Source: Candidatus Omnitrophota bacterium (GTDB lineage Bacteria; Omnitrophota; Gorgyraeia; Duberdicusellales; 4484-171). From it: 64,000 nt of DNA. Numbering within the stretch: position 1 is the first letter of the stretch; each line of letters begins with the position of its first letter. This document shows, in pieces, positions 1 to 64,000 of the stretch. Position numbers and translations under genes: made by a program. The notes beneath the pieces were generated by a model. That model had not been told where the DNA came from. It saw only the letters and a program-made list of their open reading frames with translations, and did not search any database. The stretch spans positions 44,773 through 108,772 of the forward strand of contig PMCS01000018.1 of NCBI GenBank assembly GCA_003154195.1. The letters are read 5' to 3'.

Positions 1-430
1 GGTCTTTAGGCAATTGGCCAGAGGCAAAAAGCTGTATCGAATCGAGGTACTTTTTTTCATCCCTTAACGCCGTCTGCTCATCCCTTAAGCCGCGTATTTC
101 ATCTCCCACTGCCGTGATCTCGGCTTCAACGCTGCGGATATTTTCGGCTGAAGCGGTGGTCAAATATTGGCTCTTTAACGTTGCCCCCATTATTTTTACG
201 TGATCATCCCCGGCGATGGCGCGGATTGAATTTTCTTCTACCTGCGACAGGATATTATCGAAGACTATCGTGTTATCCCCGGCTTCCAATTTCACCTGGG
301 CGACGCGGCTGACAAATGCCGAATCGTTATAAACGGTAACGGCATTGATACGCGACTCGGCTGTTTTATCCTGCGCGTAAACCCCCGCGGCCAAAAAAGA
401 CAAAACCAGAAAAGCTAAAAGTTTTCGCAT
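1..430 (-). CDS. Secreted DUF4139/DUF4140-like protein, C-terminal part truncated by window edge
   Basis: Minus-strand ORF starting ATG at 428-430 (MRKLLAFLVLSFLAAGVYAQ signal peptide) and running to position 1. Not in ORF track because it runs off the window. Domain assignment is from weak motif memory only. Confidence 0.4.
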   Translation of the reverse strand, partial: MRKLLAFLVLSFLAAGVYAQDKTAESRINAVTVYNDSAFVSRVAQVKLEAGDNTIVFDNILSQVEENSIRAIAGDDHVKIMGATLKSQYLTTASAENIRSVEAEITAVGDEIRGLRDEQTALRDEKKYLDSIQLFASGQLPKD

Positions 431-439
431 AAAACCTCC

Positions 440-871
440 TTATTCTTGACCCTTCTCTGCTGTAACGGTAATCGGCTCGCCGATTACCCCGGCGTAAAAC
501 ACAATAAGTTCAGTAACTTTATTCCCCTCATTTTTACCGTAGTGCCACTTGTTTACGACTTCAACAAGCGAATCGCCGGCCTTTAAATGCAGGGTCTCGT
601 TTTTTTCGGTGATGACCGTCAATTCACCCGCCAACACCACTCCGGCGTTGATCACGTTATGCTTGTGCAAAGCCAGTTGCGCCTTGGGTGGTATTCTTAT
701 TTTCAAAATCGTGACTTCCGGCGTTCCGGCGGGATAAGCGGGGAGCTTTTGGCCATCCCAGCTTAAACTACTTTTGGCTAACGGCGTTACCTCAATAGTT
801 TTTAAACTATTGTTAGCAGTGGCGCACGCCGACAATCCGGCCAGGTATAAAACAAAAAATAATTTTTTCAT
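440..871 (-). CDS. Cupin-fold lipoprotein/secreted protein
   Basis: N-terminal signal with lipobox-like LSAC; C-terminal cupin-like stretch (LHKHNVINAGVVLAGELTVITEKNETLHLKAGDSLVEV). Confidence 0.55.
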   Translation of the reverse strand: MKKLFFVLYLAGLSACATANNSLKTIEVTPLAKSSLSWDGQKLPAYPAGTPEVTILKIRIPPKAQLALHKHNVINAGVVLAGELTVITEKNETLHLKAGDSLVEVVNKWHYGKNEGNKVTELIVFYAGVIGEPITVTAEKGQE

Positions 872-1235
872 TAGAATATTCCGGCACTCCCTACGGGCGT
901 CAGCCCTTCAGTCGCGCTAACTTCTGGAAACTATTCTACTCCCGCAGGTAATTTTGGCAATGAAATTAACAGACTAAACACAAAACTCCTCGTTATCGTC
1001 TAAAACCCTGACATTCCTGAATAAATTCGGATATTTTTTAGCTTAAAAAGTATGTAGGGAAATAATTGTTTTGGGATTCAGGGCTTGAGCGGATTTTTTA
1101 ATGATTTGACCGCGCTTCCTTGTGTTGGCCGGCTACTCTTCTCCTAAAATAAAAATGTATTTAGTGGTAAATTTTAGGTTTTTACTCGGATTTTATGGTT
1201 TAGAACGGCAAAGCCGTCGCTCACATTAGCGAGCG

Positions 1236-1625
1236 TTAGGTTTTCCGTGGTGAATATTTTTCTGCTTCAGAATAAGACTTGTAAGTATGTACGGCTACCT
1301 GGTCAGAATAATGGAATAGGCTCATTATATTAAATCCTATATCCTTTTCTTGGTCGGGAATAATTCTTATAACCCTGGAAACTCCGCTCTTATTTAATAA
1401 ATCCATTACCTTTTCAATAAAAGAACTCGCGCTTATGTCCATCTGCTCCAAGGAAGATAAGTCGGTGAATACAATAAAACCTTTATTTAGCTTAGGGGCA
1501 ATCTCCTGAATTTGGGCATAGAATTGCTCTGCCTGTAAGAGATCATAAAAGCCTCCAAGGACGATATCTAATTTATTGCCCTTATCGCTTATTTTTAGGC
1601 TAAACATATTTTTCCCCTTAATCAA
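1236..1625 (-). CDS. Hypothetical protein
   Basis: 129-aa ORF with no recognisable motif; plausible coding composition. Confidence 0.35.
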   Translation of the reverse strand: MIKGKNMFSLKISDKGNKLDIVLGGFYDLLQAEQFYAQIQEIAPKLNKGFIVFTDLSSLEQMDISASSFIEKVMDLLNKSGVSRVIRIIPDQEKDIGFNIMSLFHYSDQVAVHTYKSYSEAEKYSPRKT

Positions 1626-1690
1626 TAAAAGCTTATTAGGAAATGAAACACAGGCGGCCCGTTTACATTCAGGCTGCGTTTTGAGTCAGC

Positions 1691-3202
1691 TCAGGAGAGC
1701 CCTTTGAAGGTGCGGGCCACGCGCTCAAGCACCGGAAGATGCTTTAAAAAAATATCTTTGGGGGCCGAGAAATGCATAACAAAAAAACCCTCTTTAGCCG
1801 GCAGGACATAGAACTTTTCCTTGAGTATTACGCTCTCGTCCGATTTGCTCTCAGGATGGAGATAGTGTTTTTCCTCGCGGTCAAACTCAAACGCTTTTCT
1901 TTTGTCCAGGGTTTTGGTCGTTACCGGGCTGTATTTGTCCGTCGCCGCGGCCATGTCATCTTGTGAATTGCTGTCCACATAGTCATTGTAATCCTTGAAA
2001 TATTTGTTGCCTTTGGAAAAGTACGAAACATATAAGGTCACCGGAACCTTTTCCGCGTCAGGGGCAATAAGTTCTATCTGAAAAACCCCCATCCTCTCCT
2101 GATCGGCCTTTTTCTCCAACCGCCAGTTCTCAGGCACTTCGCATGAAAAATAGCCGTCCCGAGAGAAGGCCTTGAAGCCTTCGCCTTCCGGTATCAAGGC
2201 TTTTACCTTACCATGATTCCCTCCCTCTACTGCGTTAGATAAAGGAGGAAGCGAAGGTTTTTCTTGTTGCGATGATTCATTTTTGCCGCTTCCCGATTTT
2301 TCCAGTAATTGAGAAATGTATTCAAGCCCATTTTTTTTAGCTAAAGATAAAGCAGTATCTCCATCTTTATCTTTTAAATCCGTCTTTGCGCCTTTTGCAA
2401 GAAGCGCCCGTACTATGGCTGCATCCCCATCGATAACAGCATCGATAAGCGGTGTTCTTCCAGTATTCAGCCACCCTTCATTTTGCGCATCCTCCTGCAC
2501 ATTCACATCAGCGCCTTTTTCAAGCAGGACATATATCGTTTTTGTCTTATCCCCTTCAGGGCCAAAGCGAGAGGAATAATGTTTACATGCTTCAAGCAAG
2601 GGGGTAACGCCGCCGCTTTTACCATTCACATCAGCGCCTTTTAAAATAAGGTATTTTACAACTTTAACATGCCCTTGGGCCGACGCCTCTATCAAGGGTG
2701 TTCTATCGCCGTCTTCTTTGCCGAAATCGATTTCTGCGCCATGTTCGATTAACAGCTTTACAATTTTAAGATTTCCATACATGGCGGCAGTGGATAACGG
2801 CGTTCCCGAGCGTCCCTTTTCGTTTATCTCATCTTCGTTGAGGCCTAAAAGAGCTGCCCTAAGGAATGCCTTTTTATATTTAGCATCACCTGGCTGCGCA
2901 GCAATTTTTGCCTTGAGGTCTTGGAATGCCTGGCTACTTTTATAAGCTTCCAGTGCCTTAAGAATTGATTTTACTTTTTTAATATCGCCCTTCTTAACAG
3001 CTTCCAACAAAGGAAAGTCGGGCGGAGGAAGAAAATCTATAATTGCGCCGCCATCCCTCTCGCCATATCTTACTGAATTGTTTTGTTCATCGTGGGGGAT
3101 CCGCCACTGTTCCCAGTCCATACCAAACGCTGGGTTTGAATAAAAAAAGACCGCAGAGCAGGCGCACGCAAGAAACATCGTCAAAATTTTTCTTTTCATC
3201 AT
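1691..3202 (-). CDS. Secreted ankyrin-repeat protein with C-terminal domain of the local paralog family
   Basis: Signal peptide MMKRKILTMFLACACSAVFFYSNPAFG. At least four ankyrin repeats (G-TPL-A---G---V--LL--GA--N pattern). C-terminal ~150 aa matches the domain in 3276-4454 and 5248-5889 (GYF..IP..W ... KFYVLP..GFFV..FSAP.D). Confidence 0.75.
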   Translation of the reverse strand: MMKRKILTMFLACACSAVFFYSNPAFGMDWEQWRIPHDEQNNSVRYGERDGGAIIDFLPPPDFPLLEAVKKGDIKKVKSILKALEAYKSSQAFQDLKAKIAAQPGDAKYKKAFLRAALLGLNEDEINEKGRSGTPLSTAAMYGNLKIVKLLIEHGAEIDFGKEDGDRTPLIEASAQGHVKVVKYLILKGADVNGKSGGVTPLLEACKHYSSRFGPEGDKTKTIYVLLEKGADVNVQEDAQNEGWLNTGRTPLIDAVIDGDAAIVRALLAKGAKTDLKDKDGDTALSLAKKNGLEYISQLLEKSGSGKNESSQQEKPSLPPLSNAVEGGNHGKVKALIPEGEGFKAFSRDGYFSCEVPENWRLEKKADQERMGVFQIELIAPDAEKVPVTLYVSYFSKGNKYFKDYNDYVDSNSQDDMAAATDKYSPVTTKTLDKRKAFEFDREEKHYLHPESKSDESVILKEKFYVLPAKEGFFVMHFSAPKDIFLKHLPVLERVARTFKGLS

Positions 3203-3275
3203 TATTTTTCCCCTATTCTTGCTTAATTTTCTGACATTACTTTGTATATTTTGTTCATGCGGCGCATCGCTGTCT

Positions 3276-4454
3276 TCATGTATTCGGCTTAAAAGACGCT
3301 ATAACCTGGTCGAAAATTTTCATCGATTCATCGGCTATGTCTTCAGGAGCTGAATACTCGAGAACATAGAAACCTTTGTTGCCTTTCAGGATAATGAGAC
3401 GTTTAAACATCGGGATTTTTACGGGATCGACTGCATAGGGAGGAATAAAGATAAATATTTTTTGGTCGAACTGGCTGGCAGCTCTTCCGGCAATGGTTAC
3501 GGTTTTGACCGGCCCGACCTTTTCTCCGGGCAAATTCATTCTTTCACGCGGATCGGCATTGAGCTTCAAAAACTTCTCCGCCGACGTGAAATAGCCATGG
3601 TCAGGGCCGTAATAGGTAATCGTTATGCTTGAAAATCCGCCGGCTTTATTCTTGGGCCCTTTCAGATTGACCCCATATTCTTTGGCTACCTCACCGCTGG
3701 CGATGCTCTCGTACTTTACCCAACTCTTCGGAATTTTTGCCATAAAATAATTTTTATAGCAGCAAAACTCAACTTCTTCAGGATTTTGCGGGATAATTGC
3801 TTTTTGAGCATCCTCGCTTATCTTGACCGCCTCATTGCCTGCAAAGGAGGCCAGCACGGATTCGTACTCTGCCAGCCCGGTTTCGGCCGCCGCCATTGAA
3901 GAGTAATAACTCAGGACATAAAATCCGTTCTTTACCGGGATGACGTGAAACTTTTCGTAGATGGGAATTTTTTTAGGCGAGATGGTCTCCGGCGGGACAA
4001 ACTCAAAAATCCTGCGCTCAAAAATTTTAGCGTAATACTTGCCCACCAGCCCGTTCTCCACGGGGCCGTACTTTTCGCCGTCCAGGGCGGCGCCCAACAC
4101 CGGCCGGGAGTGGGTTGCGATGAATTTTTCGGCTGTCTTGTGCAGCATATTGCCGGGGGCGTAATAGCGCACCGATATTTTTGAAACTATCCCGTCGGCG
4201 TCTTCCGGCCCCAGGAACTCCGCGCCATAGACTTTCTTTTCTTCCTGGGACAGCCCGAACGCGGCATCAGCCTTGTACCAGCCCGCCGGGATTTTCACCG
4301 TAAAATACCCATCCTCAGTATAAGCCGTCGCCGCCTCCTTTGCGCCGGCCTGGGCGGACGCGCCGGCGGGTAGAATTAAAACTGTTAATGCTAATATTTT
4401 GCTGATGTTTATAAAGACTGTCTTTAAAACCGCTAAATTATTTGTTCTGCTCAT
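3276..4454 (-). CDS. Secreted protein with two tandem copies of a ~170-aa paralog-family domain
   Basis: Signal peptide; internal duplication. Second copy is ~70% identical to 5248-5889. Shared C-terminus ESMKIFDQVIASFKPN(T/A). Confidence 0.6.
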   Translation of the reverse strand: MSRTNNLAVLKTVFINISKILALTVLILPAGASAQAGAKEAATAYTEDGYFTVKIPAGWYKADAAFGLSQEEKKVYGAEFLGPEDADGIVSKISVRYYAPGNMLHKTAEKFIATHSRPVLGAALDGEKYGPVENGLVGKYYAKIFERRIFEFVPPETISPKKIPIYEKFHVIPVKNGFYVLSYYSSMAAAETGLAEYESVLASFAGNEAVKISEDAQKAIIPQNPEEVEFCCYKNYFMAKIPKSWVKYESIASGEVAKEYGVNLKGPKNKAGGFSSITITYYGPDHGYFTSAEKFLKLNADPRERMNLPGEKVGPVKTVTIAGRAASQFDQKIFIFIPPYAVDPVKIPMFKRLIILKGNKGFYVLEYSAPEDIADESMKIFDQVIASFKPNT

Positions 4455-5255
4455 CTATTCCCTCCGCTATGATTTTTTTCCGTTTCGGCCAGTAAGGATC
4501 CCACTTCGGGGCTGCCTGCGCTCCTGGCCCAGTCGGCCGGGGTTTTTCCTTCGTTGTCTTTGGCGCCCCTGTTGGCCCCTTTACCCAGGAGATAACGAAC
4601 TATTTCAGGTTTCTTGCTTAGCGCGGCATAGTGAAGCGGCGTGACATCATTCGCATTCTTGTCGTTTATGTTGGCTGACTTTTCGCAAAGGAGCTGAACA
4701 ATCGGAAGATGGCCGCAATACGCCGCTGTGGCCAGCGGGTGTCGATCCTTGAAGTGTTCGCGCATTAACGTCTGCGCCATGGGCGATAAGATTGGATGCG
4801 ACATTCGTTAAACCCAGCTTGGCTGTCAGGTGCAGGGGGGTTGTGTTATCGACATCCCCGAGTTTTGTGTCTGCGCCGGCGGCAATAAGTTGCAGCGCGG
4901 CGTCTTGGCGTTCAAAGGCCACTGCCATATAAAGGGCGGTGCGTTTGAGTTTATCCTGCGAATTTAATGGGGCTTTGGCTTCTATGAGTATCCGGAGAGT
5001 ATTTGTATTGCCGGTCGCGGCGGCGTATGCCAGCACCATTATCCCATCTTCGGTAATGATGGCTTCAGGCAGCCTGGGATACCGGGCAATAAGAGCTTGG
5101 AGGCCATTTACATCACCGGCATCCAGAACAGCCGCAACATCTCTGGCCTGAAGCTCTTTTTCAGCGGCTGCTTTTGCCGCCGGCAAGCTTACCATGGACA
5201 ATGCTACGAGGAATATCGTCAAAATTTTTCTTTTCACCATCATAGCTTCATGCAT
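4451..5255 (-). CDS. Secreted ankyrin-repeat protein, apparently frameshifted (two overlapping ORFs 4647-5255 and 4451-4804)
   Basis: ORF 4647-5255 carries a signal peptide plus ankyrin repeats and then turns to non-ankyrin sequence. ORF 4451-4804 in another frame continues with clean ankyrin repeats (DVTPLHYAALSKKPEIVRYLLGKGAN). The overlap is around 4780-4804. Confidence 0.5.
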
Positions 5256-5889
5256 TCGGCTTAAAAGACGCGATAACCTGGTCGAAAATTTTCATCGACT
5301 CATCGACCATGTCTTCAGGAGCTGAGTACATGATAACATAGAAACCCTTATCGCCCTTCAGGATGATGAGGCGCTCAAACATCGGGATCTTTACGGGGTT
5401 GACGGCATCAGGAGGCATAAAAATAAATGCTTTTTTGTCTAACTGGTTGGCAGGTCTTCCGGCAATAGATACGGCTTTGGCGGTCCCGACCTTCTCTGCG
5501 GGTAAACTCCAGCTGCCGTCCGGACCGACATCGAATTTCAGAAAATCCTCCACCGACTTGAACCTTCTATGGTCGGGCCCATAATAGGTGATCTTTATGT
5601 ATGGAAATCCGCCGGCTTTATTCTTAGGCCCCTTCAGATCGACCCCATATTCCTTGTACACGTCAGCATCGCCGATCTCCTCATACTTGGCCCAACTCTT
5701 GGGAATTTTTGCCGTAAAATAATTGTTATAGCAGATGAACTTCTCGAAAACCTCTTTTTCCTTTGTGGACGACGCATTCGTTTCGGCGTAGCTTTGATCA
5801 ACAAAGCAAAAACCAATCATCGCAAAGATGACGGCAGCCAAACACATAAGCCTTGATCTTTTCACCGATATTATGGTTCGATTGTTCAT
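5248..5889 (-). CDS. Secreted single-domain member of the local paralog family
   Basis: Signal/TM anchor then the domain NYFTAKIPKSW...KITYYGPDH...FIFMPP...GFYV.MYSAPED...ESMKIFDQVIASFKPNA. 3' end and downstream DNA are near-identical to the 3276 region. Confidence 0.6.
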   Translation of the reverse strand: MNNRTIISVKRSRLMCLAAVIFAMIGFCFVDQSYAETNASSTKEKEVFEKFICYNNYFTAKIPKSWAKYEEIGDADVYKEYGVDLKGPKNKAGGFPYIKITYYGPDHRRFKSVEDFLKFDVGPDGSWSLPAEKVGTAKAVSIAGRPANQLDKKAFIFMPPDAVNPVKIPMFERLIILKGDKGFYVIMYSAPEDMVDESMKIFDQVIASFKPNA

Positions 5890-5902
5890 CTGTTCTTCCT
5901 GC

Positions 5903-7081
5903 TTATTTGGACATGTCCATGGGGGTAATAATAAAGTAATCCGAGCTATAAACGTCGGCCGGGCTAAAGGTAATACCCAGGAGTCTCTTTACCGGGGAAC
6001 TATTTTCCGGGATCTTGCGGCCGGCCTTGGCCAGAACCCATTGGCCCGCCTCCGAGCAGACCAGATTGTCATCGCCGTAAAGGCCATAGTTGGTATTGTC
6101 GATCCAGTTATATCTCTTTTCCGGCTCGCTGGCCAGCTCCTTGATTTCCAGTTCCTTGGCCGCGGCCAAGAGCTTGTTGGCTTCCTTATCGTTCAGCGGC
6201 TGCGCAACCGCGGCCGCGTAAACCGTGCGGGAACCATACCTCGTCTGTAACTCATCTTCGGTAATAATATGCGGGCCTTCGCCTCCCTTATTGTCCAAAA
6301 AGAACTTCTTGCCGTCAACCGTCTTGAGGTAGATCACTGCATGGGAAGCCGGCGATTTCCATTCCCAGGAGCCAAGCCGGTCGCCAAAACGGATCAGCTT
6401 ACTTTTTACGTCATCCGGCTCAAAAAGCAGCATGTCGCCGGACTTAAGTTGCGCAACCTGCTTATAAGGCAAGGGCGGGGCTTTCGTCTTTAAAGACGCG
6501 CAAATCGCGCTGCAATATTGGTTTGGTTCTTTGGTCCGCTGCTGAACAAGTTTCTTCTGGTTTTGCGACCAGGCGGCGGGATCATTCTCCAACTGCTTTT
6601 GCTGCGCTTCTACCATGGCTTTCTGCTTGAGGGAATCTTTCGCCAGCTTCAGATTCTGCTGTATGACCTTGTCGCCGGGGTTCAGCTTCAGCGCTTTCTG
6701 GTAACAGTCGATAGCGGCATTCCAGTCGCTATTCTGATAAGCGGCATTGCCTTTTTCATTCAGGGCATATACATCAGCCCTGCGTTTTTCTTCTTTCTGC
6801 CTTTCCTGTTCAGCCTTTAATGCTTTCTGCTTTTCCTGCGCCGCTCTCTGTTCGGCCATCTGCGCAGCCCTCTGTTTAGCCGTCTCTTCAGCCTGTTCAG
6901 TCCTCCACTCCGCCGCTCGTTGCAGCCGATCAGCTCTATCTTCATCTCTCCCTGAATTGTCTTGTCCGTCGCGGGGGATCCGCCACTGTTCCCAGTCCAT
7001 GCCAAACGCTGGGTTTGAATAAAAAAATACCGCAGAGCAGGCGCACGCAAGAAACATCGTCAAAATTTTTCTTTTCATCAT
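5903..7081 (-). CDS. Secreted coiled-coil/TPR-like protein with C-terminal permuted papain-like (NlpC/P60 superfamily, YiiX-like) domain
   Basis: Signal peptide identical to that of 1691-3202; charged coiled-coil region (AEQRAAQEKQKALKAEQERQKEEKRR); TPR-like YQKALKLNPGDK. C-terminal part has His-before-Cys arrangement (SHAVIYLK ... LVCSEAGQWV). Domain call is tentative. Confidence 0.45.
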   Translation of the reverse strand: MMKRKILTMFLACACSAVFFYSNPAFGMDWEQWRIPRDGQDNSGRDEDRADRLQRAAEWRTEQAEETAKQRAAQMAEQRAAQEKQKALKAEQERQKEEKRRADVYALNEKGNAAYQNSDWNAAIDCYQKALKLNPGDKVIQQNLKLAKDSLKQKAMVEAQQKQLENDPAAWSQNQKKLVQQRTKEPNQYCSAICASLKTKAPPLPYKQVAQLKSGDMLLFEPDDVKSKLIRFGDRLGSWEWKSPASHAVIYLKTVDGKKFFLDNKGGEGPHIITEDELQTRYGSRTVYAAAVAQPLNDKEANKLLAAAKELEIKELASEPEKRYNWIDNTNYGLYGDDNLVCSEAGQWVLAKAGRKIPENSSPVKRLLGITFSPADVYSSDYFIITPMDMSK

Positions 7082-7248
7082 TCTATTTTACTCCGATATA
7101 CCGAAAAGTTAAATCATTTGTTTTTCATATTCCCCGGCATTCTTTTTCACATTCCTCTTTTGTTTCAAATGGAAGATTTGCTTCCAGGTTACCCTTTTTG
7201 TCTGGCCGCTTATTATATTAAGGCTATCGTCAGATAGACAGATGATAG

Positions 7249-7974
7249 TTACTCTAAACTTAATTTGCCCTCATCGGCGAAGCTGTAGTATCGGTTGTTG
7301 CCGATGATCAAATGGTCGAGCATATTTATCTGGAGAGCTTTAGCCGCCCGGCACAATTCTCTGGTAAACTCGATATCTTCCCGGCTGGGCGAGGGGTCGC
7401 CGGAAGGATGGTTGTGCACGCAGATGACCGAGGCCGCGAAATTCTGCAGGGCTTTATGAAAAATCTCCCGGATCACGGGGTGGGCGTTGTTCACCGTTCC
7501 TTCGACGATTTCCACGGTATCGATGATCTTATTTTTTGAATTAAGCAGTAAAATTTTAAAAACTTCTTTTTTAAAGTCTCTCATCCTCGGTAAAAAAATT
7601 TCCGCGGCGTTTTTTGATGATGTTATTTTAAAATTATTTTCTTTGGCTTCTTCTTCGGTGAATCTCCGGCCGATTTCTACCGCAGCTTTGATCTGGGCTA
7701 TTTTTGCCGTTCCCAGGCCTTTGACTTCTTTCCAGCGCGCCGGATCGATACATGACAGGCCGCGGAATGTTTTAAATTTTTTTAATATTGTTCTCGCCAG
7801 GTCGACGGCGCTGCATCCTTTTGTCCCGGTGCGCAGAAGGATGGCCAGCAATTCGGAGTTGCTTAGGGTGTGCTCCCCGTGGCGCATCATTTTTTCTCTC
7901 GGCCGGTCTTCTTCGGGCCATTGTTTAATGCCTGTTCTGTGATTGGTGTTTTTTTTGGCTTTGTCTTTGCTCAT
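7249..7974 (-). CDS. radC: RadC-family JAB-domain protein (UPF0758)
   Basis: HhH region LLAILLRTGTKG; JAMM motif HNHPSGDPSPSREDIEFT. Confidence 0.85.
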   Translation of the reverse strand: MSKDKAKKNTNHRTGIKQWPEEDRPREKMMRHGEHTLSNSELLAILLRTGTKGCSAVDLARTILKKFKTFRGLSCIDPARWKEVKGLGTAKIAQIKAAVEIGRRFTEEEAKENNFKITSSKNAAEIFLPRMRDFKKEVFKILLLNSKNKIIDTVEIVEGTVNNAHPVIREIFHKALQNFAASVICVHNHPSGDPSPSREDIEFTRELCRAAKALQINMLDHLIIGNNRYYSFADEGKLSLE

Positions 7975-8255
7975 TGTAGTTTAGCCACCGATTGATAACC
8001 ACCCGCAAACGTTGGCGGGCATTAATGCTAAGCGATTATTAAAAAAATATAAATATTTAATTTACCGTAAAAAACTTTTTTAGCCACGGATTGTCACTGG
8101 TAAAACACTGATTTGAATAAAAAAATACTAGAAAATTTAAAAAAACATGGTTAGTTTTAAAATTTTTTATTCAAAAAATTCGACAAATATATTGCTTATC
8201 TGTGGCAATCAGTGTTAATCCGTGGCTAAAATAAACTGGATTGCCGTGTTTTCGA
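7975..8255. repeat. AT-rich gap with inverted arms ttagccacggatt ... aatccgtggctaa
   Basis: Arms at 7981-7995, 8084-8098 and 8216-8232. Similar arms occur at 41886-41916 and 61446-61543. Confidence 0.45.
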
Positions 8256-8627
8256 TTAACCGCCGGAGCGCTTTACGGTAAATCCCCTTCGGGTCAATTC
8301 TGCCAATAAAACATTTCGATGGTCGCCCTGGAGTTCGATTGTACCGTTTTTTATGACGCCGCCGGCGCCCAGTTTCCGTTTAAGTTCTTTTGCCAGTTCC
8401 GCCAGCCCGGTGTGATTTAAAGGTATGCCGGTTACGAGAGTAACTCCCTTTCCCTTGCGGCCTTTGGTTTCTCTTGAGACCCTGACAATTCCGTCATTTT
8501 TTATAATTGTGTTTTTTGTAAACTTAGGGAAGGCGTGGTTTTTACCTGTTGTCCTGCAATCGTGGGAGATATCGCCGCATTCCGTTGAATATACAAGGCG
8601 AGAATCAGGGTTATCGGGAGCGCTCAT
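8256..8627 (-). CDS. yciH: Translation initiation factor SUI1/YciH family
   Basis: DGIVRVSRETKGRKGKGVTLVTG...LKRKLGAGG is typical of the eIF1/SUI1 fold. Confidence 0.8.
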   Translation of the reverse strand: MSAPDNPDSRLVYSTECGDISHDCRTTGKNHAFPKFTKNTIIKNDGIVRVSRETKGRKGKGVTLVTGIPLNHTGLAELAKELKRKLGAGGVIKNGTIELQGDHRNVLLAELTRRGFTVKRSGG

Positions 8628-9898
8628 CTGAATCTATTCGGTTTTTGCCCGGAAGGCCTTCTTGGCCGCCATCCCCTGAACTGTTGCCGGGGATGGTCGC
8701 TGTATTGTTCGGAGGCGATTTCGGGATATTTGGAAACCGGCAGGGTCGCTTTGATGATTTTTTCGATATTCTCCACATCCTGTTTCTGGTCGGGTGTGGC
8801 AAAAGAAATCGCGTGTCCTTTGTTTCCGGCTCGCGCCGTGCGGCCGATGCGATGGACGTAATTTTCGGAGTCCTGCGGGATGTCGTAATTTATTACCACT
8901 TCGATTCCGGTGACATCGATTCCCCTGGCGGCAATATCGGTGGCGACGAGTATCTTGTACCGGCCGGACTTGAAGCCTTCGAGGGCCTGGCAGCGCTGGC
9001 TTAATGACCGGTCGGAATGGATTTCCGCCGCGCGGTGCCCCATGTCTTTGAGGGCTGCGGTGATTTTTCGCGCTTCATGTTTGGTGCGGGAAAATAAAAG
9101 AACGGCTCCGCGGTATTGGTTAAGTAATTTTCCCAGCAGTTTTAATTTCGCGTCGCGCCGGACGATAAATAATTCCTGAGTGATATTTTCCGCGGTAGTG
9201 CCGGACGGCGCGATTTCCACGGAAATAGGAAGTTTCATATGCTGGGACGCGATCGCCATGATTTCTTTAGGCATCGTCGCGGAAAAAAGCATGGTCTGGC
9301 GTTCCCGGGGCATTAATTTCAGTATTTGCTCGATTTGCGGGGCAAACCCCATATCCAGCATCCGGTCGGCTTCATCGAGTACGAGGATGAGCACGTCATC
9401 GGTGGCGATATTTCCTTGCCAGATGTGGTCGATAAATCTTCCCGGCGTGGAGATGATTACGCGCGGGCGTTTGCGCAACGCTTGTATCTGCGGGTTCATC
9501 AGCGCGCCGCCGATCAGACAGGCCGTATGCATCCCAAACGCATGAGTTAATCCCCTGAAGGCTTCGTCGATTTGCATGGCCAGCTCTCGGGTGGGAGCAA
9601 AGATCAGTGCTTTGCCATTTTCCACGGCCAGGCGTTGCACGATGGGGATGGCGAAAGCGTGGGTTTTTCCGGTGCCGGTCTGCGCGATACCGACAACGTC
9701 TTTGCCGGTAAGCGCTAAGGGGATAGCTTTAAGCTGAATTGGCGTGGGGATTTTAAATTTTATCCGTTCCAGGATTTCGAGGATTTTCGGCGCAATGCCT
9801 AAACCGTAAAAACTTGCTCCGGTTTCTTTGTTCTCGCGCGGAATATTTTGGGGATTATTTATTCGATGCGGCATTTTTGTATTATACACCTTAAGCAA
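8624..9898 (-). CDS. DEAD-box ATP-dependent RNA helicase
   Basis: Q motif; AQTGTGKT, PTRELA, DEAD, SAT, HRIGRTARAG motifs; basic C-terminal tail. Confidence 0.9.
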   Translation of the reverse strand: MLKVYNTKMPHRINNPQNIPRENKETGASFYGLGIAPKILEILERIKFKIPTPIQLKAIPLALTGKDVVGIAQTGTGKTHAFAIPIVQRLAVENGKALIFAPTRELAMQIDEAFRGLTHAFGMHTACLIGGALMNPQIQALRKRPRVIISTPGRFIDHIWQGNIATDDVLILVLDEADRMLDMGFAPQIEQILKLMPRERQTMLFSATMPKEIMAIASQHMKLPISVEIAPSGTTAENITQELFIVRRDAKLKLLGKLLNQYRGAVLLFSRTKHEARKITAALKDMGHRAAEIHSDRSLSQRCQALEGFKSGRYKILVATDIAARGIDVTGIEVVINYDIPQDSENYVHRIGRTARAGNKGHAISFATPDQKQDVENIEKIIKATLPVSKYPEIASEQYSDHPRQQFRGWRPRRPSGQKPNRFR

Positions 9899-9978
9899 AA
9901 AAATAAAAGCAATTTATGGGATAATATCAAATTTTTTTGTTATAAAATTTTTGACCGCGTCATGATTTGGAAGTTTTT

Positions 9979-10566
9979 TTATCTTTTTGGTTCCGGCTCG
10001 TTCCGGTTGGGGTCGGATTTTATCAGCCTGAATGTTTTGAGGGAATCCTCGAATTGCGGATTCATTTTGCTATAGAATTCCGGCGATGCGGCAAAAAATA
10101 TTGCATAATAGTTGTGGGTGTAAATAAATATAATTTCATGAGTCCTTTTGATTCCGCCCAGCGCTGTGGTAAGCCCCTCTATGTCCCAGGCTTCCACACC
10201 TCCGATTTTGCGTATTGTTTGCGACAATATTTTATCGCCGATTTTATTTTTGTGCGCGATAACCATTTTTTTTCCTTCTTCCCATGCTCCCGATAGGTTA
10301 GTCGGCATGGTCACGATTTGCATCATTGCCCGCGAGGGATCGCCTTTATCTTTAAAAGGAGAAAATGTATTGGAAATGATTTTTTCCCAGCCTCCGGGGA
10401 TATCAAGGCAAAACATTCCATAGGGGTCGAGGTAGGCATAATTATTGCGTTTCCTCAAGCACCCGTTGAACAGCAGGGCGGTTATCAGGCAAAACAAAAC
10501 GAGGTATGCAATCGGATTTTTACCGGTCGTTGCTCGGCGTTTTCCCGCCAATATTCTTTCTTTCAT
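9979..10566 (-). CDS. Membrane-anchored hypothetical protein
   Basis: N-terminal TM helix then soluble domain with no recognised motifs. Confidence 0.4.
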   Translation of the reverse strand: MKERILAGKRRATTGKNPIAYLVLFCLITALLFNGCLRKRNNYAYLDPYGMFCLDIPGGWEKIISNTFSPFKDKGDPSRAMMQIVTMPTNLSGAWEEGKKMVIAHKNKIGDKILSQTIRKIGGVEAWDIEGLTTALGGIKRTHEIIFIYTHNYYAIFFAASPEFYSKMNPQFEDSLKTFRLIKSDPNRNEPEPKR

Positions 10567-10569
10567 TTT

Positions 10570-11379
10570 TTACCTTCCGTTTTTTAAACTCTCTAAAAAT
10601 GATTTTATTGCCGCCAGGTATTTTTCTTTAGAATCCAGGAAGGCGTCGTTATGCCTGCCGTTTATTTCGGTAAATTCTTTCGGCGCGGCCGCCGCCTGAT
10701 AAAGCTTGAGCGCCATTGCCGGCGGTATTATCTCGTCGTCGCGGCTGGCGATAAATAATTTAGGAACGGTTACCCGTTTCACTTTATCGAGAGAATTAAA
10801 CCGGTCGGCGATAAAGAATCCCGGCACGATAGGAAAGATTTTTTTTGCCATATCCCGGGCGCTGGTAAAGGTTACCTCGGTTATTACGCCCGCCGTTTTT
10901 ACTTTTGCGGCTAAATCGATTGCTACCGCTCCGCCGAGGGATTCCCCGTAAAGGATGATATCTTCCGGGTTTATTTTTCGTTCGGCGGTCAGGTAGGTAT
11001 AGGCAGTTTCCGCGTCGGCATAGATACCTTTTTCGTAAGGTTTTCCCTGCGATTTGCCGTAACCCCGGTAATCGATGATTAATATATTTAGCCCCAGCGA
11101 TTGGAGCATCGCTATTTTATCCAAACGATGCGATAGATTTCCGGCATTGCCGTGAAAAAATAACAAGGTAAATTTAGCGCTACTGTGCGGTATAAACCAG
11201 GCGTTTATTTTAATTTTATCCGGGGTGATGAGGCCGATATCTTCAAAGGCCAGGTTTATCAGATTTGGCGTTGCTTCTATTCTTTTTGACGGGAAGAATA
11301 CGCCGTTGTATTCAATATATTTCACGTAAATAAAAAATAGTGCGAATATTCCCAGTGCATAAACTGCTATTTTAAACAT
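10570..11379 (-). CDS. Alpha/beta hydrolase (membrane-anchored)
   Basis: TM anchor; HGNAGN oxyanion region; nucleophile elbow GESLGG; DYRGYG. Confidence 0.8.
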   Translation of the reverse strand: MFKIAVYALGIFALFFIYVKYIEYNGVFFPSKRIEATPNLINLAFEDIGLITPDKIKINAWFIPHSSAKFTLLFFHGNAGNLSHRLDKIAMLQSLGLNILIIDYRGYGKSQGKPYEKGIYADAETAYTYLTAERKINPEDIILYGESLGGAVAIDLAAKVKTAGVITEVTFTSARDMAKKIFPIVPGFFIADRFNSLDKVKRVTVPKLFIASRDDEIIPPAMALKLYQAAAAPKEFTEINGRHNDAFLDSKEKYLAAIKSFLESLKNGR

Positions 11380-11384
11380 AAATA

Positions 11385-11560
11385 CTTTACAGGTTAGGGC
11401 TAAGGTTAAGAAGCCGGTAACAAATCGGCTAAGGTTAAGGTTAGGATGACGGTTTGGGCTATGGTAATGGTTAGGGCTGATATGAATTTACAGCCTTAAC
11501 CCTAACCCTGACCTATACTGGCATCCTTACCTTTACCCTAACCAAGTTTTATTACCCTAC
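11385..11560. repeat. Long imperfect palindrome built from ggttaggg/taagg units
   Basis: ggttagggctaaggttaag ... ttagggctgatatgaatttacagccttaaccctaaccc ... ccttacctttaccctaacc. Confidence 0.55.
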
Positions 11561-11955
11561 CCGTTTTTAATTATTAACGTATCCCCTTCTTTTATCCCTT
11601 TCGCTGCTGATAGTCCCGCGGCGCATTCGATGGTATAGAACGATTTGCGGCAAAACACTATTCGCATCGGCGGGACATTTTCGCGTAGTTTGATTACCTC
11701 CATGCTTTTGTCCAGGAAAATGATGTCAATCGGCATCAGCATAAAAAAAGTGTGGATTTCGCCCGCGCGATAAAAAATTAAAGCCTGATTATCCGGGATA
11801 CTTTTTCGAAACATTAATCCGATGAGGCGTTTGAGGCGTGAGTCGGCCATCCTTGCGTCATCAAAAAGGATTTTATTTCCGGCGTTGAGTATCTGCGGCA
11901 TATAATTTAAGTAGCTAGTAGAAAGTAGCCAGTAAACGGAAAAGCAAGAAGACAT
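11557..11955 (-). CDS. DUF192-domain protein
   Basis: ALIFYRAGEIHTFFMLMPIDIIFLD...YTIECAAG pattern of DUF192/COG1430. Start uncertain; an internal ATG lies near 11901. Confidence 0.55.
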   Translation of the reverse strand: MSSCFSVYWLLSTSYLNYMPQILNAGNKILFDDARMADSRLKRLIGLMFRKSIPDNQALIFYRAGEIHTFFMLMPIDIIFLDKSMEVIKLRENVPPMRIVFCRKSFYTIECAAGLSAAKGIKEGDTLIIKNG

Positions 11956-11976
11956 ATTTCTTTTTCTATTTACTTT

Positions 11977-12399
11977 CTACTTTGTGTTTTCTGCCGTTAA
12001 GGCGGCGCGAATGTCGTCGGGAATAACCATTGGCTTAAAGCCGTCGTTTACGCATACCAGGACTACCGTTGACCGGGCGATCAAAGCATCCCCGCGGTAG
12101 ATATTTTGCATAAATACCATTGACGCCGATTTTATTTTTTCAATTTCCGTAACGATTTGTAAAGTATCTTGATATTGCGCCGGCAGTTTATAGTCGATCT
12201 CAAGTTTGGCTACGACAAACCATATCCCCTTGTCGCCGAGGCCTTTCAGGTCAAGGCCTTTGTCGATAAGGTATTGCGTCCGGCCTTCTTCCAGATATTT
12301 CAGGTAATTGGCGTAATAAACTACTTCGCCGGCGTCGGTATCGTGGTAGTAAATTTTTTTTTCTATAATATTTTTATTGTCCATTATTATTATTCCCGC
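11977..12399 (-). CDS. Acyl-CoA thioesterase, hotdog fold (YbgC/4HBT-like)
   Basis: YHDTDAGEVVYYANYLKYLEEGRTQYL, the typical YbgC N-terminus. Start moved to an internal Met to avoid overlap with rmuC. Confidence 0.75.
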   Translation of the reverse strand, partial: AGIIIMDNKNIIEKKIYYHDTDAGEVVYYANYLKYLEEGRTQYLIDKGLDLKGLGDKGIWFVVAKLEIDYKLPAQYQDTLQIVTEIEKIKSASMVFMQNIYRGDALIARSTVVLVCVNDGFKPMVIPDDIRAALTAENTK

Positions 12400-13717
12400 C
12401 ATTTTGTCCGGCGGTATCAATCAGTTTATGCTCGTCAGGCGCGTTCACCGGCAGTTCCTGCACATTTTTTAATTTTCTTTCGATGGTGTGCGACTTTTTT
12501 GAGGCGTCTTCAACGATATTGGCCGCTTCCTGTAATTTTTTTTGTGTGCGTTCCAGGATTTCGTTAAATTTACCGAATTCTGTTTTTACCGCCCCCAGGA
12601 GCTGCCATACTTCACTGGCGCGTTTTTCTATTGCCAGGGTCCGGAATCCCATTTGCAGGCTGTTTAAAATCGCCGAGATTGTCGTCGGCCCGGCCAGTGA
12701 AACGCGGTAGTCTTTGCGCAGGGTATCGGATAACCCGGGCTTACGTAATACTTCGGCGTAGAGGCCTTCGACCGGCAGGAATAGTATGCCGAAATCAGTA
12801 GTGTTGGGCGGGTCGATATATTTTTCCTTAATATCTTTTGCTTCGGATTTTATCCTTGTTTCCAGCGCCTTTGCCGCTGTTTCAATTGATTCGATGTCGC
12901 CTTTTTCCTGCGCTTCGACGAGCTTTTGGTAGTCTTCGAGAGGAAATTTAGCGTCAATCGGCAGCCATGTCGCGGTACCGTCTTTGCCGGGGAGTTTTAT
13001 CGCGAACTCCACCCGTTCATTGCTCCCGATTTTTGTAACGACGTTTTTCGCGTATTGTTCGCGGGTTAAAATCTCTTCAAGGAGATTTTCCAATTGGACT
13101 TCTCCCCACATCCCCCTGGTTTTTACGTTGGTGAGTACTTTTTTTAGATCGCCGACTCCATTGGCAAGGCTTTGCATTTCGCCCAGGCCTTTGGATACCA
13201 GTTCCAACCTTTCGCTTACCAATTTGAACGATTCCCCCAGCCTTTTTTCCAGGGTATTGTGCAGTTTTTCGTCGACCGTGGCGCGCATTTGTTCAAGTTT
13301 CGTATTATTGTCATCCTGAAGATTTTTTAGTTTTTCTTCGACCGTGGCCCTCATTGCTTCCAGCTTCTGCTCATTCATCCGCGTAAGCGACGTTAATTGT
13401 CCGGAAAATACATCAAGCTGGTTTTTTTGCAGGTTCGCGATGTTGCTCATGGCGGCAAGAAGCGAGTCGTTGAAAGATTTTAAATTAGCGCTCATCTCCT
13501 GGCGGTTATCTTTCGCGGTCGCGTTGGTCTCCTGGCGGGTTTTTCCCGACTCATCTTTTATCGCGTTCTCTAACCGGGCAAGGCTTTGCTCCGCGTAGTC
13601 TAACTTTTCCCGGAACTTTATAATTTCGCCGGCAGGATTTCGTTTAAGCGAAACAAATAAAAATACCAGGTTTATTGCGCTAAGCGCGAGTAAGATTATT
13701 AAAAAGGCGGTAGTCAT
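12374..13717 (-). CDS. rmuC: DNA recombination protein RmuC
   Basis: N-terminal TM, long coiled coil, C-terminal RmuC domain (GMWGEVQLENLLE ... LPIDAKFPLEDY). Confidence 0.85.
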   Translation of the reverse strand: MTTAFLIILLALSAINLVFLFVSLKRNPAGEIIKFREKLDYAEQSLARLENAIKDESGKTRQETNATAKDNRQEMSANLKSFNDSLLAAMSNIANLQKNQLDVFSGQLTSLTRMNEQKLEAMRATVEEKLKNLQDDNNTKLEQMRATVDEKLHNTLEKRLGESFKLVSERLELVSKGLGEMQSLANGVGDLKKVLTNVKTRGMWGEVQLENLLEEILTREQYAKNVVTKIGSNERVEFAIKLPGKDGTATWLPIDAKFPLEDYQKLVEAQEKGDIESIETAAKALETRIKSEAKDIKEKYIDPPNTTDFGILFLPVEGLYAEVLRKPGLSDTLRKDYRVSLAGPTTISAILNSLQMGFRTLAIEKRASEVWQLLGAVKTEFGKFNEILERTQKKLQEAANIVEDASKKSHTIERKLKNVQELPVNAPDEHKLIDTAGQNGGNNNNGQ

Positions 13718-13734
13718 GAGAGTTATTTTAACTT

Positions 13735-13905
13735 ACACGGCCTTGGCGGTCAAGGAGGGAATTTGACGTCAGATAGACAGATGTCAGATAATCAGATATC
13801 AGATAATCGGATAACAGGTATCCGCCATCTGTCGTTCTGCTTATCGGGCATCTGCCTATCTATTTATCTGACACCTGTTTATCTGATACTGGTTTTATAT
13901 CAAAA
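13735..13905. repeat. Imperfect palindrome built from cagata units
   Basis: gacgtcagatagacagatgtcagataatcagatatcagataatcggataacagg ... cctgtttatctgatactgg. Confidence 0.5.
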
Positions 13906-14846
13906 ATAGTTATCTCCGGACGGGCGAAAAATCTTATTTTTGGCGCCGGCATCATGTCCATTCCCAGGCCTCGATTGACATAAAGAATCGTGCTGCCGAT
14001 ATGGTAGATCCCGGATTCGTATTTTTTTCCATATTTGGAAAGAGTGATTATCGCTCCGTAGAACGGCAAGCTGACCTGTCCTCCATGAGTATGGCCGCTG
14101 AGGTATAAATCGACGTTGTTCCTGGCGTATTCGATCAGGGCTGACGAATGATAAAGAAATATTTTAAAGTTTTTACCGGCGGAGTTTTGTAACATTGCCG
14201 GATTTATTTTTTGATAAGTGTAATTCATGCCGTAGAGGAAGATCGTTTCGCCGTTTTTTACTACGGCGGCGCGTTTATTGTTGAGTTCTTTGAAGCCGGA
14301 GTTTTTAAATAAATTTATTTTTGGCCAGTATCTTGCGTCTACATTACCGCGCACCGCGTATTTTATCCCGGCGTTTATGCGTTTAAGCGTATCCTGGAAA
14401 ACCGGCAAAGCCAGGCTGGTGTTAAGCGCATCGCCGGTAAAAACTACGATATCCGGTTTAAGTTTGTTAATGATGTCAGGGATGCGTTTTTCGTTTACGC
14501 TACCCCGGTCGCAGTGCAAGTCGGAGATCTGAGCGATGCGAAAGCTCGTCTTATTTAGTTTGGGAGTGGCGATTTCTATTATTTTTGTTTCCACCCAGTA
14601 GGGTTCGATAAAAAAACCGTAGGCAAGGCATAAAACGCTGGCAAGGGTCAGGGCGTGCAGGATAACGATAGGTTTAGCCGGTTTTTTCCGTGGTTTTTTG
14701 CGCAGCAAACTAACGAGAAATTTTATTAATAAGACTGATTCAGCAAAGTATAGCGCGGCCAGGAAAGCGAAGAGAATAATAAGGCCGGTTAATTCGCCGA
14801 AGCGTAATTCTTTGATAATTGATTTGAGGGATAGACTAGGCTCCAT
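13860..14846 (-). CDS. Membrane-anchored calcineurin-like metallophosphoesterase
   Basis: Two N-terminal TM helices; ISDLHCD, GDALN, GNVD, GHTHGGQ metallophosphatase motifs. Confidence 0.8.
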   Translation of the reverse strand: MEPSLSLKSIIKELRFGELTGLIILFAFLAALYFAESVLLIKFLVSLLRKKPRKKPAKPIVILHALTLASVLCLAYGFFIEPYWVETKIIEIATPKLNKTSFRIAQISDLHCDRGSVNEKRIPDIINKLKPDIVVFTGDALNTSLALPVFQDTLKRINAGIKYAVRGNVDARYWPKINLFKNSGFKELNNKRAAVVKNGETIFLYGMNYTYQKINPAMLQNSAGKNFKIFLYHSSALIEYARNNVDLYLSGHTHGGQVSLPFYGAIITLSKYGKKYESGIYHIGSTILYVNRGLGMDMMPAPKIRFFARPEITIFDIKPVSDKQVSDK

Positions 14847-16424
14847 TTAAAAGGGAATATTTCGGTTGGGCTCTTTTTTCTTAAGCGCGTACGTTTGTAC
14901 TTGGTCTTTTTCGCATATCCCGGCCGGCGCGAACTCATTTTTACTGCGTATTTTCTGGTAAGTGCTTTCCGAAATCAGTATTTCTCCGGGGTTGGCCATT
15001 TTCTGGAGATGTCCGGCGATGTCCAGCGCGGCGCTGAAGATTTCGCTGTTTTTCTGAGAGGTATCCGCCACAATTTTTCCCGTATTGATGCCCTGCCGGA
15101 CACGAAATCCCGATTTTAACGTATTGATCGATTTATTGAACCGGTCGATTTCTTTAAGTATTTCCTGGGCGGTTATTACCGCCTGGTCGGCGCTTTCGAA
15201 AATATAGATCGCGCCGTCTCCCGAGCGGGTCAAGATTTTTCCCCGGCGTCTCTGAATGGCGTCATCAACTATTTTCCAATACTTACGAAACGCCAGGAGT
15301 ACATTTTCCGCTTGTTCTTCCGATTTTAATTTAGCGCTGTCGGCGACGTCGATATCCAGCGCCGTTATCTCACGGACAAATTTTCGATTAATGTATTCTT
15401 GAAGTTTTTTCTGCATCTGAAGCGATTCTTCAAGGGTCAGCCCCTGGATCACGGCGATTTTTTCCCTGTCCGGCGGCGTCGGAGGGGTATCATCCGCGTT
15501 TTCCGATTCTCGCGGATTTTCCGTATCGTCCGCGGCGATTTTTCCGGCGGCGGCCCGCTTCGTTTCCCATATAACTAGCGCGATCAGCATGGCAATCGCG
15601 GCGCGCAGAGTGAAATCCGTCAGGCTAAAAGGAATTTTTTCCTGGTAAAGCGTCAGCACAATAAATTGCAATACGGTAATCATCGCGATGCCGATAACGG
15701 CGGCAAGTAAGTCGAGCGGCCATTTTTTTTTCGCGATTAAAAAGTGCAAGAGGGAGCTGGTTACTCCCCAGGCGACGACTTGCAGAAAGACCAGGGGCTG
15801 GTAGAGCATGAATTTTAACAGCTTAACCGCAGTGACCAGCGCGCCGCTCAGGTCGAAGGCTGAAAAAGCTTCTTTCAGCCAGGAAAGATTATAGAAAGGC
15901 GACTGGGGTTTAGAATTCAGGGCAATAAATTTATAGAGCGGTATCCCGATAACCAGGTTGCCCATAAGCTCTTGCTGTCCGATTATCCCCGCGATACAGC
16001 AGGCAAGGCAGGCGATGCTTGCTATAGTGCCGGCGGCCAATTGGGTTTCCGCCAACAGCGGCGCCAGAAAGATTATCAAAAATTCAATGGGCAAAGGCCG
16101 GCCAAAAATATTTAAAGCGGCCAGAAAAGGCGCGGCAACGATAAGCAGGAAGATTCTAGGGAAAGGCTGTGTTCTAACGGAAAATATTACCGCGATCACG
16201 GCGGCAAGCAGGTACAGGGTAAAAAGTTCCGGGGATTGATACAAAAGACTTATGCCGAAAACCGCCATCGCGGCGAAAATAGCGGTTTTGATAAACCAGT
16301 ATGCCGAAAGAGTTATCAGCAGAACAAAGGCCAACGTCCACCATTGAGGGAAATAGGGAAATACCCCGAGGGATAAATAGGTTAAAGCTCCGGCGGTTAA
16401 CGCCTGGAAAATTCTACCGAGCAT
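14847..16424 (-). CDS. Integral-membrane class III adenylate/guanylate cyclase
   Basis: About 8 TM helices then a cyclase homology domain (LDIDVADSAKL ... RSGDGAIYIFE ... RVRQGINTGKIV ... ISESTYQ). Confidence 0.7.
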   Translation of the reverse strand: MLGRIFQALTAGALTYLSLGVFPYFPQWWTLAFVLLITLSAYWFIKTAIFAAMAVFGISLLYQSPELFTLYLLAAVIAVIFSVRTQPFPRIFLLIVAAPFLAALNIFGRPLPIEFLIIFLAPLLAETQLAAGTIASIACLACCIAGIIGQQELMGNLVIGIPLYKFIALNSKPQSPFYNLSWLKEAFSAFDLSGALVTAVKLLKFMLYQPLVFLQVVAWGVTSSLLHFLIAKKKWPLDLLAAVIGIAMITVLQFIVLTLYQEKIPFSLTDFTLRAAIAMLIALVIWETKRAAAGKIAADDTENPRESENADDTPPTPPDREKIAVIQGLTLEESLQMQKKLQEYINRKFVREITALDIDVADSAKLKSEEQAENVLLAFRKYWKIVDDAIQRRRGKILTRSGDGAIYIFESADQAVITAQEILKEIDRFNKSINTLKSGFRVRQGINTGKIVADTSQKNSEIFSAALDIAGHLQKMANPGEILISESTYQKIRSKNEFAPAGICEKDQVQTYALKKKEPNRNIPF

Positions 16425-16464
16425 GTATTATATTTATATTAGAAATACAATGTTGTCAATAGGA

Positions 16465-16590
16465 AAATTTAAGGGGATCGGGGGGTCGGGGAATTGGGGT
16501 TTGGGAATCAGGATATTGGGTGATTGGGTAGTGCCTGATTCCCAGTTTCCCAGTCCCCAAATCCCGATGTCCTGATTTCCTGCTACCCTT
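16465..16590. repeat. Imperfect palindrome built from gggaat/ttgggg units
   Basis: ggggatcggggggtcggggaattggggtttgggaatcaggatattggg ... cccagtttcccagtccccaaatcccgatgtcctgatttcc. Confidence 0.55.
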
Positions 16591-16621
16591 ATTTATGCGC
16601 TTGTTTTTTCTTCGCTGCCGG

Positions 16622-17185
16622 TTACCTTTTAATGCCCGGCGATGATTTTCCCAGGTAAGCGTTGACGCGTTCTTCGATGATGAGCCGGGGGTTGGCTTTT
16701 ATTTTTTTCAGGTGTTCGAGCTGAGCTCCCAGCAAATTTATCTGGGCATCGATATTTTTGCCGTAATTATTCACATCGATGCTTGCTTCGACCAGGGAGG
16801 TAAGCTGCTGCCGCGCGTCTTGTTCCGGCAGCTTTCCGCTGTGGTACGCCGCGACAATCGCGGATATTTTTTTGCCTAGTTCTTTTTTTTCCAGGTACTT
16901 TTGATAAGCGGCCGGGTCTTTTTCTTTCATCTGCTGCATCATCCGTTCTTCCATCGCGTTTTGATTGCTAAGGTTGGATGGTTGGCGCATCGCCGAAGAC
17001 GGCATTGTCCGGAAAACGCTGGTAGTTGTCGACGTTTTAGTTTGTGTCGTTGTCGTTGACGCCGCAGGTGTTGTGCTGCTGGTCACTTTTTTACCGCTTG
17101 ATTTAATGACTACGTTCTCACCGTAGGCAAGAGATACGCCGATTGCGCTTACCGCTACGAATACTGATAACACAAATAGTCTCAT
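16622..17185 (-). CDS. Secreted Ser/Thr-rich hypothetical protein
   Basis: Signal peptide, poly-Thr/Ser linker, helical C-terminal domain. Confidence 0.4.
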   Translation of the reverse strand: MRLFVLSVFVAVSAIGVSLAYGENVVIKSSGKKVTSSTTPAASTTTTQTKTSTTTSVFRTMPSSAMRQPSNLSNQNAMEERMMQQMKEKDPAAYQKYLEKKELGKKISAIVAAYHSGKLPEQDARQQLTSLVEASIDVNNYGKNIDAQINLLGAQLEHLKKIKANPRLIIEERVNAYLGKSSPGIKR

Positions 17186-17342
17186 AAAAATTACCTCCTT
17201 ATTTTTTTGCTGGCAAAAAAATAATCACTCTTCCGTTTTTACCAACAAAATTATACCAACCAATTCAGTGAAATACTTTTTTCATAATGTATGATTATCT
17301 TTGGGTTAAATAGACCGTCTTCTTAATCTTTTTTTCGTCAAC

Positions 17343-17376
17343 TTATAATTCAAAAAATGCGTTTTCCAACGCATTT
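17343..17376 (-). terminator. Rho-independent terminator downstream of 17383-19299
   Basis: Perfect inverted repeat ttcaaaaaatgcgtt..aacgcattttttgaa with flanking T run. Confidence 0.6.
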
Positions 17377-17382
17377 TTTGAA

Positions 17383-19299
17383 TTATCCGCTCGTATAAAC
17401 CGCGGCGATCAGGTAGGCTTTATATTTTTTACCCTGGTACTCCACAGTATCGGTAACTTTATTCCAATCGACGTTTTCCGTGGCCTTGCCCAGGGTATAA
17501 TTATGCACCAAGTCGTCGTTTTGCTTCTGGCCGTAACCGGCGGCATAAGAAGTCGTGATGTAGTCGCCGGCTTCGATTGGGCCGTTAATGTCGCATACCC
17601 ACACCCGGCCTTCGCCTACCGCATTGACAAAGCCTTTTTGCTCTTTACCTTTGTACCAGTGGCTGTCTAAATCGAATTTTTTCACAAAAACGCCGAGGAT
17701 CGTTTTATCATTAGGCGAATTCGCCAGCTTTACCGTGGGCAAAGTATAGGACAAAGATATTTCGTCCCTACTGTCCTTGCGCAAGCGCGTCTCTCCGGTA
17801 ACGCAGACGATCACCCCCGGTTTAAATGCCGAATAATCTTTGGGTAGTAAACAATCGTGCGCGCCGGTAAAAGTGGCATACTTGACGCCTGGCCCCTGCG
17901 CTAGAAAGTTAGTCCCGTCTCCATTAGATAAAAATGAAACAAGGGTGGTGCCATTGCTTACTACGCCGATTGCCCCTTGAAAAACTCCACCATAATTAAG
18001 TCCCGTACCGGCCACGCCGGTATAGGGATAAATATTATGATCAACTGTGGACCCGCTAGCCTCGCCATAAATACCAAAGCCGGAGTCGGACCGGCCGTCA
18101 ACGCCTTTACCGTTCGAGTTATATCCTAAAATGCCGTCGCCAAGGTCGGTGAAACTCCAACCATAGATACCTTCGTGAGTCTCGCTATAGCCTTTAACTC
18201 CGACACCGTTAGTGCTGCTGCCATAAACACCAAGGGCGTTGGTGCTGTCACCCCAAACACCGCCGCTGAAACCGCCGTCTCCCTTTACACCGTAATCATT
18301 ATTGTCAATACTAGTGCTATGACCATAAACGCCGATCGTCCCCATGCCATATACGCCGTTACCGGTACCTTCGCCATAACCGCTCACGCCATACGATGTT
18401 CCGCGGCCGCATACGCCATCCCCGGATGTTGCAAAGCCAAATACGCCATACGCCCCCCCATTGCCAACCACGCCGGTGTCGCTTAAACCATCGATAATCA
18501 TACCGGCCGCCGCAGTGATACCATACACCCCGGGCCCTCCGTTACCGACTATGCCACTGCCGCTCACATCATAGCCAATAGGGCTTGCCCCAGCAGCCTC
18601 ACCACACATGCCGATTGGCCCCGTGCCATACACGCCATATGTCGCTGTTCCATCGCCATACACACCGGTCGGTCCACTGCCATACACGCCATATGTCGCT
18701 CCTGCGCCGGCCACACCACTGCTGGCGGGCAGAATATCGGGCGCCCCGCCGCCCCGGCCCATTACACCATATGTAGTTCCATAAGCATATACACCATAGG
18801 GGTTTCCGTTGCCATACACGCCCATGGTGTTTGTGGTTGTGCCATACCCCATTACACCGGATGAGGAATCTGCTGTTCCATATCCTTTTACACCGGCGTA
18901 TGTACTAGTGCCATATACGCCAGCCGATGGCCCAGAGCCATACACGCCGTACCCGTTCAGCCCGGTAGCCGTACCATGAATCGCATCGCCGTCCGTGCTT
19001 CTTGATGTATCAAGCGGATAGGCGGGAGTTACCGTCCCGATTCCCACGTTACCTTCAACTATCAAATCGGCGTTGGCGTCTATTGGTGTTCCTGCACCGC
19101 CTGACCAGGTATACAGGGAAGGATTATAATAATTATCGCCGATTGCTATTTTCTTCGCGCGGAGTTCATTATAAACTCCGAACGGCGCGGGATAGTAGGT
19201 GGTAATCGTGATGGTTTCCTGGGCATAAGCGATCAGGGAAAAAATAGCAAGAAGAAAACAAAAAGCGGATAACCTGATTAATCTGGTGGTTATAGTCAT
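17383..19299 (-). CDS. Secreted Gly/Tyr-rich repeat surface protein (tail-fibre-like)
   Basis: Signal peptide. N-terminal TTYYPAPFGVY and GNVGIGTVTP motifs. ~350 aa of YGVYG/GVSGYG repeats; the DNA shows direct repeats such as ccatacacgccatatgtcgct x2. Globular C-terminal ~170 aa. Confidence 0.7.
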   Translation of the reverse strand: MTITTRLIRLSAFCFLLAIFSLIAYAQETITITTYYPAPFGVYNELRAKKIAIGDNYYNPSLYTWSGGAGTPIDANADLIVEGNVGIGTVTPAYPLDTSRSTDGDAIHGTATGLNGYGVYGSGPSAGVYGTSTYAGVKGYGTADSSSGVMGYGTTTNTMGVYGNGNPYGVYAYGTTYGVMGRGGGAPDILPASSGVAGAGATYGVYGSGPTGVYGDGTATYGVYGTGPIGMCGEAAGASPIGYDVSGSGIVGNGGPGVYGITAAAGMIIDGLSDTGVVGNGGAYGVFGFATSGDGVCGRGTSYGVSGYGEGTGNGVYGMGTIGVYGHSTSIDNNDYGVKGDGGFSGGVWGDSTNALGVYGSSTNGVGVKGYSETHEGIYGWSFTDLGDGILGYNSNGKGVDGRSDSGFGIYGEASGSTVDHNIYPYTGVAGTGLNYGGVFQGAIGVVSNGTTLVSFLSNGDGTNFLAQGPGVKYATFTGAHDCLLPKDYSAFKPGVIVCVTGETRLRKDSRDEISLSYTLPTVKLANSPNDKTILGVFVKKFDLDSHWYKGKEQKGFVNAVGEGRVWVCDINGPIEAGDYITTSYAAGYGQKQNDDLVHNYTLGKATENVDWNKVTDTVEYQGKKYKAYLIAAVYTSG

Positions 19300-19522
19300 A
19301 GCCTACCCCCTTCGTAAATTGCAATTATTATCCCCTTAGGTCGTTGTCGCAAAACCGAGCTCACTTAAAGTATAACCTATAAATCGTAAAAATTCAAGGG
19401 ATACCCAAAATTTCAACCTCAGCGGAGTCTTGTTAACAAACTGTCCTGCTGCCGGTAAAAACTTCTGTCGCCTGACCTGTTTTTTGGGGAATGAAAAATA
19501 AACAGTCAGGAATTAAATAAAT

Positions 19523-19569
19523 TATGTATACTTTTTATATCGCTATAGCAATATAAAAAGTATACAAAC
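19523..19569. promoter_or_regulatory. Near-perfect 47-bp palindrome (candidate operator), copy 1
   Basis: tgtatactttttatatcgctatagcaatataaaaagtataca. The 30-bp core is repeated at 20661-20693. Confidence 0.5.
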
Positions 19570-19735
19570 TTGTGGAATAGAAATGCTTGCTTGTTAGAGT
19601 TTTACCAAGAATATTGTCCGCCGAGGATGATTAGACCTGGTTATGTTTGTCAAAACGTAACCCTAGGCGAAAATGAGGTGTTCCCCAATGTGGCGGAATT
19701 TTATATCGGCGGTATGCGGATTAAGCAGGGAAATA

Positions 19736-20566
19736 TCACAATCTTATATTGCAGGTAGAAAACAGTTTTTGGGGGAGCCGGGCAATCAAGCGCTCTGCCT
19801 CTACGCGTTTTCGCCAGAGGCCGGAAAAGTCTTTGGGTAAAAACGGATCTTTTACCAATAATTGATTGAATTCATGAAACAATTCCCCGCCTTTGAGGTA
19901 GTACTCTTTAAAATTGACTTCGTTTGTTTCTATAATACGGGTGTAGTCATTACAGCTTTCTATTAGTTTGTCGTAACGGCTATCGAGATTTTGTAAATTC
20001 CATGCCCGGTCAGCAATCTCATCGATATTTTTTCCGGCAAAAAAATTACCTTCGTATATGCAAAGATATTTCAGTAATCCATATTCCCGGCATCGATGGT
20101 TGATTTGATGCGTATAGTCGTAGCAGGAAGCCCAGCAGCTGTCCTGAATCATCCCGAATCCCAGCGCCTGCAGGTTATGCCGTAACCACTCCCGGTGTTT
20201 TTTGCTTCGCTCGGGGATATCGTAAATAACGAGGCGCCATTTTTTATCCCATTTTTTTTGAAACTGTTGCGCTTTTATGTCTATGGCATCCGACAGAAAA
20301 CTGTATCGCCGGTCTTTATTAAAAGAAAACTGAAGTTTTTTTGCCTTAATTTTACGGATATAGCCTTTTCGGCATAACGATGCGGTTCTATTGTGTAATC
20401 TTTGCCGCGAATACAATTCGAATAATTGCGAACCGTGCAGGGCTTTCGGCCAAAAAGGCGGGGTGGAAAAAAAGAGGCAAAAATATAACATTTCCAAACT
20501 TTCTCTTAATAAAAAATCCGTCGCGTCGTTCATGCCGTATTTAACTCTGTTTAATGTTTTATTCAT
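19736..20566 (-). CDS. PaaX-like domain regulator (putative)
   Basis: WDKKWRLVIYDIPERSKKHREWLRHNLQALGFGMIQDSCWAS resembles the PaaX C-terminal domain WDGxWxLVxxxIPE..R..LR..L...GFG.L...VW. Confidence 0.45.
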   Translation of the reverse strand: MNKTLNRVKYGMNDATDFLLRESLEMLYFCLFFSTPPFWPKALHGSQLFELYSRQRLHNRTASLCRKGYIRKIKAKKLQFSFNKDRRYSFLSDAIDIKAQQFQKKWDKKWRLVIYDIPERSKKHREWLRHNLQALGFGMIQDSCWASCYDYTHQINHRCREYGLLKYLCIYEGNFFAGKNIDEIADRAWNLQNLDSRYDKLIESCNDYTRIIETNEVNFKEYYLKGGELFHEFNQLLVKDPFLPKDFSGLWRKRVEAERLIARLPQKLFSTCNIRL

Positions 20567-20654
20567 GTTTTTGTGCCAAGGTTATGTGTTGTTGCGATAG
20601 CGCTGGAAAATATGAAATATTTACGCCATAGGAACTGTTTTTTTAGGAGTATAT

Positions 20655-20698
20655 TAAAAATATTGCTATAGCAATATAAAAAGTATACAAAAATTAAG
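20655..20698. promoter_or_regulatory. Palindromic candidate operator, copy 2
   Basis: atattgctatagcaatataaaaagtatacaaaa, immediately upstream of the PaaX-like gene. Confidence 0.5.
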
Positions 20699-20718
20699 TA
20701 AAAAAACAAGTGTATTTT

Positions 20719-21324
20719 TTAAACGGCAATCTTGTATTTTTTTAATTCTTGCGTGGCTTGTTTTAAATTTCTGAACTGGACGCAATTGAGGGAAAGTTTC
20801 CGGGCGGGGGTAATCAGATCCGGACGGTCGTCGATGTAAACGATTTGGGAATATTTGCATCCTGCCATTTTTTTCAGTTCGGCGTATATCTTTTTTTCCG
20901 GCTTGACCGATTTTACCTTATAGGAAAGAACGAGTTTGTTAAAAATATCAAAAACTGCGGGATATTTTGCGTAAAGATAATTGAAATGCCATTCGTTGAT
21001 GTTGGAAATCATATATAGCGGGTAATGCTGTGAAAGTTTTGCGGCAAAGTCGATTACTTCCGGCATGGGGAAGAATATTTCGTTCCAGATGACGATGAAT
21101 TCGTCATGGCCGATGTCAACGCCGAATTTATTTTTAAATTTTTCATAAAATTTTCTGCCGGAAACTAAACCTTTTTCAAACTCAAGGGCGAAATTCTTAT
21201 AGAATAATTCTTCGATCACCTGAGCATGGGGCGCGTTAATCCTCCCTTTTAACCGGCGCAGGGCGATTGCGTAGTCAAAATCAAATAATACTCTGCCTAA
21301 ATCAAAGGCAATAGCTTCAATCAT
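20719..21324 (-). CDS. HAD-superfamily hydrolase
   Basis: Motif I AFDLGRVLF; HAD-like motif YIDDR. Confidence 0.75.
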   Translation of the reverse strand: MIEAIAFDLGRVLFDFDYAIALRRLKGRINAPHAQVIEELFYKNFALEFEKGLVSGRKFYEKFKNKFGVDIGHDEFIVIWNEIFFPMPEVIDFAAKLSQHYPLYMISNINEWHFNYLYAKYPAVFDIFNKLVLSYKVKSVKPEKKIYAELKKMAGCKYSQIVYIDDRPDLITPARKLSLNCVQFRNLKQATQELKKYKIAV

Positions 21325-21445
21325 ATAAAATAAAAACCAAAAGATTTACCACCAAGGCACTAAGCCACAAAAAAGCGACATTAGATGAGGAAAGAATTAT
21401 TTTTTAATCTTAGTGTCTTGGTGTCTTTCTGGCAAAGTTTTTGGT

Positions 21446-22942
21446 TCAGAAATAGAGATCTCGTTCACCTTTTTTAATCTTTTCGTAATACTCGATCAAC
21501 TTCGGATAAATTTTGGGCATTTTTTCTTTTATTTCCGCCAGTTCACGGTTGATGACTTTTTCTCCGATTTTTTTCGTCGCCGGCCCGGCGAAATCGTCGA
21601 GCCACTCTCGGAAGGTGAGGATCGCGTTGAGTTTGCAGAATTTTCCTTCCTGTCCGGTTTTTAAAAGGTCCATAATACATTCTCCTGTCCGGCCGCAGCG
21701 GTAGCCGGCGGTGCAAAAAGAAGTGATATAACCCATGCGGCAGAATTCCGCGATTAATTCCTCGAGGCTGCGGGTATCGCCCAGCAAAAATTGCTGGCGT
21801 TTGGTTTCTTGTTTACCGCTGCTTCCGCTATAGGCGCCGATGCCGATACGCGTCGAGGCGTCGGTCTGGGTAACGCCTAATTGTATCGAGCGGCGGCGCA
21901 TCTGGGGCGTTTCCCGCGCGGTGATGATCATACCGGTATAAGGGACGCTTAAGCGGATTACCGTGATGAGCTTTTCAAAATTACGGTCAGATACTTTATG
22001 GCGTGAATCTATCGTATACGGCGCGTTGGCCGCCGGCTCAAGGCGCGGGAAAGAAATCGTGTGCGGCCCGATGCCGAATTGTTTTTCCAGTTCCCGGGCG
22101 TGGGCGACCAGGCCCATTACTTCGAATTTCCAGTCGTATAAACCAAAAAGCGCGCCGATGCCTACGTCGTCGATTCCTGCTTCGAGAGCGCGGTGCATCG
22201 TGTAAAGCCGCCATCGGTAGTCTGATTTTAATGTTCCCCGGGGATGCAGAGTGGCATAGGTATCGTGATGGTAAGTTTCCTGAAACACCTGGTAGGTGCC
22301 CAGCCCCGCCCGTTTTAAAATTTTTAATTCGTTAACGGGCATCGGCGCGGCATTGACGTTTACCCGGCGTATCCGGCTAAAGCCGTGTTTTGTTTTGGCC
22401 TTAACCTTGTAGATTTCTTTTATCGTTTTGACCATGTATCTCACATCAGCCCGGGGGTGTTCGCCGTAAACGACAATCAGGCGTTTGTGGCCGATTTTTC
22501 CCGCGAGGACTTCGGTTTCTTTCCGCACTTCTTCGAGGCTTAATATTTTTCGCTTTGCTTCCTTGTTGCCTTGCCGGAATCCGCAATAAAGGCAGTCATT
22601 CAGGCAAAGATTGCTCAGGTAAAGCGGGGCGAAAGTGACAATTCGGTTATCATAAACTTTTTTCTTGATCTGTAGGGCGGTTTTTTCCATTTCCCGCAGG
22701 AGGCCGGTATCGGTGACGTTTAATAGCGCTGCCGTTTCGTCGAGGGTTAAGGTTTCAATCGCGAGGGATTTCGCTAAGATGTTTTTTATTTTTTCCGGGC
22801 CGGGATGATTATTTGCTTTAAGAGTTTTAATTATTTCATTATCATCGATAAAATCCTTGCCGTTAACCAGGTATTTTTCAAACTCGTTTTTTTTGATTCG
22901 ATTCTTCGCCCAGTTTTTCACGTCGATTGATTTTTTTATCAT
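21446..22942 (-). CDS. hydG: HydG-like radical SAM enzyme (ThiH/HydG tyrosine-lyase family)
   Basis: NRIVTFAPLYLSNLCLNDCLYCGF radical-SAM CX3CX2C site. C-terminal FCTAGYRCGRTGECIM...KFCKLNAILTFREWL resembles the HydG auxiliary-cluster region. Start set at MIKKS because the longer ORF N-terminus overlaps an intergenic hairpin. Confidence 0.75.
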   Translation of the reverse strand: MIKKSIDVKNWAKNRIKKNEFEKYLVNGKDFIDDNEIIKTLKANNHPGPEKIKNILAKSLAIETLTLDETAALLNVTDTGLLREMEKTALQIKKKVYDNRIVTFAPLYLSNLCLNDCLYCGFRQGNKEAKRKILSLEEVRKETEVLAGKIGHKRLIVVYGEHPRADVRYMVKTIKEIYKVKAKTKHGFSRIRRVNVNAAPMPVNELKILKRAGLGTYQVFQETYHHDTYATLHPRGTLKSDYRWRLYTMHRALEAGIDDVGIGALFGLYDWKFEVMGLVAHARELEKQFGIGPHTISFPRLEPAANAPYTIDSRHKVSDRNFEKLITVIRLSVPYTGMIITARETPQMRRRSIQLGVTQTDASTRIGIGAYSGSSGKQETKRQQFLLGDTRSLEELIAEFCRMGYITSFCTAGYRCGRTGECIMDLLKTGQEGKFCKLNAILTFREWLDDFAGPATKKIGEKVINRELAEIKEKMPKIYPKLIEYYEKIKKGERDLYF

Positions 22943-23091
22943 AAGTTCTCGGCTGTAGAATTTGAATAAAAACCTAAAACCTACCACCAAGACACCAAGG
23001 CATAAAGAAAAGGTGAATTTTCTTGGTGGCTTGGTGTCTTGGTGGTAAATCTTTTGGTTTTATTTTATCTGCGATCATCAGCATTTTCTAA

Positions 23092-24411
23092 TCAGTGATC
23101 CTCTGCGTTTTCTCTGATTCCCAAATCTGTTGGCGCCCTTCCCAGGGATTTTAGGAGCGAGACGGTCGTTTCTATTTGTGAAGATATGCTATCGCCGGAG
23201 TGCGCTTTATTGGGATAAATCTCGTAGTGCCGGCGGTACTTAAGCGGCGTAACATTAAGCATAACTGTATTGCCGCCGCTTAGCAACCCTTGCCGCATCC
23301 CGGAAGGATCAACCGTCTCCAGGGCCGTGGTTACGGCGATCTTCGCGTTGGCGGCGTCAACCAGCCGGGCTAAAGCCATGACTTTCAGGACATCCGTGGA
23401 TTGTCCCGGCGGGCATGCTGCCAGCGGCGTACCGGGATGTGGTAAGAACGGGCCGAAAGAATACATTTCCGGCCGCAGTTTTTTTGCCAGCTTGATATCG
23501 TCAAGAATATCGGCTACGGTTTGCCCGGGGATGCCGATTAAAGAACCGGTCATGATGATGTAGCCTAATTCGTAAGCCCGGCGGATATGAGCCAGGCGTG
23601 TGTCGAGTGCGCGCCCGGGATGAAGCTTGGCGTAAAGCTCAGGGTTGGAAGTCTCAAAGCGCATCAGCATTGCCCGGCTGCCGGCGTCATATAGTTCCTC
23701 CAATCCTTCCATGCCGAGTTCGCCGAAGCTTACGCAAATCAAAACTGCCGCCTTTTTCTTTATTCCTTTGATAATCCCGGATAATTGTTTTGCGGTGAAG
23801 CCGGGGTCTTCCCCGCTTTGTAAGACTAACGCCTGGAATCCGTATTCTTCGCAGGCTTCGACTGCCGCGGCGATGATTTCTTCCGGCGTCATGCGATAGC
23901 GGGTAATATTTTTATTGTGGCGGGATATGCCGCAATATTGGCAGGCGCTTGCGCAGTGATTGGATATTTCGATGATGCCGTGCACGCAGCAGGAATTTTT
24001 ATGGTACTTTTGGCGCAGGAAATTAGCTGTCTTGAAAAGTAATTCTATTTCCTGGGGGGCGGCGAGACGGAATAAATATTCAAGGTCGTCTTTTTTAAGG
24101 GTTAATCCTTCCATCGCCCGGTCTAAAATCGTGCCGGTTTTCTTATTAATATTTTTTTTATCGAGATCCAGCCGGGAAAGGCGCAGATCGGTGTCCTGAA
24201 GCTGGAAAAAAATCTCACGCCAGGCTTCGATGATCTCCCCCGCTTCTTTTTCCGGCACTTTTTTTATTATAAAACCGCCCTGGGCGCAGACATAATCGCC
24301 GATTTTCAAGTCGTAGAATTCGTTCCGGGCTTTTTTCTCTTCGCCGAAGTAGTCGACAACGACGGTTTTTTCGTTGATCGCTTTAATTTTTCCGGGTATC
24401 GCGTAGCACAT
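23092..24411 (-). CDS. HypC-like domain fused to HydE/BioB/PylB-family radical SAM enzyme
   Basis: N-terminal ~65 aa MCYAIPGKIKAINEKTVVVDYFGEE...GDYVCAQGGFII matches HypC/HupF (Met-Cys start). Followed by IEISNHCASACQYCGISRHNKNITRYRMTPEEI, a HydE-like CX3CX2C radical SAM core. Confidence 0.7.
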   Translation of the reverse strand: MCYAIPGKIKAINEKTVVVDYFGEEKKARNEFYDLKIGDYVCAQGGFIIKKVPEKEAGEIIEAWREIFFQLQDTDLRLSRLDLDKKNINKKTGTILDRAMEGLTLKKDDLEYLFRLAAPQEIELLFKTANFLRQKYHKNSCCVHGIIEISNHCASACQYCGISRHNKNITRYRMTPEEIIAAAVEACEEYGFQALVLQSGEDPGFTAKQLSGIIKGIKKKAAVLICVSFGELGMEGLEELYDAGSRAMLMRFETSNPELYAKLHPGRALDTRLAHIRRAYELGYIIMTGSLIGIPGQTVADILDDIKLAKKLRPEMYSFGPFLPHPGTPLAACPPGQSTDVLKVMALARLVDAANAKIAVTTALETVDPSGMRQGLLSGGNTVMLNVTPLKYRRHYEIYPNKAHSGDSISSQIETTVSLLKSLGRAPTDLGIRENAEDH

Positions 24412-25171
24412 TGTTTAAACCTCAAAAATAAAACCAAAAACTTACCACCAAGGCACTAAGATTTTTATCACCAAGACACCAAGAAGAAAAAACTTTCTAC
24501 TACCCGCTCGCTTTGTTCGCTGAAGGACACGAAGCTCACGAAAGAAAACAAAAAATAATTTTCAGCCACAGGTTAACACAGATGGACACAGATAAATATA
24601 AAAAAATGTTTCCCGCAAAGTTCGCGAAGAAAATAAAAATCTTTACCGCAGGCACAAAGGATACAAGAAAGCTTCAAGGTATTTCCCGCAAAGGCGCAAA
24701 GTGCGCAAAGAAAAACAAAACTAAAATTTCGCCTGATTGGGCGAGTTCACAGAGAAAAAATATATCTGCCCCGTTTTGCACTATTTTTATTAAACCAATT
24801 TTTTATTCTTTTTCTCTATTTTTAAAAAAATGTTTGTATCTTCCGATTCCACATATTCTGGAGATAGGCAACTTATTTTATCGCCTTTTCTTATTTGTGC
24901 AATTTGCGTGATTCGTTGTTAAAATTTTCCCCTAGTTTTCTTATTTTTTATTTATCTTTTCTTTTTCTTAATCTGCGTAATCTGTGGACAAAAAATTTTT
25001 GTTTTTATTTTTTCTTCGTGAGCTTCGTGCTCTTCAGCGAGTACTCAAGCGGGTGGTGAAAATTATTTTCCCAATTTTTTATCCTGTCCATCCGTGTTCA
25101 TCTGTGGCCAATAATTCTAGGTCTTATTTTTTTGTGTCTTTGTGCCTTCGTGGTAAATCTTTTGGTTCTGT
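24412..25171. repeat. Nested inverted-repeat element in a 760-bp non-coding gap
   Basis: Outer arms accaccaaggcactaag (24447-) and gtgccttcgtggtaaatcttttgg (25143-). Inner arms cccgctcgctttgttcgctgaaggacacgaagctcacgaa (24503-) and ttcgtgagcttcgtgctcttcagcgagtactcaagcgggtgg (25017-). Internal cacagat / atctgtggac motifs. Confidence 0.6.
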
Positions 25172-25414
25172 TTATTCTATATCAAACGAAACCACGTCCA
25201 CCCTCTCCGCCATGAAACAGGTAATCTCTAATTCCACCCCTTCCAGGATCGTGCCTTTAGCTAAAACGCTGAATGTTTCCCGAAACGAAGTTTCCTTTAT
25301 GCCGGTTAATTCACCGATTTTCAGGCGTATTTTGGTTACGCGCCGGCCGCCTTCCTGTTTCGCGTGTTCGACGATACCTTTGATTATCGGTTCGATGATG
25401 TGCGTTTCGTGCAT
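25172..25414 (-). CDS. hypA: HypA-like nickel metallochaperone N-terminal domain (no zinc-finger domain)
   Basis: Starts MHE (Ni-binding N-terminus). Aligns to HypA through ...RVTKIRLKIGELTGIKETSFRETFSVLAKGTILEGVELEI. Ends at 80 aa without CxxC...CxxC. Confidence 0.6.
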   Translation of the reverse strand: MHETHIIEPIIKGIVEHAKQEGGRRVTKIRLKIGELTGIKETSFRETFSVLAKGTILEGVELEITCFMAERVDVVSFDIE

Positions 25415-25504
25415 AGAATATAGAAAAAATATAGATATAGAAAACCATAAAGATTCACCACGAAGGTCACGAAGGTCACGAAGAAATTTTTTATAAATGC
25501 CTGA

Positions 25505-26011
25505 TTAGTGTTTTTGTGCCTTAGTGTCTTGGTGGTAAGTTTTTGGTTTTTCTTTAGTCGCTTCGATTATCAATCTTGAAACTTCACCGACGGCTTTTTT
25601 AACCGGCTCCGACAATTCTTCCCCGAAAGAAATATTTTCCGGCTGTATCGCCAACAGATATATATCGGCCTTGATCCGGCTTTGTAAATATTCGATAAAA
25701 AGTTTCGGCGAAATATTATGCGTGGTGAATCCCGAGTTGGCGATTTCCTCGTTTTTCAGGATCCGGTATTGCCCAGTCTCTAAACCCAAGTGCGCCGCGT
25801 CGATGAGTATTACCGTATCGGGTTTTTCTTTGATTATCTTGCCGCTGTGGTTTTCCGGGGCGCTTCCCGCGTCGATGCATACTGCGGCGGTATGATTTTT
25901 TAATCTTTCGATAATTGCCGGACCCAATCCATCGTCCGAGCGTAAAGTATTGCCTATCCCGACAAAAACAATTTTGCCCTTTAGTATATCCTGAAATATA
26001 TTTTTTGCCAT
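25505..26011 (-). CDS. [NiFe] hydrogenase maturation endopeptidase (HycI/HybD family)
   Basis: KIVFVGIGNTLRSDDGLGPAII ... DAG ... VILIDAAH, the typical protease family pattern. Confidence 0.8.
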   Translation of the reverse strand: MAKNIFQDILKGKIVFVGIGNTLRSDDGLGPAIIERLKNHTAAVCIDAGSAPENHSGKIIKEKPDTVILIDAAHLGLETGQYRILKNEEIANSGFTTHNISPKLFIEYLQSRIKADIYLLAIQPENISFGEELSEPVKKAVGEVSRLIIEATKEKPKTYHQDTKAQKH

Positions 26012-26135
26012 ATTAAAGTTTGACCAAAGACCTTTGATGTATTTTCAAAATTTTCTGAAAGAAAATTTTGGTCTTTAGTCTTTGGTCTGTTGTCTTTAGT
26101 CTAATCTTAGTGCTTGGTGGCAGATGTTTTGCTTT

Positions 26136-26747
26136 TTATTCTTTCGTCGTCAAGGTAGTTTCCCGGCGGCAGCGGCTGCAGAGGATTTTTACCCGGTCGG
26201 AACGGCCGAAGTCTTTTAACGCGGAAGTGATATTTTCGTCGATTATACCCAGGCCTTTCAGCTTTGACAGGTAAAGGGTGGGGTTAGAAAAGCTAAGTTC
26301 CCCGATTCTTTCGGCGATCCATTTCAGGTGGTCTTTGCAAGCAATGACCGCGCCGCAAATTTCGCATAACTGTAATTCTTTTTCAATCTCTTCCTGGGAA
26401 AGTTTGCGGTCAAAAAACGACAATTCCCAGTCGTTGGATAATTTAATCCCCTCTTTATCGGCAAGGCAGCCGGCTTCGCACTGGCCGCAAAAAATACAGG
26501 TGTCGGTATAGTGGATCATTTTACGCCGTGGCGATTTGTCATCGATGATATCGACTGATTTTATCGCGCGGACCGGGCAGACCTGTTCGCAGGCGGTGCA
26601 GCCGACACATTTAGCTTCGTTGAACTTAGGTTGCCCCCGGAAACTGGGATAAGGCCTATGCGTTTCGTAAGGGAATTTTGAAGTATACGGCCCTTTCCAC
26701 AACGCTTTTATCGCTTCGATTAATTCTCTCAGTTTAGGCAATCTCAT
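26136..26747 (-). CDS. 2x[4Fe-4S] ferredoxin subunit (NuoI/EchF/MbhN-like) with C-terminal extension
   Basis: CVGCTACEQVCP and CIFCGQCEAGC motifs. Confidence 0.75.
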   Translation of the reverse strand: MRLPKLRELIEAIKALWKGPYTSKFPYETHRPYPSFRGQPKFNEAKCVGCTACEQVCPVRAIKSVDIIDDKSPRRKMIHYTDTCIFCGQCEAGCLADKEGIKLSNDWELSFFDRKLSQEEIEKELQLCEICGAVIACKDHLKWIAERIGELSFSNPTLYLSKLKGLGIIDENITSALKDFGRSDRVKILCSRCRRETTLTTKE

Positions 26748-27046
26748 TTATCCCCGTTTTTTTTAAACGGCTCTATTCCGTTCTTGAGGGCCGCCCGGCT
26801 TATTGCGTGGGCCGCCGTCGGAGTCGTCAATAATATAAAAATCATGCAGATGATGATTTTCGCACCGGCGGCGTTAAGGCCGGTTACCAGAAAGGTCCCG
26901 AATAATATGCCGCATGTCCCGGCAGTGACGCATTTGGTCGCGGCTTGCATGCGGTTATAAACGTCGGGCAGCCTGATGATGCCGATACAGCCGATCACAT
27001 TAAATGCCAGCCCAATACTTATAAATATAAAACCTGCGATAACCAT
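26744..27046 (-). CDS. mrpG: Mrp antiporter-module subunit G (MnhG/MbhB-like)
   Basis: IIRLPDVYNRMQAATKCVTAGTCGILFG, the MnhG signature; 3 TM helices. Confidence 0.85.
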   Translation of the reverse strand: MVIAGFIFISIGLAFNVIGCIGIIRLPDVYNRMQAATKCVTAGTCGILFGTFLVTGLNAAGAKIIICMIFILLTTPTAAHAISRAALKNGIEPFKKNGDK

Positions 27047-27209
27047 AGTTTATATTCCAGTTTTTTTCTTGTGGTTTTGCCACAAGGTATTTTCTCGAAG
27101 GGAAGGTTTGCTCGCCAAAAGTTTCCAACTTTTGGCGGAGTCTCGCTCTTGACGGAGAAACCGCAGGTTTCCAAATATATAAATCAATTCCTGCTTCGCA
27201 GGAATTGAT
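27047..27209 (-). ncRNA. Structured intergenic region (three stem-loops) between mrpF and mrpG
   Basis: Hairpins cttgtggttttgccacaag; gccaaaagtttccaacttttggc; aaatcaattcctgcttcgcaggaattgattt. Confidence 0.3.
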
Positions 27210-27579
27210 TTATTCGTCGAAGCCCTTTCCTTCCAGGTATTTTGCCAGGGCCAGCGTGCTGATAAAGCTTTGCAGCGTCCAGGCAATCGCGATGTCAATA
27301 TACCATGACCGTCCGGTGGGGATGGTAAGGATCGCGCATAGCCCCACGAGCATAACGCCTAAAATATCCAGAACGACGATCCGGTCGGCTCCCGTCGGGC
27401 CTTTAATCAGGCGCCAGAGCAGCAGCAAACAGCAAAGCAAAAGGATAAACAGCGCCCGGCCGAAAAAAGCGACATGAGGCAAGTCGTGATAAAAAAGAAA
27501 CGGCAGAGGTTTTATAATGATCAACCCGATTGCCGACATTAAAGCTATTGCTCCGATAAACCACTTCAATCTTTTCATG
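27210..27579 (-). CDS. mrpF: Mrp antiporter-module subunit F
   Basis: RLIKGPTGADRIVVLDILG, the MnhF signature. Start set at MKRLKW, which is directly preceded by the recurrent start-proximal palindrome. Confidence 0.8.
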
Positions 27580-27645
27580 TTATTCCCCTTATTTTTTTGC
27601 TTAGCAAAAAAATAATTATATAAAAAAATTCCGGAGGGAATTTTT

Positions 27646-28143
27646 TTATTCAAAAATCTTTTTCAACAGCGGTTCGAACTTACCCGCAATCAGCCGTGTC
27701 GCGGTTTCGCTGTCTTCGGCCTTAACGTTAATCCAGTGAATATATAAAATACCTTTATCTTTATCGATATTGACGCACATCGTTCCCGGAATAAGGGTAA
27801 TTGAATTGGCTAAAAAAGTAAGCCCGATATCGCTGGTCAACGATGTTTTTATCTGAACGATCCCCGGGTTAATCGGCAGGTCAGGATGCAGAATACGCCA
27901 GGCAGCGTCAATATTGGCTTTGAGGCACTGCCAGGCAAATAATGGTAAGTAGCCGATTAAAAAATACCCCCAGCGAGAAGGGCGCGTGAACAATCGCGTT
28001 CCGTCGATAAATAAATCGCCGCAGAGTAAAGCCGTCAAGCCGGCCGCGGCAATGCCCGCTAAAAGATGCTGGCTGTCCGGCGGCCAGGATAAAAGCATCC
28101 AAATCGCTAAAGCGGCGATGAATAAAGCTAACCTGCGCCTCAC
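27646..28143 (-). CDS. mrpE: Mrp antiporter-module subunit E
   Basis: SITLIPGTMCVNID, MnhE-like. Confidence 0.8.
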   Translation of the reverse strand: MRRRLALFIAALAIWMLLSWPPDSQHLLAGIAAAGLTALLCGDLFIDGTRLFTRPSRWGYFLIGYLPLFAWQCLKANIDAAWRILHPDLPINPGIVQIKTSLTSDIGLTFLANSITLIPGTMCVNIDKDKGILYIHWINVKAEDSETATRLIAGKFEPLLKKIFE

Positions 28144-29645
28144 TTTATTCCTCCCAGAATCATTAAGCTATGGTTTATTCCTTCCTGCAGGACTCCGCCG
28201 GCTTTGCCCAGAAAAATTTCACGAGCGCCGGCAAAGCCCAGTATTCCGCCGATGACGCAGATGGCCGCCAGGATGGTCATGGACAAGCGCATCAGCCCCG
28301 GCACTTCTTTAATGTCGCCTAAATTTGTGTTGAATTCGCCACCAAAAGCATATTTCATGACCTTGGCGAATGAGGCTAAGGTCATGATGCTGACTAAAAC
28401 CGCCAGGAAGGCGTAACCGAACCGGCCGGCATCGACTAACGCTACGATAATGATTAGTTTGCTCCAGAAACCGTTGAGCGGCGGGATCCCGGCGATGGAC
28501 ATCGACGCGACCAAAGCCGTGGCGCCGGTTACGGGCATCTTTTGCGCCAAACCGCCCATCTTTCTTAAATCGCGTGTTTTCGCGGCATATTCGACTGCGC
28601 CGGAATTTAGAAAGAGCAGAGATTTAAATACCGAGTGGTTAAAAAGATGGAACAGGCCACCGAGGATGCCCAGGGGCGTCCCCAGTCCGATACCTAAAAA
28701 AACATAGCCGATCTGGCTTATCGAATGATAAGCTAACAGGCGTTTAAAATCCCACTGGCCGATCGCCGAGAATACTCCTACTGTCATCGATAACGCGCCT
28801 AAAAACATCAGGACAGCGGAAAACTTCGCGTCCATCCCCAGCACATTAAAAAATAAGCGGCATAATGTATATACGCCTAAGGATTTTATGAGTACGCCGG
28901 AAAGCATCGCGGAAATGGGCGCCGGGGCAGAAGGGTGTGCGTCGGGAAGCCAGCCGTGAAAAGGTACCAGCGCCGCCTTAAGTCCGAATCCCATTATAAA
29001 CATGACGGCTACCATCAACGAGATGTTGCTTTTGCCTTTTTGCAGCAGAGCGCAGGCGATATCCGCCATATTGAGCGTTGAGGTAAAACTGTATAATAGC
29101 CCGATGCCGAGAAGAATGAATAACGACCCGACTGCGCTCATCAGGGTATATTTAAAGGAAGCTTCCAATTCATGACGTCCTGTCCCGAAGGCGACTAACG
29201 CAAAACTTGCGATTGAAGCAATTTCTAAAAAGACGAACAGGTTGAAAATATCGCCGGTGATCACAACACCGTTCATTCCTGCGACCATCAATAAGAATAA
29301 AGCGAAAAATTTTCCTTTTGAGGTGTATCGTTCCATGTACGGCCCGCTGTAAATTGCGATTAAAAAGGCGATTAAATTTACCGTGACCAGCATAAACGCC
29401 GAAAATCCGTCAATCACCAAAGTTATGCCCAGCGGCGGTTTCCAGCTGCCCACGTTATAGATTAAAATCCGGTAAAGACCGACTGCTTTAACCGCGGCCA
29501 GGGACAATATCAGCAGCATTCCCGTAACAATCAGCCCCATCGCGTAAGGAAAATGTTTCATCCTTTTCTCTAAAAGAGAGATCAGGAAAGCTCCCCCTAA
29601 GGAGATGACGATAAAAAGCGGAGCGATATTCGCGGCAGCAATCAT
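28140..29645 (-). CDS. mrpD: Mrp subunit D / NuoN-M-like proton-translocating subunit
   Basis: 14-TM antiporter-like fold; conserved WLPDAH and GIPPLNGF motifs. Confidence 0.85.
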   Translation of the reverse strand: MIAAANIAPLFIVISLGGAFLISLLEKRMKHFPYAMGLIVTGMLLILSLAAVKAVGLYRILIYNVGSWKPPLGITLVIDGFSAFMLVTVNLIAFLIAIYSGPYMERYTSKGKFFALFLLMVAGMNGVVITGDIFNLFVFLEIASIASFALVAFGTGRHELEASFKYTLMSAVGSLFILLGIGLLYSFTSTLNMADIACALLQKGKSNISLMVAVMFIMGFGLKAALVPFHGWLPDAHPSAPAPISAMLSGVLIKSLGVYTLCRLFFNVLGMDAKFSAVLMFLGALSMTVGVFSAIGQWDFKRLLAYHSISQIGYVFLGIGLGTPLGILGGLFHLFNHSVFKSLLFLNSGAVEYAAKTRDLRKMGGLAQKMPVTGATALVASMSIAGIPPLNGFWSKLIIIVALVDAGRFGYAFLAVLVSIMTLASFAKVMKYAFGGEFNTNLGDIKEVPGLMRLSMTILAAICVIGGILGFAGAREIFLGKAGGVLQEGINHSLMILGGIK

Positions 29646-29977
29646 CCTTGCAGCTCCTTGATTTTCGTAACGTCGAATGTTTTATATTTCTCGTAGATTC
29701 GCAAAGCCAGGGCGATAAGTATCGAGGTAAACGCCAGGCCGATGATAATTGAGGTTAAGGCCAGGGCCTGGGGAAGCATATCGACCATGTTTTCGATACG
29801 CGCGTTCGGCGAAAGAATCGCGGAGCGCCCTTCCCGGCGGTAGCCCAGGATTATGAAAAATAGGTTGACCGCGTATTGCGCGATGATCGTCCCGATGATT
29901 ATTTTGATGATATTGCGCTTGCGCACGATACAATAGATGCCCAGACAGAAAAGAATAAGGCACAATAGATAAATCAT
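29642..29977 (-). CDS. mrpC: Mrp subunit C (NuoK-like)
   Basis: IIKIIIGTIIAQYAVNLFFI...LPQALALTSIIIGLAFTSILIALAL. Confidence 0.85.
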   Translation of the reverse strand: MIYLLCLILFCLGIYCIVRKRNIIKIIIGTIIAQYAVNLFFIILGYRREGRSAILSPNARIENMVDMLPQALALTSIIIGLAFTSILIALALRIYEKYKTFDVTKIKELQG

Positions 29978-30429
29978 TACCGGTCATCCTCCCGATTTAT
30001 ACGTAAAAGTATCAGGGCGATAAAAATAGCAAAAAGCCCTGCTCCTACCTTGACGCCGATGGCGATATTATATAAAGGCATAATCCCCGCGCTGAACAAT
30101 CGGAATGGTTCGCCTTTACCGATGAAATTCAGTAAAAAATAACCGCCGGTAAAGCCCAGGCCGGCAAGGGCTAAAAACATCAACGCGCCTAGATTTTCAA
30201 TGAATGATGCCGCCGCCCGGGGTAATTTTTTAAAGGCTGATTCTTTACCGTAAGCGAGCATCAACTGGATAAACGCAAGGGCGATAATCACGCCGCCCAC
30301 GAATCCTCCTCCCGGAGAAACGTGGCCGTGGGAAAGGATGTATATGCCGTATAAGAAAATCGGGCCGGCGGTAAGCCGGGTTACGGTTTTTACGATTAAA
30401 GACATCCCTTTATCTTTTTCGTTATTCAT
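29977..30429 (-). CDS. mrpB: Mrp subunit B
   Basis: GHVSPGGGFVGGVI, the MnhB signature. Confidence 0.85.
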   Translation of the reverse strand: MNNEKDKGMSLIVKTVTRLTAGPIFLYGIYILSHGHVSPGGGFVGGVIIALAFIQLMLAYGKESAFKKLPRAAASFIENLGALMFLALAGLGFTGGYFLLNFIGKGEPFRLFSAGIMPLYNIAIGVKVGAGLFAIFIALILLRINREDDR

Positions 30430-30964
30430 TGTCCAGCCCTGTTTCTTCGTTTTTTCTTCCCTTTCGCCGTAAAATAGTTAATACGCCGATTACTGCCGTA
30501 AAAAGAACTGCTGCTTCGCCCAGAGTGTCGTAAGCCCTGAAATCAAGGATTACCGCGGATACCAGGTTGGTTGCCCCGGTATCTTTTAATCCTTCTTTTA
30601 AATATGCCGATGAGGTTTTTATCGTCGGGTAGCCGAATTGCGGCAGCTCTTTGAAACATTTAACCGCGGTGAAAATAAAAACAAAGATAAAACAAACGGT
30701 AATGACGGTATTTACCAACCACCGGCCGCTGGTGGAAAAAGGCAAGTCTTCTTTCATCGTGGCCCGGATTAATATTATCAGGCTTAATATTTCCACAATC
30801 AACTGGGTGATTGCCACATCGGGAGCTTTAAGGACAAGGAAGGTTAACGAAAGCCCCAGCCCGGTTGCGCCCAGCGCGATTACCGAGGAAAGTAGATCTT
30901 TCGTTTCGACGGCGATCGCCGCGGCGACGATGATGAAAATCAATAAGATGTATAAATCCAGCAT
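30422..30964 (-). CDS. MrpA C-terminal-domain / MnhB-like subunit (DUF4040-type, MbhD/E-like)
   Basis: AITQLIVEILSLI ... NLVSAVILDFRAYDTLGEAAVLFTAVIG. Confidence 0.65.
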   Translation of the reverse strand: MLDLYILLIFIIVAAAIAVETKDLLSSVIALGATGLGLSLTFLVLKAPDVAITQLIVEILSLIILIRATMKEDLPFSTSGRWLVNTVITVCFIFVFIFTAVKCFKELPQFGYPTIKTSSAYLKEGLKDTGATNLVSAVILDFRAYDTLGEAAVLFTAVIGVLTILRRKGRKNEETGLDNE

Positions 30965-31093
30965 AAGCGCCCCTTTATTCTCCTTCGCCGAATACCCTGT
31001 GGCTTGCCACAGGGATGAAGGCTTCTGGTATTTGGCTTCGGAGAAATGAAGATAGATACCCCGCGGGCTTGCCGCGGGGAGTACATTTGTGCT

Positions 31094-32749
31094 TCATTTA
31101 ATGCTCAGCGCGTAAAACAATATAATCATCCCTAGAAGGCACCAGGCCAAATAATTGGAGATTATACCGTTGTGCATACGGTTTAGTATTCCATTAAGCC
31201 AAAAAACAATTTTTTTGCCTGATTCGTACAAGTCAAAGTTTTTCTCTTCCGCTAACCGGTAAATATTTTTAAAAGGCGGCGCATCGCTTATTGTGTTATA
31301 GAATTCGGTCCCGGATACGCGCATTTGAGGATGGTCTTCCAGGATCTCGCCGCCGATAAAGTTCCGGGTTTCCCTCGGTTTTTTGTTTACGCCCAGCCAA
31401 TAAAATAATAAGCCGATAATAATCGCCGACAATAATAAAATCGTCGCAAGCGGAGAATTCCAAACCCCCGGAAAAACTAATCCGGGACCGACGCTGGGGA
31501 TGATATAATTTTTTAACGGCAGTTGGTAGGCGAAGACGCCGAATAATACGCATAGCGCCGCTAAGACGATTCCGACCGCAAGCATCGGCAATGGGGCTTC
31601 TCCCTGCTTTATGCTCGCGTTGGTTTTATCCGCAGGTTGGCCTAAAAACACCGCGTTAATCAATTTCATGAAGCTGGCTAAAGTCAGGGCGCTGCCGAAC
31701 ATTGCCGCCGCGAGGTATATCATCCACAGGGTATTTCCGGTTTTGGCGGAATCCACGATTGCCTGGTAAATCATCCATTTGGAAGCGAAGCCGTTAAAAG
31801 GCGGAATGCCCGAGATGGCCAGCGAAGCGATTAAAAAAGTTATAAAAGTAACCGGCATAAATTTAGCGTAACCGCCGAGTTTATCCAGATCGGTCGTGCC
31901 GGCTTTTTGTTCCACGTTGCCGGCGGAAAAAAAGAGGCATGATTTATAGATGGCATGGTTGAGCATGTGAAACAAACCGGCGGCGATTCCCAAAGCGGTT
32001 CCCGTACCGATACCTAAGACCATGTAACCGACCTGGCTTACGGCATGGTATCCCAGCAGGCGTTTCAGGTCATGCTGGACCAGCGCCATCATTACTGCGG
32101 CTACGATAGTGATGCTCCCCATAACCATTAGCAGGGTGTTCATCGCCGGGTTCATTATAAATAGATTTAACGACAGGCGGCAGAGCAGATAAATACCCAG
32201 AAGTTTGTCTAAAGATGCCGGCAAATACGCCGTTACCGGAGCCGGCGCGTCCTGGGCGGTATCGGGGATCCAGGTATGGAACGGCATTAATCCGGCTTTG
32301 GCGAAAGCGCCGCAGGCTAAGCACAGGTAAGCGGCGATTGCCGTATTCGAATCTAACGCTATCTTAATCTTAGAGATTTCCAGGGTACCGGTGATTTTCC
32401 AGACCATTGCCAGGCCCAATAACATTATCGCGTCGGAACCGCCGATGATAATCAAAGCTTTCTTGGCAGTGGCCGGAGTATTTTTATTTTCTCCAAAACT
32501 GATAAGAAGATATAAAAGCAGGCCTAAAAATCCCCAGAACACTATTAACACCAGAAGATTGCTTGAAAATATAACACCTAAAGATGCGATAAGGGTCAAT
32601 AAAATATAAAGGTAGTAGGGAAAAATATTTTTTCTTCCCCGCATAAAATCAAAAGAGTAAACCGCAGTCAATAGGGTAAACAAAACCGCGAATAGCCCTA
32701 TAAAAATTGAAAGATTGTCCAGTAATAATAATTGCCAGAAATTGTCCAT
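31094..32749 (-). CDS. mrpA: MrpA/NuoL-like antiporter subunit (MbhH-like)
   Basis: Multi-TM; WIPDTAQDAPAPVTAY and GIPPFNGFASKW motifs. Confidence 0.85.
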   Translation of the reverse strand: MDNFWQLLLLDNLSIFIGLFAVLFTLLTAVYSFDFMRGRKNIFPYYLYILLTLIASLGVIFSSNLLVLIVFWGFLGLLLYLLISFGENKNTPATAKKALIIIGGSDAIMLLGLAMVWKITGTLEISKIKIALDSNTAIAAYLCLACGAFAKAGLMPFHTWIPDTAQDAPAPVTAYLPASLDKLLGIYLLCRLSLNLFIMNPAMNTLLMVMGSITIVAAVMMALVQHDLKRLLGYHAVSQVGYMVLGIGTGTALGIAAGLFHMLNHAIYKSCLFFSAGNVEQKAGTTDLDKLGGYAKFMPVTFITFLIASLAISGIPPFNGFASKWMIYQAIVDSAKTGNTLWMIYLAAAMFGSALTLASFMKLINAVFLGQPADKTNASIKQGEAPLPMLAVGIVLAALCVLFGVFAYQLPLKNYIIPSVGPGLVFPGVWNSPLATILLLSAIIIGLLFYWLGVNKKPRETRNFIGGEILEDHPQMRVSGTEFYNTISDAPPFKNIYRLAEEKNFDLYESGKKIVFWLNGILNRMHNGIISNYLAWCLLGMIILFYALSIK

Positions 32750-32751
32750 AA

Positions 32752-33939
32752 TTACTTTTGGCCGTATTTTTTTCTGATTCTCTCGGTTTTTTCCTGAGAA
32801 AGCTTGACCAGATTTTGGCCGTTATAAAGATGTTTTCCTTTTATGTCGCGCACTGCCAGTCGTTCCGTGCAACAATAGCAAGGGTCAATCGCGGCGAGGA
32901 TTATCGTCGCGTCCGAAATGGTTTCGCCTACCACGGTCGCTTTATAGGTGGGGAGATTCATAAAAGTGGGCGCCCTGACTTTATGCCGGACCGGCCGGTT
33001 GGTGCCGTCGCTGCGAACGTAGTGAAAACATTCGCCCCGGGGAGCTTCGATGCGGCCGATGCCTTCACCCGACGGTATATTTTTTATGCCGGCGTCGATT
33101 TCCCCCTGAGGAAGCGCCGTCAAACAGGCTTTTAATATTTTTATCGATTCAAATGCTTCCAGCACGCGGAGCAAAAGTTTGTCGAATACATCGCCGTTGG
33201 GAGTAACGATTATTTGCCAATCTACTTTATCATACGCGGCATAGGGTGAATTTTTTCTTACGTCTTTAGCGACGCCGCTTGCCCTTGCGACTGGGCCCAG
33301 CGCCGAATAATCTATCGCTTCTTCTTTGGTCAGTATTCCTACGCCTTTGGTGCGCGCGTGCAATACCGGGTCGTCAGCTATGGCTTTTTTAAGCATTTCC
33401 AGCGTAGGTATGATTGAATCGATTTTTTTAAGGACAACCGGTATATCCTCGGATTTAATATCGCGGCGTACTCCTCCGGGCTTGAACATCGCGTAGTTAT
33501 TGCGGTTTCCCGAAAGGATTTCCATGACGTCTAAAATTTCTTCTCTTAATTTCCAGGCCCACATGTAGACAGTGTTGTATCCTAAAAAGTGCCCGGCCAG
33601 CCCCAGCCATAAGAGATGGGAATGTATTCGTTCGCCTTCGGCGATGATCGTGCGGATATACTGCGCGCGTAAGGGTATTTCTATTCCGGAGATATCTTCG
33701 ACGGCTTCGACCAGCGCGAAGGGGTGGCTGGTCGAACATATGCCGCAAATACGTTCGACTAAAAATGTAGATTGGTCGAAAGTCTTGGATTCCGAAAGTT
33801 TTTCGATGCCGCGATGGTTGTAGCCTATCCGGACGTCGATATCCACGACGCGCTCGCCTTCCACGGTAAGCGTGAAGAATTCCGGTTCTTCCTGTAAGGG
33901 ATGATACGGCCCGATTGGTACTATAGTTTTTTTTGACAT
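32752..33939 (-). CDS. Group 4 [NiFe] hydrogenase large subunit (EchE/MbhL, NuoD-like)
   Basis: N-terminal RICGICSTSH (RxCGxCxxxH) and C-terminal DPCYCCTER (DPCxxCxxR) Ni-Fe ligand motifs, followed by a ~35-aa C-terminal extension. Confidence 0.85.
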   Translation of the reverse strand: MSKKTIVPIGPYHPLQEEPEFFTLTVEGERVVDIDVRIGYNHRGIEKLSESKTFDQSTFLVERICGICSTSHPFALVEAVEDISGIEIPLRAQYIRTIIAEGERIHSHLLWLGLAGHFLGYNTVYMWAWKLREEILDVMEILSGNRNNYAMFKPGGVRRDIKSEDIPVVLKKIDSIIPTLEMLKKAIADDPVLHARTKGVGILTKEEAIDYSALGPVARASGVAKDVRKNSPYAAYDKVDWQIIVTPNGDVFDKLLLRVLEAFESIKILKACLTALPQGEIDAGIKNIPSGEGIGRIEAPRGECFHYVRSDGTNRPVRHKVRAPTFMNLPTYKATVVGETISDATIILAAIDPCYCCTERLAVRDIKGKHLYNGQNLVKLSQEKTERIRKKYGQK

Positions 33940-33944
33940 ATGTT

Positions 33945-34040
33945 CTAGATGATGATCGCTGATAAAAATAAAGGCAATTGATAATTATTTTTTATCTGTG
34001 GTCATCTGCTTCCTTTGACCTGTGATCATCTGCGCTTACA
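33945..34040. repeat. Intra-operon direct repeats tgtgRtcatctgc x2
   Basis: atctgtggtcatctgcttcctttgacctgtgatcatctgcgc between the large-subunit and NuoC-like genes. Confidence 0.4.
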
Positions 34041-34044
34041 GAAT

Positions 34045-34518
34045 TTATACTCCCCTGTCCCTTATCGCGTCTTTATCCCATTCCTTATAATCGTAGCGTA
34101 AGGGGTAAGAACCATCCGGCCAGTTTTCCGGTAAAAGCAGTTTTCGCAAATCCGGATGCCCGGTGAAATCGATGCCGAGCAATTCGTGCATTTCCCGTTC
34201 AATCCAATTTGCCGCTTCGAAAGTTTTAGCCAGGGAATCGATTCGTGGTGTATCCCGGGAAAGTATTACCCGCAGCGAAACGGTCAGGTTTATATCGTCA
34301 AAAGTGAAATGGTAAAGTATTTCGATATGCCGGCGGCAGTCTATCCCGGAAGCGATATTGAATCTTGCCCCCAGGTCTTTAAACACATAGGTAGAGATTT
34401 TGACTAACGCCTCCGGTTTTATCCCGACATATAACCGCCGGGGCGATTTATCGAAAAAATCAATAATATCGTCTTTAAACCGTTGTTTTAAATTGTCGAG
34501 AATTTCTTGTTTTTGCAT
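34045..34518 (-). CDS. NuoC-like 30-kDa subunit (EchD/MbhK)
   Basis: HFTFDDINLTVSLRV...ANWIEREMHELLGIDFTGHPD. Confidence 0.8.
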   Translation of the reverse strand: MQKQEILDNLKQRFKDDIIDFFDKSPRRLYVGIKPEALVKISTYVFKDLGARFNIASGIDCRRHIEILYHFTFDDINLTVSLRVILSRDTPRIDSLAKTFEAANWIEREMHELLGIDFTGHPDLRKLLLPENWPDGSYPLRYDYKEWDKDAIRDRGV

Positions 34519-34544
34519 AAATAGTACGAATAAATTTTTAAATC

Positions 34545-34660
34545 ATTATAGAATATTGTAGGGGCGGATCCGTGTATCCGCCCGTTACGATTTATTTTAT
34601 TATCATTGAATATTTTATTATTTTGTAACGGGCCGACACATAGGTCGGCCCCTACGATAT
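34545..34660. repeat. gtaggggc...gcccctac palindrome, copy 1
   Basis: tgtaggggcggatccgtgtatccgcccgttacgat...gtaacgggccgacacataggtcggcccctacgat. Confidence 0.6.
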
Positions 34661-35095
34661 TTATTTTTTCGCCGCGCCCTGTTTTACTTTTTCGATTAAT
34701 TTAACTACCCCCGCGATAATCGCTTCCGGCTTAGGCGGACAGCCCGGTATATAAATATCCACGGGAATTACCTTATCGATCGGCAGCGGGCAATTATAAC
34801 TATCAATAAACATACCCCGGGATAGCGAGCATTCTCCGATGGCTACGACGAAACACGGTTTGGGCGCCTGCTCGTAAACGAGCTTTACGCGTTCCATGGC
34901 TTGCCGGTTTCCCGATCCGGTGACTACCAGAATGTCCGCGTGGCGGATGCTTCCGACAAGTTGTATCCCAAAACGCTCGACATCGAAGCGCGGCGTCAGG
35001 CAGTCCAACAACTCGATGTCACAATTGTTGCAGCTGCCGGTCGATAAATGAAAAATCCAAGGAGACTTTAACAACGCTTTTGTTTTTATGTTCAT
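34661..35095 (-). CDS. Group 4 [NiFe] hydrogenase small subunit (NuoB-like, EchC/MbhJ)
   Basis: GSCNNCDIELLDC, DILVVTGS, GECS, GCPPKP, the NuoB-type [4Fe-4S] ligands. Confidence 0.85.
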   Translation of the reverse strand: MNIKTKALLKSPWIFHLSTGSCNNCDIELLDCLTPRFDVERFGIQLVGSIRHADILVVTGSGNRQAMERVKLVYEQAPKPCFVVAIGECSLSRGMFIDSYNCPLPIDKVIPVDIYIPGCPPKPEAIIAGVVKLIEKVKQGAAKK

Positions 35096-35099
35096 ATAT

Positions 35100-35215
35100 G
35101 TACCAAAATTTATATTGTAGGGGCGGATTCGTGTATCCGCCCGCTAGGATCTATTTTATGATTATCGGATATTTTGTAACGGGTCGATACATGGATCGAC
35201 CCCTACAATCAAAAT
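35100..35215. repeat. gtaggggc...gcccctac palindrome, copy 2
   Basis: attgtaggggcggattcgtgtatccgcccgctaggat...gtaacgggtcgatacatggatcgacccctacaat. Confidence 0.6.
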
Positions 35216-35216
35216 A

Positions 35217-36140
35217 TTACAATCCCATCATCGCTAACGCCACCGCGATTATCGCGATAGCCGTCACCGGCCCCCAGAAGAATCTCAGCGCCTGATCGAT
35301 CCGCACACGGGGGTTGGTATTGCGGATGACGGTTATCAGGACGACGACGGCAAGATATTTTAAAAAACCTAACGCAATTCCCGCGGCGCTTTGTGTTTGC
35401 CAGCCGCCCATAAACATCAATACCAGAAAAAACGGCAGTATAAAAAAAAGGATACTTTTGGTTAATTTAAAAGCGGCTAAGGTTTTTCCTGAGCATTCGA
35501 TTAGCGGGCCGCCGATGATCTCCGTTTCCGCTTCCGCGATATCGAAAGGCGCCAGTCCCAGTTTTGCCTGGACGCATAGCAGGGCTGCCAAAAATGCCAA
35601 CAGCCCCGAAATGCCGGATATAAACATCCCGTGGTGCCGTATCGTTAATATCTCCCCCAGTTTCAGGGAATAGCCGCTTTTTATTATCGGCACAAATATC
35701 GCCAGTATAAAGGGAAGTTCATAACCTAAAATAAGTTTCATTTCCCGCGATGAGCCTAAACTTGCCAGGGGATTCCCTGAGGCAAATCCGGTAACGATAA
35801 TAGCGAGCGACGGTATCGTCAAAAGATATAGCGTAACGATTAAATCGCCCAAAAACGTTTGCTGAGGGTTAATAGTGTTTATCCAGAGAATAGTTGCCGT
35901 CACCATGACGCTCGCCAGGCCGATCAGCGGCGCGCCCAGAAATATCGCGCGCGAAGCACTTTCGGGGATAAGAGTTTCTTTACCCAGAAGTTTCACGATA
36001 TCGGTCAGCGGCTGCAGTAACGGCGGCCCGACGCGGTATTGCAGCCGCGCCGTAACCTTGCGGTCAACCCAGCTGGCGAATAGTCCAATTCCCGCGCTTA
36101 ATATAAAACCATAAATGAATAAATATATTAGGTAAACCAT
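35217..36140 (-). CDS. NuoH/HycD-like membrane subunit (EchB/MbhM)
   Basis: WVDRKVTARLQYRVGPP, the NuoH signature; 8 TM helices. Confidence 0.85.
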   Translation of the reverse strand: MVYLIYLFIYGFILSAGIGLFASWVDRKVTARLQYRVGPPLLQPLTDIVKLLGKETLIPESASRAIFLGAPLIGLASVMVTATILWINTINPQQTFLGDLIVTLYLLTIPSLAIIVTGFASGNPLASLGSSREMKLILGYELPFILAIFVPIIKSGYSLKLGEILTIRHHGMFISGISGLLAFLAALLCVQAKLGLAPFDIAEAETEIIGGPLIECSGKTLAAFKLTKSILFFILPFFLVLMFMGGWQTQSAAGIALGFLKYLAVVVLITVIRNTNPRVRIDQALRFFWGPVTAIAIIAVALAMMGL

Positions 36141-36144
36141 AAGA

Positions 36145-36262
36145 ACCTACTCGGCTTCGGTAACCGTTAATCGGTTGCGTAGCTCGTTACGGTTATCGTC
36201 TATCGTGTTTTGCCGATAGCCGAATAACGATTAACGATTCGAGTTACGCAACCCTTTAACGC
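36145..36262. repeat. Imperfect palindrome built from taacg/ttacg units
   Basis: cggtaaccgttaatcggttgcgtagctcgttacgg ... ccgaataacgattaacgattcgagttacgcaacc. Confidence 0.5.
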
Positions 36263-36263
36263 T

Positions 36264-36830
36264 TTACGCTTTATCTCTATCCCAGTGTATCGAATGAACG
36301 ATCAAGTTATCGCCCGCTAAAAATGTATTTTTATCCAACTCGCTATCGGCCTTAACTAGTTTTACCGCGCTATAGGGACAAGTCTTTATGCACAGCGGTT
36401 CGTCTTTTTCATTTCTCCGGTCAAGACAAAAGTCGCAGGCGTGGATTAAAAACGGGACACTCTCCGGATAAATCGTGCCGTAGGGGCAGGCGTGCGAACA
36501 TGATTTACAGCTGACGCAGCGCATATTATGGCGAATCAGTAATTTGTTTTTATCTTTTTGCTGTTCAAGAGCTTCCCGGGGGCACGCCGCGACGCAGTGC
36601 GGTTCTTCGCAGCGGCGGCAAACCAGAAAATACGTTGCCAGCTCTCTGATAGAAGTAATGCCGTTATTGCCCTGGTTTTGACGGTGATATAAATAACTGC
36701 ATTTTATCACGCATTCTTTACAGAGGCTGCCGGAACAGATATCGAGATCGACATAGAGCCGCACGTCGTTTCCTTTCTGCGGGGTTACGTTGGTTTTTCC
36801 TTCGTGTATTTGCTGCGCGCTATTATCCAT
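36264..36830 (-). CDS. Polyferredoxin-type Fe-S protein
   Basis: Multiple Cys clusters: CKECVIKC, CRRCEEPHCVAACP, CVSCKSCSHACP, CDFCLD...CIKTCP. Confidence 0.7.
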   Translation of the reverse strand: MDNSAQQIHEGKTNVTPQKGNDVRLYVDLDICSGSLCKECVIKCSYLYHRQNQGNNGITSIRELATYFLVCRRCEEPHCVAACPREALEQQKDKNKLLIRHNMRCVSCKSCSHACPYGTIYPESVPFLIHACDFCLDRRNEKDEPLCIKTCPYSAVKLVKADSELDKNTFLAGDNLIVHSIHWDRDKA

Positions 36831-36928
36831 AATTTTTTGCTCCGCAAAAAATTATCCGCATCCCCTTAGGGATGAGGAGAGACATTAAAATTGTTATTGA
36901 ACTTTTTTTCAGTTTTCGTTTTCTGCAA

Positions 36929-36984
36929 ATCCGCTCGTAGGCGGATTTATTTCTAAAATGATTATGCGGTTTACCGCATAATCA
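36929..36984 (-). terminator. Tandem stem-loops downstream of 36987-37874
   Basis: aaatccgctcgtaggcggattt and aaaatgattatgcggtttaccgcataatcatttt. Confidence 0.5.
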
Positions 36985-36986
36985 TT

Positions 36987-37814
36987 TTAGTCCCAGAGCT
37001 CATGAAAATTCTTTATCTGGTTATAGGTAAACACCGGTCCGTCTTTGCAGCAATAGTATGTTCCCAGGCGGCAGTGGCCGCATTTGCCGATGCCGCAGGA
37101 CATATTTTTTTCCATCGAAAGATAAAGATTATCTTCCTTAAAACCGAGCCCCAGTAATTTCAGGGTTACAAATTTCATCATGATCGGCGGCCCGCAAACA
37201 ATAGCTATGCCGCCTGGGCAATCCATTTCCAAATTTTCTAAAATTGTCGTAACCAGGCCGACATTGCCCTGCCATCCTTCTTCGCTTTTATCGACCGTAA
37301 TTTTAAAATCCAGCGCGTGCTGTTTCGGCCATTCGCTGATCTCATTCTTATATACCAGTTCTCTGGGATTTTTACAGCCGCCGCGAAAAATAAGATTTTT
37401 CAATTCGCCGCGCATTTCAAAAAGAGTATACATCAGGCTTCGGATCGGGGCAAAACCGCAGCCGCCGCCTACGACCAGGACTTCCCGGTTTTTGAATTTA
37501 TCGGTAGGATAACCGTTGCCCAGGGGGCCGCGCACTCCGATAATATCGCCGGGTTTCAGCAAGTGGATTTTCGATGTTACCTTACCGACTTTCATCACCG
37601 TCACTTCCATGATTTCTTTTACCGACGGCCGCGAGGACGGCGTAAAAAACGCTTCTCCGGACCCGGGAATAGTAATCGCGACAAATTGGCCGGTGCGAAA
37701 TTCCATTAGTTCCTTAGGCCGGAAACGAATGGTTATAATCGTAGGCGTTTCCGGGATAACTTCAAGCACCTGCGCTTCGATCGGCCGATAAGGATTCTCT
37801 TCTTTGCTGGGCAT
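36987..37814 (-). CDS. FAD/NAD(P)-binding [2Fe-2S] oxidoreductase subunit (PyrK/AsrB/sulfhydrogenase-gamma-like)
   Basis: Ferredoxin-reductase fold (RFRP...GQFV; GPLGNG; VVGGGCGFAP). C-terminal CGIGKCGHCRLG...C [2Fe-2S] motif. Start set at MPSKEEN. Confidence 0.75.
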   Translation of the reverse strand: MPSKEENPYRPIEAQVLEVIPETPTIITIRFRPKELMEFRTGQFVAITIPGSGEAFFTPSSRPSVKEIMEVTVMKVGKVTSKIHLLKPGDIIGVRGPLGNGYPTDKFKNREVLVVGGGCGFAPIRSLMYTLFEMRGELKNLIFRGGCKNPRELVYKNEISEWPKQHALDFKITVDKSEEGWQGNVGLVTTILENLEMDCPGGIAIVCGPPIMMKFVTLKLLGLGFKEDNLYLSMEKNMSCGIGKCGHCRLGTYYCCKDGPVFTYNQIKNFHELWD

Positions 37815-37874
37815 CAGCGTTACTCCATCAAAACATTTTAAATTTAAGAATAAAAAAAGGTAATCAGAAACCAA

Positions 37875-37995
37875 AACTTTTGTCCACAGATTTCACTGAT
37901 TTTCACAGAAACTATGGATCAAGGTAATGTTAAAAAGCGAAATTAAAAAATTAATCTGTAAAATCTGGGCAATCTGTGGACAGGGTTTATTGCTT
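37875..37995. repeat. Inverted-repeat element gtccacagattt...aatctgtggac inside the operon
   Basis: tgtccacagatttcactgattttcacagaa ... aatctgtaaaatctgggcaatctgtggacag. A second copy is at 43935-44080. Confidence 0.55.
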
Positions 37996-38000
37996 TAACG

Positions 38001-39029
38001 TTATACTGTTAAATCCACCAGTTTCCTTAATATTCTACGTATATCTATTTTCGCCGGGCAGGCCGAAATACAGCGGCCGCAGCCGGTGCAGGCGTAAACG
38101 CCGGCAACCTTGGGAAAATAATCAAACTTTTTCTCAAACCGGTTGCGCAGCCGCATCCATAACTTTTTACGCGGGTTAGCGCCGCCGGCGACCCGGGCAA
38201 AGTCCTTTATCAGGCATGAATCCCAGATGCGTAAACGATCCATATTCTTTTCGTCTTTCTGGTCGTAAAGCAAAAAACAGTGGCAAGTCGGGCAAATCGT
38301 ATTGCAGGCGCCGCATTCGACGCAGGTCTTCGCTTCATCCTGCCATAACGAAGCGTCATAGTTTTTATCGATGATTTGTTTATACCGCGTTTGATCGGGT
38401 ATGCTGTTTTCTTCGATATTTTTTTCCACTTGTTTTATCATATTGCTTCTCAAGGTTTCTTTTTCTTTTAACAAGCTATCGCCGGCTTGGGATACCAGCG
38501 CGGAAAATTTATCCACGACGCCCTGTCCTTTCGTTGAACCGATTTCTAAAATAAAACCACCGGCAATCGGAGAAAGATTTAAATCATAATCTTCCTGGGG
38601 GTACGGTTTTATGCCTAACGCTAGACAGAAGCAGGTATCGATGGCGCAGGTGCAATCGCAGGATAATATCAGATTATCGCGCCGCGCTTTAAGATAAAAC
38701 GGGTCGGGATAATCATGGTTGCGGAAAACATGGTCTTGAACTTTGAAGCCTTTTAAATCGCAGGCTTTTACGCCGACGATGCAAAAAGGTTTTTTCCCAT
38801 CCTCGGGCATTTCCGGACGAAAATCGCGCGCGATGGTTTCCCGGGCGCGGGAAAAAAATGCCTTCATCGGTTCGAACGGCCGGACTTCGCCCAGGGTTAT
38901 ATTTTTATCTAAACTGCGATAAGGCTGGTAATAACGCTGGCGGCCTTTTTTTACGGGGGCATAAACTAAAAAATCGTCCCCCAGTTTATCGAGCATTTTG
39001 TATAAATTATTCGTAGCTATATATAGCAC
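38001..39029 (-). CDS. Fe-S subunit, AsrA/sulfhydrogenase-beta-like (4Fe-4S dicluster)
   Basis: CVECGACNTICPTCHC and CTGCGRCISACP motifs. Pairs with the PyrK-like gene as in AsrAB/HydBG. Confidence 0.7.
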   Translation of the reverse strand: MLYIATNNLYKMLDKLGDDFLVYAPVKKGRQRYYQPYRSLDKNITLGEVRPFEPMKAFFSRARETIARDFRPEMPEDGKKPFCIVGVKACDLKGFKVQDHVFRNHDYPDPFYLKARRDNLILSCDCTCAIDTCFCLALGIKPYPQEDYDLNLSPIAGGFILEIGSTKGQGVVDKFSALVSQAGDSLLKEKETLRSNMIKQVEKNIEENSIPDQTRYKQIIDKNYDASLWQDEAKTCVECGACNTICPTCHCFLLYDQKDEKNMDRLRIWDSCLIKDFARVAGGANPRKKLWMRLRNRFEKKFDYFPKVAGVYACTGCGRCISACPAKIDIRRILRKLVDLTV

Positions 39030-39040
39030 GATTTTCCTGT

Positions 39041-39709
39041 TTATACCCCGTCAGGTTGCGCGGAGGCGGTTAATTGTCCGACGACTCCGGTTTTGATCAC
39101 CGCGTTGGCAAAATAAATCGTATTTTCCAATTCCAATACCAGGTTTACGTTATTGATTACGACATTCTCGGGGCCATGCAAACGCATGGGCGCGAAATTT
39201 AATATTCCCTTTACACCGGCTTGGATCATGGTATCGGCAATTTGCTGGGCGGCAAAGTCGGGAACCGCGATGACCCCGATTTTAATCTGGTTCTGGCGGA
39301 TGAAATTTTCCATTTCGGCGATGGGAAAAACCGGTATTTCTCCGGCCGCGTTTTGCTTTACGGTATTGATGTCAAATCCCGCGATAATTTTAATACTTTC
39401 TTTTTCGAAACCTTTATAATTCAGCAGAGCGGTTCCGATATTACCGATGCCGGCTACAACGACTTTATGGATTTCATCTTTTCCTAATAGCCTATTTAGA
39501 TTATTGATAAGGTCGTCGATTTGATAGCCGCCCTTGCGGGTTCCGGAAATGCCGAATTGAGAAAAGTCTTTACGTACCTGTGTCGCGGTAACCCCCACGG
39601 CATCGGCTAAATTATCGGAAAAGATTTTAACAAATCCCAAAGATTTAAGCCGGTATAGAGCATTTTTGTACCGCGATAGGCGAATTACACAATTTTTGTT
39701 GGTTTTCAT
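39041..39709 (-). CDS. rex: Redox-sensing transcriptional repressor Rex
   Basis: Winged-helix N-terminus (IRLSRYKNALYRLKSLGF..ISGTRKGGY). Rossmann NADH site VVAGIGNIGTAL. Confidence 0.85.
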   Translation of the reverse strand: MKTNKNCVIRLSRYKNALYRLKSLGFVKIFSDNLADAVGVTATQVRKDFSQFGISGTRKGGYQIDDLINNLNRLLGKDEIHKVVVAGIGNIGTALLNYKGFEKESIKIIAGFDINTVKQNAAGEIPVFPIAEMENFIRQNQIKIGVIAVPDFAAQQIADTMIQAGVKGILNFAPMRLHGPENVVINNVNLVLELENTIYFANAVIKTGVVGQLTASAQPDGV

Positions 39710-39796
39710 TGTGGGTATTATATGTTCTTTTTTTCACAACATTGGATAAAGTATACTACATGATTATGCGTAGTCAAGCATTTTTTGTGATTTTTA

Positions 39797-40903
39797 TCAC
39801 ATCGAAACTAGTATTTCCTGTGCTTTTTTGAAAACTTCCTGGGGGGTAATCGCGCTCAGGCAGAGAAATTCTTTTACGCAGTTGTGGGCGAGGCAATTCC
39901 GGCAGCCGACATCTTTATGGAGATAAAACGACCGTATGCCGACTGGTTTCCAGCGGGTCGGCGAAATCCCCGGGTTCTTACGGCTGAAAATAGCGATTAC
40001 CGGAGTTTCCATCGCCGCGGCGATATGCGCCGGGCCTGAGTCGTTAGAAATTAAAAGAGCGCCGCGTTTCATCAGGGCGCCGGTTTCCGCCAGGCTTAAG
40101 CGGCCGCGCAAGTCAATCACGCCACACTCGCTTACTAAACGTTCAGCCAAATTTTTATCTTCCGCCGCGCTGATAACCGCTATTTTGTATTTAGTATCTT
40201 TTTGTAACAATCTGATTAATTGTAAAAAATAGTTTTGCGGCCAACGTCGCGAGGGACAAGAAGCGCAAGGATGGATGATGATTATTTTTTCTTGAGGCGC
40301 GACGCCTTTTTCTTCCAGTACGGCATTTACCTTATTAATTGAATCTTCCCTGATGGGGAAAAAAATATTTTTGTCTTTGATGGGTATGTTTAAGGCCCGT
40401 AATAAATCCAGCGTGTATTCGATTTCGTGTTTTACCCCTTCCTGTTTTAGGTGAGGGATTTTTTTTGTAAGGAGCCAGCCGTTTTTTTTATCCCAACCGA
40501 TCCGCTGAGGTATGCCGGCCAGGAAGGAGATGATATGAACGCGGTTGGTAGGATGCAGGATGATCACCCAATCGAATTTCTTTTTGCGTAAATAAAACGA
40601 GAATAAAAAGGAATGGAATAAACTATTTTGTTTTTTATCTTTGTCGTAGAGCACTACTTCATTTAAATCGGGATTAGCCTCAAAGATATCTTTAGCATAA
40701 GGCCGGCACATAAATGCGACATACGCTTTTGGATAGGCCAGGCGTATATTTTTGATAACCGGCGTGGAAAGAATCGCGTCGCCGATCCGGTCGGTGCGGA
40801 CGATCAGGATACGTTTGGGGTCTTTTTTTGGGTTTATTTTAAAATTATCATTTAGCATTGGACATTTATCATTTTTTAAAAATTTAAAATGTGTAATGGT
40901 CAA
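39797..40903 (-). CDS. ADP-heptose:LPS heptosyltransferase (GT9)
   Basis: ILIVRTDRIGDAILSTPVI; C-terminal NDSGPAHIAAAMETP. Confidence 0.8.
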   Translation of the reverse strand: MTITHFKFLKNDKCPMLNDNFKINPKKDPKRILIVRTDRIGDAILSTPVIKNIRLAYPKAYVAFMCRPYAKDIFEANPDLNEVVLYDKDKKQNSLFHSFLFSFYLRKKKFDWVIILHPTNRVHIISFLAGIPQRIGWDKKNGWLLTKKIPHLKQEGVKHEIEYTLDLLRALNIPIKDKNIFFPIREDSINKVNAVLEEKGVAPQEKIIIIHPCASCPSRRWPQNYFLQLIRLLQKDTKYKIAVISAAEDKNLAERLVSECGVIDLRGRLSLAETGALMKRGALLISNDSGPAHIAAAMETPVIAIFSRKNPGISPTRWKPVGIRSFYLHKDVGCRNCLAHNCVKEFLCLSAITPQEVFKKAQEILVSM

Positions 40904-40922
40904 TGAACAATTTAAAATGAAA

Positions 40923-41849
40923 TTACATTAAAATGTTTTCCACGGCGGTGGCAACAAGTTCGGCGTCTATTTTCATGCAGACATTATTATAACCGCAGGA
41001 CATCATATCGCACGGCGCGATGGGGCAATCGCGATTGGTCAAAACTACCGATTTATCTGAGCTGGGACGGCTTCGTTCCGGCGGGGTCGGGCCAAATAAC
41101 GCTACGCAGGACGTGCCCAGGTAAGACGCCAGGTGCAAAATGCCGGAGTCAACCCCTACCAGGGCCATTGCGTATCGCGAAATGAGATGGGGTAATTCCC
41201 ACATCTGCGTTTTACCTACTAAATCGATAACGTTACCTATCGAAAGAATATCTTTATAGAAATCCCGCTCGCTATTTTTCCCTAATATGACAAGGGGATA
41301 TTTTTTATTCATCCGGCTGACCAGCGCTTTTATCGATTCGTAAGGATATTGTTTTAACGACGAAAGCGATGTGCCGGCGATAAAGATTGCTTGCGGTAAT
41401 TTTAATGCGTCGAGCCTGCTCTCTTCTTCTTTTGTAAGGATGAATTTACCAGGCAAAGAGCTTTGCCGGCCGGGGACACATTCCTGGGCAAGTTTTAAAT
41501 ATTTATCTTTCAGGTGCATATTTTTCGGGTACTTATTACGCCGGAAAGGCGTCCGGTTTTTACAATTGATCAGCGCCGGAATCGCCGTATTCTTAAAATC
41601 GACGGCGACCTCATATTTTCCCCATAATGACAGGACAAATTTAATTTTTTTTCCGATGCCGGCGCGCTTATCGAATAGAATTGTTTTGTCTACATGGCTA
41701 TGGCGGGAAAGCATATCCTTTGTCGCCTGGGACGCAATCGCCGTTATTTTATCACCGGGGCAATTCACCTTAATAAAATCGAGCGCCGGCAGCGCCATAA
41801 ACACATCGCCGAGGTTAGTGGGAAAATTGATCAAAATTCTTTTATCCAT
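40923..41849 (-). CDS. Heptosyltransferase family protein (GT9)
   Basis: NFPTNLGDVFMALPALDFIK; VDSGILHLASYLGTSCVALFGPT. Confidence 0.75.
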   Translation of the reverse strand: MDKRILINFPTNLGDVFMALPALDFIKVNCPGDKITAIASQATKDMLSRHSHVDKTILFDKRAGIGKKIKFVLSLWGKYEVAVDFKNTAIPALINCKNRTPFRRNKYPKNMHLKDKYLKLAQECVPGRQSSLPGKFILTKEEESRLDALKLPQAIFIAGTSLSSLKQYPYESIKALVSRMNKKYPLVILGKNSERDFYKDILSIGNVIDLVGKTQMWELPHLISRYAMALVGVDSGILHLASYLGTSCVALFGPTPPERSRPSSDKSVVLTNRDCPIAPCDMMSCGYNNVCMKIDAELVATAVENILM

Positions 41850-41928
41850 AAATTCGGCCTAAATAACATTTCGGCGCGTGGCCGAATTTATCCGTGATAA
41901 TCAGTGTTAATCAGTGGCTGAAACACTT

Positions 41929-42954
41929 TTATTGTTGCGGTGATTTTTTCGCCGCCAATATTTTTTTTGTTTCCGCCAGCACTTCCTCCACCGTAATTTT
42001 TTTCATGCATAGGTTATCCGCGCAATTTGTTTTATAGCACGGGATTTTGCAGCCAACGCTCGAGTTTATTATTTTTACCGCTTGGCCCCGGGGGCCGGTT
42101 AATTCTTTCGCAGTAGGCCCGAATAAGACAAGGGTATTAATACCCATGGCAGCAGCTAAATGGGCCGGTCCGGAATCATTAGAGATAAAAATGTCGCAGC
42201 CGCTGATTATAGCGGCTAAGTCTCTTAAAGTTGTCTTACCGCATAAATCATAGGGTTTCATGCGTATACCGGACTTGACTTCCTCGATGAGTTTGCGTTC
42301 TTTTTCCTCGCCGATGAGGACAATCCCGCAATTTGTTTCCTTCACAAGAGTATCGGCTAATTTTGAAAAGTTTTCCGCCGGCCAGCGTTTTAAATCCCAA
42401 TTGGCTGAAGGGTTGAGCCCTACGATAAAAGCATTGCGCTTACGCGTTTCGCCAAAAAAATCAGCGTATTTTTTTTGCTCGTCGGCAGTGATAAAAACTT
42501 CGCCGGATTTATCCGTTACAGGTATGCCGTATTTTTCAAAAAGGCCAAGGTAGTAATCTTGCCGGTGAATATTTTCTGCCGGCGGATCGATCCGGTTGGT
42601 CAGCAGCAAGAAGTTTTTGCTCCGGTTGTAGCCGACGCGCGTTTTTATCTCGGCGAGAAAACAAAGAAAAGCACGGGTCCATGAGCGATGGATTAAAAAT
42701 ACGGTATCGAATTTCTTTTTCTTAAGGGTAAGGATTAATTTTATCTTAGCGAACAGACTCCGGCCGTTATCTCGCTCGTCAAAAGTAATTATATCATCGA
42801 TAAAGGGGTTATTCTGGAAAACTTCCCGCGTGCGTTCCGGAGTCATCACCGCTGCATAAGAATCCGGATATTTATTTTTAAGCGCGCGAAACGCCGGGGT
42901 GGCCATAACGCAATCCCCCAGCCAATTGGGCGTGACGACTAATATTCTGTTCAT
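41929..42954 (-). CDS. ADP-heptose:LPS heptosyltransferase (GT9, WaaF/WaaC-like)
   Basis: ILVVTPNWLGDCVMATPAFRALK; NDSGPAHLAAAMGINTLVLFGPT. Confidence 0.8.
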   Translation of the reverse strand: MNRILVVTPNWLGDCVMATPAFRALKNKYPDSYAAVMTPERTREVFQNNPFIDDIITFDERDNGRSLFAKIKLILTLKKKKFDTVFLIHRSWTRAFLCFLAEIKTRVGYNRSKNFLLLTNRIDPPAENIHRQDYYLGLFEKYGIPVTDKSGEVFITADEQKKYADFFGETRKRNAFIVGLNPSANWDLKRWPAENFSKLADTLVKETNCGIVLIGEEKERKLIEEVKSGIRMKPYDLCGKTTLRDLAAIISGCDIFISNDSGPAHLAAAMGINTLVLFGPTAKELTGPRGQAVKIINSSVGCKIPCYKTNCADNLCMKKITVEEVLAETKKILAAKKSPQQ

Positions 42955-43047
42955 TTTTATTTAGGGTAACTGGGCTGCCTCAGGGTGAAGCTCCAAGGGA
43001 GCGGAACCCTGAATAACAAGAGGCCAGCGCCGTTAGGCGGTGGAGCT

Positions 43048-43233
43048 TCACCAACCGATTTTTTTTAACCGCTGCCATATTGCTTTATTTTGCGCCGGCA
43101 CGGCTTTTACAAAAAAAGCGTTAAGCCGCTCCAAAGAATTGAGTTTTTCCTTGGCCGGCAGAGCCATATAATTCTTTAAATCATCAAGATTATAATAATC
43201 ATCTGCGTTTTTTTCTTTCTTTTTCGCTTTCAT
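43048..43233 (-). CDS. Small ORF overlapping the NTase 3' end via an A-run (possible frameshift extension rather than a separate gene)
   Basis: Overlap lies in gaaagcgaaaaagaaagaaaaaaacgcagatga. Product is a basic 61-aa peptide. Confidence 0.25.
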   Translation of the reverse strand: MKAKKKEKNADDYYNLDDLKNYMALPAKEKLNSLERLNAFFVKAVPAQNKAIWQRLKKIGW

Positions 43234-43720
43234 TCTTTAGCTCCCGTATTTTCATTAAAGCTTTAATGTCAATCTTGTCTCTTTCCCGGCCGGCTTTTTT
43301 CTTTAAAACAATTAAATCATTTATTGAGATAAGCGGTATTTTTATCTTGTCGGCGCAGACTTCTTGCCGCCGCTTATAGGCTTGATCGAAGTCAATATAT
43401 TTAACTACCATAATATCAATGTGTTCTATCGGATCGGCGGGATTGTAAAGCGAAAATACCTTCATGTGTTTTTCTTTTACCCACTTTTGCCTTTTGGCGA
43501 CATCGGCTAATTCTTCAATTTTAACAGGCACCCCGGGCTTTAAGCCCAAGGCTTTTGCCATTGTTATGAATTTATTCAGGTTGGTTTTATTAAAAAAAAG
43601 TATAATATCTAAATCGCCGGTTGCTCGATAAAATCCATGAAGGTTTACCGCAACCCCGCCGATAACGAGATATTTAATTTTTTTATTTGCCAATTCTCTG
43701 AATATCCGCTCAAAAATCAT
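43199..43720 (-). CDS. Nucleotidyltransferase-fold protein (putative toxin-antitoxin/abortive-infection-type NTase)
   Basis: KYLVIGGVAVNLHGFYRATGDLDIIL, the minimal NTase motif (G-x-a-x(n)-h-G-x(n)-D-h-D). Confidence 0.5.
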   Translation of the reverse strand: MIFERIFRELANKKIKYLVIGGVAVNLHGFYRATGDLDIILFFNKTNLNKFITMAKALGLKPGVPVKIEELADVAKRQKWVKEKHMKVFSLYNPADPIEHIDIMVVKYIDFDQAYKRRQEVCADKIKIPLISINDLIVLKKKAGRERDKIDIKALMKIRELKNESEKERKKRR

Positions 43721-43734
43721 ATTTATATTTTACC

Positions 43735-44143
43735 ACGAATGACACCGTGTTTCACGAAGAAAAATTGAACCTAAAAGTGTAGGGAAAAATTGGGCGCAGA
43801 TTTGTTGGATCGGCGAAGGTAAAACTAAAAAATTTCACCACCCGCTCGCCTTGCTCGCTCGAGAACACCGAGCGCACAGAGAAAATACTTTTATTCAGCC
43901 ACCGACTGTTATGGATAAAACTGGTTCTAAAAGATAATATAGTCCACAGATTTCTCAGATTACTCTGATTAAAAGAATAAGACGATTAAAAAATAAAAAA
44001 TTTGATGTTCATGTTTTAAAATATTCTAAATAAATTTTTTTCTTATAATCTGTAAAATCTGAGCAATCTGTGGACAAAAGTAGTTTGATTTATTTCTGTT
44101 GTGATTTTTGGTCTGTAGCCTGCGGTCTGACGCCTGAAGTCTA
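43735..44143. repeat. Repeat-dense non-coding gap with copies of the cacccgctcgc and gtccacagat/atctgtggac elements
   Basis: ttcaccacccgctcgccttgctcgctcgagaacaccgagcgcacag...ttcagccaccgactg...tagtccacagatttctcagatt...aatctgtaaaatctgagcaatctgtggacaaaag. Matches 24503-24600 and 37875-37995. Confidence 0.6.
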
Positions 44144-44923
44144 CTAGTAGGGTTTTTTTGGTTTCTTAAAAAAATTATAAATCCCGCTCAGCTTTACCCA
44201 TAAACTGACACCCCGGTCGTCATTGGTTATTTTAATCCTCCGGAGGGCAAAGCGGTCGATATTTTCCGAGAATCCGCGGTTGGTGGTACAGGCGCATAGG
44301 TAATCGGCGCTCCTCACTTCCTTCAGCGTATGTTCGTTAAAACCGCCCACAGGATAGGAGATAGTTTCAACAGGCGTTTTGAATAGTTCCTCCAGGCTTT
44401 TTTTGGAATCGAAAATTTCCCGGCGCAGGATAGTGCTGTTTAAATCAGGTAAATACGCGTGCGTCAGGGTATGGGAGCCGACGGTTACTTTCGTATTTTT
44501 CAGGAGCCAATTAATGTTGTTTTTGGTTAAGTAATTGGGAGAGCCGATTTCGTCGACCACTACAAATATTGTAGCGGGATAATCGAATTTTTTTAAAATC
44601 TCTATGGCTTTTAGGTTATCGCGGTAACCGTCGTCGAAGGTTATAATCGCGATATTTTTCGGTATCGGTTTTTTGTCTTTGAGCATCCGGCAGTAATCGT
44701 CGAGGGGTATAACTTTGTAATTTTTATCTTTCAGGAACTTCATTTGTTTATAAAATACCTGCGGTTTTACCGCGGCGTAATTGGTTACCATATTTTCATC
44801 CAGCGAATGATACATTAATATGGGAGGAGCATATGTCGAGTGCAGGTGAAAATAAAAATAACCAAACCAGACGACGAAAAGTATTAACGCTGATTTTATA
44901 AAGTTTTTTATAATTTTTTTCAT
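44144..44923 (-). CDS. Polysaccharide deacetylase (NodB homology domain), membrane-anchored
   Basis: TM anchor; ITFDDGYRDN; HTLTH. Confidence 0.8.
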   Translation of the reverse strand: MKKIIKNFIKSALILFVVWFGYFYFHLHSTYAPPILMYHSLDENMVTNYAAVKPQVFYKQMKFLKDKNYKVIPLDDYCRMLKDKKPIPKNIAIITFDDGYRDNLKAIEILKKFDYPATIFVVVDEIGSPNYLTKNNINWLLKNTKVTVGSHTLTHAYLPDLNSTILRREIFDSKKSLEELFKTPVETISYPVGGFNEHTLKEVRSADYLCACTTNRGFSENIDRFALRRIKITNDDRGVSLWVKLSGIYNFFKKPKKPY

Positions 44924-44988
44924 AATGAAACTTCACCGAGCTCAAGCCCAGGGGGCGTAGAGCGAGGTGGTAGTTGAATTACCCAGCA

Positions 44989-46071
44989 CTAGCGAAGTGG
45001 TTCGAGAATCTCCTTATATACATTTTCCGCGCCGCGCGCCATTGCTTCAAGGGAAAACTTAAACGCGTCTTGATATCCCTGACGGGTCAGACCTTCGCGT
45101 AAATCTCTGTTCGCGATGAGTTCCTCTACCGCGTTTTTTAACGCGGGGGCCGTATATTCGTAAAACAGGAGGCCGTTTACCCGGTTTTTAATTATTTCCG
45201 CTATTCCGCCGACGTTAAATCCCACCACCGGGACTTTTTTAAAAAATGCTTCGACCACGGCATAGCCAAAGCCCTCTTTCCGGGAAGGCATTATCAATAC
45301 ATCAATTATATCTAAAAAATCGCCGGCGTCCAAGCAATAAAATGTTACAAAATCACGGCAATTTATTTTTTCGATAAATTTTTTCAGATTTTTTTCCAGC
45401 CGGCCCCTGCCGGCGACGATGAGATGGATATTAGGGTGTTCTACGGATAATTCTTTTATCGCGTCGAGCGCGAGGAAATGCCCTTTTTCTTCGGAAATAC
45501 GCCCCAGGATTCCGATGAGAAAATCGTTATCGCTGAACCCATAATCGGCCTTACGTTTATTTTTTACCGAGAAGTATTTTTCGTCGACGCCGTTGTAAAC
45601 AACGCGTATGTTTTCCGGGTCGAATTTCAAATCATTAACCAGATAGTTTTTTACCGCTTTGCTTACGGCGATCGAACGATTCCCGGCTAATTTAAACAAT
45701 TTTCGCGTCAGGCCGGGCTTAAAAAATCCATGGAACGCGCTTACGTAAGGAGTTTTATATATTTTGAAAATAAGCCAGGCGAGAAATTGCGTAACCCTGG
45801 TATTGGCGTGAACAATCTGAATTTTTTCTTGCTTCAGGAATCCCGCCAGGTAAAAAAATGATAAAAATACTTTAGGGCTTAAGATTGCTTTGGTTTTTAT
45901 CGGGATGAATTTATAACCGATGCCGTTTTTAGCTAATTCATCTAGCCATTCGCCCTTGTCGCTGCCGATCCAGACGGTATGCCCCAGAGATTTAAGTCCG
46001 CGCGCTAAATTAATTACATAGCGCGAGATTCCCCCCGTATTCAGATGAGTGGTCAGGATAAGAATGTTCAT
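44989..46071 (-). CDS. Glycosyltransferase family 4
   Basis: MNILILTTHLNTGGISRYV; EGFGYAVVEAFFKKVPVVGFNVGG (EX7E-like). Confidence 0.8.
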   Translation of the reverse strand: MNILILTTHLNTGGISRYVINLARGLKSLGHTVWIGSDKGEWLDELAKNGIGYKFIPIKTKAILSPKVFLSFFYLAGFLKQEKIQIVHANTRVTQFLAWLIFKIYKTPYVSAFHGFFKPGLTRKLFKLAGNRSIAVSKAVKNYLVNDLKFDPENIRVVYNGVDEKYFSVKNKRKADYGFSDNDFLIGILGRISEEKGHFLALDAIKELSVEHPNIHLIVAGRGRLEKNLKKFIEKINCRDFVTFYCLDAGDFLDIIDVLIMPSRKEGFGYAVVEAFFKKVPVVGFNVGGIAEIIKNRVNGLLFYEYTAPALKNAVEELIANRDLREGLTRQGYQDAFKFSLEAMARGAENVYKEILEPLR

Positions 46072-46074
46072 TAG

Positions 46075-46215
46075 TTCTTCATAAATAAGGCTATCGGGAT
46101 ATCGGGGTATCAGGATTTGGATATTAGGGGACTGGGATATTAGGTATTTCCTAATACCCTAATCGCCTAATTCCCAAATCCTAATTTCCCGATTTACCAA
46201 TCCCCTTCTTTTAGA
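46075..46215. repeat. Imperfect palindrome built from gggatattagg/cctaat units
   Basis: ggatattaggggactgggatattaggtatttcctaataccctaatcgcctaattcccaaatcc. Confidence 0.55.
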
Positions 46216-46217
46216 GC

Positions 46218-48290
46218 TTAGTCAGACATATTCGCCAATATTTCTTTCAGAATATGAAAAACTTCAGAGGGTGTTATGTGTTCCATGCAGGCGTTGTGCT
46301 CTTTTTGTTGCCGACATTCGGGTTGATAGCAAAATAAACACGGCGTATCTTTTTTAAAACATACGCGTAGATTGTCGGATTGAATGGTGTGGCGTCGGGG
46401 ATCCGTAGGGCCAAAAAGGGCAATCACCGGAATATTTAAAGCGCAGGCCAGGTGCAGAGTTGCCGTATCCGGGGTAATAAACGCTTTTAATTTTTTTATT
46501 ACTCCCGGGAGTTCCGATAGCGATATTTTACCGCACAGGTTTATGACTCTGTTCGATATGTTCGCTTCGATGTTTTCGGCAGTTTTTTCTGTTGTCTTGT
46601 CGCCGATCAGGACAATTTTAAACAAGGGGAAATTTTTTTCTGCCATATCGATAAAATGGGTAATGTTGTCTACCGGCCAATTTTTCGATTCCCAGCGCGA
46701 AGAGGCGCATACGGCAATGCCGATGTAGCTGCCGTCGGGTAATAATGGTTTTGTTTCTTGTTTTTGTTCCCAGAAGACAAGTTTTTTTTGTTTTAGCGTA
46801 ATGCCTAATAATTTTAATATTTTTTCCTGTGAGTTTAAGGGGTTATCTTTAGTATCGTAAGGTACTTTTTTTGTAAGCAGCCCTCCCCAGCGCAGCTTGA
46901 AACCGAAGGAAAAAGACGGTAAGCTTAAAAAAGAAATAAGATGAGAGGCGCGGCTATTCTGTAGATCAATGATGTAATCAAAAGATCTACGGCGTAAATT
47001 TTTGGATAATTCCAGGATATTCTTGAGTTTTTTATAATCGTCGCCGACGGTGATTATTTCATCGACATAGGGGCAGCCGTAAAAGAAGGGAGAATATTTC
47101 TTTGAAGTCAGGAGGTTTACCTTACTGTCGGGAAAATTTTCTTTTATTGCTTTCAATGAGGGCAGAGAAAGAATAATATCTCCCAGCGACGATATCTTAA
47201 CCGCGAGAATCCTTTTAAAGCTGATTGTTTTTTTATAAACATCGCGCGTTTGCTCCAGGCATTTATCCATGCTGTATAGATTTTCCGCTTTCTTTCTTCC
47301 GTTCAGGACGAGACCATTGGCGAGAGCGTCATCTTTAATAACGCTCAGGATACTATCGGTTAGCGCGTTGCTGTCTTTAGGGTCAACGAGGATACCGTCA
47401 ACTTTATCTTCGATTACCTCGTTGAATCCGCCGACGCGTGTGGCGATAACCGGCACGCCGCAGGCAAATGCTTCCACAATGACCCTGCCGAAAGATTCGT
47501 CTTCGATCGATGAAGCGATAAGCATGCGGGCGTCTTTCAGGACATTTTCAACATCTTCGCGAAATCCTGAAAATTGAACATTGTATTCCAGGGAAAAACG
47601 CTTCGTAAGTGTTTTTAGGTAATTATAGTAATTCATCTTGGTTTTATCCGGGGCGCCGACGATTTTTAATATTAAATAGGGATTGGTGCGTACCAATTTT
47701 TTAAAACTTTCAATTAAGTACTCATACCCTTTTGCCGGCGCGATGCGGCCGATGCTGACGATAGTATTGTTGTTGAGGCGGTGCCGGTAATCGGTAAATT
47801 TAAATTTATTCAAATCCACCCAGCGGTTGATAATAACTATTTTTTCCTGCGCTACGCCGAAATTTTCCTTCATGTGGCGGGCGACAATTTTAGAGGGGCA
47901 GATTACAAATTTTCCCCAAGCCATCGGTTCGCTCCAGAACCGATTACTGTAAACTCCGTGCGCGGTGGTAATAAAGGAAGCGTTGGTCGCGCGCGAGGCG
48001 AAAAATCCTATCCAGGCGGGGACGCGGGAGCGGGCGTGAAGTATATCGATATTTTCTTTTTCGATTATTTTTCTTAAAGGATTTATTAAAAGCAGCGAAA
48101 ACGGCGATTTTTTATATATCCCGAGGCAGTAATGGTTTACTTTTTCCTTTTGTATTTCTTTTGCCAGCGTTCCGCCGCCGGAAATGACAATATTCTCGAT
48201 ATCGCTGCCCTTGAAGTAGCGTACCAGGTCTACGACTCCCCTCTCTACTCCGCCTACGTTCAGGAATGGGATGGCCTGTAAGACACGCAT
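46218..48290 (-). CDS. Bifunctional glycosyltransferase: N-terminal GT4 fused to C-terminal GT9 heptosyltransferase
   Basis: N-half GT4 (FPYLILKIVG...ESFGRVIVEAFACGVPVIATRVGG). C-half GT9 (ILAVKISSLGDIILSLPSLKAIKENFP...PDTATLHLACALNIPVIALFGPT). Confidence 0.75.
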   Translation of the reverse strand: MRVLQAIPFLNVGGVERGVVDLVRYFKGSDIENIVISGGGTLAKEIQKEKVNHYCLGIYKKSPFSLLLINPLRKIIEKENIDILHARSRVPAWIGFFASRATNASFITTAHGVYSNRFWSEPMAWGKFVICPSKIVARHMKENFGVAQEKIVIINRWVDLNKFKFTDYRHRLNNNTIVSIGRIAPAKGYEYLIESFKKLVRTNPYLILKIVGAPDKTKMNYYNYLKTLTKRFSLEYNVQFSGFREDVENVLKDARMLIASSIEDESFGRVIVEAFACGVPVIATRVGGFNEVIEDKVDGILVDPKDSNALTDSILSVIKDDALANGLVLNGRKKAENLYSMDKCLEQTRDVYKKTISFKRILAVKISSLGDIILSLPSLKAIKENFPDSKVNLLTSKKYSPFFYGCPYVDEIITVGDDYKKLKNILELSKNLRRRSFDYIIDLQNSRASHLISFLSLPSFSFGFKLRWGGLLTKKVPYDTKDNPLNSQEKILKLLGITLKQKKLVFWEQKQETKPLLPDGSYIGIAVCASSRWESKNWPVDNITHFIDMAEKNFPLFKIVLIGDKTTEKTAENIEANISNRVINLCGKISLSELPGVIKKLKAFITPDTATLHLACALNIPVIALFGPTDPRRHTIQSDNLRVCFKKDTPCLFCYQPECRQQKEHNACMEHITPSEVFHILKEILANMSD

Positions 48291-48299
48291 TTAGTTATG

Positions 48300-48448
48300 T
48301 CCTCTTTGATGATTTTGAATGTCGGTAAAGGTTATGGTAACGATGCCAGTATGGGTTATGGCTACGGTTAAGGCTGCAAATTCGTATTAGCCTTAACCAT
48401 TACCTTTACCTAAACGGGCTTCGTAACCTTAGCCTTAACCTAGCAGTA
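48300..48448. repeat. ~100-bp ggttatgg/ggttaagg palindromic repeat, copy A
   Basis: atgccagtatgggttatggctacggttaaggctgcaaattcgtattagccttaaccattacctttacctaaacgggcttcgtaaccttagcc is near-identical to 50320-50420. Confidence 0.65.
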
Positions 48449-50254
48449 TTACAATATCTTTTTAATCGCCGCCTTAACCGCTTCCCGGTTGTCTTCAAAG
48501 ATAGTCGAGGTTTTCAATTTTATGCCCCTGATACTATAAGGGTGATATAAAAAGTCCACGTCTTTTTCTATTGATTGCAAAAAAACCTTATGCTTGTCTA
48601 CATGTTTTTCCAGCAAGACGCAAACGCACGGTTTTTTTAACGATAATGTTTCGGAAATCATGGAAATACTTTCGCTGGTGACAAAAACGGCGTCGGACAT
48701 TCCCACGAAACCTTCGAAAACGAAATCGTAATTTTCCCGGTTGGCGTAAACAATCTTTTCCACAACTCCGGAGGCGGCCAGCTCTTTGTTGATGATCGCT
48801 TCTGCCGCTTCCGGCGTGCGGCGGGAAGTGCTGGCGAGAATTTTATAGTTATTCAGTTCGGCAAATTTTTTTAATTGGCCGAGAAATATCCCCAGGTTGT
48901 CGACAAATTCTTTTCGATCGCTGCGCGGGCCACCCAGAAAAAGAGAAATTTTTTTCCCGTCGGCAATATTGAATTGCTTTTTACATTCGAGTATCTTTTC
49001 GCTGAAGTTGGCCGGATAGGACAACGCGCCTCTCACTTTGACTTCGTTATCCGACCATGTCCGGTCATGCTCCGGGATAAGGCATAGGTCGAACCGCCTT
49101 AAGGGGATATTCGAACGCAGTATCGTTATCGCTTTCGCGCCCAGGCTGGAAGCGATTATCCTATTGACCGGCGAAACGAAGCTGCCGGTACTTATCACGA
49201 CATCGGCGTAAGTGCGTTCTAATTGTTCAAATGTGTTTTGAGTCAAAAGGTATTTAAGGCAGCGGCCGCAGCCGAGGCAGCCCCGGGAAGAAAGAAGCGC
49301 GCATATTTCGCAAAGATTTCTGGTTAGTTTATTCTTATACTTCACTTCGATGATTTTGCTGCGCATGGCCAAACCTTCTTCTTTCAGGAATGACAGCAAC
49401 GCCTGCGATTGCTTAAGGTGGCCTAGTTTGCCGTCGCTTAAAATAAGAATATCACGGTCGTTCTTATATTTGAAGCGTTTATGCTGCCAGAGGTAATTTG
49501 CCGGGTACTGCGTTAAATGGTCTTCATACATTTTGTTGATTTCCCGCAGCAATTCATTATCGTTTTTATTGGTCACATCCAGCGGCCCTTTCAGTTCGGA
49601 AACATGATTGAAGAATTTGGTACGGCGTGTGAATCCGACAAAAATATTTTTGTTAAATTTTCTGGCGATATGGATCGCTCCGGTAGGCATCGGCACGCTG
49701 TGGCCAAAAAAGTCTACCGGGGGGGCGTTATCCTCTGCTCCATGGTCGGCCATTAACCCGACAAGCCAGCCCTGATGCAGAAATTTTATTATATCTTTCA
49801 GGGAAAAGCATACCTGTAGTTTGTTCTGTTGCCTTAATTCATTTAAAAATTTATCAAGTTTTTCATTCTTTTGTTTTTTTACCAGGATCGCATAGGGTAT
49901 TTTTTGCGCCAAGGCAAAATTAAAAAACTCCCAATTTCCGGTATGTATACCTACGATAACGCCGCCTTCTTTCCCAAGCTTATCAAGGCCTTGCAAATGC
50001 GTGTATTTTAATAATTTGGGAGCAATTAGATTCTCGACGATGATCAACCCCAAATTGGAAAAACTTTTTCTGGCGATGCGTTTTATTTCTTTATTAGTTT
50101 TATCAGGGAATGATGATTTTATATTACGGAAAGCTATGGTTCGCTTGCGCGGGTTGGCATAAATGGCCAGTCCGATTGTTTTTCCGAAAAGAAAGGAAAA
50201 CCACAGCGGCATTTTCAGGAGAATTTTTTGAGCTAATTTTATAAAAGTATACAT
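48449..50254 (-). CDS. LpxL/HtrB-like lipid A acyltransferase fused to a C-terminal ELM1/DUF1022-like domain
   Basis: N-half ...GIHTGNWEF...GLMADH... is the lysophospholipid/lipid A acyltransferase pattern. C-half ~300 aa; domain call is tentative. Confidence 0.55.
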   Translation of the reverse strand: MYTFIKLAQKILLKMPLWFSFLFGKTIGLAIYANPRKRTIAFRNIKSSFPDKTNKEIKRIARKSFSNLGLIIVENLIAPKLLKYTHLQGLDKLGKEGGVIVGIHTGNWEFFNFALAQKIPYAILVKKQKNEKLDKFLNELRQQNKLQVCFSLKDIIKFLHQGWLVGLMADHGAEDNAPPVDFFGHSVPMPTGAIHIARKFNKNIFVGFTRRTKFFNHVSELKGPLDVTNKNDNELLREINKMYEDHLTQYPANYLWQHKRFKYKNDRDILILSDGKLGHLKQSQALLSFLKEEGLAMRSKIIEVKYKNKLTRNLCEICALLSSRGCLGCGRCLKYLLTQNTFEQLERTYADVVISTGSFVSPVNRIIASSLGAKAITILRSNIPLRRFDLCLIPEHDRTWSDNEVKVRGALSYPANFSEKILECKKQFNIADGKKISLFLGGPRSDRKEFVDNLGIFLGQLKKFAELNNYKILASTSRRTPEAAEAIINKELAASGVVEKIVYANRENYDFVFEGFVGMSDAVFVTSESISMISETLSLKKPCVCVLLEKHVDKHKVFLQSIEKDVDFLYHPYSIRGIKLKTSTIFEDNREAVKAAIKKIL

Positions 50255-50269
50255 ATTTTTAAAAAACGG

Positions 50270-50470
50270 TTAGGGCAAAGGCAATGATGCCGTTAAAACT
50301 TGGCTAGGGCAAAGGTAATGATGCCAGTATGGGTTATGGCTACGGTTAAGGCTGCAAATTCGTATTAGCCTTAACCATTACCTTTACCTAAACGGGCTTC
50401 GTAACCTTAGCCCTAGCCGGTTTTTTACCGGCATCCTAACCCTGGCCATAGCCCGGTATTTATCATACCG
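50270..50470. repeat. ~100-bp ggttatgg/ggttaagg palindromic repeat, copy B (plus partial extra units)
   Basis: See copy A; includes the flanking ggcaaaggcaatgatgcc units. Confidence 0.65.
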
Positions 50471-50496
50471 GCTTCGTTATCCTAGCTTTAGCCTAA

Positions 50497-51516
50497 TCAT
50501 TTTATTAAACAATTTTCTACTTCTCGTAAGAAATTTTCGCTGTCTTCGATTATCATCTCTATATCCATGACGATTACCCGTATTTTCCCCGGCGGTAAAC
50601 CGGGAAGATGGTATTTATCTTTGCGGGTTATTATTATATCGTTTATTCCTTCATCTGCCAGCTCATTCTGAATTTTCTCGAATTCCTTTTCGCTTAATTC
50701 ATAGTGATCGGGGTAAGTTATTTTTTTCGCCACTTTTACCCCTTCTTTGCTAAGCATCTGGAAAAAACCATCGGGGTATCCGATAGCGGTAAGCGCCGCT
50801 GTGGGGCGGCCGCTAAAATCCCCGGAGTTAACGATATTATCCCGCAAATCGCAAAATTTTTTTATTTTATACCCGGAGGTAAATATTTTTAAATGAGGGG
50901 ACTTCTTTTTTGTTTCGGACTTGAATTCATTGAGGCCGGCCGCTTGCTCAGCGTGGTTAATAACAAGTATATTCGCGCGCTTTAACGAAGACAGCGGTTC
51001 GCGAAAGATTTGCGCCGGAATCAACCGGCGGGGAAGTTTTAATTCTCGCGCGCCCATCACTACAATATCGCATTGCCGGGCGAGCTTGCGGTATTGGAAA
51101 CCGTCATCAAGAATAAAAACGCCGTACTTTTCCGATAATTTTCCGGCTAACGCCGCCCGGTTTTTATCCGCGTAGACTATCGCCCCACTTTGTTCGATTA
51201 ATTTATTTTCATCGTCGCCGTATCCGCGGCGCAATATCGCGATTTTATAGCGCGCGGATAATTTTTGGTATAAATATAACGTGAGAGTTGTTTTACCGGT
51301 TCCTCCCCACGAAAGATTCCCGACACTGATTATTTTTTTTGTCGAATAAAAAATAGGGGTTATTTTTTTATCGTAAGCGAAATTGCGGATACCGACAACC
51401 GCGCCGTAAATCCCGGATAAAAATATCAACAAAGCGCGGAATAATACCGCGGCAATGTTTTTGTCATCACCGGCGAGGAAATCCACATACCATTGTTTTA
51501 ATCCAGATTTAAGCAT
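50497..51516 (-). CDS. lpxK: Tetraacyldisaccharide 4'-kinase
   Basis: VGNLSWGGTGKTTLTLYL P-loop; LpxK length and topology. Confidence 0.85.
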   Translation of the reverse strand: MLKSGLKQWYVDFLAGDDKNIAAVLFRALLIFLSGIYGAVVGIRNFAYDKKITPIFYSTKKIISVGNLSWGGTGKTTLTLYLYQKLSARYKIAILRRGYGDDENKLIEQSGAIVYADKNRAALAGKLSEKYGVFILDDGFQYRKLARQCDIVVMGARELKLPRRLIPAQIFREPLSSLKRANILVINHAEQAAGLNEFKSETKKKSPHLKIFTSGYKIKKFCDLRDNIVNSGDFSGRPTAALTAIGYPDGFFQMLSKEGVKVAKKITYPDHYELSEKEFEKIQNELADEGINDIIITRKDKYHLPGLPPGKIRVIVMDIEMIIEDSENFLREVENCLIK

Positions 51517-52829
51517 GATATTATTAATTTAACGTTATTTTCCGTGGCGCCGGTTTGCTCACGAAACACCTTAGCGCAATTCTTTTGTAATTTTTCGCGT
51601 TCGTCTTTATCGTTGATCAATAATATTAGTTTTGATGTTAATTCTTCCGTATCTCTTACCTGAATCCCCGCTTTTTCCGCATGGACAATTTCGGCGATAT
51701 CGCTGAAATTGTCCATGAACGGTCCGAAAATCGTCGGCTTTCCTAACGATATCGGTTCTAAAATATTTTGCCCGCCATGCTTTACCAGGCTGCCGCCGAC
51801 AAAACAAATATCGCTCAGCGCATAAAAATAGAGTAATTCGCCGATAGTGTCGAGCAAAAATACGGTATCGTTATTAACTTCGTTTTTTTTTGCCGCGCTC
51901 AGGCGTAGGGGTTTTAACCCTTCCGCGATTATCAGTTTTTCGATTTCCGGCGTTCTTTCGATGTGACGCGGCGCGATAATCAGCTTAATATCGCTGCGCT
52001 TCTTCCGGATTTCCTTGTACGCTCGCAGTGCGTATTCTTCTTCCGGACAATGGGTGCTGGCTGCAATTAAAACGATATTCCCCGGCGGAGCGATAATCCC
52101 GGAATATTTTACTTTAACTTTGGTCAGCGTATTGTTATCGAGATTTATATTATCGAACTTCATGTTACCGGTAATTTTTATCTTACTTTCGGGACAACCT
52201 AAGTCAATAAAGCGTTGCCGGTATTCTTCATTTTGAACCGCGACTATGGCGCATTCTTTTAACGCGTATTGCACGATAAATTTAAAACGTTTATAGCGAT
52301 TGATAGCTTTATCGGAAATTCTTGCGTTAATAATCGCAATCGGTATGTTTTTCCGCGATAAGCGAAAAAACAGATTGGGCCATATTTCTGTTTCCACGGC
52401 GATGAAAATTTTTAAATTGAACGTTTTAATAACGTGCCTGATAGCAAACGAGATATCGAAAGGGAAAAAAATTATTTTCGCCCGGCCGGGATACCTTTTT
52501 TTAGCTAAGCGATTGCCGGTTAAAGTGGTGGCAGAAATTATAATCTCGTAATCGCCGTATTCTTTCAGTTGTTTCAGTAAACCGTCTAAAAGATTGACTT
52601 CGCCGACGCTTACCGCCTGAATCCAGATACATTTTTTTCCCGGCGGCGGCGCCGGTTTGGTATCGGTAAACCCCAATTTTTCCTTCAGGGCGGCGAAAGT
52701 TATTTTTTTGCGCCAGAAATAAACCGGGAGATATACGATTAGCCCGGCAAAAAAAATAATATCGTAAAAAAAGAAAACGATATTTTCGATAAAAGCTTGG
52801 GATTGATTTTTTTCGGTTATATCGGGCAT
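51498..52829 (-). CDS. waaA: 3-deoxy-D-manno-octulosonic acid (Kdo) transferase
   Basis: N-terminal TM; IWIQAVSVGEVN (HxxSxGE variant). Confidence 0.85.
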   Translation of the reverse strand: MPDITEKNQSQAFIENIVFFFYDIIFFAGLIVYLPVYFWRKKITFAALKEKLGFTDTKPAPPPGKKCIWIQAVSVGEVNLLDGLLKQLKEYGDYEIIISATTLTGNRLAKKRYPGRAKIIFFPFDISFAIRHVIKTFNLKIFIAVETEIWPNLFFRLSRKNIPIAIINARISDKAINRYKRFKFIVQYALKECAIVAVQNEEYRQRFIDLGCPESKIKITGNMKFDNINLDNNTLTKVKVKYSGIIAPPGNIVLIAASTHCPEEEYALRAYKEIRKKRSDIKLIIAPRHIERTPEIEKLIIAEGLKPLRLSAAKKNEVNNDTVFLLDTIGELLYFYALSDICFVGGSLVKHGGQNILEPISLGKPTIFGPFMDNFSDIAEIVHAEKAGIQVRDTEELTSKLILLINDKDEREKLQKNCAKVFREQTGATENNVKLIISCLNLD

Positions 52830-52936
52830 TGAATAATTATAATTTTAGAACATCAATCTACGCCTGCCTTGGTGAAAACTTTCTTTGCCTCTATTTTTTC
52901 TTTGCGTACTTTGCGCCTTTGCGGGAAAGGTTTCCT

Positions 52937-53812
52937 TTAAGCCCGCGGATGTGCCTTGTCATAAACTTTTTTCAACGTATCCATGGTTAAATGGGTATAG
53001 ATTTGCGTCGTCGCGATGCTGGAATGGCCTAATAGTTCCTGGACGCTGCGCAAATCCGCGCCGTGATTCAGCAGGTGCGTGGCGAATGAATGGCGAAAGG
53101 TATGCGGTGAAATACTCAAAGTGATTGACGTCTGGTGTATATATTTGTTAACAATATTTCGTACGCTACGGTCGGTCAGGCTTCCCAGCCGTTTGTTTAC
53201 TAATAAGGAAGGATTTTTATCATTTCGGCGGTCGATATATTTTTTTAACGCTATAATTGCCGGTTCCCCCAGGGGCAAAAGCCGTTCTTTTTTTCCCTTG
53301 CCGATAACCTTTGCGATTCCGCTGATTAAGTCAACATCGTTAATTTTTAGCGATACCAGCTCCGCGACTCGCGCGCCGGTAGAATAAAGCGTTTCCAGTA
53401 TCGCTTTATCTCTTAGCGTCATGATATCGTCGCCTTTGGGGGCGTTTAGAATCCGAGAGATATCTTCTTCGGTTAAAAACTTCGGCAAAGGTTTGTCGAG
53501 TTTAGGGTAAATTAAAGATACCGCCGGGTTATTTTTCATTTCCCCTTCTTTTACCATGAATTTAAAAAAACTTTTCAGGGTGGAAATTTTTCGCGATAAG
53601 GTCCGTTTATTGAATTTTTTTTCGCTCAACGAACTCAAAAACTTACGTAAAAGAAAATAATCGATATCTTTTATGTCTTTCCCGCCGGAAGATTGGAGAA
53701 AGGCATTGAATCCGCGAAGGTCGATCTCGTAGTTTATGATGGTATGGGATGAGTAATTTTTCTCGATATTGAGGTAATTGAGGAATTTGTCGGTGTAATA
53801 GGAGAAAGGTAT
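52937..53812 (-). CDS. Tyrosine site-specific recombinase XerC/XerD
   Basis: C-terminal HTFRHSFATHLLNHGADLRSVQELLGHSSIATTQIYTH. Start set at MIPFSYY because the start-proximal palindrome sits directly upstream of it; the ORF track gives a longer 53893 start. Confidence 0.8.
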   Translation of the reverse strand: MPFSYYTDKFLNYLNIEKNYSSHTIINYEIDLRGFNAFLQSSGGKDIKDIDYFLLRKFLSSLSEKKFNKRTLSRKISTLKSFFKFMVKEGEMKNNPAVSLIYPKLDKPLPKFLTEEDISRILNAPKGDDIMTLRDKAILETLYSTGARVAELVSLKINDVDLISGIAKVIGKGKKERLLPLGEPAIIALKKYIDRRNDKNPSLLVNKRLGSLTDRSVRNIVNKYIHQTSITLSISPHTFRHSFATHLLNHGADLRSVQELLGHSSIATTQIYTHLTMDTLKKVYDKAHPRA

Positions 53813-54036
53813 CATTTTTTTGCTCCGCAAAAAAATCTGTTCATCCGCTTCGCCCCGATACGCCTGAATATCGCGAAAATCTCTTTCAGACATTTTCGCG
53901 AAGCTTTCGGGACTCCGCTTATGCTTCGCGGATGAAAAGGCAGCCTATTTTGCTGGGGGATACCGGCGATATCAATATCGGTTATCGATAGAATAGGGCC
54001 TTTATCCCGTTAGTACGGTTAGTGAGGCGATTTATG

Positions 54037-56157
54037 TTAGTTAGACGGCGATTGCGCCGGCGTGTTACTTTCGTTGTTTTTTTCCGGCGTGGTTTCGGTT
54101 GTCGTCGGCGCATTGTCTATTGCAATCGGGGTTCCGGCTGCGGCGATCGGTGGCCCGGCTGTATCGGCAGACGTTCCGGCTTCCTCGGAAGGCGGCACTT
54201 TGGCTTCTGTGGAAGCCAAAGTGGGTAGATTCCGTGACGTGTAGCGGCAGGCGGGGAATTTACTGCACCCGTAAAACGCCTGGCCTCTTTTATTCCGGCG
54301 CTCGATGAGCATGCCTTCTTTGCACAGGGGGCATGCCGTATCGGTCAAGATGCTTTCCGCGTATTTGCATTTGGGAAAAGTGGAGCAGCTTAAAAACTTC
54401 CCCCGCCGCGACCATTTTATCACCATGGGGCTGTGGCATTGCGGGCATTCTTTATCATAGTAGACGACATCTTTTTTGGCGACTAACGCTACTTCATCCA
54501 CTTTAGCTTTAAAGGAAGGATAAAAATCTTCGATAATCTTTTGCCAGGTTATTTTGCCTTCCTCGACTTCGTCAAGCTTTTCTTCCATTGAGGCAGTAAA
54601 GTCTTCGTTCATAATCGTGGGAAAATGCTCAAAGATGAAATCGTTGACCTTCATGCCTAATTCTGTAGGCGTAAAGTATCCCTTTTCCCGGCGGATATAA
54701 TTTCGCCGTATCAAGGTCGAGAGGGTGGGCGCGTAGGTAGAAGGCCGGCCGATTCCTTTCTCTTCCATAATTTTTACCAGGGAGGCATCGTTAAAATGCG
54801 CCGGCGGCTTAGTTATGTGTTCGATAACTTCCATCCCCTCTACTCTAACAGTCTCATCTTTGCTCATAGATGGTAATGCGATTTCATTGTCTTCCCGGTC
54901 TAAGATTTTTAAAAATCCGTCAAAGATGAGCCGGCGTCCCGACGCTTCGAATTCCGCTGATTTAGAAGATAACGATACCTTTGTATTTTCATATACCGCT
55001 TCTTTCATGAAGGAGGCAAGAGTGCGCTTCCAGATTAATTCATAAAGTTTTAGCCCATCTTCGTCTAAATATTCTTGAATGTCGCCATATTTACGCTGGA
55101 TACTGGTCGGCCGGATAGCCTCATGGGCAAATTGAGCCCCCTTTTTTTCTTTATAGCGGTGTTCCTGAGCCGGCAAGTAATCATTCCCGTACTGGCTGAC
55201 GATGAAATCCTTGATTTCATGTTTTGCCTTGGGGCTGATATGGAAGGAATCGGTACGCATGTAGGTAATAAGTCCGGCTTGTGTTCCCCCGATATCGATA
55301 CCTTCATAGAGTTTTTGCGCGACCAACATTGTTTTCTGCGATGAAAAATGAAGGCTGTTAAAGCCGTCCTGCTGCAACAGCGACGTTATATAGGGCGAAG
55401 GCGGTTTTCGTCTGGTTTCTTTTTTTACGATATCGTTAACTCTGAAGCTTTCGGTTTTTATTTCTTCGATGCATTTTAGAGCTTCTTCCCGGGAGGCAAA
55501 AACTGCCTTATTCCCTTTATAATTCTGGAGTTCGGCTTCGAAAATATCCCCCCTTATGCTGAATTTTGCGTTTATCGAATAGGTTGTTTCCGGAATGAAA
55601 GCTTTTATTTCCCGTTCCCGGTCGACGATGAATTTTAACGCGACCGATTGGACTCTTCCCGCGGAAAGGCCCCTGACAATTTTCTTCCAGAGCAACGGCG
55701 AGAGAAAATAACCGACGATTCGATCGAGGACGCGCCGGGCAACCTGAGAATTTACCTTATTCATGTCGATTTGCGCCGGTTTCTTAAAAGCTTCACGCAG
55801 GGCGTCTTCGGTGATTTCATGAAATTCGACCCGGTAAAATGTTTTTTCTCCTTTTTCTTTGGATAGTTTTTGTTGTATGTGCCAGCCGATTGCCTCTCCT
55901 TCCCGGTCAGGGTCGGTAGCGATATAAATCGTCTTTAATTCATTCGCTTTTTTCTTCAATTGCGATATTATTTTTTCCTTACCCTTGATTACGTGATAGT
56001 CGGGGGCAAAGCCGTTTTCTACGTCAATCGAGAGTTTAGCTACGGGTAGATCGATGAGGTGGCCCATAGAAGGGATAACATCATAGTCTGGGCCTAATAT
56101 CGCGTGGATAGTTTTGGCCTTAGTCGGTGATTCGACGATTACTAAATATTTACTCAT
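54037..56157 (-). CDS. topA: DNA topoisomerase I
   Basis: Toprim (VIVESPTKAKTI), catalytic Tyr region, three C4 zinc ribbons (CPQCHS..C, CPLC..), low-complexity C-terminal tail. Confidence 0.9.
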   Translation of the reverse strand: MSKYLVIVESPTKAKTIHAILGPDYDVIPSMGHLIDLPVAKLSIDVENGFAPDYHVIKGKEKIISQLKKKANELKTIYIATDPDREGEAIGWHIQQKLSKEKGEKTFYRVEFHEITEDALREAFKKPAQIDMNKVNSQVARRVLDRIVGYFLSPLLWKKIVRGLSAGRVQSVALKFIVDREREIKAFIPETTYSINAKFSIRGDIFEAELQNYKGNKAVFASREEALKCIEEIKTESFRVNDIVKKETRRKPPSPYITSLLQQDGFNSLHFSSQKTMLVAQKLYEGIDIGGTQAGLITYMRTDSFHISPKAKHEIKDFIVSQYGNDYLPAQEHRYKEKKGAQFAHEAIRPTSIQRKYGDIQEYLDEDGLKLYELIWKRTLASFMKEAVYENTKVSLSSKSAEFEASGRRLIFDGFLKILDREDNEIALPSMSKDETVRVEGMEVIEHITKPPAHFNDASLVKIMEEKGIGRPSTYAPTLSTLIRRNYIRREKGYFTPTELGMKVNDFIFEHFPTIMNEDFTASMEEKLDEVEEGKITWQKIIEDFYPSFKAKVDEVALVAKKDVVYYDKECPQCHSPMVIKWSRRGKFLSCSTFPKCKYAESILTDTACPLCKEGMLIERRNKRGQAFYGCSKFPACRYTSRNLPTLASTEAKVPPSEEAGTSADTAGPPIAAAGTPIAIDNAPTTTETTPEKNNESNTPAQSPSN

Positions 56158-56284
56158 TCTCTTTTCTCATGCTCCCTTAATTGTAAATGCCGCTCTAATT
56201 TAAAACAAAAAATTTTTACTACAGAAGGCACGGAGAGGAAAATATTTAAGATAAATTTTTCAAACTGAATACGACAACAAAACC

Positions 56285-56500
56285 GTAAAGATTTTACCAC
56301 CAAGACACTAAAAATATTTTAAGATTTTATTTTTTCTTTAAAATTGTTTAAGATGATTTTCAGGAAACTTGTTGAAAACATACAACAAAACCAAAAGATT
56401 AACCACCAAGGCACCAAGAAATACTAAAATATAAATAACTATCTTTTTCTTTGTGCCTTTAGTGCCTTGGTGGTAAATTTTAGGTTTTTATCCATATTCT
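56285..56500. repeat. accaccaagRcac hairpin repeats, topA-dprA gap
   Basis: taccaccaagacactaaaa ... aaccaccaaggcaccaag ... ctttgtgcctttagtgccttggtggtaaattttagg. Confidence 0.55.
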
Positions 56501-56512
56501 GTAGTTTATATT

Positions 56513-57595
56513 TTATTCTCTGCCGACCGGCGTTTTGATAAAACGCGACGGCGCGGCTTCTTTTATTAATCCTTTCAACTGCAGGCCCAGAATGATCTTA
56601 TTTATCGTTGCCGGCGTTAGTTTAGTTTGACGCATGATCTCTTCGATATATGTCCCGCTGGAGCAAATTGTATCGAAAACTATTCTTTCATCCTTGTCGA
56701 TGTTTATTGTTTGCCCGCCATCTTCCTTTTTAAAATCAATATTAAGCTCTTCGATTATATCTTCTATGGAGTCGACTAATTTTGCCCCGTCTTTTATAAG
56801 GCTATGGCCGCCCTTGCTTAACGGCGAATCGGCGTTACCGGGAAGAGCGAAAACCTCCCGGTTTTGCTCCATGGCCAGGCGCGCGGTGATGAGCGCGCCG
56901 CTTTTGGCCGCTGCCTCCACGACTAAAACTCCATGCGACAGGCCGCTGACAATGCGGTTACGCCGGGGAAAATTTTCCTTTAACGGCGGCGTACCCAGGG
57001 GGAATTCGCTGATTAAGGCTCCCTGAGAGCATATTTGTCCGGCTAAGCGGATATTCTCTCGCGGATATATATTCAGTAATCCGCTGCCTAAAACCGCGAC
57101 GGTTTCACCGTTACGCAAAGCCGCTTTGTGGGCCGCGGTGTCAATCCCCCGCGCCAATCCCGAAACAACCGTAATGCCTAACGATGCTAATTTATAGGAG
57201 AATTCCTCGGCCATGGAAATCCCGTATAGCGTAGGAAGCCGCGTGCCGACGACCGCAAATAAAAATTTATTTAACGCCGCAATATTGCCTTTTACGTATA
57301 AAACAAGCGGCGGCCGGCTTATTTCTTTCAGGATGTTGGGATAATCCACGTCAAAAATATCAATAACGTTAATTTTTTCTTTTTCAATGAGCTTTAATTC
57401 TTTTTCCAGAGAACCGGAATCCCGTACCTGCAGGATTTTTTCGATATCTTTTTCATCGAGAGAGGCGATTGATTTGAATTCCGGCCCCTGGGCTTGGAGT
57501 ATTTTATCGGTATCGTCAAAAAACTTTATTATGTCTTCAGTTTTTTGAGGTGCTAAATCAACGAGATTTAAAAGTATCGAACCGGTCTTAGCCAT
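56513..57595 (-). CDS. dprA: DNA processing protein DprA (Smf)
   Basis: Rossmann-like DprA domain (VVSGLARGIDTAAH...); C-terminal winged-helix. Confidence 0.85.
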   Translation of the reverse strand: MAKTGSILLNLVDLAPQKTEDIIKFFDDTDKILQAQGPEFKSIASLDEKDIEKILQVRDSGSLEKELKLIEKEKINVIDIFDVDYPNILKEISRPPLVLYVKGNIAALNKFLFAVVGTRLPTLYGISMAEEFSYKLASLGITVVSGLARGIDTAAHKAALRNGETVAVLGSGLLNIYPRENIRLAGQICSQGALISEFPLGTPPLKENFPRRNRIVSGLSHGVLVVEAAAKSGALITARLAMEQNREVFALPGNADSPLSKGGHSLIKDGAKLVDSIEDIIEELNIDFKKEDGGQTINIDKDERIVFDTICSSGTYIEEIMRQTKLTPATINKIILGLQLKGLIKEAAPSRFIKTPVGRE

Positions 57596-58109
57596 TTTTA
57601 TTTTTTTCTCCGCAAAAAATAAAAATAATTTCGTTTGCGATTTTTTGCGGAGTTTTATTTTTTGTGTTTATAAAATAATGCGCTTTCCGGTAATAAGGTT
57701 TGCGGTATCTTAATAGTTGCTGTATCCGCTTCAACGGATTTGCGACATCAAGCAAGGGGCGTCTTTTTGTTTTTTTTATCCGTTCCCAGATAACCGATGC
57801 CGGAGCGGTAAGGTTAACGATTATTCCGGTATTGCGCATAATCTCGGCGTTTTCTTTATTGCAGATTACGCCGCCGCCGCAACTGATTACCAACTTGTTT
57901 TTCCGGGAAATTTTTTTGAGTAATTTATTTTCCAACTTACGGAAATAGGTTTCGCCTTTAGCCTTGAAAATATTTCTTATTGTCTGTTTTTCGTTTTTTT
58001 CGATTGTCCGGTCCATTTCGATAAACTCCCGGCGCATTTTTCGCGCAAGAAATTTACCCACGGTAGTCTTGCCCGTGCCCATGAAACCAACGAGATAGAT
58101 ATTGTTCAT
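57588..58109 (-). CDS. aroK: Shikimate kinase
   Basis: NIYLVGFMGTGKTTVGKFLA P-loop; SCGGG. Confidence 0.8.
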   Translation of the reverse strand: MNNIYLVGFMGTGKTTVGKFLARKMRREFIEMDRTIEKNEKQTIRNIFKAKGETYFRKLENKLLKKISRKNKLVISCGGGVICNKENAEIMRNTGIIVNLTAPASVIWERIKKTKRRPLLDVANPLKRIQQLLRYRKPYYRKAHYFINTKNKTPQKIANEIIFIFCGEKNKNG

Positions 58110-58124
58110 GAATTTTATATTTTG

Positions 58125-58270
58125 TCAAAATGCTGCCGTAGGGGCGAGGTAATAAAATTTGGTTTGCCGCAAAGCGGCAAAGCTTAATTTTATTACCTCG
58201 CCCTCTAATCTATGATTGATTTTGCAATTATTTTTTAGAGGGCCGGGCATGCCCGGCCCCTACAGGATTG
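58125..58270. repeat. gtaggggc...gcccctac palindrome, copy 3 (longer)
   Basis: gctgccgtaggggcgaggtaataaaatt...aattttattacctcgccctctaatc...agagggccgggcatgcccggcccctacagg. Confidence 0.55.
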
Positions 58271-58271
58271 T

Positions 58272-59438
58272 TTATTTTGTGTATTTTTTAATCAATTCCA
58301 ACGCGATGATGTTGCGCTGAATCTGGTTTGTCCCTTCATAAATCTGGGTGATTTTGGCGTCGCGCATAAATTTTTCTACCGGGTAATCGCGCGTGTAGCC
58401 GTAACCGCCAAAAATCTGCACGGCATCGGTGGTAACAGACATCGCCACATCCGAAGCATACATCTTGGCCATGGCGCTGGGGGCGGAAACATCTTTGCAC
58501 CCCCGGTCTACCATTCGCGCTACAGTGTAAATTAAACTGCGTGCCGTTTCGACCTTGGTGGCCATATCGGCAAGCATCCATTGTATTCCCTGGAATGAAC
58601 TTATGGGTTTACCAAATTGAACACGGGTATGAGCGTATTCGACCGCCGCTTCCATTGCCCCCTGAGCAATGCCTAAAGCCTGCGCGCCGACTCCCGGCCG
58701 GGAGTGATCAAAAGTTTTCATGGTAGCGATAAAACCAGCCCCTTCTTTACCGCCTAAAAGCTGGTCTTTATGCACTTTGCAGTCGGTGAAAATCAATTCG
58801 CGGGTGGAAGAAGCGCGAATCCCCAGCTTCGCCTCTTTTTTACCAAAACTGAATCCTTCCATCCCTTTTTCTAAAATAAACGCCGAGATACCGCGCGGGC
58901 CGCGGGCTTTATCGGTTACGGCAACCACGCTGTAGGTTTGCGCGTCGCCGCCATTGGTGATGAAGCACTTGGTACCGTTTAAGATATAGTAATCACCTTC
59001 TTTGCGGGCAATAGTTTTAATGCCGGAGGCATCCGAACCGGCTTCCGGTTCGGTCAAGGCGAACGCGGCCAGCTTATGGCCGCCGGCTAAATCCGGCAGG
59101 TATTTTTTCTTTTGCGCTGCGGTTCCGCCGATTAAAATCGGCAGGGTACCTAAAAATGACGCGGCATAAGCGGTCCCGACACCGCCGTCTACGCGGCAGA
59201 TTTCTTCGGTGGCGATGCATAGTTCCATAAGCCCTGAACCGGGCACACCGCCGTATTCTTCCGGGATGCACAGGCCGAATAAATCGGATTGGCCCAGGAT
59301 TTTCATAATTTCGGCGGGGAATTCTTCTTTTTCGTCGTATTCGCGCGACACTGGCTTGATCTTTTCTTCAGCGATTTTTCTCACCAGGTCTCTTAGCATC
59401 TGTTGCTCTTCGGTTAAATTATAATCGACCAGAAACAT
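58272..59438 (-). CDS. Acyl-CoA dehydrogenase (short/medium-chain type)
   Basis: Full ACAD fold; catalytic region [13 protein letters not shown]. Confidence 0.9.
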
Positions 59439-59537
59439 TCGGTCCCTCCTTTTAATAGCGCCATAGCGTCAAAGTGTCAGAGCATCAGAGCGTCAGATCA
59501 GAGAAGAGTTTAATTTCGATGTTGCTTTGACACTGTT

Positions 59538-59999
59538 TTATTGTTTTGCAAAACGAAAAATAACCGCCTTTTCGTTACAATTGGGAAACGAGACGCAGTT
59601 GATGCAGTCGCTCCATATTTTATGGGGCAAATCTTTCTTGTCGACTTCCGTAAACCCCTGTTTTTTAAAGAATCCGTCTACAAAAGTAAGGGCAAATATA
59701 TTTTTTAAACCGAGCTGCTTTGCTTCTTCCAGGCACTGCCGGACTAATTTTACTCCGATGCCGCGCTTTTGATAATTTTTAGCCACCGCCAACGACTTGA
59801 CTTCGGCTAAATCTTCCCAGCCGATGATGTGCAGGGCGCAGCAGCCGCAGACCTTGCCTTTATCAGTATACACCCAGAAATCGCGGATATGTTCATAAAT
59901 ATAATTTAGCGAACGCTCCAGCAGCTTTCCCTTTTTTGCCCAAAAGGCAAGAAGGTCGTAAATTCCCTTAGCATCGTCGATTGCAGCTTTTCTCAGCAT
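59538..59999 (-). CDS. GNAT-family N-acetyltransferase
   Basis: CALHIIGWEDLAEVKSLAVAKNYQKRGIGVKLV acetyl-CoA motif. Start set at MLRKAAIDD. Confidence 0.65.
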   Translation of the reverse strand: MLRKAAIDDAKGIYDLLAFWAKKGKLLERSLNYIYEHIRDFWVYTDKGKVCGCCALHIIGWEDLAEVKSLAVAKNYQKRGIGVKLVRQCLEEAKQLGLKNIFALTFVDGFFKKQGFTEVDKKDLPHKIWSDCINCVSFPNCNEKAVIFRFAKQ

Positions 60000-60120
60000 A
60001 ATCAAAGAATTGTAATCCGATTTAACCCTAATGTCAACCCGAAAAACGTAAATTTTCAGAAAACAAAGGGCTGGATACATTATCCAGCCCTTATAAATAT
60101 CGACGTTTGCCTGGTTGTCG

Positions 60121-61401
60121 TTACTTTTTCTTTGTTTCTTTCTTCGGTTTAGGCACGACTTTTTTATTCAAAGGCGTTCTAGGGAGCTTGGCGAAATAAT
60201 CCTTCAACGCGTAATACGCCGTTTTTGGCAGGCGCTTGTCGATATAGAACGTGCCCCAGGACACTTCTTTTTCTTCGCTGCTTAAGGCTGCGATACCAAA
60301 CCACTCCTCGTTCATATTTAAGTTATCCTTGGCGCGGACGTCGTTAAAGTATGAGCCGTTGGACCACCCCGCTTCTTTGTTATGGATGTTCCAGTCCGGC
60401 TGGTAGCCTTCGTTATGTTTCCACCATTCGTCGGTCCACTCAAAAATAGTCCCGCCCAGGCAGTTGCCGTCTTTCTGGCCGCTGAAAGTAGAGCTGTTGT
60501 AGATTTCATTCCATTGCGATAGGAGGTATTTAGCTTGCGTATCCTGGTCTTCGATATTTTTGAAAGCGTCGTAAGAGTCGCAGCCAAATTCCGAAAGAAA
60601 CAGCGGTTTATCAAAAAACGATTTAACTTTCCGGAACAAGCCGGCGAAAGTTTTGCCGCGGTAAGCGATAATCCCCAGGGCGTCGATGTCCGGGCAATTT
60701 TTAGCGGCGATATTAAGGTAGTTTTCTTCGCCGTTACTCATAACCACCGGATGGATTTTGTCGATTTTTTTGATTTCCTTCACCAGTTCATTGATAAATT
60801 TATAATAAATTTCTGCTTTGGCCATTACCCTTTGCGCTTCTTCCAGATTTTCTATTTCCGGAGACGTCCAGAAGCCGATTTTTCCGGAAAAAGTATAGTT
60901 ATTTTCGTTACCGAGAATCCACATCAAAAGGCCTTTTTCATCTTTCAGGGCGGCGATAATTTTGAGTATCCTTTCTTTGGTTTGTTTTTGAAATTCCGGG
61001 TCGGCATAATTAGCGCCGGGATAGCTCCAGAGGCCTAACCAGTCGCTGGCCAAGGTGTAAATGCCGTATTTATCATGCATCTCTTTGATAAACTGTTTGA
61101 CTTTTTCCAGGTCGCTGTCCACGGAGTAGATCCGGACGCAGTTGATGCCTGCTTCTTTCATCAGTTTTCCGTCAACCAGCCAAGGCTTTTTTTCGTCGAG
61201 AAAAAAATCTTCGTCATATCCGGCGCCGATCGGCCGCGGGCTGTAAATCACGCCCTTCATCAAAAACGGTTTGTTTTTGACATAGAGAGTATAGCCGCCT
61301 TCTTTGGAAGTTTTGATGATTGCTTCCTCGGCGTAAGCTAGGCCGCTGATTATGCTTGTTCCTATTGTCAGAATAGCAAAAATTTGCCGGATACGTTTCA
61401 T
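60121..61401 (-). CDS. Secreted clan GH-A (TIM-barrel) glycoside hydrolase-like protein
   Basis: Signal peptide; LGNENN (acid/base) and LSEFGCD (nucleophile) sequons. Paralog of 63034-64000. Confidence 0.6.
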   Translation of the reverse strand: MKRIRQIFAILTIGTSIISGLAYAEEAIIKTSKEGGYTLYVKNKPFLMKGVIYSPRPIGAGYDEDFFLDEKKPWLVDGKLMKEAGINCVRIYSVDSDLEKVKQFIKEMHDKYGIYTLASDWLGLWSYPGANYADPEFQKQTKERILKIIAALKDEKGLLMWILGNENNYTFSGKIGFWTSPEIENLEEAQRVMAKAEIYYKFINELVKEIKKIDKIHPVVMSNGEENYLNIAAKNCPDIDALGIIAYRGKTFAGLFRKVKSFFDKPLFLSEFGCDSYDAFKNIEDQDTQAKYLLSQWNEIYNSSTFSGQKDGNCLGGTIFEWTDEWWKHNEGYQPDWNIHNKEAGWSNGSYFNDVRAKDNLNMNEEWFGIAALSSEEKEVSWGTFYIDKRLPKTAYYALKDYFAKLPRTPLNKKVVPKPKKETKKK

Positions 61402-61564
61402 ATATGACTCCTATTCGTTCTAAGATGTCAGCTTCTTTAATGTTTTTTAGGCCACTGATTGACACGGATAAAGCACAGATTTCAATAACGAAAAATGTTA
61501 TATTTTTAATCCGTGTTCAATCCGTGTCCATCTGTGGCTAAAAATCTGGAAAATTTGTTGTGTT

Positions 61565-61622
61565 TATTTTCTTAAATCCGCCGCAGGCGGATAGGCTATA
61601 AAAATATTGCGGCATACCGCAA
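61565..61622 (-). terminator. Tandem stem-loops downstream of 61628-62899
   Basis: aatccgccgcaggcggat and aaaatattgcggcataccgcaatatttt. Same two-hairpin architecture as at 36929-36984. Confidence 0.5.
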
Positions 61623-61627
61623 TATTT

Positions 61628-62899
61628 TTATTCGTACTTAATTTCGTCTAAATAGAATACTATACCATTTCCGCCATTAACGTCGGTGTTGGTTGCCCAG
61701 CAAAAACCGCCGATTATGTAAGAAAGGTCGCGGCCGGTCAGGTCGATTTCGTATTGTTTCCATTCGGTCGTTAAGGTAATCGGCCCGATGCTGTTGCTGT
61801 CGGAGTCGATATAGTCGCCGCTGGAGATGCCGCCGATTTTGAATTCGTTGATGACTTCCCCGCCCTTATCGCCTCTTACCCAGAAGGTAAGTTTTTTCGC
61901 GCCGGTTAAATTAAAACCCGTCTTAGGAACTGTCCCCCAGTTATTGGCCGGTTGCTGCCAGAAAATTCCTGCCCAGCCGGTTCCCGACTTATTTTCATAT
62001 TCGACGCGGATACAGGTTTGGCCGCTAAAGGGAAGGTTTTTCCATTTAGGGTCGAACTTTAAGTCTTTGGCCGCCGTCGCCGGCATCCAGCCGCTGGGGA
62101 TATAGTGGTTGTCCAGCGAACCGGCGTCGGAATAGACATAAAACGGGAAATTTATCTTCTTTTCCGTTTTCTTTAAATCTTTTTCATAAACGTAACCGAT
62201 ATTGTCGAGGTAAATGGTTTGTTCTCCGCCGGCCTGGTCGGCATTAAAAACGAGACACAATCCGCCGTTTACGTAAGAAAGGTCTTCTCCCGCCAGGTTA
62301 AGGGAAAACTCCTGCCACTCTTTGGTTAATTTATAGGGGCCGTTTTCTACGCTCAGGGAGTCAGCGTAAGGAAGCGGTTCGTTGGTCGTCTGGTTTTTAG
62401 TAATGCCCCCGATTTTGGCGATAGTAATGACTTCGCCGCCGTTTTTCCCGCGCGCCTTAAATGTAAGTTTATTAAAACCGCTTAAGTCATAACCGGTATT
62501 TTTTGTTCCCCAGTTATTTTGGGCCGATTGCCAGTAGATACCCGCCCAGCCCTGTCCGGCTGATTTTTTTGCGCTATAAACAATCTTAAGACAGGTAGCG
62601 CCGCTGGCCGGATTATCGGTGGACTGATCGCTAAATTGTAAATCGTTGACATCGCCCATCCAACCGCTGGGGATAAAATGATTTCCCGTAGCGCTTTTTT
62701 CGGTGAAAATATCAAACTTTTCGCCGGTTACTTTTTTCGCTTTTTTCTCCGGCAGCGCGGGGGGGGTAACGGGAGCCGCCGCGGGAGCGGCTTCTGCCGC
62801 TATATTTCCTGTTTGCGTGGTTGTGTTTACGGCTTGCGCGAAAGCCACAAAGCTGAATAGCCCCAATCCTAAAAGTGTTAACCCAAGAATCTTATGCAT
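61628..62899 (-). CDS. Secreted protein with two tandem ~170-aa beta-sandwich (CBM-like) domains
   Basis: Signal peptide. Internal duplication (HFIPSGWMGD...GWAGIYWQ...NNWGT...LTFKARGKNGGEV vs HYIPSGWMPA...GWAGIFWQ...NNWGT...LTFWVRGDKGGEV). Confidence 0.5.
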   Translation of the reverse strand: MHKILGLTLLGLGLFSFVAFAQAVNTTTQTGNIAAEAAPAAAPVTPPALPEKKAKKVTGEKFDIFTEKSATGNHFIPSGWMGDVNDLQFSDQSTDNPASGATCLKIVYSAKKSAGQGWAGIYWQSAQNNWGTKNTGYDLSGFNKLTFKARGKNGGEVITIAKIGGITKNQTTNEPLPYADSLSVENGPYKLTKEWQEFSLNLAGEDLSYVNGGLCLVFNADQAGGEQTIYLDNIGYVYEKDLKKTEKKINFPFYVYSDAGSLDNHYIPSGWMPATAAKDLKFDPKWKNLPFSGQTCIRVEYENKSGTGWAGIFWQQPANNWGTVPKTGFNLTGAKKLTFWVRGDKGGEVINEFKIGGISSGDYIDSDSNSIGPITLTTEWKQYEIDLTGRDLSYIIGGFCWATNTDVNGGNGIVFYLDEIKYE

Positions 62900-62924
62900 T
62901 GTTTCCGACCTCCTTCTTTTTAAG

Positions 62925-63045
62925 GATATCCAGGTATTGGGTAATTAGGATTTGGTGATTAGCCTATTGGGATATTAGGCGATATCCCCAATTTCCTAAT
63001 CTCCAAATCTCCAAATCCTGATACCCTGATGTCCTAATATCCCTC
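62925..63045. repeat. Imperfect palindrome built from gggatattagg/cctaat units
   Basis: ggtaattaggatttggtgattagcctattgggatattaggcgatatccccaatttcctaatctccaaatcc...cctaatatccc. Confidence 0.55.
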
Positions 63046-64000
63046 GTTTTTACTTTTTGCCCATAACTCCTGATACGTAAAGTACGCTTTTTTAAGCTCG
63101 CGTAAATAGGGCGAGTTTTTGCCGTTTCCCTGGCCGCAGATACCCAGCCACTCCTCATGCATATAGCCGTCCAGAAACGGCCCGGACCATAATCCTTTTT
63201 TATCATGATAAAACGGTTCGTAGGCTTTCCACCATTCGTCGAGCCATTCAAAGGCGTATCCGCCGACGGCATTACCCGCGCCAAAGCCGCAGGAGTTATT
63301 TTTTATGTCCTGCCAGGCGTTACGATGGTATTGGGCCTGGAACCCTTCCGCTTCCGGCAGGGTATAATTCTTTGCGTAAGAAGCCGCGCCGTACTCGGTG
63401 ATCATCGCCGGCCGGTCAGCAGCGCGCTTCACCTCTTCCCAGAAGTCAAGAAAACCATATTTCCCCCGGTAGGAATTTGCTCCGTAGACGTCGACGTCGG
63501 GGCAGTTTGCGCCAAAGATATCCAAATCGAGCGTATCGCCGCCGGCGATACCAACGGGACGCTTTTGGGGGTCGAGCGATTTTATCAGCTTTGTCGCCTC
63601 GTTGACAAACTTAAAAAAGCTTTCCGGTTTTTTATTGGCGTTACAGCCATAACCATAAACATTTTCGTTGCCTAAAAGCCACATTAAAATAAAAGGTTCG
63701 TTTTTAAACTCCTCGACCATTGCTTTGACGCATTCCAGCATTTTCGCTTTTTGGACGGGATCGTCGTAGTCGGTTCCCTGTTCCCAGCTGGCGCCGCTGC
63801 CGATGGCATATTTGCCCAGAAAATCGCCCATTGCCGTATATATCCCGTAATTTTCGTAAAGTTTCCGCAGGAGTTCTTTATTATTCAGCAATGAAGGATT
63901 ATCCTTAAACGGTTTCTGATAAAGGCGGATGCAATTGACGCCCATTTCTTTCATCAATTGGAAATCGCCCGTGATTTTTTCATCGGGGTCACGGGTATTA
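63034..64000 (-). CDS. Second clan GH-A glycoside hydrolase-like paralog, N-terminus beyond window
   Basis: LLGNENV and ITEYGAAS sequons. Aligns to 60121-61401 from its residue ~70 onward, so the real start lies past 64000. Confidence 0.55.
   Translation of the reverse strand, partial: NTRDPDEKITGDFQLMKEMGVNCIRLYQKPFKDNPSLLNNKELLRKLYENYGIYTAMGDFLGKYAIGSGASWEQGTDYDDPVQKAKMLECVKAMVEEFKNEPFILMWLLGNENVYGYGCNANKKPESFFKFVNEATKLIKSLDPQKRPVGIAGGDTLDLDIFGANCPDVDVYGANSYRGKYGFLDFWEEVKRAADRPAMITEYGAASYAKNYTLPEAEGFQAQYHRNAWQDIKNNSCGFGAGNAVGGYAFEWLDEWWKAYEPFYHDKKGLWSGPFLDGYMHEEWLGICGQGNGKNSPYLRELKKAYFTYQELWAKSKNEGY

Follow-up and report, generated by a model that had tools for sequence, protein, structure and literature searches.

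The five genes that the list of open reading frames places on the minus strand at positions 1691-7081 of the window, the whole 64,000-nucleotide stretch of DNA analysed here, make up a lineage-specific and ordinary cluster encoding exported envelope proteins; its history as a mosaic is instructive. The explanation that we favour as a whole, with somewhat better than even confidence, is that this is a chromosomal cluster of five Sec-exported envelope proteins, one of them now a frameshift pseudogene, in a diderm peat bacterium that is anaerobic and uncultured, that three mosaic events would have shaped it, that several of its products may be binding partners of peptidases, and that the locus is fixed.

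Gene content and genomic context

In minus-strand order the genes encode a signal peptide with a TPR and a putative hydrolase domain, a signal peptide with a domain that we call D (D3), a signal peptide with frameshifted ankyrin repeats, a signal peptide with two D domains (D2a and D2b), and a signal peptide with ankyrin repeats and a further D domain (D1) (Table 1). The description of these products as five secreted proteins in the earlier note is supported, as all five have Sec-type N-termini with a positive n-region and small residues at -3/-1, and their 12-residue hydrophobic maximum is 2.3-2.9 versus 0.1-1.4 in cytoplasmic controls. The genes are tightly spaced or overlapping, a spacing from which the cassette appears to be operon-like. 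A single gap of appreciable length lies upstream of the genes and likely holds the cluster promoter; two sigma-70-like matches within it (7168-7139 and 7112-7085) are not above shuffle background, and the number of terminator-like hairpin sites is not above shuffle expectation. The sample was peat (Stordalen Mire), and the organism is an anaerobe in which the cassette has ordinary chromosomal neighbours, with TopA, XerC, DprA, LpxK, KdtA and HydE/G making up the housekeeping context. It probably belongs to the Elusimicrobiota, a placement suggested by a single labelled cluster mate of one domain that may be mobile. A search for defence-system or viral relatives of the cassette found none.

Table 1. 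Features of the cassette and its flanks, in window coordinates
Feature	Position	Strand	Description
Intergenic region upstream of gene 1	7082..7248	-	likely cluster promoter region
Leader copy A	6943..7088	-	gene 1 start codon, signal peptide, first ~18 mature residues
Gene 1	5903..7081	-	392 aa; signal peptide, charged coiled-coil region, one TPR, putative hydrolase domain
Gene 1 signal peptide	7001-7081	-	
Gene 1 TPR	6668-6769	-	TPR_1, E 5.6e-9
Gene 1 C-terminal domain	5906-6493	-	~196 aa; putative circularly permuted NlpC/P60 (YiiX/C92-like) Cys-His hydrolase
Gene 2	5248..5889	-	213 aa; signal peptide and one PsbP-like D domain (D3); D HMM 2e-88
D3	5251-5763	-	gene 2
Gene 3	4451..5255	-	pseudogene; signal peptide and ankyrin repeats; overlapping ORFs 4647-5255 and 4451-4804
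Third leader copy, diverged	5209-5243	-	gene 3; 31/35 identical, E 4e-6
Gene 4	3276..4454	-	392 aa; fusion gene; signal peptide, D2a, linker, D2b
D2a	3831-4343	-	gene 4; D HMM 9e-69
Linker	3773-3838	-	gene 4, between D2a and D2b
D2b	3279-3782	-	gene 4; D HMM 4e-87
Paralogous segment, D2b copy	3274..3762	-	partner 5246-5734 (D3)
Gene 5	1691..3202	-	503 aa; leader copy B, ankyrin repeats, C-terminal D1
Leader copy B	3064-3209	-	gene 5
Gene 5 ankyrin repeats	about 2192-3022	-	Ank_2, E 1.7e-33
D1	1694-2176	-	gene 5; D HMM 5e-64
Terminator-like hairpin	1650..1662	-	weak, just past last gene; only suggestive

Gene 3 is a pseudogene by a 1-nt frameshift. An extra C at 4737-4739 (+1) breaks one ankyrin repeat exactly between G-S-T-P and L-A-T-A-A, both of the resulting ORFs match Ank_2, and the frameshift is kept in every assembly covering the site. 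Such a fixed lesion would be expected if the cassette were a decaying accessory region, in which genes left over from earlier transfers are turning into pseudogenes and serve no coordinated function today, and heterogeneous composition and two nonsense changes in D2a on contig L005 would also fit. However, the other four genes are intact and keep conserved domain cores and invariant residues of catalytic type, the spacing is that of an operon, and the changes on L005, a short low-coverage contig, are all transversions and may be sequencing errors. Decay of this kind seems to us quite improbable.

Periplasmic ankyrin proteins, such as AnkB of Pseudomonas aeruginosa, are known in bacteria. The cassette resembles these and the Imm-ank modules (PMC3482391) in that its ankyrin repeats follow a Sec signal peptide, are joined to small binding modules and belong to a free-living diderm, but it has no catalase or toxin partner. 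The signal peptide, ankyrin and D architecture of gene 5 is also present in a distant homologue (P0090), and ankyrin-D fusions occur elsewhere in both domain orders (P0089 and P0090); as far as could be checked, the fusion of ankyrin repeats to a PsbP-like domain is not a described architecture.

The D domain family

The shared domain of about 150 residues had been considered private to this locus, but an exhaustive HMM search of metagenomes returned 396 cluster representatives at E<=1e-3, of which 257 also passed E<=1e-10. The family has no Pfam model, and none of the window copies matches Pfam PsbP, which is reached by a single family member (P0027, E 3e-4). Structure prediction, which the earlier note had proposed, gave an AF2 model of D3 with a pLDDT of 87, and Foldseek matches it to PsbP, CyanoP and PPL (E 3e-6, prob 1.0, TM 0.55-0.62) and further to DcrB, Tsi3, EagT6/SciW, Mog1 and LpqN. 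D is an undescribed sequence family with a predicted PsbP/Mog1 fold. Like members of that superfamily (PsbP, CyanoP, DcrB, LpqN, Tsi3 and the DUF1795/Eag chaperones), on which its model superposes, D is exported, has about 160 residues and shows no conserved catalytic-type residues in the family alignment, which agrees with the part that bacterial PsbP/Mog1-fold members play in binding or as adaptors. It differs in having only 7-16% sequence identity to any solved member, in its own motifs (F-x4-P-x2-W near the start and G-F-Y-V-L-x-Y/F-S-A-P near the end), and in its own fusions, which outside the window include ANK, WD40, TPR, DUF2330 with Kunitz, and the peptidase inhibitor chagasin I42. 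Elsewhere, D genes have a Peptidase_C11 and an HExxH-motif protein as neighbours (L014), while in L022 and L025 the neighbours carry DUF2330-like domains.

The putative hydrolase

The C-terminal domain of gene 1 is probably a permuted NlpC/P60-type (YiiX-like) Cys-His hydrolase, a weak assignment drawn from sequence and structural models. A word-index search found 8 homologues, and in the family alignment (A3) an invariant His (S-H-x-V) lies upstream of an invariant Cys (V-C-S). The gene 1 protein itself gave no Pfam match for this domain, and one homologue matched Peptidase_C92 (PF05708, YaeF/YiiX) at E 1.5e-4, with 22 bits against a cut-off of 27. The best PDB profile match is 3kw0, a 'cysteine peptidase' (E 0.094), and with a weak model (AF2 pLDDT 58) three 3kw0 chains rank first in Foldseek (E 1.4e-3, prob 0.98-0.99), the match after them falling to E 0.39. 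In common with PF05708 and 3kw0, the best fold match, the gene 1 family has an invariant His ahead of an invariant Cys, and its L-x-P-G-D-V-L-L and S-H-x-V motifs, both N-terminal, can be aligned to 3kw0. In contrast to PF05708 and 3kw0, the gene 1 family lies below the Pfam threshold, has no confident structure, adds a signal peptide, a coiled coil and one TPR, and carries a conserved W...PN...SLKTKAPPLPY pre-domain.

The repeated leader

Genes 1 and 5, which encode otherwise different proteins, share their start codon and signal-peptide DNA, as had been noticed earlier: 3064-3209 and 6943-7088 are 92.5% identical over 146 nt without gaps (blastn E 1e-56). The repeat, first described as 3085-3205 and 6965-7085 with 2 mismatches, is real and far beyond chance, although that span holds 6 mismatches; 2, both synonymous, fall in the 110-nt core (3094-3203), where the two genes, unrelated in other respects, agree at 98% of positions. 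A third copy that had been reported at 5215-5240 was found, slightly longer, in gene 3. Shared upstream sequence had also been claimed; identity starts practically at the ATG, with just ~3-6 nt in common before it, so that no promoter DNA is common to the copies. The L023 orthologue of gene 1 carries a homologue of the leader (79% nt), which suggests that the hydrolase gene is the native carrier of this leader.

A conserved 5' leader joined to a variable body is known from the Vlp/Vsp lipoproteins of Mycoplasma and the Erp/Mlp families of Borrelia. The cassette is like these in having near-identical start-codon and signal-peptide DNA on genes with differing mature parts. Unlike them, it has the leader in just two or three copies and no common promoter or 5' UTR, and no lipobox, switching element or population heterogeneity was seen in it.

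Mosaic history

The four D copies fall into three subfamilies that have diverged deeply, with 19-33% identity from one to another; D2b and D3 are the sole close paralogues (70% amino-acid identity). The 3' ends of genes 4 and 2 had been described as about 90% identical, together with their downstream DNA. They are homologous, but the ungapped identity is 80.8% over 489 nt (E 2e-130), reaches 93% only within 3290-3349, the final ~60 nt, and ends 2 nt after the stop codon, so that the DNA downstream is not common to the two genes. Within gene 4, D2a and D2b are 33% identical and differ sharply in GC3 (0.68 versus 0.49). A 338-aa DUF2330-like gene in L022 matches gene 4 at its signal-peptide start (88% nt) and linker (91% nt), and the next L022 gene, a separate downstream D gene, matches D2b at 87.9% nt; relative to L022, gene 4 appears to be a deletion-fusion. 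D1 and P0167, a stand-alone gene of an Elusimicrobiota MAG (L014), are 89.7% identical in nucleotides, and their homology starts exactly at the domain boundary (2176).

From these comparisons we infer that the cassette is a real evolutionary mosaic, produced by duplication, by fusion of genes and by the recent copying of a single signal-peptide segment; the alternative arrangements are documented by no more than two related contigs, both short (2.1 and 2.5 kb). A P0002-like D gene may have been duplicated to give D3 and D2b. An in-frame deletion-fusion would have removed the DUF2330-like domain and the signal peptide of the next gene and, with acquisition of D2a, would have produced the double-D gene 4. 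About 140 nt from the 5' end of the hydrolase gene, comprising the start codon, signal peptide and first mature residues, would recently have been copied, non-reciprocally, onto the ankyrin-D1 gene, and an older relative of this leader would be that on the ankyrin pseudogene. The direction of this copying and its mechanism, possibly gene conversion or partial duplication, are suggested by one orthologue.

Stability of the locus

Nine contigs, drawn from different samples and built by different assemblers, match the window at 99.9-100% identity. The earlier note allowed that the duplications might be mis-assembled, and some short contigs do end inside the leader repeat (L004 at 3094, with L007 starting at 7058). 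However, L001 (89.7 kb), L003, L005 and L006, which come from different samples and three assemblers, run through each copy of the two repeat pairs, and an artefact of collapsed or chimeric repeats is effectively refuted and extremely improbable.

The earlier note had read the pattern as recombination-driven shuffling of the kind typical of effector or surface-variation loci in bacteria associated with a host or partner. On such a reading, eukaryote-like ankyrin effectors would be varied by cassette exchange. Symbionts and pathogens are rich in ankyrin repeats, the Elusimicrobiota include endosymbionts of protists, near-identical 5' modules do sit on different genes, and the cluster is demonstrably mosaic in comparison with related contigs. 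Shuffling over evolutionary time is supported by the leader, the L022 fusion, the D1/P0167 match and the GC3 differences, but active variation is not supported: the alternative arrangements that had been sought in other assemblies did not appear, the nine independent assemblies having one fixed arrangement. Apparent variants proved to be scaffold Ns or contig-end chimeras. No invertible element, inverted repeats, adjacent recombinase, SSR tracts or silent cassette array was found at the cassette, the sole recombinase being XerC, about 46 kb away. Moreover, the Legionella Ank effector models matched generically (58 bits versus cut-offs of 450-1400), one ankyrin gene is a fixed pseudogene, the Sec signal peptides indicate periplasmic or Sec-dependent export rather than injection, and the peat-soil source with housekeeping, LPS and hydrogenase genes fits a free-living anaerobe. 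We consider an effector or surface-variation locus very unlikely and infer that, in the sampled population, the locus is fixed and is not a switching system.

Possible functions

Polymorphic toxins of the Sec/T2SS type are listed with a signal peptide, repeats and a C-terminal toxin domain, and immunity loci and T6SS operons contain ankyrin repeats (Imm-ank) and PsbP/MOG1 modules (PMC3482391). It could be proposed that the cassette is a Sec-dependent toxin and poly-immunity locus, with gene 1 an exported papain-fold amidase toxin, the PsbP-like and ankyrin proteins its immunity proteins, and the common 5' segment a recombination handle. The downstream periplasmic proteins would then be cognate and orphan immunity proteins. 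Gene 1, with its signal peptide, TPR and papain-like C-terminal domain, matches the listed architecture; the fold matches of D include Tsi3, a periplasmic immunity protein, and the Eag chaperones; a D gene follows the hydrolase gene directly in the window and L023, and after one intervening gene in L022; and peptidase inhibitors are fused to D domains elsewhere. Yet the 64-kb window contains no T6SS, T5SS or T7SS genes, RHS/PAAR, pre-toxin domains or orphan toxin cassettes, distant hydrolase homologues have no D or ANK neighbour (three, L018-L020, have no nearby D gene), the D family occurs mostly in other contexts (DUF2330, C11 peptidase, repeat fusions), and the common leader sits on an ankyrin-D protein, not on a second toxin. 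A toxin and immunity role is, in our view, unlikely.

In the exported envelope cluster that we favour, the proteins would act in the periplasm or at the cell surface. The gene 1 hydrolase could cleave an amide bond in an envelope substrate, and the D modules and ankyrin repeats could serve exported peptidases as non-catalytic partners with a binding, adaptor or regulatory role, an association of the D family that a handful of contexts suggests.

Organization and variation of the cassette

The cassette comprises five minus-strand genes (table) with operon-like spacing: 13 nt lie between genes 1 and 2, genes 2 and 3 overlap by 8 nt and genes 3 and 4 by 4 nt, and 73 nt separate genes 4 and 5. A 167-nt gap follows radC upstream of the cassette and a weak hairpin lies 3' of its last gene; a search for structured RNA in the cassette region returned none. 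In the best-supported interpretation, the cassette is an operon for Sec-exported envelope proteins that is specific to its lineage and has been shaped by duplication, by deletion-fusion, by the reuse of domains and by one recent copying of a leader, the repeated 5' segment that holds a start codon and signal peptide.

Genes of the cassette, in transcriptional order, with their coordinates in the window
Gene	Coordinates	Strand	Product or structure
Gene 1 (probable hydrolase)	5903-7081	minus	392 aa
Gene 2 (D3)	5248-5889	minus	213 aa
Gene 3 (ankyrin)	4451-5255	minus	two overlapping ORFs, 4647-5255 and 4451-4804
Gene 4 (double-D)	3276-4454	minus	392 aa
Gene 5 (ANK-D1)	1691-3202	minus	503 aa

The N-termini encoded by all five genes begin with positive charge and contain a 12-mer of strong hydrophobicity and a cleavage context of A/G-x-A/G type; their hydropathy maximum is 2.3-2.9, against 0.1-1.4 in cytoplasmic controls from the same window. 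The proteins were also considered as lipoproteins, an assignment we dropped because the FLAC/ACAC context, as read from the sequence, does not fit the canonical lipobox. The 503-aa protein matches Pfam Ank_2 above the gathering threshold (115.5 bits, cut-off 27.3), as do both halves of gene 3, split by its frameshift (105 and 54.7 bits). Gene 3 is broken within one ankyrin repeat, between G-S-T-P and L-A-T-A-A, by one extra C at 4737-4739, and this extra C is identical in every independent assembly covering the site, indicating that gene 3 is a fixed pseudogene and not the product of a sequencing error. A programmed frameshift was rejected, the site having no slippery or stop-codon context and merely a change of CC to CCC.

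Exact protein matches to the locus were found in Stordalen Mire peat metagenome contigs and in MAG GCA_003154645.1. Identity to the window is 99.9-100% in nine contigs, which come from different samples and assemblers and share its gene order, with a few single-base differences among the population contigs. Four of the nine span both copies of both repeats, so that mis-assembly of the duplications, a concern raised in the earlier note, is ruled out by independent contigs; the alternative arrangements that it had envisaged were likewise absent from the metagenome assemblies, with one order in all nine. Contig L010 looked like a 95.7% divergent strain variant, a reading that was rejected when its "mismatches" proved to be scaffold Ns. 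Contig L021 keeps to the window order across radC and the 5' half of gene 1 and departs at window position 6581, its last 115 nt (1655-1769) encoding the start of an unrelated flavodoxin-like gene (ILVAYFSRSGNTRVIANQIHE); this is probably a chimeric contig end, with a real junction variant as the alternative. The short contig L005 differs from the window at only six positions, five being transversions. Two of the six are the nonsense changes K106* and L120* (window 4139 and 4096), in the D2a portion of the double-D gene, and these two may be errors or strain-level pseudogenisation.

The locus has neither a switching device nor coexisting arrangements of the kind that accompany phase or antigenic variation. 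Inverted repeats in the cassette are only weak and at chance level, no simple-sequence tracts were found, and there is no adjacent site-specific recombinase, the nearest being the housekeeping XerC at 52937-53893. Scored as Legionella-type Dot/Icm ankyrin effectors, the proteins reach at best 58 bits against a cut-off of 500. With a single fixed arrangement, no such device and an effector score this low, the earlier suggestion of an effector or surface-variation locus in a host-associated bacterium finds no footing.

Repeats within the cassette

Self-blast of the cassette region against the whole window gave exactly three repeat relations, and the repeat coordinates first reported were right. 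The leader repeat (3064-3209 and 6943-7088) extends over 146 nt at 92.5% identity (E 1e-56); the two mismatches originally counted hold for its 110-nt core (3094-3203), where both are synonymous, and not for the remainder. Identity begins at ATGATG, with a few bases 5' of it, decays across codons 36-46 and is random thereafter, so the sequence upstream is not common to the two copies as had been supposed. A third copy of the leader, at 5209-5243 (31 of 35 positions matching, E 4e-6), opens the ankyrin pseudogene. When the leader 22-mer was sought in GTDB genomes, only three chance matches appeared, in unrelated phyla.

The remaining relation joins two copies of D, the ~150-aa domain family of the cassette: D2b, the second domain of the double-D gene, and D3, that of gene 2 (3274-3762 and 5246-5734; 489 nt ungapped, 80.8% identity, E 2e-130). 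The 3' ends of these genes and the DNA downstream of them had been described as about 90% identical, which is true of the extreme 3' end, where about 93% identity is confined to the last ~60 coding nt, and not of the pair overall; nothing is held in common beyond 2 nt after the stop codon.

History of the mosaic from related contigs

In contig L023 (2.5 kb) a D gene, P0003, comes directly after the gene 1 orthologue, which encodes 426 aa and whose 5' end has 79% nucleotide identity to both window leaders (MMKRRLLKMFLAC...AFG). The presence of the leader on the L023 hydrolase orthologue implies that it is native to the hydrolase gene. The 98%-identical leader on the ANK-D1 gene appears to be a recent non-reciprocal copy that includes the first ~18 mature residues.

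The order in L022 (2.1 kb) is a hydrolase 3' end, a 338-aa gene and a D gene, P0002. The first 14 codons of the 338-aa gene have 88% nucleotide identity to the start of the double-D gene and another 66-nt stretch has 91% identity to the linker between D2a and D2b, while its body is DUF2330-like. P0002 shares 87.9% identity with D2b in its domain and 86% with the 213-aa gene in its signal peptide. The origin of the double-D gene is read most simply as follows: a P0002-like gene was duplicated, with one copy, gene 2, retaining its own signal peptide; the second copy would have been fused in frame behind the linker of the upstream gene by a deletion of about 1 kb that removed the DUF2330-like domain; and D2a may have entered between signal peptide and linker. 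GC3 of D2a (3831-4343) is 0.68 and that of the hydrolase domain (5906-6493) is 0.665, both 3.5-3.8 sd above the gene mean (window mean 0.516, sd 0.043), whereas D2b, in the same gene as D2a, has an average value of 0.49. The contrast between D2a and D2b agrees with the deletion-fusion reading.

A third contig, L014, from an Elusimicrobiota MAG (GCA_026388155.1), encodes a stand-alone 189-aa protein, P0167, with its own signal peptide and 89.7% nucleotide identity to window 1701-2176. This match has its start precisely at the boundary of D1, the domain of gene 5, and nothing else over 20 kb matches the window. None of 16 housekeeping proteins of the window has a 90%-cluster mate outside its own population, suggesting that D1 may be unusually conserved or exchanged between genomes. 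In L014 (6707-10570) the D1-type gene comes after a gene for a secreted Peptidase_C11 and one for a 628-aa secreted protein with an HEGTH (HExxH-like) motif, neighbours hinting that the D domain may be connected with exported peptidases. A distant homologue, P0090, has the same architecture of signal peptide, ankyrin repeats and D1 at 34% identity, suggesting that the ANK-D1 combination is old and recurrent. Evolutionary shuffling, as first proposed for this locus, is thus borne out by the comparisons with L022, L023 and L014.

The D domain family

The D-family HMM finds exactly four copies in the window, all within the cassette. A word-index search recovered seven homologues and a metagenome scan with the D alignment three short loci, while an exhaustive profile search recovered 396 cluster representatives at E<=1e-3 (257 at E<=1e-10). 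The domain is therefore not private to this locus, as had been thought; it is a small, unannotated family for which neither Pfam nor NCBIfam was found to have a model. Three subfamilies are represented among the four copies: D2b and D3 share 70% identity with one another and 62-80% with P0002 and P0003, D1 is 88% identical to P0167 and 37-40% to the ankyrin-fused P0089 and P0090, and D2a is at most 40% identical to anything. As these subfamilies are old, the cluster is a gathering of divergent members and not a recent local amplification.

The AlphaFold model of D (pLDDT 87) gives PsbP, CyanoP and PsbP-like proteins as its best Foldseek matches (E 3e-6, TM 0.55-0.62), followed by DcrB, Tsi3, EagT6/SciW, Mog1 and LpqN, and every one of its 30 PDB matches at E<=1e-3 has a PsbP/Mog1-like fold. 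The modelled structure thus places the D domain among the alpha-beta sandwich proteins of the PsbP/Mog1-like fold superfamily, whose bacterial members are non-enzymatic binding proteins. Pfam PsbP (PF01789) has no match at E<=0.1 to the four window copies, and in the family P0027 comes nearest to the cut-off of 23.5 bits, with 21.3. A 195-aa lipoprotein-like gene 3 kb from the cassette (9979-10566, minus strand) has a weak Pfam PsbP match (E 0.0018); the D-family HMM does not match it, and it represents a second, unrelated PsbP-like exported protein.

Most D members are stand-alone exported proteins of ~200 aa. Longer members are fused to ankyrin repeats (in both orders), WD40, TPR, DUF2330 (also with Kunitz), a chagasin-type inhibitor or AcrB-like sequence. 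In P0077, P0129, P0130, P0155 and P0156 an N-terminal D runs directly into AcrB/ACR_tran sequence starting near HMM position 40; the arrangement is an odd fusion to an RND transporter or else an artefact of gene calling at contig ends. The DUF2330-like and D domains are neighbours in L022 and fused in P0030 and P0092, and contig L025 (1274-4102) has two tandem genes that each fuse the pair; a literature search on DUF2330 found nothing.

The probable gene 1 hydrolase

Gene 1 encodes, in order, a signal peptide, a charged helical stretch, one TPR and a C-terminal domain of ~196 aa with eight homologues at 42-57% identity. In their alignment an invariant H51 (S-H-x-V) is followed ~95 residues on by an invariant C146 (V-C-S), and D20 and D38 are also invariant; the His thus lies N-terminal to the Cys, the permuted order. 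One homologue, P0013, reaches E 1.5e-4 and 22.3 bits (cut-off 27) with Pfam Peptidase_C92, for permuted papain-like amidases of the YaeF/YiiX kind, a model with no match to the gene 1 protein itself. The best PDB match of the family profile is 3kw0, a C92-type "cysteine peptidase" (E 0.094, over G-D-[VI]-[LF]-L and S-H). Although the AF2 model is poor (pLDDT 57.6), its top three Foldseek matches are 3kw0 chains (E 1.4e-3, TM 0.32-0.37), the next match having E 0.39. Taken together, the C-terminal domain is probably a permuted NlpC/P60-type Cys-His hydrolase.

Conservation of the hydrolase-D gene pair was sought across the whole hydrolase family and not found. Upstream of a distant hydrolase homologue, L020 (6595-9751) carries four tandem paralogues of ~250 aa, all with a C-terminal TPR and three with a called N-terminal signal peptide, representing a local expansion of exported TPR proteins.

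Possible function and significance

From fold, fusions and neighbourhoods, we propose that a Cys-His amidase may work together with the PsbP-like and ankyrin proteins as its non-catalytic binding partners, which could be peptidase regulators. The architecture of a toxin gene with its immunity gene next to it, here a hydrolase gene followed by a D gene, is seen in the window and L023, and nearly so in L022, and Tsi3 and Eag are among the fold relatives of D, recalling the Sec-dependent toxin and poly-immunity architectures catalogued in PMC3482391. However, this linkage is limited to the close lineage and is absent from L018-L020, and both a delivery apparatus and orphan toxins are lacking; that the cassette is such a toxin-immunity locus is unlikely. 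Rather speculatively, D proteins could be widespread partners, in the periplasm, for exported peptidases, as inhibitors, immunity-like proteins or adaptors. Genes 1 and 2 would then encode a Sec-delivered permuted-NlpC/P60 amidase and the D-type inhibitor cognate to it, with the ANK-D and D-D proteins as additional or orphan binders diversified by swaps of signal-peptide and domain modules.

The locus exposes two unannotated families, a PsbP-fold exported domain with ~400 cluster representatives and a TPR-linked hydrolase, probably permuted NlpC/P60. It also offers a clean worked example of exported-protein assembly in an uncultured lineage, in which unrelated genes come to share a copied signal-peptide module, genes are fused by in-frame deletion and a domain is reused almost unchanged across genomes. 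The recurring fusions of D to repeat scaffolds and peptidase inhibitors suggest leads on its function. The locus has no bearing on a long-standing open question, and nothing indicates an unusual mechanism.

Genomic neighbourhood

The window is ordinary chromosome, with radC, SUI1, a DEAD-box helicase, rmuC, topA, xerC and dprA, as well as lpxK, kdtA, heptosyltransferase and lpxL-like genes, hydE/hydG, Mrp/hydrogenase subunits and butyryl-CoA dehydrogenase, a profile that indicates an anaerobic diderm fermenter from peat. The one taxon label available, that of the D1 cluster mate, makes Elusimicrobiota a probable phylum. Searches for secretion-system, defence and phage signatures found none, and those window genes that were examined include no T4SS components. 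An anti-phage defence role was rejected, the only matches being generic ankyrin ones, and so was a phage origin of the cassette, as neither the D family nor the hydrolase family has viral relatives. Beyond window position 1, contig L001 (15890-20642) encodes a DUF4139/DUF4140 protein, a response regulator and a Gp49/HTH toxin-antitoxin-like pair.

Follow-up and report, generated by a model that had tools for sequence, protein, structure and literature searches.

Why should five genes be preceded, almost at the start codon, by a run of T mirrored in a run of A? The question is raised by a stretch of 64,000 nucleotides from an uncultured Candidatus Omnitrophota bacterium of peat, hereafter the window, in which an earlier note had pointed to a recurrent palindrome placed immediately upstream of five start codons. 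A translational control element, a promoter UP-like element and the binding site of a global regulator had been put forward as its possible functions. Here, the palindromes were delimited, searched for in further DNA of the same organism and in other lineages, and confronted with the different ways in which a palindrome could come to lie at a translation start.

Five perfect palindromes at five start codons

All five palindromes exist as perfect inverted repeats on the coding (minus) strand of the window, with stems of 10-13 bp (Table 1), and according to Pfam the downstream genes, which encode a hypothetical protein, MrpF, a 4Fe-4S protein, a tyrosine recombinase and DprA, have no relation to one another. 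Their stems take the form (W)TA-T6-7-GC / GC-A6-7-TA(W). The motif as originally drawn, with arms T6-7GC and GCA6-7 around a spacer of 3-5 nt, is found literally in two instances (TTATTTTTTTGC...GCAAAAAAATAA, with spacers N2 and N3), the others being variants (ATAAT6GC, AT7GC, AT5AT6). A chance origin of these palindromes is excluded. The pattern T5GC-N0-8-GCA5 has four matches in the window against 0.05 expected from shuffles, T6GC-N3-5-GCA6 has three against 0.00 expected, and the half-sites TTTTTGC and GCAAAAA never occur alone beside a start in intergenic DNA on the coding strand. Palindromes in which the T-run comes first on either strand are labelled T-first here; ordinary A-first hairpins (A-tract, stem, T-tract) are present in the same intergenic regions, at the stop codons of the upstream genes. 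Nearly all of the ~60 window genes lie on one strand.

Table 1. T-first hairpins of the window and the features around them; stem lengths of hairpins 1-5 are those given by the perfect-stem scan.
Feature	Position	Strand	Stem and loop	Sequence (coding strand)	Context
Hairpin 1	17199..17224	(-)	12 bp, loop CA	TTATTTTTTTGC-CA-GCAAAAAAATAA, then GGAGGTAATTTTT, then ATG	SD GGAGG (17198-17194), 8-nt spacer, ATG 17185-17183; 187-aa hypothetical protein
Putative extended -10, read by eye	17258-17250			TGGTATAAT	upstream of hairpin 1
Hairpin 2	27589..27615	(-)	13 bp with loop A, or 12 bp with loop TAA	TTATTTTTTTGC-TAA-GCAAAAAAATAA, then GGGGAATAAC, then ATG	GGGG (SD-like run), then mrpF ATG 27578-27576
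Hairpin 3	36829..36855	(-)	12 bp, loop GGA	ATAATTTTTTGC-GGA-GCAAAAAATTAT; with start codon, ATAATTTTTTGC-GGA-GCAAAAAATT(AT)G	loop and closing G = GGAG, 9 nt ahead of ATG 36830-36828; 4Fe-4S protein
6-bp hairpin	36859-36874		6 bp		3 nt upstream of hairpin 3
Hairpin 4	53814..53836	(-)	10 bp, loop GGA	ATTTTTTTGC-GGA-GCAAAAAAAT; with start codon, ATTTTTTTGC-GGA-GCAAAAAA(AT)G	GGAG 7 nt before ATG 53815-53813; xerC/D-like gene
Structured repeat (~85-130 nt)	53837-53965				upstream of hairpin 4
Hairpin 5	57594..57626	(-)	13 bp, loop GCGGAGA	ATTTTTATTTTTT-GCGGAGA-AAAAAATAAAAAT; with start codon, ATTTTTATTTTTT-GCGGAGA-AAAAAATAAAA(AT)G	loop GGAG 12 nt before dprA ATG 57595-57593
Inverted half-copy	57641..57652	(-)		CTCCGCAAAAAA	upstream of hairpin 5; inverted copy of TTTTTTGCGGAG (57608-57619)
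aroK reading frame	57588..58109				last codons hold hairpin 5
A-first terminator hairpin	17345-17386				stop codon of upstream gene
A-first terminator hairpin	27620-27649				overlaps mrpE stop codon; hairpin 2 begins 4 nt past it
A-first terminator hairpin	36953-36990				stop codon of upstream gene
A-first terminator hairpin	61598-61631				stop codon of upstream gene

The four intergenic copies lie 30-200 nt from the upstream stop and between -2 and 13 nt from the downstream start. Three of the five hairpins end at -2 nt relative to the start codon, the A and T of the ATG forming the final two pairs of the stem, and the remaining two end 10 and 13 nt before the ATG, with a Shine-Dalgarno (SD) sequence in the gap. 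Two start codons had to be relocated in the process, that of mrpF, previously set at 27579, and that of the xerC/D-like gene, previously set at 53812 (Table 1); for the latter, alignment to E. coli XerD supports the start at 53815. The start of the 4Fe-4S gene is ambiguous, a GTG 22 codons downstream being used in other annotations. Hairpin 2 belongs to the mrp operon, and the putative extended -10 box would place hairpin 1 ~19-44 nt into a 5′ UTR.

At dprA, where two copies had been noted at 57598-57655, the complete hairpin 5 is accompanied by an upstream inverted half-copy. Four copies of TTTTTGCGGAG were found, and CTCCGCAAAAAA and TTTTTTGCGGAG are predicted to form a long-range helix of 12-13 bp that would pair CUCC with the dprA SD and thereby sequester it. 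This helix is the minimum-free-energy fold of 57580-57670 (-16.1 kcal/mol, z = -3.2), and it is predicted to be mutually exclusive with hairpin 5, the two being alternative structures. Both this competing, SD-sequestering role of the second copy and the fact that the GGAG centre is itself the SD in three instances had previously gone unnoticed.

A lineage-specific family

A metagenome scan for T6GCGGAGCA6 gave access to additional contigs from the same peat samples as the window, which most likely belong to the same organism. In the ~125 kb of DNA available for this organism, 14 members were identified, 13 of which abut a start codon or an SD, and the association first proposed from the window therefore holds beyond it. 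This amounts to ~1 copy per 9 kb, or ~1 gene in ten. The additional members precede accB, valS, nadC and uvrB, a sigma-70-family gene, a Memo-like gene and a doubtful 51-codon ORF; an imperfect one, with a 3-nt bulge, precedes a solute-binding-protein gene. The groES member, with 16-bp arms and a 12-nt loop, abuts the TTGACA (-35 box) of a textbook groES promoter that is followed by a CIRCE-like half-site. Measured from the 3′ end of the stem, the start codon of nine members lies at -2, -2, -2, -2, -2, 0, 0, 0 and +1, and that of four others at 9-13 nt, the interval being occupied by an SD. Another hairpin is located 3-5 nt upstream of the T-first hairpin in 8 of 12 cases, and the copies at valS, nadC, uvrB, Memo, xerC and hairpin 1 are separated from the preceding stop by 158-584 nt. 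The valS member is found ~100 nt downstream of TTGTAT-N17-TATAAT, a promoter-like motif read by eye. In a survey of 118,019 genomes, perfect inverted repeats of bacteria peaked ~50 bp upstream of translation starts and dropped sharply at the start itself (PMC13155455), a distribution that makes start-abutting hairpins atypical. Automated gene callers were misled at xerC and nadC, which they extended by 26-30 codons through the hairpin; T-first hairpins also mark true start codons in MAGs of this lineage.

Comparison of 12 paralogous copies revealed that 98.3% of the pair cells are Watson-Crick. Four of the 10 pairs differ on both sides across copies (A-U to U-A, G-C to A-U), and neither a one-sided change nor a G·U pair was found in 120 pair cells. 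The observed covariation score was reached by no shuffle, and shifting the partner by one column reduced pairing to ~60%. Outside the perfect stem, pairing is at chance, so that the stems end abruptly. The copies share the arm consensus (TT)TA-T5-7-RC (TA-T5-7-RC/GY-A5-7-TA across copies), and 9 of 12 have the centre TTTRC-N3-GYAAA. Around this core, the arms extend into variable flanks (TTA, ATAA, ATAT, ATATTTA, ACGTTTA and others), each of which is mirrored exactly, resulting in perfect arms of 10-16 bp, an arm-to-arm spacing of 17-21 bp and loops of 1-12 nt. Most loops are of the C-GNA-G type, on the coding strand as GGA or GAA and in three copies on the template strand (GGA, GCA, GTA), at a frequency that by our own calculation is far above the 12.5% of a random triloop. 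A GGA loop is carried on the coding strand by 5 of 13 members, in hairpins overlapping the SD, and their GGAG (or AGGAG) is found 7-12 nt from the ATG; GGAG-type loops favour the coding strand 5:1 in this organism. The other loops are CA, UAA, GAA, UCC, UGC, UAC and GUA, and four members (loops GAA, UCC, UGC, GAA) have no SD at all.

The distribution of the element was assessed with a covariance model built from the 12 copies. All hits at E < 0.01 fell within the organism and two loci already recovered by the motif scan (L076 and L159), and there were none in the ~700 kb of TopA-linked loci, ~90 kb of which came from other Omnitrophota. The TopA sequence assigns the window to Candidatus Omnitrophota, and the closest TopA was 65% identical in a match to a genome and 66% identical among 5.8 billion proteins, which indicates that the lineage is isolated, and the relatives at ~66% TopA identity had no such hairpins. 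The T-first hairpin is thus lineage-specific, a further point absent from the earlier description. Of the four members in L076, a related lineage, two immediately follow stop codons. Across the hairpins, the strains recovered from other samples (L001-L004, L165, L166 and L176) are 99-100% identical, hairpin 2 being identical in L165, and the near-identical contigs (identical or 99%) come from peat metagenomes; the covariation described above was for this reason assessed across paralogous rather than orthologous copies. Among the matches listed by the metagenome scan, other lineages, of 41-65% GC, likewise have the exact 19-mer T6GCGGAGCA6 followed by ATG, and one such occurrence belongs to a protein cluster that carries the names of Candidatus Auribacterota and the PVC group. 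The contexts of the 19-mer, again among the matches listed, extend to many phyla, attC-like repeats, tRNA 3′ ends and the apexes of long hairpins. In matches listed with an ORF start within 20 nt, at least 20 had the GGAG orientation and at least 8 the opposite one; the scan relied on a single seed sequence and returned at least the matches listed, which makes it unfit for frequency estimates.

A hairpin in the message or a palindrome in the DNA

The organism provides the background for such an element. An SD-like core within 25 nt of the start was found in 13 of the 46 other window genes, 33 being devoid of it, and positions -20 to -1 before the starts contain 40% A and 14% C, against 30% A and 24% C farther upstream. 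Read at the sequence level, the A-run of the hairpin is an exaggerated version of this normal A-rich leader, and the U-run is its exact complement. Folding predicts that each palindrome forms, as RNA, a U-rich/A-rich hairpin abutting or including the ribosome-binding region, as had been anticipated. These hairpins appear in predicted minimum-free-energy folds, and in isolation their predicted free energies range from -5 to -16 kcal/mol at 37 °C and from -11 to -25 kcal/mol at 10 °C.

The reading that we tentatively favour is that of an mRNA hairpin occluding the A-rich initiation region at a fixed unfolding cost. The organism would initiate mostly without a strong SD, from leaders rich in A and poor in C. 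At about one gene in ten, the leader A-run would be preceded, 2-7 nt upstream, by a U-run exactly complementary to it, and the two would form a perfect helix of 10-16 bp, with two G-C (or A-U/G-C) pairs and a compact loop of the C-GNA-G type as its cap. With the start codon or the first G of the SD at its 3′ base, the helix would cover the landing pad of the ribosome and fix the cost of initiation; in the subclass with a GGAG loop, the SD would be carried at the apex of the hairpin. Opening may be brought about by ribosomal protein S1, a DEAD-box helicase or temperature, and at aroK-dprA by the ribosome that completes the upstream gene. The outcome would be a translational throttle or gate on mostly low-abundance housekeeping genes. 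The functional form would in that case be the RNA rather than the DNA, and its effect repressive and relievable.

Several observations argue for this placement in the message. We infer that the elements are transcribed, at dprA from location, hairpin 5 being inside the aroK ORF, and at the 187-aa gene and valS from promoter-like motifs read by eye, which the promoter scan did not report. Members that follow another hairpin by 3-5 nt leave no room for a promoter in between, and the orientation bias of GGAG, together with its SD-like spacing of 7-12 nt, implies that the loop must be in RNA. Taken together, the location in an ORF, the -10 boxes, the wedged hairpins, the GGAG orientation and the stem end within 2 nt favour an mRNA element acting on initiation. 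Among the functions first put forward, translational control is accordingly the best supported by sequence features (transcribed leaders or ORF, SD-oriented GGAG, a U-run complementary to an A-rich leader), while a thermosensor role, suggested along with it, is only a possibility, the downstream genes being ordinary housekeeping genes.

Other features fit less easily. The lack of G·U pairs and one-sided changes and the abrupt ends of the stems look more like DNA-level palindromy, or a very recent origin, than long-term selection on RNA only, and the C-GNA-G preference, being strand-independent, is not predicted by an RNA-only role. A stability of -11 to -25 kcal/mol at 10 °C, as in cold peat, is hard to reconcile with the essential valS and accB unless the hairpins are actively opened. 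Moreover, the groES copy cannot be in the groES mRNA, since it abuts the -35 box. The Watson-Crick strictness, the loop preference, the groES copy, the copies at stop codons in L076 and the stability in cold peat thus keep DNA-level explanations alive.

One of these, which we consider unlikely, holds that the elements are REP-like dispersed DNA palindromes, generated or kept perfect at the DNA level through template-switch correction of quasi-palindromes or by an unknown mobilising enzyme. Start-adjacent copies would be tolerated, or useful for their A-rich leader and sometimes their GGAG, and any effect in RNA would be secondary. The common arm consensus, a density that extrapolates to a few hundred copies per genome, the strict pairing with sharp ends, loops facing either way, and members at other boundaries (the groES -35 box and the L076 stop codons) are all consistent with such repeats, as is the presence of the exact 19-mer, among the matches listed, in phyla and contexts that are unrelated, such as attC-like repeats and tRNA 3′ ends. 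However, 13 of the 14 copies come to within 2 nt of a start codon or SD, unlike classic REPs, which are located past 3′ ends, and the copies are not near-identical, since all loops and flanks differ. No RAYT or Y1 transposase was found among the called genes of the sampled loci, the window is devoid of tandem or BIME-like clusters, and the orientation bias of GGAG indicates selection at the RNA level.

The same variation in arms and spacing bears on the proposal that the palindrome is a DNA site, whether the operator of a dimeric global regulator, a cruciform or supercoiling sensor, or a UP-like A/T-tract bound by the alpha subunit of RNA polymerase, an explanation that we rate as unlikely. 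In its favour, nine of 12 copies have the TTTRC-N3-GYAAA centre in common, and cruciform extrusion is ideally served by perfect, AT-rich palindromes that combine 3-nt spacers with C-GNA-G loops. Loops of the d(GCGAAGC) type are exceptionally stable. The succession of a T-tract, a short spacer and an A-tract also resembles the UP-element consensus, and the groES member abuts TTGACA exactly where a UP element sits. Yet, the arm-to-arm spacing varies over 17-21 bp and the loops over 1-12 nt, pairing remains perfect through unrelated flanks, in arms of up to 16 bp, although recognition by a protein would not call for it, and the downstream genes have no common functional theme. No -35/-10 follows the five window copies, which stand at start codons, and the promoter scans did not rise above chance. 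The global regulator is therefore disfavoured by arms and spacing that vary, whereas 10-16 bp of differing sequence remain perfectly complementary, and the UP-like element fits one member outside the window, at groES, and for none of the five window instances.

A very improbable alternative assigns the left arm to a promoter as its -10 element (TAWTTT, i.e. TAnnnT), with transcription starting at the loop purine and the right arm serving as a short A-rich leader. Every left arm does contain a hexamer of this kind (TATTTT, TAATTT or GATTTT), and a purine lies in or next to the loop, 6 nt past the hexamer, in nearly all members (C in the Memo copy). However, neither a consistent -35 nor a TG extension was detected, scans being at chance, and ordinary TTGACA/TATAAT promoters are found elsewhere in the organism. 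Transcription beginning in the loop would cut into the GGAG, for which the orientation bias indicates an SD function, the perfect complementarity between leader and promoter would be left without reason, the palindrome would fire equally on the opposite strand, and hairpin 5 lies inside a gene.

At the RNA level, an improbable alternative to occlusion is that the hairpins act as punctuation. After endonucleolytic processing of long co-directional transcripts, each would mark or protect the 5′ end of the downstream message and the hairpin just upstream would protect the 3′ end of the preceding one; cuts made at the 3′ base of the T-first hairpin, or close to it, would yield leaderless or SD-proximal mRNAs. 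The one-strand arrangement of the window genes, the second hairpin 3-5 nt upstream in 8 of 12 cases, the coincidence of the 3′ base of the stem with the AUG or SD within 2 nt, and the four members without an SD are in line with this proposal. Nevertheless, no candidate nuclease was identified, promoters of their own appear to lie upstream of hairpin 1 and of the valS member, and a hairpin left on the AUG would hinder, not help, initiation.

Further candidates were considered and rejected. A Bacteroidetes-type promoter (TAnnTTTG at -7) was envisaged as several copies lack an SD; the organism belongs to the Omnitrophota and has TTGACA/TATAAT promoters, and the spacing does not fit. For a leaderless promoter with its -10 in the right arm, the A at -11 and T at -7 were not consistent when checked by hand, and for a sigma-54 promoter (-24/-12) no GG was present at the required distance. 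A LexA/SOS box was dismissed despite TTAC-N3-GTAA variants before valS and the sigma-factor gene, as well as a copy with a GGA loop before uvrB, the gene set (mrpF, accB, nadC and others) not being SOS-like. The strictly intergenic, start-adjacent copies are also unlike DNA uptake sequences (DUS/USS). The idea of a by-product of a terminator U-tract followed by an A-rich ribosome-binding site accounts for the T-run and A-run at some metagenome loci (L062, L132, L107 and L159) but explains neither the mirrored interruptions and flanks (TTTA/TAAA, ACG/CGT) nor the copies far from an upstream hairpin (valS, hairpin 1). Finally, a terminator "hairpin cluster" (PMC8355165) was set aside, the copies tracking the downstream start and not the previous stop.

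If the hairpins act on mRNA, as we favour, a bacterium poor in SD sequences, from a barely studied phylum, would tune initiation by a simple, copyable module, in which a U-run masks the A-rich landing pad up to the start codon and which could serve as a portable, insulated throttle for ribosome-binding sites. Carried to the whole genome, this would mean a few hundred "anti-leader" U-runs, with a single melting activity (a helicase, S1 or temperature) gating the translation of ~10% of the genes, or else a punctuation cutting co-directional transcripts into leaderless or SD-proximal mRNAs. We hold this extension to be rather doubtful. If true, either would be a regulon-independent layer of control, and the latter a bacterial counterpart of the punctuation by tRNAs known from mitochondria. 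Should the elements instead be DNA palindromes whose perfection is maintained by a mutational mechanism, their strict docking at functional signals would represent an unusual niche selection for a repeat element.

Relation to known elements

Several known classes of elements share part of these features. Intrinsic terminators are also hairpins built with A- and U-tracts, but the polarity of T-first hairpins is inverted (U-tract in the 5′ arm, A-tract in the 3′ arm) and neither strand has a U-tail; the terminator scan reported no terminator-like site at any of the five loci, and stop-proximal positions are held by the A-first hairpins, the fifth T-first copy being inside aroK. With REP/BIME elements, the family has in common short (23-35 nt) extragenic palindromes that share a consensus, 14 copies of it in ~125 kb, occur many times per genome and are lineage-specific. 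It differs from them in being AT-rich and perfect, in single unclustered copies and at the 5′ rather than 3′ ends of genes, and no Y1_Tnp domain or RAYT among the called genes, nor a conserved GTAG-type flank, was found in the ~125 kb of genome. UP elements have a T-tract followed by an A-tract, and the groES member abuts a -35 TTGACA, but they are not palindromes, and the five window copies abut start codons rather than -35 boxes. Among promoter and operator signals, the sigma-70 -10 finds its TAWTTT in every left arm, with no -35 or TG located by the scan, and a dimeric-factor operator is at odds with a spacing of 17-21 bp and a symmetry that runs through variable flanks. CsrA/RsmA sites have GGA in a short hairpin loop overlapping the SD just 5′ of the AUG, as in 5 of 13 members; their usual A(N)GGA(N) hexaloop contrasts with the triloops found here, and the remaining loops have no GGA.

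Rfam 15, whose families include fourU, ROSE, riboswitches and leaders, returned no hit at the gathering threshold in the window or in L050, L110, L076 and L159 except for one tRNA, and at E <= 1 a single irrelevant hit (23.6 bits against a threshold of 208), and a search of the literature on Omnitrophota together with SD sequences or palindromes found nothing relevant. The start-codon-abutting, AU-rich, perfect hairpins are thus a real and lineage-specific family that had not been described, and we know of no prior account of T-first hairpins abutting a start. The closest functional parallel is with hairpins that occlude the ribosome-binding site, such as the MS2 replicase operator and the fourU and ROSE elements. 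These are likewise local stem-loops over the SD, the spacer or the AUG, with an AUG at the 3′ base of the stem, a temperature-dependent stability and, as predicted at dprA, two exclusive folds. They differ in that here poly-U pairs with the poly-A spacer and not with the SD, which, if present, is in the loop. Set against fourU, the U-run has an A-run as its partner, GGAG lies within the loop or past the stem, and there is no G·U; RNA thermometers typically contain bulges or G·U pairs, whereas T-first stems are perfect. Occluding hairpins also serve one regulon, whereas T-first hairpins stand before ~10% of the genes, with unrelated functions. With these differences, T-first hairpins are best read as working most like the leader hairpins that occlude ribosome-binding sites and serve as translational operators.

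A structured repeat next to the xerC, nadC and Memo-like hairpins

Immediately 5' of the T-first hairpins (perfect palindromes with a T-run arm followed by an A-run arm) that precede xerC, nadC and the Memo-like gene, a structured repeat was found in one or two tandem copies, with occurrences in the window and in other loci (see table). Its unit of ca. 76-85 nt has the layout …GCGAAGCGTAAGCGGAGTCCCGAAAGC-stem-GTCYGAARGRG-stem-ATATTCAGGCGYATCGGG…, and comparing four copies revealed compensatory changes in 5 of the 25 predicted pairs. A comparison of the repeat with Rfam returned no match.

As called, xerC (window 52937-53893) and nadC (L110/L170) are extended upstream through both the T-first hairpin and the structured repeat, so that the xerC product has 318 aa rather than 292 and the nadC product 319 aa rather than 289. 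Gene callers over-extended both genes because the reading frame through hairpin and repeat chances to be open.

Features by position (window unless a locus is named)
Feature	Position	Details
Structured repeat	53837-53965	minus strand
Structured repeat	L110 2945-3125	
Structured repeat	L167 9785-9900	
Perfect GC-rich hairpin	60066-60092	AAGGGCTGGATA-ATG-TATCCAGCCCTT; 12 bp
Split T-first inverted repeat	52700-52759	TTATTTTTTT(GC)…35-40 nt…(GC)AAAAAAATAA; arms 9-10 bp
Perfect inverted repeat	19525-19566	TGTATACTTTTTATAT-N10-ATATAAAAAGTATACA; 16 bp
T-first palindrome and promoter region	L170 17894-18070	16-bp arms
DEAD-box helicase gene	8624-9898	Pfam families
SUI1/YciH-type translation factor gene	8256-8627	Pfam families
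Repeat-built intergenic regions	46072-46217, 62900-63033, 21325-21445, 22991-23091, 24412-24520, 48291-48448, 50255-50496, 13718-13859, 59439-59537	

Gene leaders and other inverted repeats of the window

Essentially all of the ca. 60 genes (window 1-64000) lie on the minus strand. Their leaders are rich in A and poor in C, and only ca. 28% of the genes have a Shine-Dalgarno-like core. The SUI1/YciH-type gene directly follows the DEAD-box helicase gene, with an overlap of 4 nt; speculatively, their products are candidate trans-factors that might open structured leaders.

The window has three further inverted repeats. The GC-rich hairpin, 28 nt past the stop of the upstream gene, carries as its 3-nt loop the called ATG of an acetyltransferase gene (59538..60080). 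The split T-first repeat lies within the coding sequence of a kdtA-like gene (51498..52829), 70-130 nt past its start, and the 16-bp repeat lies in the 436-nt gap 5' of the gene at 17383..19299.

Many intergenic regions of the window consist of degenerate 6-11-nt repeats that fold as long imperfect hairpins, such as ggatttgggaattagg…cctaatatccc, ccaccaagacaccaag/cttggtggcttggtg, ccttaaccgtagccataaccc, tatctgatatctgattatctgac and ctctgatctgacgctctgatgc. The same style was seen in the loci L050, L076, L062, L132, L107 and L106 (GC range 41-65%).

T-first hairpins in other contigs

A tandem array of ca. 75-nt units covers positions 1-300 of L098, a contig of 38% GC. Each unit combines a T-first hairpin (loops GAA, GGA, GAA and TTC) with a second conserved hairpin (GTTCGCAG…CTGCGAAC).

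Among the matches listed for the exact 19-mer T6GCGGAGCA6, some form the apex of an attC-like repeat family with the ends ATAACAA…GCGTTAT, and others come right after the 3' ends of tRNAs. The contigs concerned are L053, L058, L067, L097, L108, L120, L125, L127, L140, L146, L154 and L160 (first group), and L072, L095, L134, L150, L096 and L158 (second group).

In L170, the T-first palindrome immediately adjoins a consensus promoter, TTGACA-N16-TATAAT, which is followed, 5' of groES/groEL, by the CIRCE-like element TTAGCACTC-N9-GATTGCTGA.

Follow-up and report, generated by a model that had tools for sequence, protein, structure and literature searches.

PaaX of E. coli (PDB 8a39) is the phenylacetyl-CoA-responsive repressor of the paa catabolon. 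The Cas2 dimer runs along duplex DNA in Cas1-Cas2 complexes. Lambda cI, between OR and OL, and the auxiliary operators of lac and gal are examples of cooperation by looping. The operator of E. coli PaaX is TGATTC-N27-GAATCA, PaaX also represses its own promoter, and no structure of a PaaX-fold dimer in complex with its operator was available as of a 2022 review (PMC9493321).

The gene described here lies in a stretch of 64 kb, called the window. Its product shares with PaaX a three-domain fold (winged helix, Cas2-like middle domain, helical C-terminal domain) and is associated with a long palindrome of the same design, in which 6-bp half-sites stand about three helical turns apart (N27 in the PaaX operator, N28 between the GTATAC half-sites of the predicted site). 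Unlike PaaX, the window protein scores far below the TIGR02277 cut-off, has no match to the Pfam N-terminal domain of PaaX and no paa neighbours, and retains a Cas2-type FDI/YDI aspartate and a Q-x-S motif that are missing in E. coli PaaX. Moreover, its gene stands alone and has a second copy of the predicted operator, whereas E. coli paaX shares a transcript with paaY and lacks a pair of flanking repeats. The central domain resembles Cas2 and VapD-type nucleases in its Cas2 ferredoxin-like fold and motifs, including the beta1 aspartate; in contrast to Cas2, it is fused to a winged helix, and its gene is flanked by two palindromes instead of being associated with an array and has no cas1. A regulator gene placed between two of its own predicted sites, one of them at the promoter, would be analogous to the lambda cI, lac and gal arrangements, except that here the arrangement is a trait of a whole family, with a site sequence that differs at each locus and a spacing that lacks helical phasing. 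We know of no higher-order oligomerisation for the window protein.

Results

The gene is located on the minus strand (19736-20566) and encodes a protein of 276 aa, composed of an N-terminal winged helix, a central Cas2-like domain and a C-terminal PaaX_C helical domain. The start codon at 20566 is backed by an N-terminus, M-x-K-T-[VL]-N-[KR], that is conserved in homologues. The initial annotation had called this ORF a PaaX-like regulator and had left its PaaX_C assignment to be confirmed by HMM; both are borne out by the domain searches (Pfam PaaX_M, E=1.6e-21; PaaX_C, E=4.9e-8) and by the AF2 model (pLDDT 84), for which Foldseek ranks E. coli PaaX (8a39; E=1e-9, 260 columns) and Rv0674 (3kfw) highest among PDB structures. 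No match to Pfam PaaX_N, the N-terminal domain of PaaX, was found in the protein; positions 18-78 of the family profile match the MecI/BlaI winged helix (E=1.8e-4). Against the PaaX equivalog model TIGR02277, the protein reaches 60 bits, below the cut-off of 264.55 bits, and no paa catabolic gene was found in the 12 neighbouring ORFs scanned. It has a PaaX fold, yet is no true PaaX. The scanned neighbours include a HAD hydrolase, two radical-SAM proteins, HypA, HycI, a ferredoxin, a Gly/Tyr-rich protein, a 187-aa protein without significant family match, a cyclase, a metallophosphoesterase and RmuC. Ancestral synteny between this cyclase and the cyclase beside one homologue (L003) was considered and rejected, the likeness being at the level of the domain only (31% over 110 aa).

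The match of the central domain to the Cas2 model TIGR01573 passes the cut-off (26.4 bits for 24.5) but is limited to residues 110-147, and several Cas2 structures match the domain in Foldseek. Neither a CRISPR array nor cas1 or any other cas gene was found in the window, and the neighbouring ORFs contain no cas domains. A CRISPR-like array was also rejected for the six-site locus L026, which proved to be an 87-bp tandem duplication of the whole unit devoid of unique spacers. Nor did we retain a defence system, as PADLOC returns the Cas2 domain match only, or a phage origin, since no family member occurs among 2.9 million viral contigs.

Two copies of a 32-mer, ATAT(C/T)GCTATAGCAATATAAAAAGTATACAAA, are present on the plus strand at 19537-19568 and 20660-20691. 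They differ from each other at one base and show 0 mismatches to the degenerate pattern, which had 0 matches in 100 shuffles. The repeat reported by the initial annotation (19536-19568 and 20661-20693) is therefore real, with coordinates that were 1-2 bases off. It can be extended to 43 nt (19526-19568 and 20649-20691) with 86% identity. No third copy was found in the 64-kb window, even when 3 mismatches were allowed or half-sites searched, and none in 172 other loci; chance (0 expected) and a common repeat unrelated to these genes, which would have spoken against the annotation, were thereby discarded as its source. The downstream copy (19526-19568; centre 19545/19546, with GCTATAGC at 19542-19549) is a near-perfect palindrome, as had been claimed: its 40-bp core, GTATAC-N28-GTATAC (19526-19565), has 19 of 20 pairs complementary, with none expected in shuffles, and 88% of pairs are complementary when it is followed outwards to 52 bp. 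The upstream copy (20649-20691; centre 20668/20669, with GCTATAGC at 20665-20672) has a perfect 18-bp centre, ATATTGCTATAGCAATAT, and a degenerate gene-proximal arm, so that its two 24-nt arms are 79% complementary. Three assemblies of the organism differ over 1.5 kb solely by a 9-bp indel, which falls in this degenerate arm.

We then placed the two copies relative to the genes. The centre of the upstream copy is 102 bp from the ATG (20566) of the PaaX-like ORF. The only promoter-like match just upstream of this ORF, TTTACT-18 nt-TATATT (20673-20702, minus strand; 9/12 matches in a consensus scan, a pattern match only), has its -10 hexamer inside the upstream palindrome, directly beside its centre. 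The autoregulatory position attributed to this copy is thus upheld. The centre of the downstream copy lies 190 bp beyond the stop of the ORF, and its start lies 227 bp from the ATG (19299) of the next gene (17383-19299, minus strand), in agreement with the distance of about 230 bp first reported. This next gene encodes a secreted protein rich in Gly (20%) and Tyr (8%) with a signal-peptide-like N-terminus. It had been described as a giant surface protein; at 638 aa it is repetitive but not giant. It belongs to no Pfam or NCBIfam family, and its distant relatives bear PF13884, a tail-fibre/endosialidase-chaperone domain. The gene has promoter-like sites of its own at 19397-19369 and 19352-19324 (consensus scan) and a terminator-like palindrome at 17346-17385.

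To evaluate the arrangement beyond the window, we analysed 137 non-redundant loci of the family from Omnitrophota and CPR bacteria, counting a gene as bracketed when its palindrome pair scored above the 95th percentile of controls. A pair of palindromes of ~40 bp brackets the gene in 97 of the 137 relatives (~70%), and 78 of the 137 loci score above the 99th percentile, while 3.7% of 574 clean control genes meet the same criterion. Exactly two palindromes are present at 87 of the 97 bracketed loci. Across the family, the median distance is 39 bp from centre to start codon and 38 bp from stop codon to centre; the copies in the window are unusually distant from the gene (102 and 190 bp, respectively). 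A scan of 1.47 Mb that was blind to gene positions recovered 215 such palindromes against an expectation of 3-5, and 180 of them lie at most 300 bp from a family gene. About 30 orphan palindromes were also found in the related loci. Promoter-like matches are in modest excess at the upstream copies (48/97) compared with the downstream copies (30/97). On the protein side, D107, D116, R125 and S143 do not vary among the 97 bracketed family members, and the equivalents of D116 and Q141 are absent from E. coli PaaX.

Alignment of the palindromes on their centres revealed a bipartite organisation. At offsets 1-4 from the centre, symmetry is 75-98% and the bases are the same at every locus (G at +3 in 96%), so that the centre is always C-N4-G. 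Symmetry is just 50-69% at offsets 5-10 and rises again to 75-88% at offsets 11-18, where the upstream and downstream copies are 72-88% identical and the sequences are specific to each locus. Symmetry at the centre and in the arms, weak in between, with neither a G·U bias nor a T-run, is the pattern expected of a double-stranded operator for a dimer. Among pairs whose Cas2-like parts are at least 0.6 identical, the similarity of the arms climbs from 0.36 to 0.71 with the identity of the N-terminal domain. Only this stratified analysis is informative, the global correlation between arm similarity and domain identity (rho ~0.02-0.04) being swamped by unrelated pairs. Hence, since the locus-specific arms track N-terminal identity, specificity appears to follow the N-terminal domain. 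Two paralogues on one contig (L047 and L087) have 74% DNA identity in the Cas2-like part, with a winged-helix region and arms that have diverged. Palindromes are 97-100% identical where the DNA of the genes is 76-79% identical.

No helical phasing is seen in the distances that separate the upstream from the downstream copies (Rayleigh p ~0.9), and looping is therefore left without positive support. A conserved partner gene was searched for by clustering 442 neighbour proteins and rejected: the clusters are housekeeping only, the largest being ThrRS, AspRS, PBP2 and RseP. One contig (L174) ends exactly at the centre of the downstream copy; we did not take this as a hint of cleavage but treated it as an assembly artefact.

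Discussion

The palindromes are very probably cognate sites of the regulator, and a predicted regulator-operator pair is well supported by the comparison of sequences across the family. In the model that we favour, and which we hold to be probable with some reserve, the ORF would encode a dimeric PaaX-fold DNA-binding protein with the 40-bp bipartite palindrome as its predicted cognate site, repressing its own gene and bracketing it with its own sites. The protein would dimerise through its Cas2-like domain, the two winged helices would read the outer arms (GTATAC at the window locus), and the invariant Cas2-like core would lie over the invariant C-N4-G centre (GCTATAGC in the window). Occupation of the upstream copy, which overlaps the promoter-like site of the gene, would result in autorepression. 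The downstream copy would form the second half of the bracket and belong to the regulator unit rather than to the Gly/Tyr-rich gene. For its role, looping, a roadblock and a cassette end are candidate answers; the likeliest would be a loop with the upstream copy or a protein roadblock at the 3' boundary, and either would make for a tightly self-limited, insulated regulator gene. At the window locus, protein bound to the downstream copy would in addition keep transcription from running on into the Gly/Tyr-rich gene. Against this operator model stand the unusually large distances of both window copies from the gene, the degenerate arm of the upstream one and the no more than modest excess of promoter-like matches at upstream copies. 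It also counts against it that a protein regulating itself only has no evident purpose. The real output of the regulator may be found at other targets, of which the ~30 orphan sites in related loci could be examples, or may alternatively consist in an activity of the Cas2-like domain, as the invariant D107, D116, R125 and S143 could suggest.

The initial annotation had proposed a different use of the same repeats, in which the protein is the dedicated regulator of the Gly/Tyr-rich gene and the downstream copy is the operator of that gene. The position of this copy agrees with it, within the 436-bp intergenic region upstream of the Gly/Tyr-rich gene and on the same strand, and its distance from the regulator stop (190 bp for a family median of 38) could mean co-option. 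Two of the closest homologues (L001 and L003) also adjoin very large ORFs without Pfam match; these, however, are located upstream, not downstream, of the regulator and have no tblastn similarity to the Gly/Tyr-rich protein. The two-copy bracket is present whatever gene follows (97 of 137 family loci against 3.7% of the 574 controls), and recurrence around ~70% of relatives implies that the downstream site is the regulator's own and not a dedicated switch for a surface protein. The downstream gene is convergent at 45 of 87 loci, with no promoter there to control, so a promoter role of the downstream copy is not the general case. The two families are also unlinked elsewhere: homologues of the Gly/Tyr-rich protein are found at 0 of 168 loci bearing a PaaX-like family member, and PaaX_M genes within 4 kb of Gly/Tyr homologues at 0 of 4 loci. 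In the window itself, the promoter-like sites of the Gly/Tyr-rich gene are ~150-220 bp downstream of the centre of the downstream copy and do not overlap it. Dedicated control of the Gly/Tyr-rich surface protein is thus not supported, and we regard the proposal as quite unlikely; the gene may be affected incidentally, for instance through blocked read-through. A purely RNA-based explanation appears more doubtful still. The downstream palindrome would then be a hairpin that terminates or stabilises the 3' end of the regulator mRNA, the upstream one would terminate the preceding gene, and their likeness would be incidental or due to duplication. Both window copies are indeed just past the stop codons of same-strand genes, the downstream copy, whose minus-strand RNA folds at -23.4 kcal/mol (z = -6.5) with TAATTTATTT coming next, is marked as terminator-like by a consensus scan, and the palindromes of L001 and L009 are built like bidirectional terminators (A-run/stem/T-run). 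In contrast, the upstream copy folds poorly, and the window site has its T-run on the 5' side of the centre and its A-run on the 3' side, opposite to the order in the terminator-like palindromes of this genome (17346-17385, 36952-36991 and 61595-61634). Across the family, pairing is lost where a stem would have its middle (50-69% at offsets 5-10), mismatches show no bias for G·U over A·C (78 versus 74 downstream, 77 versus 83 upstream), and a T-rich run follows the downstream copy in just 10 of 97 loci. Neither paired co-variation nor a universal C-N4-G centre is expected of terminators, and on these grounds we consider the hairpin explanation very improbable. A known RNA family was also looked for and rejected, since the only hits were sub-threshold matches to miRNA-type hairpins, caused by the palindrome itself.

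Alternatively, palindrome, gene and palindrome could together make up a mobile or selfish cassette, in which the Cas2-like domain would nick, cleave or synapse the palindromes, as ends or recombination sites, at their centres. RAYT/REP and IS200/IS605 elements offer a likeness, with a single gene flanked by matching palindromes and cassette-like edges of homology between non-syntenic copies. Such edges are sharp here: in pairs of homologues with non-homologous neighbours, DNA homology stops 12-24 bp beyond the upstream centre and 16-35 bp beyond the downstream one; sharp edges would, however, equally be expected from selection confined to the gene and its operators, with intergenic DNA saturated. 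Cassettes with 80-84% protein identity occur in unrelated contexts (L128, L132 and L134), and family genes are co-directional with their downstream neighbour in 48% of cases, compared with 76% of background gene pairs. On the other hand, the synteny of many orthologues beside ThrRS or AspRS genes speaks for vertical inheritance, identical multi-copy elements were not encountered, and paralogues within one MAG are divergent, with different arms. The Cas2-like motifs, including the two aspartates invariant in 97 of 97 members, with equivalents of D116 and Q141 missing in E. coli PaaX, would suit an enzymatic role, and solitary orphan palindromes could be empty cassette sites. Against this, the family protein contains no known recombinase or transposase domain, and the window protein no HUH/Y1 transposase domain; the window palindromes are not dispersed, with two in 64 kb, and their conservation is of the bipartite double-stranded and not of the hairpin type. 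Palindrome centres show no enrichment of contig ends (10 observed, ~8.6 expected), and the viral contigs harbour no member. We therefore judge a mobile or selfish cassette unlikely. A related and still bolder idea is that the unit would be an undescribed autonomous module, a winged-helix/Cas2-like fusion that cuts, nicks or synapses its own 40-bp repeats at C-N4-G, with the arms of each locus read by the winged helix and the centre acted on by the Cas2-like core through its conserved aspartates. We think this improbable; if true, it would amount to an excisable, invertible or self-addictive cassette with many orthogonal specificities in CPR bacteria and Omnitrophota, and could represent a living Cas2 homologue linked to palindromic repeats outside CRISPR.

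These results correct the annotation of the window, where a reading of the second palindrome as an operator of the surface protein is to be dropped. They also raise the question of why a regulator would fence its own gene, for which looping, insulation and mobility are candidate answers. We found no prior description of the bracket arrangement in the literature searched, the coverage of which was incomplete, so that novelty is not proven. The protein-site pairs predicted here would be ready-made for dozens of orthogonal specificities and provide a testable model for the reading of DNA by PaaX-fold dimers. The rule that emerges for this large and barely studied family is simple and strongly non-random: each gene is framed by its own bipartite site twice, with a universal centre and private arms. 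At E <= 1e-10, the family comprises 4,604 cluster representatives, and the small genomes of CPR bacteria and Omnitrophota are rich in its members.

A palindrome pair flanks the PaaX-like gene

We found the 32-mer ATAT(C/T)GCTATAGCAATATAAAAAGTATACAAA at 19537-19568 and 20660-20691 of the window, and no match to it in 100 shuffles of the sequence. The initial annotation had reported this two-copy repeat; it exists, one or two bases away from where it had been placed, and reaches 43 nt at 86% identity. Copy 1, downstream of the PaaX-like ORF (19736..20566, minus strand), is a 40-bp palindrome, GTATAC-N28-GTATAC (19526-19565), with 19 of 20 pairs complementary, and widens to 52 bp at 88% complementarity. 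Copy 2, upstream of the ORF (20649..20691), keeps a perfect 18-bp centre and has a degenerate gene-proximal arm. A third copy was not found anywhere in the 64-kb window by half-site, centre or ≤3-mismatch searches. Every window ORF of at least 190 aa is carried by the minus strand, and the gene order is HAD hydrolase, copy 2, PaaX-like ORF, copy 1 and the gene of a 638-aa Gly/Tyr-rich protein (17383..19299, minus strand). Just upstream of the PaaX-like ORF, the sole promoter-like match, TTTACT-18-TATATT (20702..20673, minus strand), has its -10 hexamer within copy 2, adjoining the centre; on this consensus match only, copy 2 would occupy the classical position of a repressor, and to that extent the autoregulatory position suggested for it earlier holds. 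The centre of copy 1 lies 190 bp beyond the PaaX-like stop codon and 246 bp ahead of the Gly/Tyr start codon, and the promoter-like sites of the latter gene (19397-19369 and 19352-19324, minus strand) follow about 150-220 bp beyond that centre.

Three assemblies of the organism are identical across 1.5 kb, barring a 9-bp indel in copy 2's degenerate arm (AATATTTTT, locus L173 against window 20649-20668; alignment A2, columns 113-121), which leaves a perfect but shorter palindrome of 22 bp. A Logan contig (L174) stops exactly at the downstream palindrome centre (its 3' end equals window 19546), probably an assembly artefact, since contig ends overall are not enriched at palindrome centres. A 17-nt motif, GA(A/C)CTGTTTTTT(T)(A/G)GGA, recurs three times at 76-82% identity (19474-19490, 19760-19776 and 20632-20648), one instance abutting copy 2 and another lying 36 nt beyond copy 1; its recurrence may be chance in AT-rich DNA.

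The bracket recurs across the protein family

In the homologues L001 and L003-L005 (43-44% identity), the gene is flanked by a 33-40-bp palindrome in two or three copies, and the sequence of the palindrome differs from locus to locus. We gathered 168 loci, most of them from Patescibacteria/CPR and some from Omnitrophota, in collections of genomes and metagenomes, called their genes simply as ORFs, and scored each family ORF for an upstream palindrome, a downstream palindrome and the similarity of both. This bracket score exceeded the 95th percentile of controls in 97 of 137 non-redundant loci and the 99th in 78; in a cleaner control, 3.7% of 574 non-family genes from the same loci passed. Exactly two sites were present in 87 of the 97 bracketed loci, with median distances of 39 bp from palindrome centre to start codon and 38 bp from stop codon to centre. 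A gene-blind scan of 1.47 Mb returned 215 such palindromes where 3-5 would be expected, and for 180 a family gene lies no more than 300 bp away. About 30 orphan palindromes of this type stand alone at a distance from family genes, most of them between genes, and have different arms; other paralogues could have them as additional targets, or they could be empty sites. The bracket is thus characteristic of the protein family, a large one with 4,604 representatives at E ≤ 1e-10. We found no earlier description of it in the literature, within an incomplete searchable coverage.

Some loci depart from the simple layout. At L026 (5355-5740), an 87-bp unit containing a family-type palindrome is repeated 4.4 times in tandem upstream of the family gene, with another copy downstream; a CRISPR-like array was ruled out there, the entire unit being repeated. 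L128 (2600-7050) has two short-form family genes, each with a palindrome type of its own, and extra copies of these palindromes flank neighbouring ORFs of 170 aa (2796-3308) and 143 aa (5611-6042, with a paralogue at 4560-5045), which are possible additional targets. A 37%-identical homologue in an Omnitrophota MAG (L006, 5148-7958) lies in a type IV pilus/T2SS cluster, with a pilin gene on one side and pilM on the other; an inverted repeat, ATAACATT...AATGTTAT, is present upstream of it, and the downstream copy is absent.

A winged helix joined to a Cas2-like core

The PaaX-like assignment of the 276-aa product is borne out at the domain level (PaaX_M, 1.6e-21; PaaX_C, 4.9e-8). For its AlphaFold model (pLDDT 84) the nearest structure is E. 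coli PaaX (8a39; E=1e-9 over 260 aligned columns), followed by Rv0674 and 3l09, and many Cas2 structures match the central domain. The N-terminal 100 residues have no Pfam match; the family profile matches the MecI/BlaI winged helix (E=1.8e-4), and helix 54-66 followed by beta-hairpin 70-82 in the model would fit, as expected, a recognition helix and wing. Identity as a true PaaX was rejected, with a score of 60 bits against an equivalog cut-off of 264.55 and no paa genes nearby. The likeness to PaaX lies in fold, operator geometry and, as predicted here, autoregulation, and not in score or gene context; E. coli paaX itself is not bracketed. Cas2 sequence motifs are kept where E. coli PaaX has other residues or a gap: D116 (the FDI/YDI aspartate), D107, R125 and S143 are invariant in the 97 bracketed relatives, and Q141 is found in 95. 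The Cas2 domain is what the system has in common with CRISPR, and the window contains neither cas genes nor repeat arrays. About 70 of the 97 bracketed proteins are short forms without PaaX_C, and therefore the bracket goes with the winged helix plus the Cas2-like core. The short forms at L128 (3643-4182 and 6426-6962) carry near the N-terminus a hydrophobic, uncharged segment, about 27 residues long (for example ILLGIAGVGGILLITVIAPGAIGLLAPLL), that resembles a transmembrane helix and not the first winged-helix helix.

With all sites aligned on the centre, offsets 1-4 show symmetry in 75-98% of cases; the common bases there are [GA]C[GT][AG]|[TC][CA]G[CT], and G stands at +3 in 96%; the most frequent centres are GCTATAGC, ACGATCGT, GCGATCGC and GCGACCGC. 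Symmetry is found in just 50-69% at offsets 5-10 and in 75-88% at offsets 11-18, where upstream and downstream copies agree in 72-88% and no base preference is shared by all loci. This pattern is the one expected of a double-stranded site that a symmetric dimer contacts at the centre and at two half-sites far apart; the E. coli PaaX operator, TGATTC-N27-GAATCA (PMC9493321), shares its geometry with GTATAC-N28-GTATAC. Where the Cas2-like domains of a pair are similar, the similarity of the arms increases from 0.36 to 0.71 with rising N-terminal identity. The paralogues L047 and L087, on one contig, share 74% DNA identity in the Cas2-like part, with diverged N-terminal regions and arms, and the palindromes of L128, L132 and L134 are 97-100% identical while the gene DNA is merely 76-79% identical. 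From these three observations we infer that the variable winged helix would read the variable arms and the invariant Cas2-like core would face the invariant centre.

Predicted function and alternative readings

We favour, as the probable reading, a cognate repressor-operator system in which the upstream copy would autorepress the regulator gene and the downstream copy, co-evolving with it, would serve the same unit as a second site, either through cooperation or looping or as a roadblock at the 3' side. No helical phasing between the copies was found, so that looping is without positive support. The position of lambda cI between OR and OL offers an analogy in function only, and RAYT/REP and IS200/IS605 elements resemble the arrangement in layout only.

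The initial annotation had instead made the protein a dedicated regulator of the Gly/Tyr-rich gene, with copy 1 as operator. Comparative evidence does not favour such a pair and we regard it as quite unlikely: in 45 of 87 loci the following gene is in convergent orientation, so that the downstream copy there stands at a place needing no promoter; the genes beside family members are housekeeping genes unrelated to one another, and no partner recurs among them; and linkage fails either way, with no Gly/Tyr-rich homologue in the 168 family loci and no PaaX_M gene within 4 kb of such homologues in four loci (contigs of 14-382 kb). That the unit is a mobile or selfish cassette with a catalytically active Cas2-like domain is unlikely. 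Where neighbours are non-homologous, DNA homology ends sharply, 12-24 bp beyond the upstream centre and 16-35 bp beyond the downstream one, and the downstream neighbour is co-directional in 48% of family genes versus 76% of other adjacent pairs, as would fit a relocating cassette; the same features are, however, equally expected if selection acts only on the gene and its sites. Homology continues into the neighbours where these are syntenic. Several observations speak against active mobility: many orthologues are syntenic, no identical cassette copies were seen, paralogues of a single MAG have diverged and carry private arms, and viral contigs yielded no family member. We consider it very unlikely that the palindromes are RNA hairpins or terminators. 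In the window, copy 1 could also terminate the regulator's transcript, since as RNA it would fold at -23.4 kcal/mol and is followed by TAATTTATTT. A hairpin of RNA or DNA would, however, need mid-stem pairing, at the very offsets 5-10 where symmetry is low; mismatches show no G·U excess over A·C (78 vs 74, 77 vs 83), and a T-rich run follows the downstream copy in only 10 of 97 loci. The order T-run, centre, A-run in copy 1 is also the opposite of that in the genome's own terminator-like palindromes, intergenic A-run/GC-stem/T-run elements at 17346-17385, 36952-36991 and 61595-61634 that are probably bidirectional intrinsic terminators.

The first of these begins where the Gly/Tyr-rich gene has its stop codon, and that gene therefore appears to be monocistronic. 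Another near-perfect 40-bp palindrome, GCATGGACAATTTCGGCGATATCGCTGAAATTGTCCATGA (51679-51718, 18 of 20 pairs, none expected by chance), lies within a 443-aa ORF (51498..52829, minus strand), and its centre, GAT|ATC, misfits the C-N4-G type of the family. Small ORFs of 187, 162 and 143 aa, all lacking a significant Pfam match, follow the Gly/Tyr-rich gene and two of its homologues (window 16622-17185; L169 6109-6597; L170 6206-6637) and may represent a conserved partner. The PaaX-like gene's two closest homologues lie directly downstream of huge ORFs of 2,210 aa (L001, 1-5914) and 4,644 aa (L003, 1-5777), which have no Pfam match and, by tblastn, no similarity to the window's Gly/Tyr-rich protein. 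At L001 the gene after the cassette is dnaA, and at L003 a telomere-like run of AAACCCT heptamers (5762-5812) occupies the 4,644-aa ORF at its 3' end, immediately ahead of the first palindrome.
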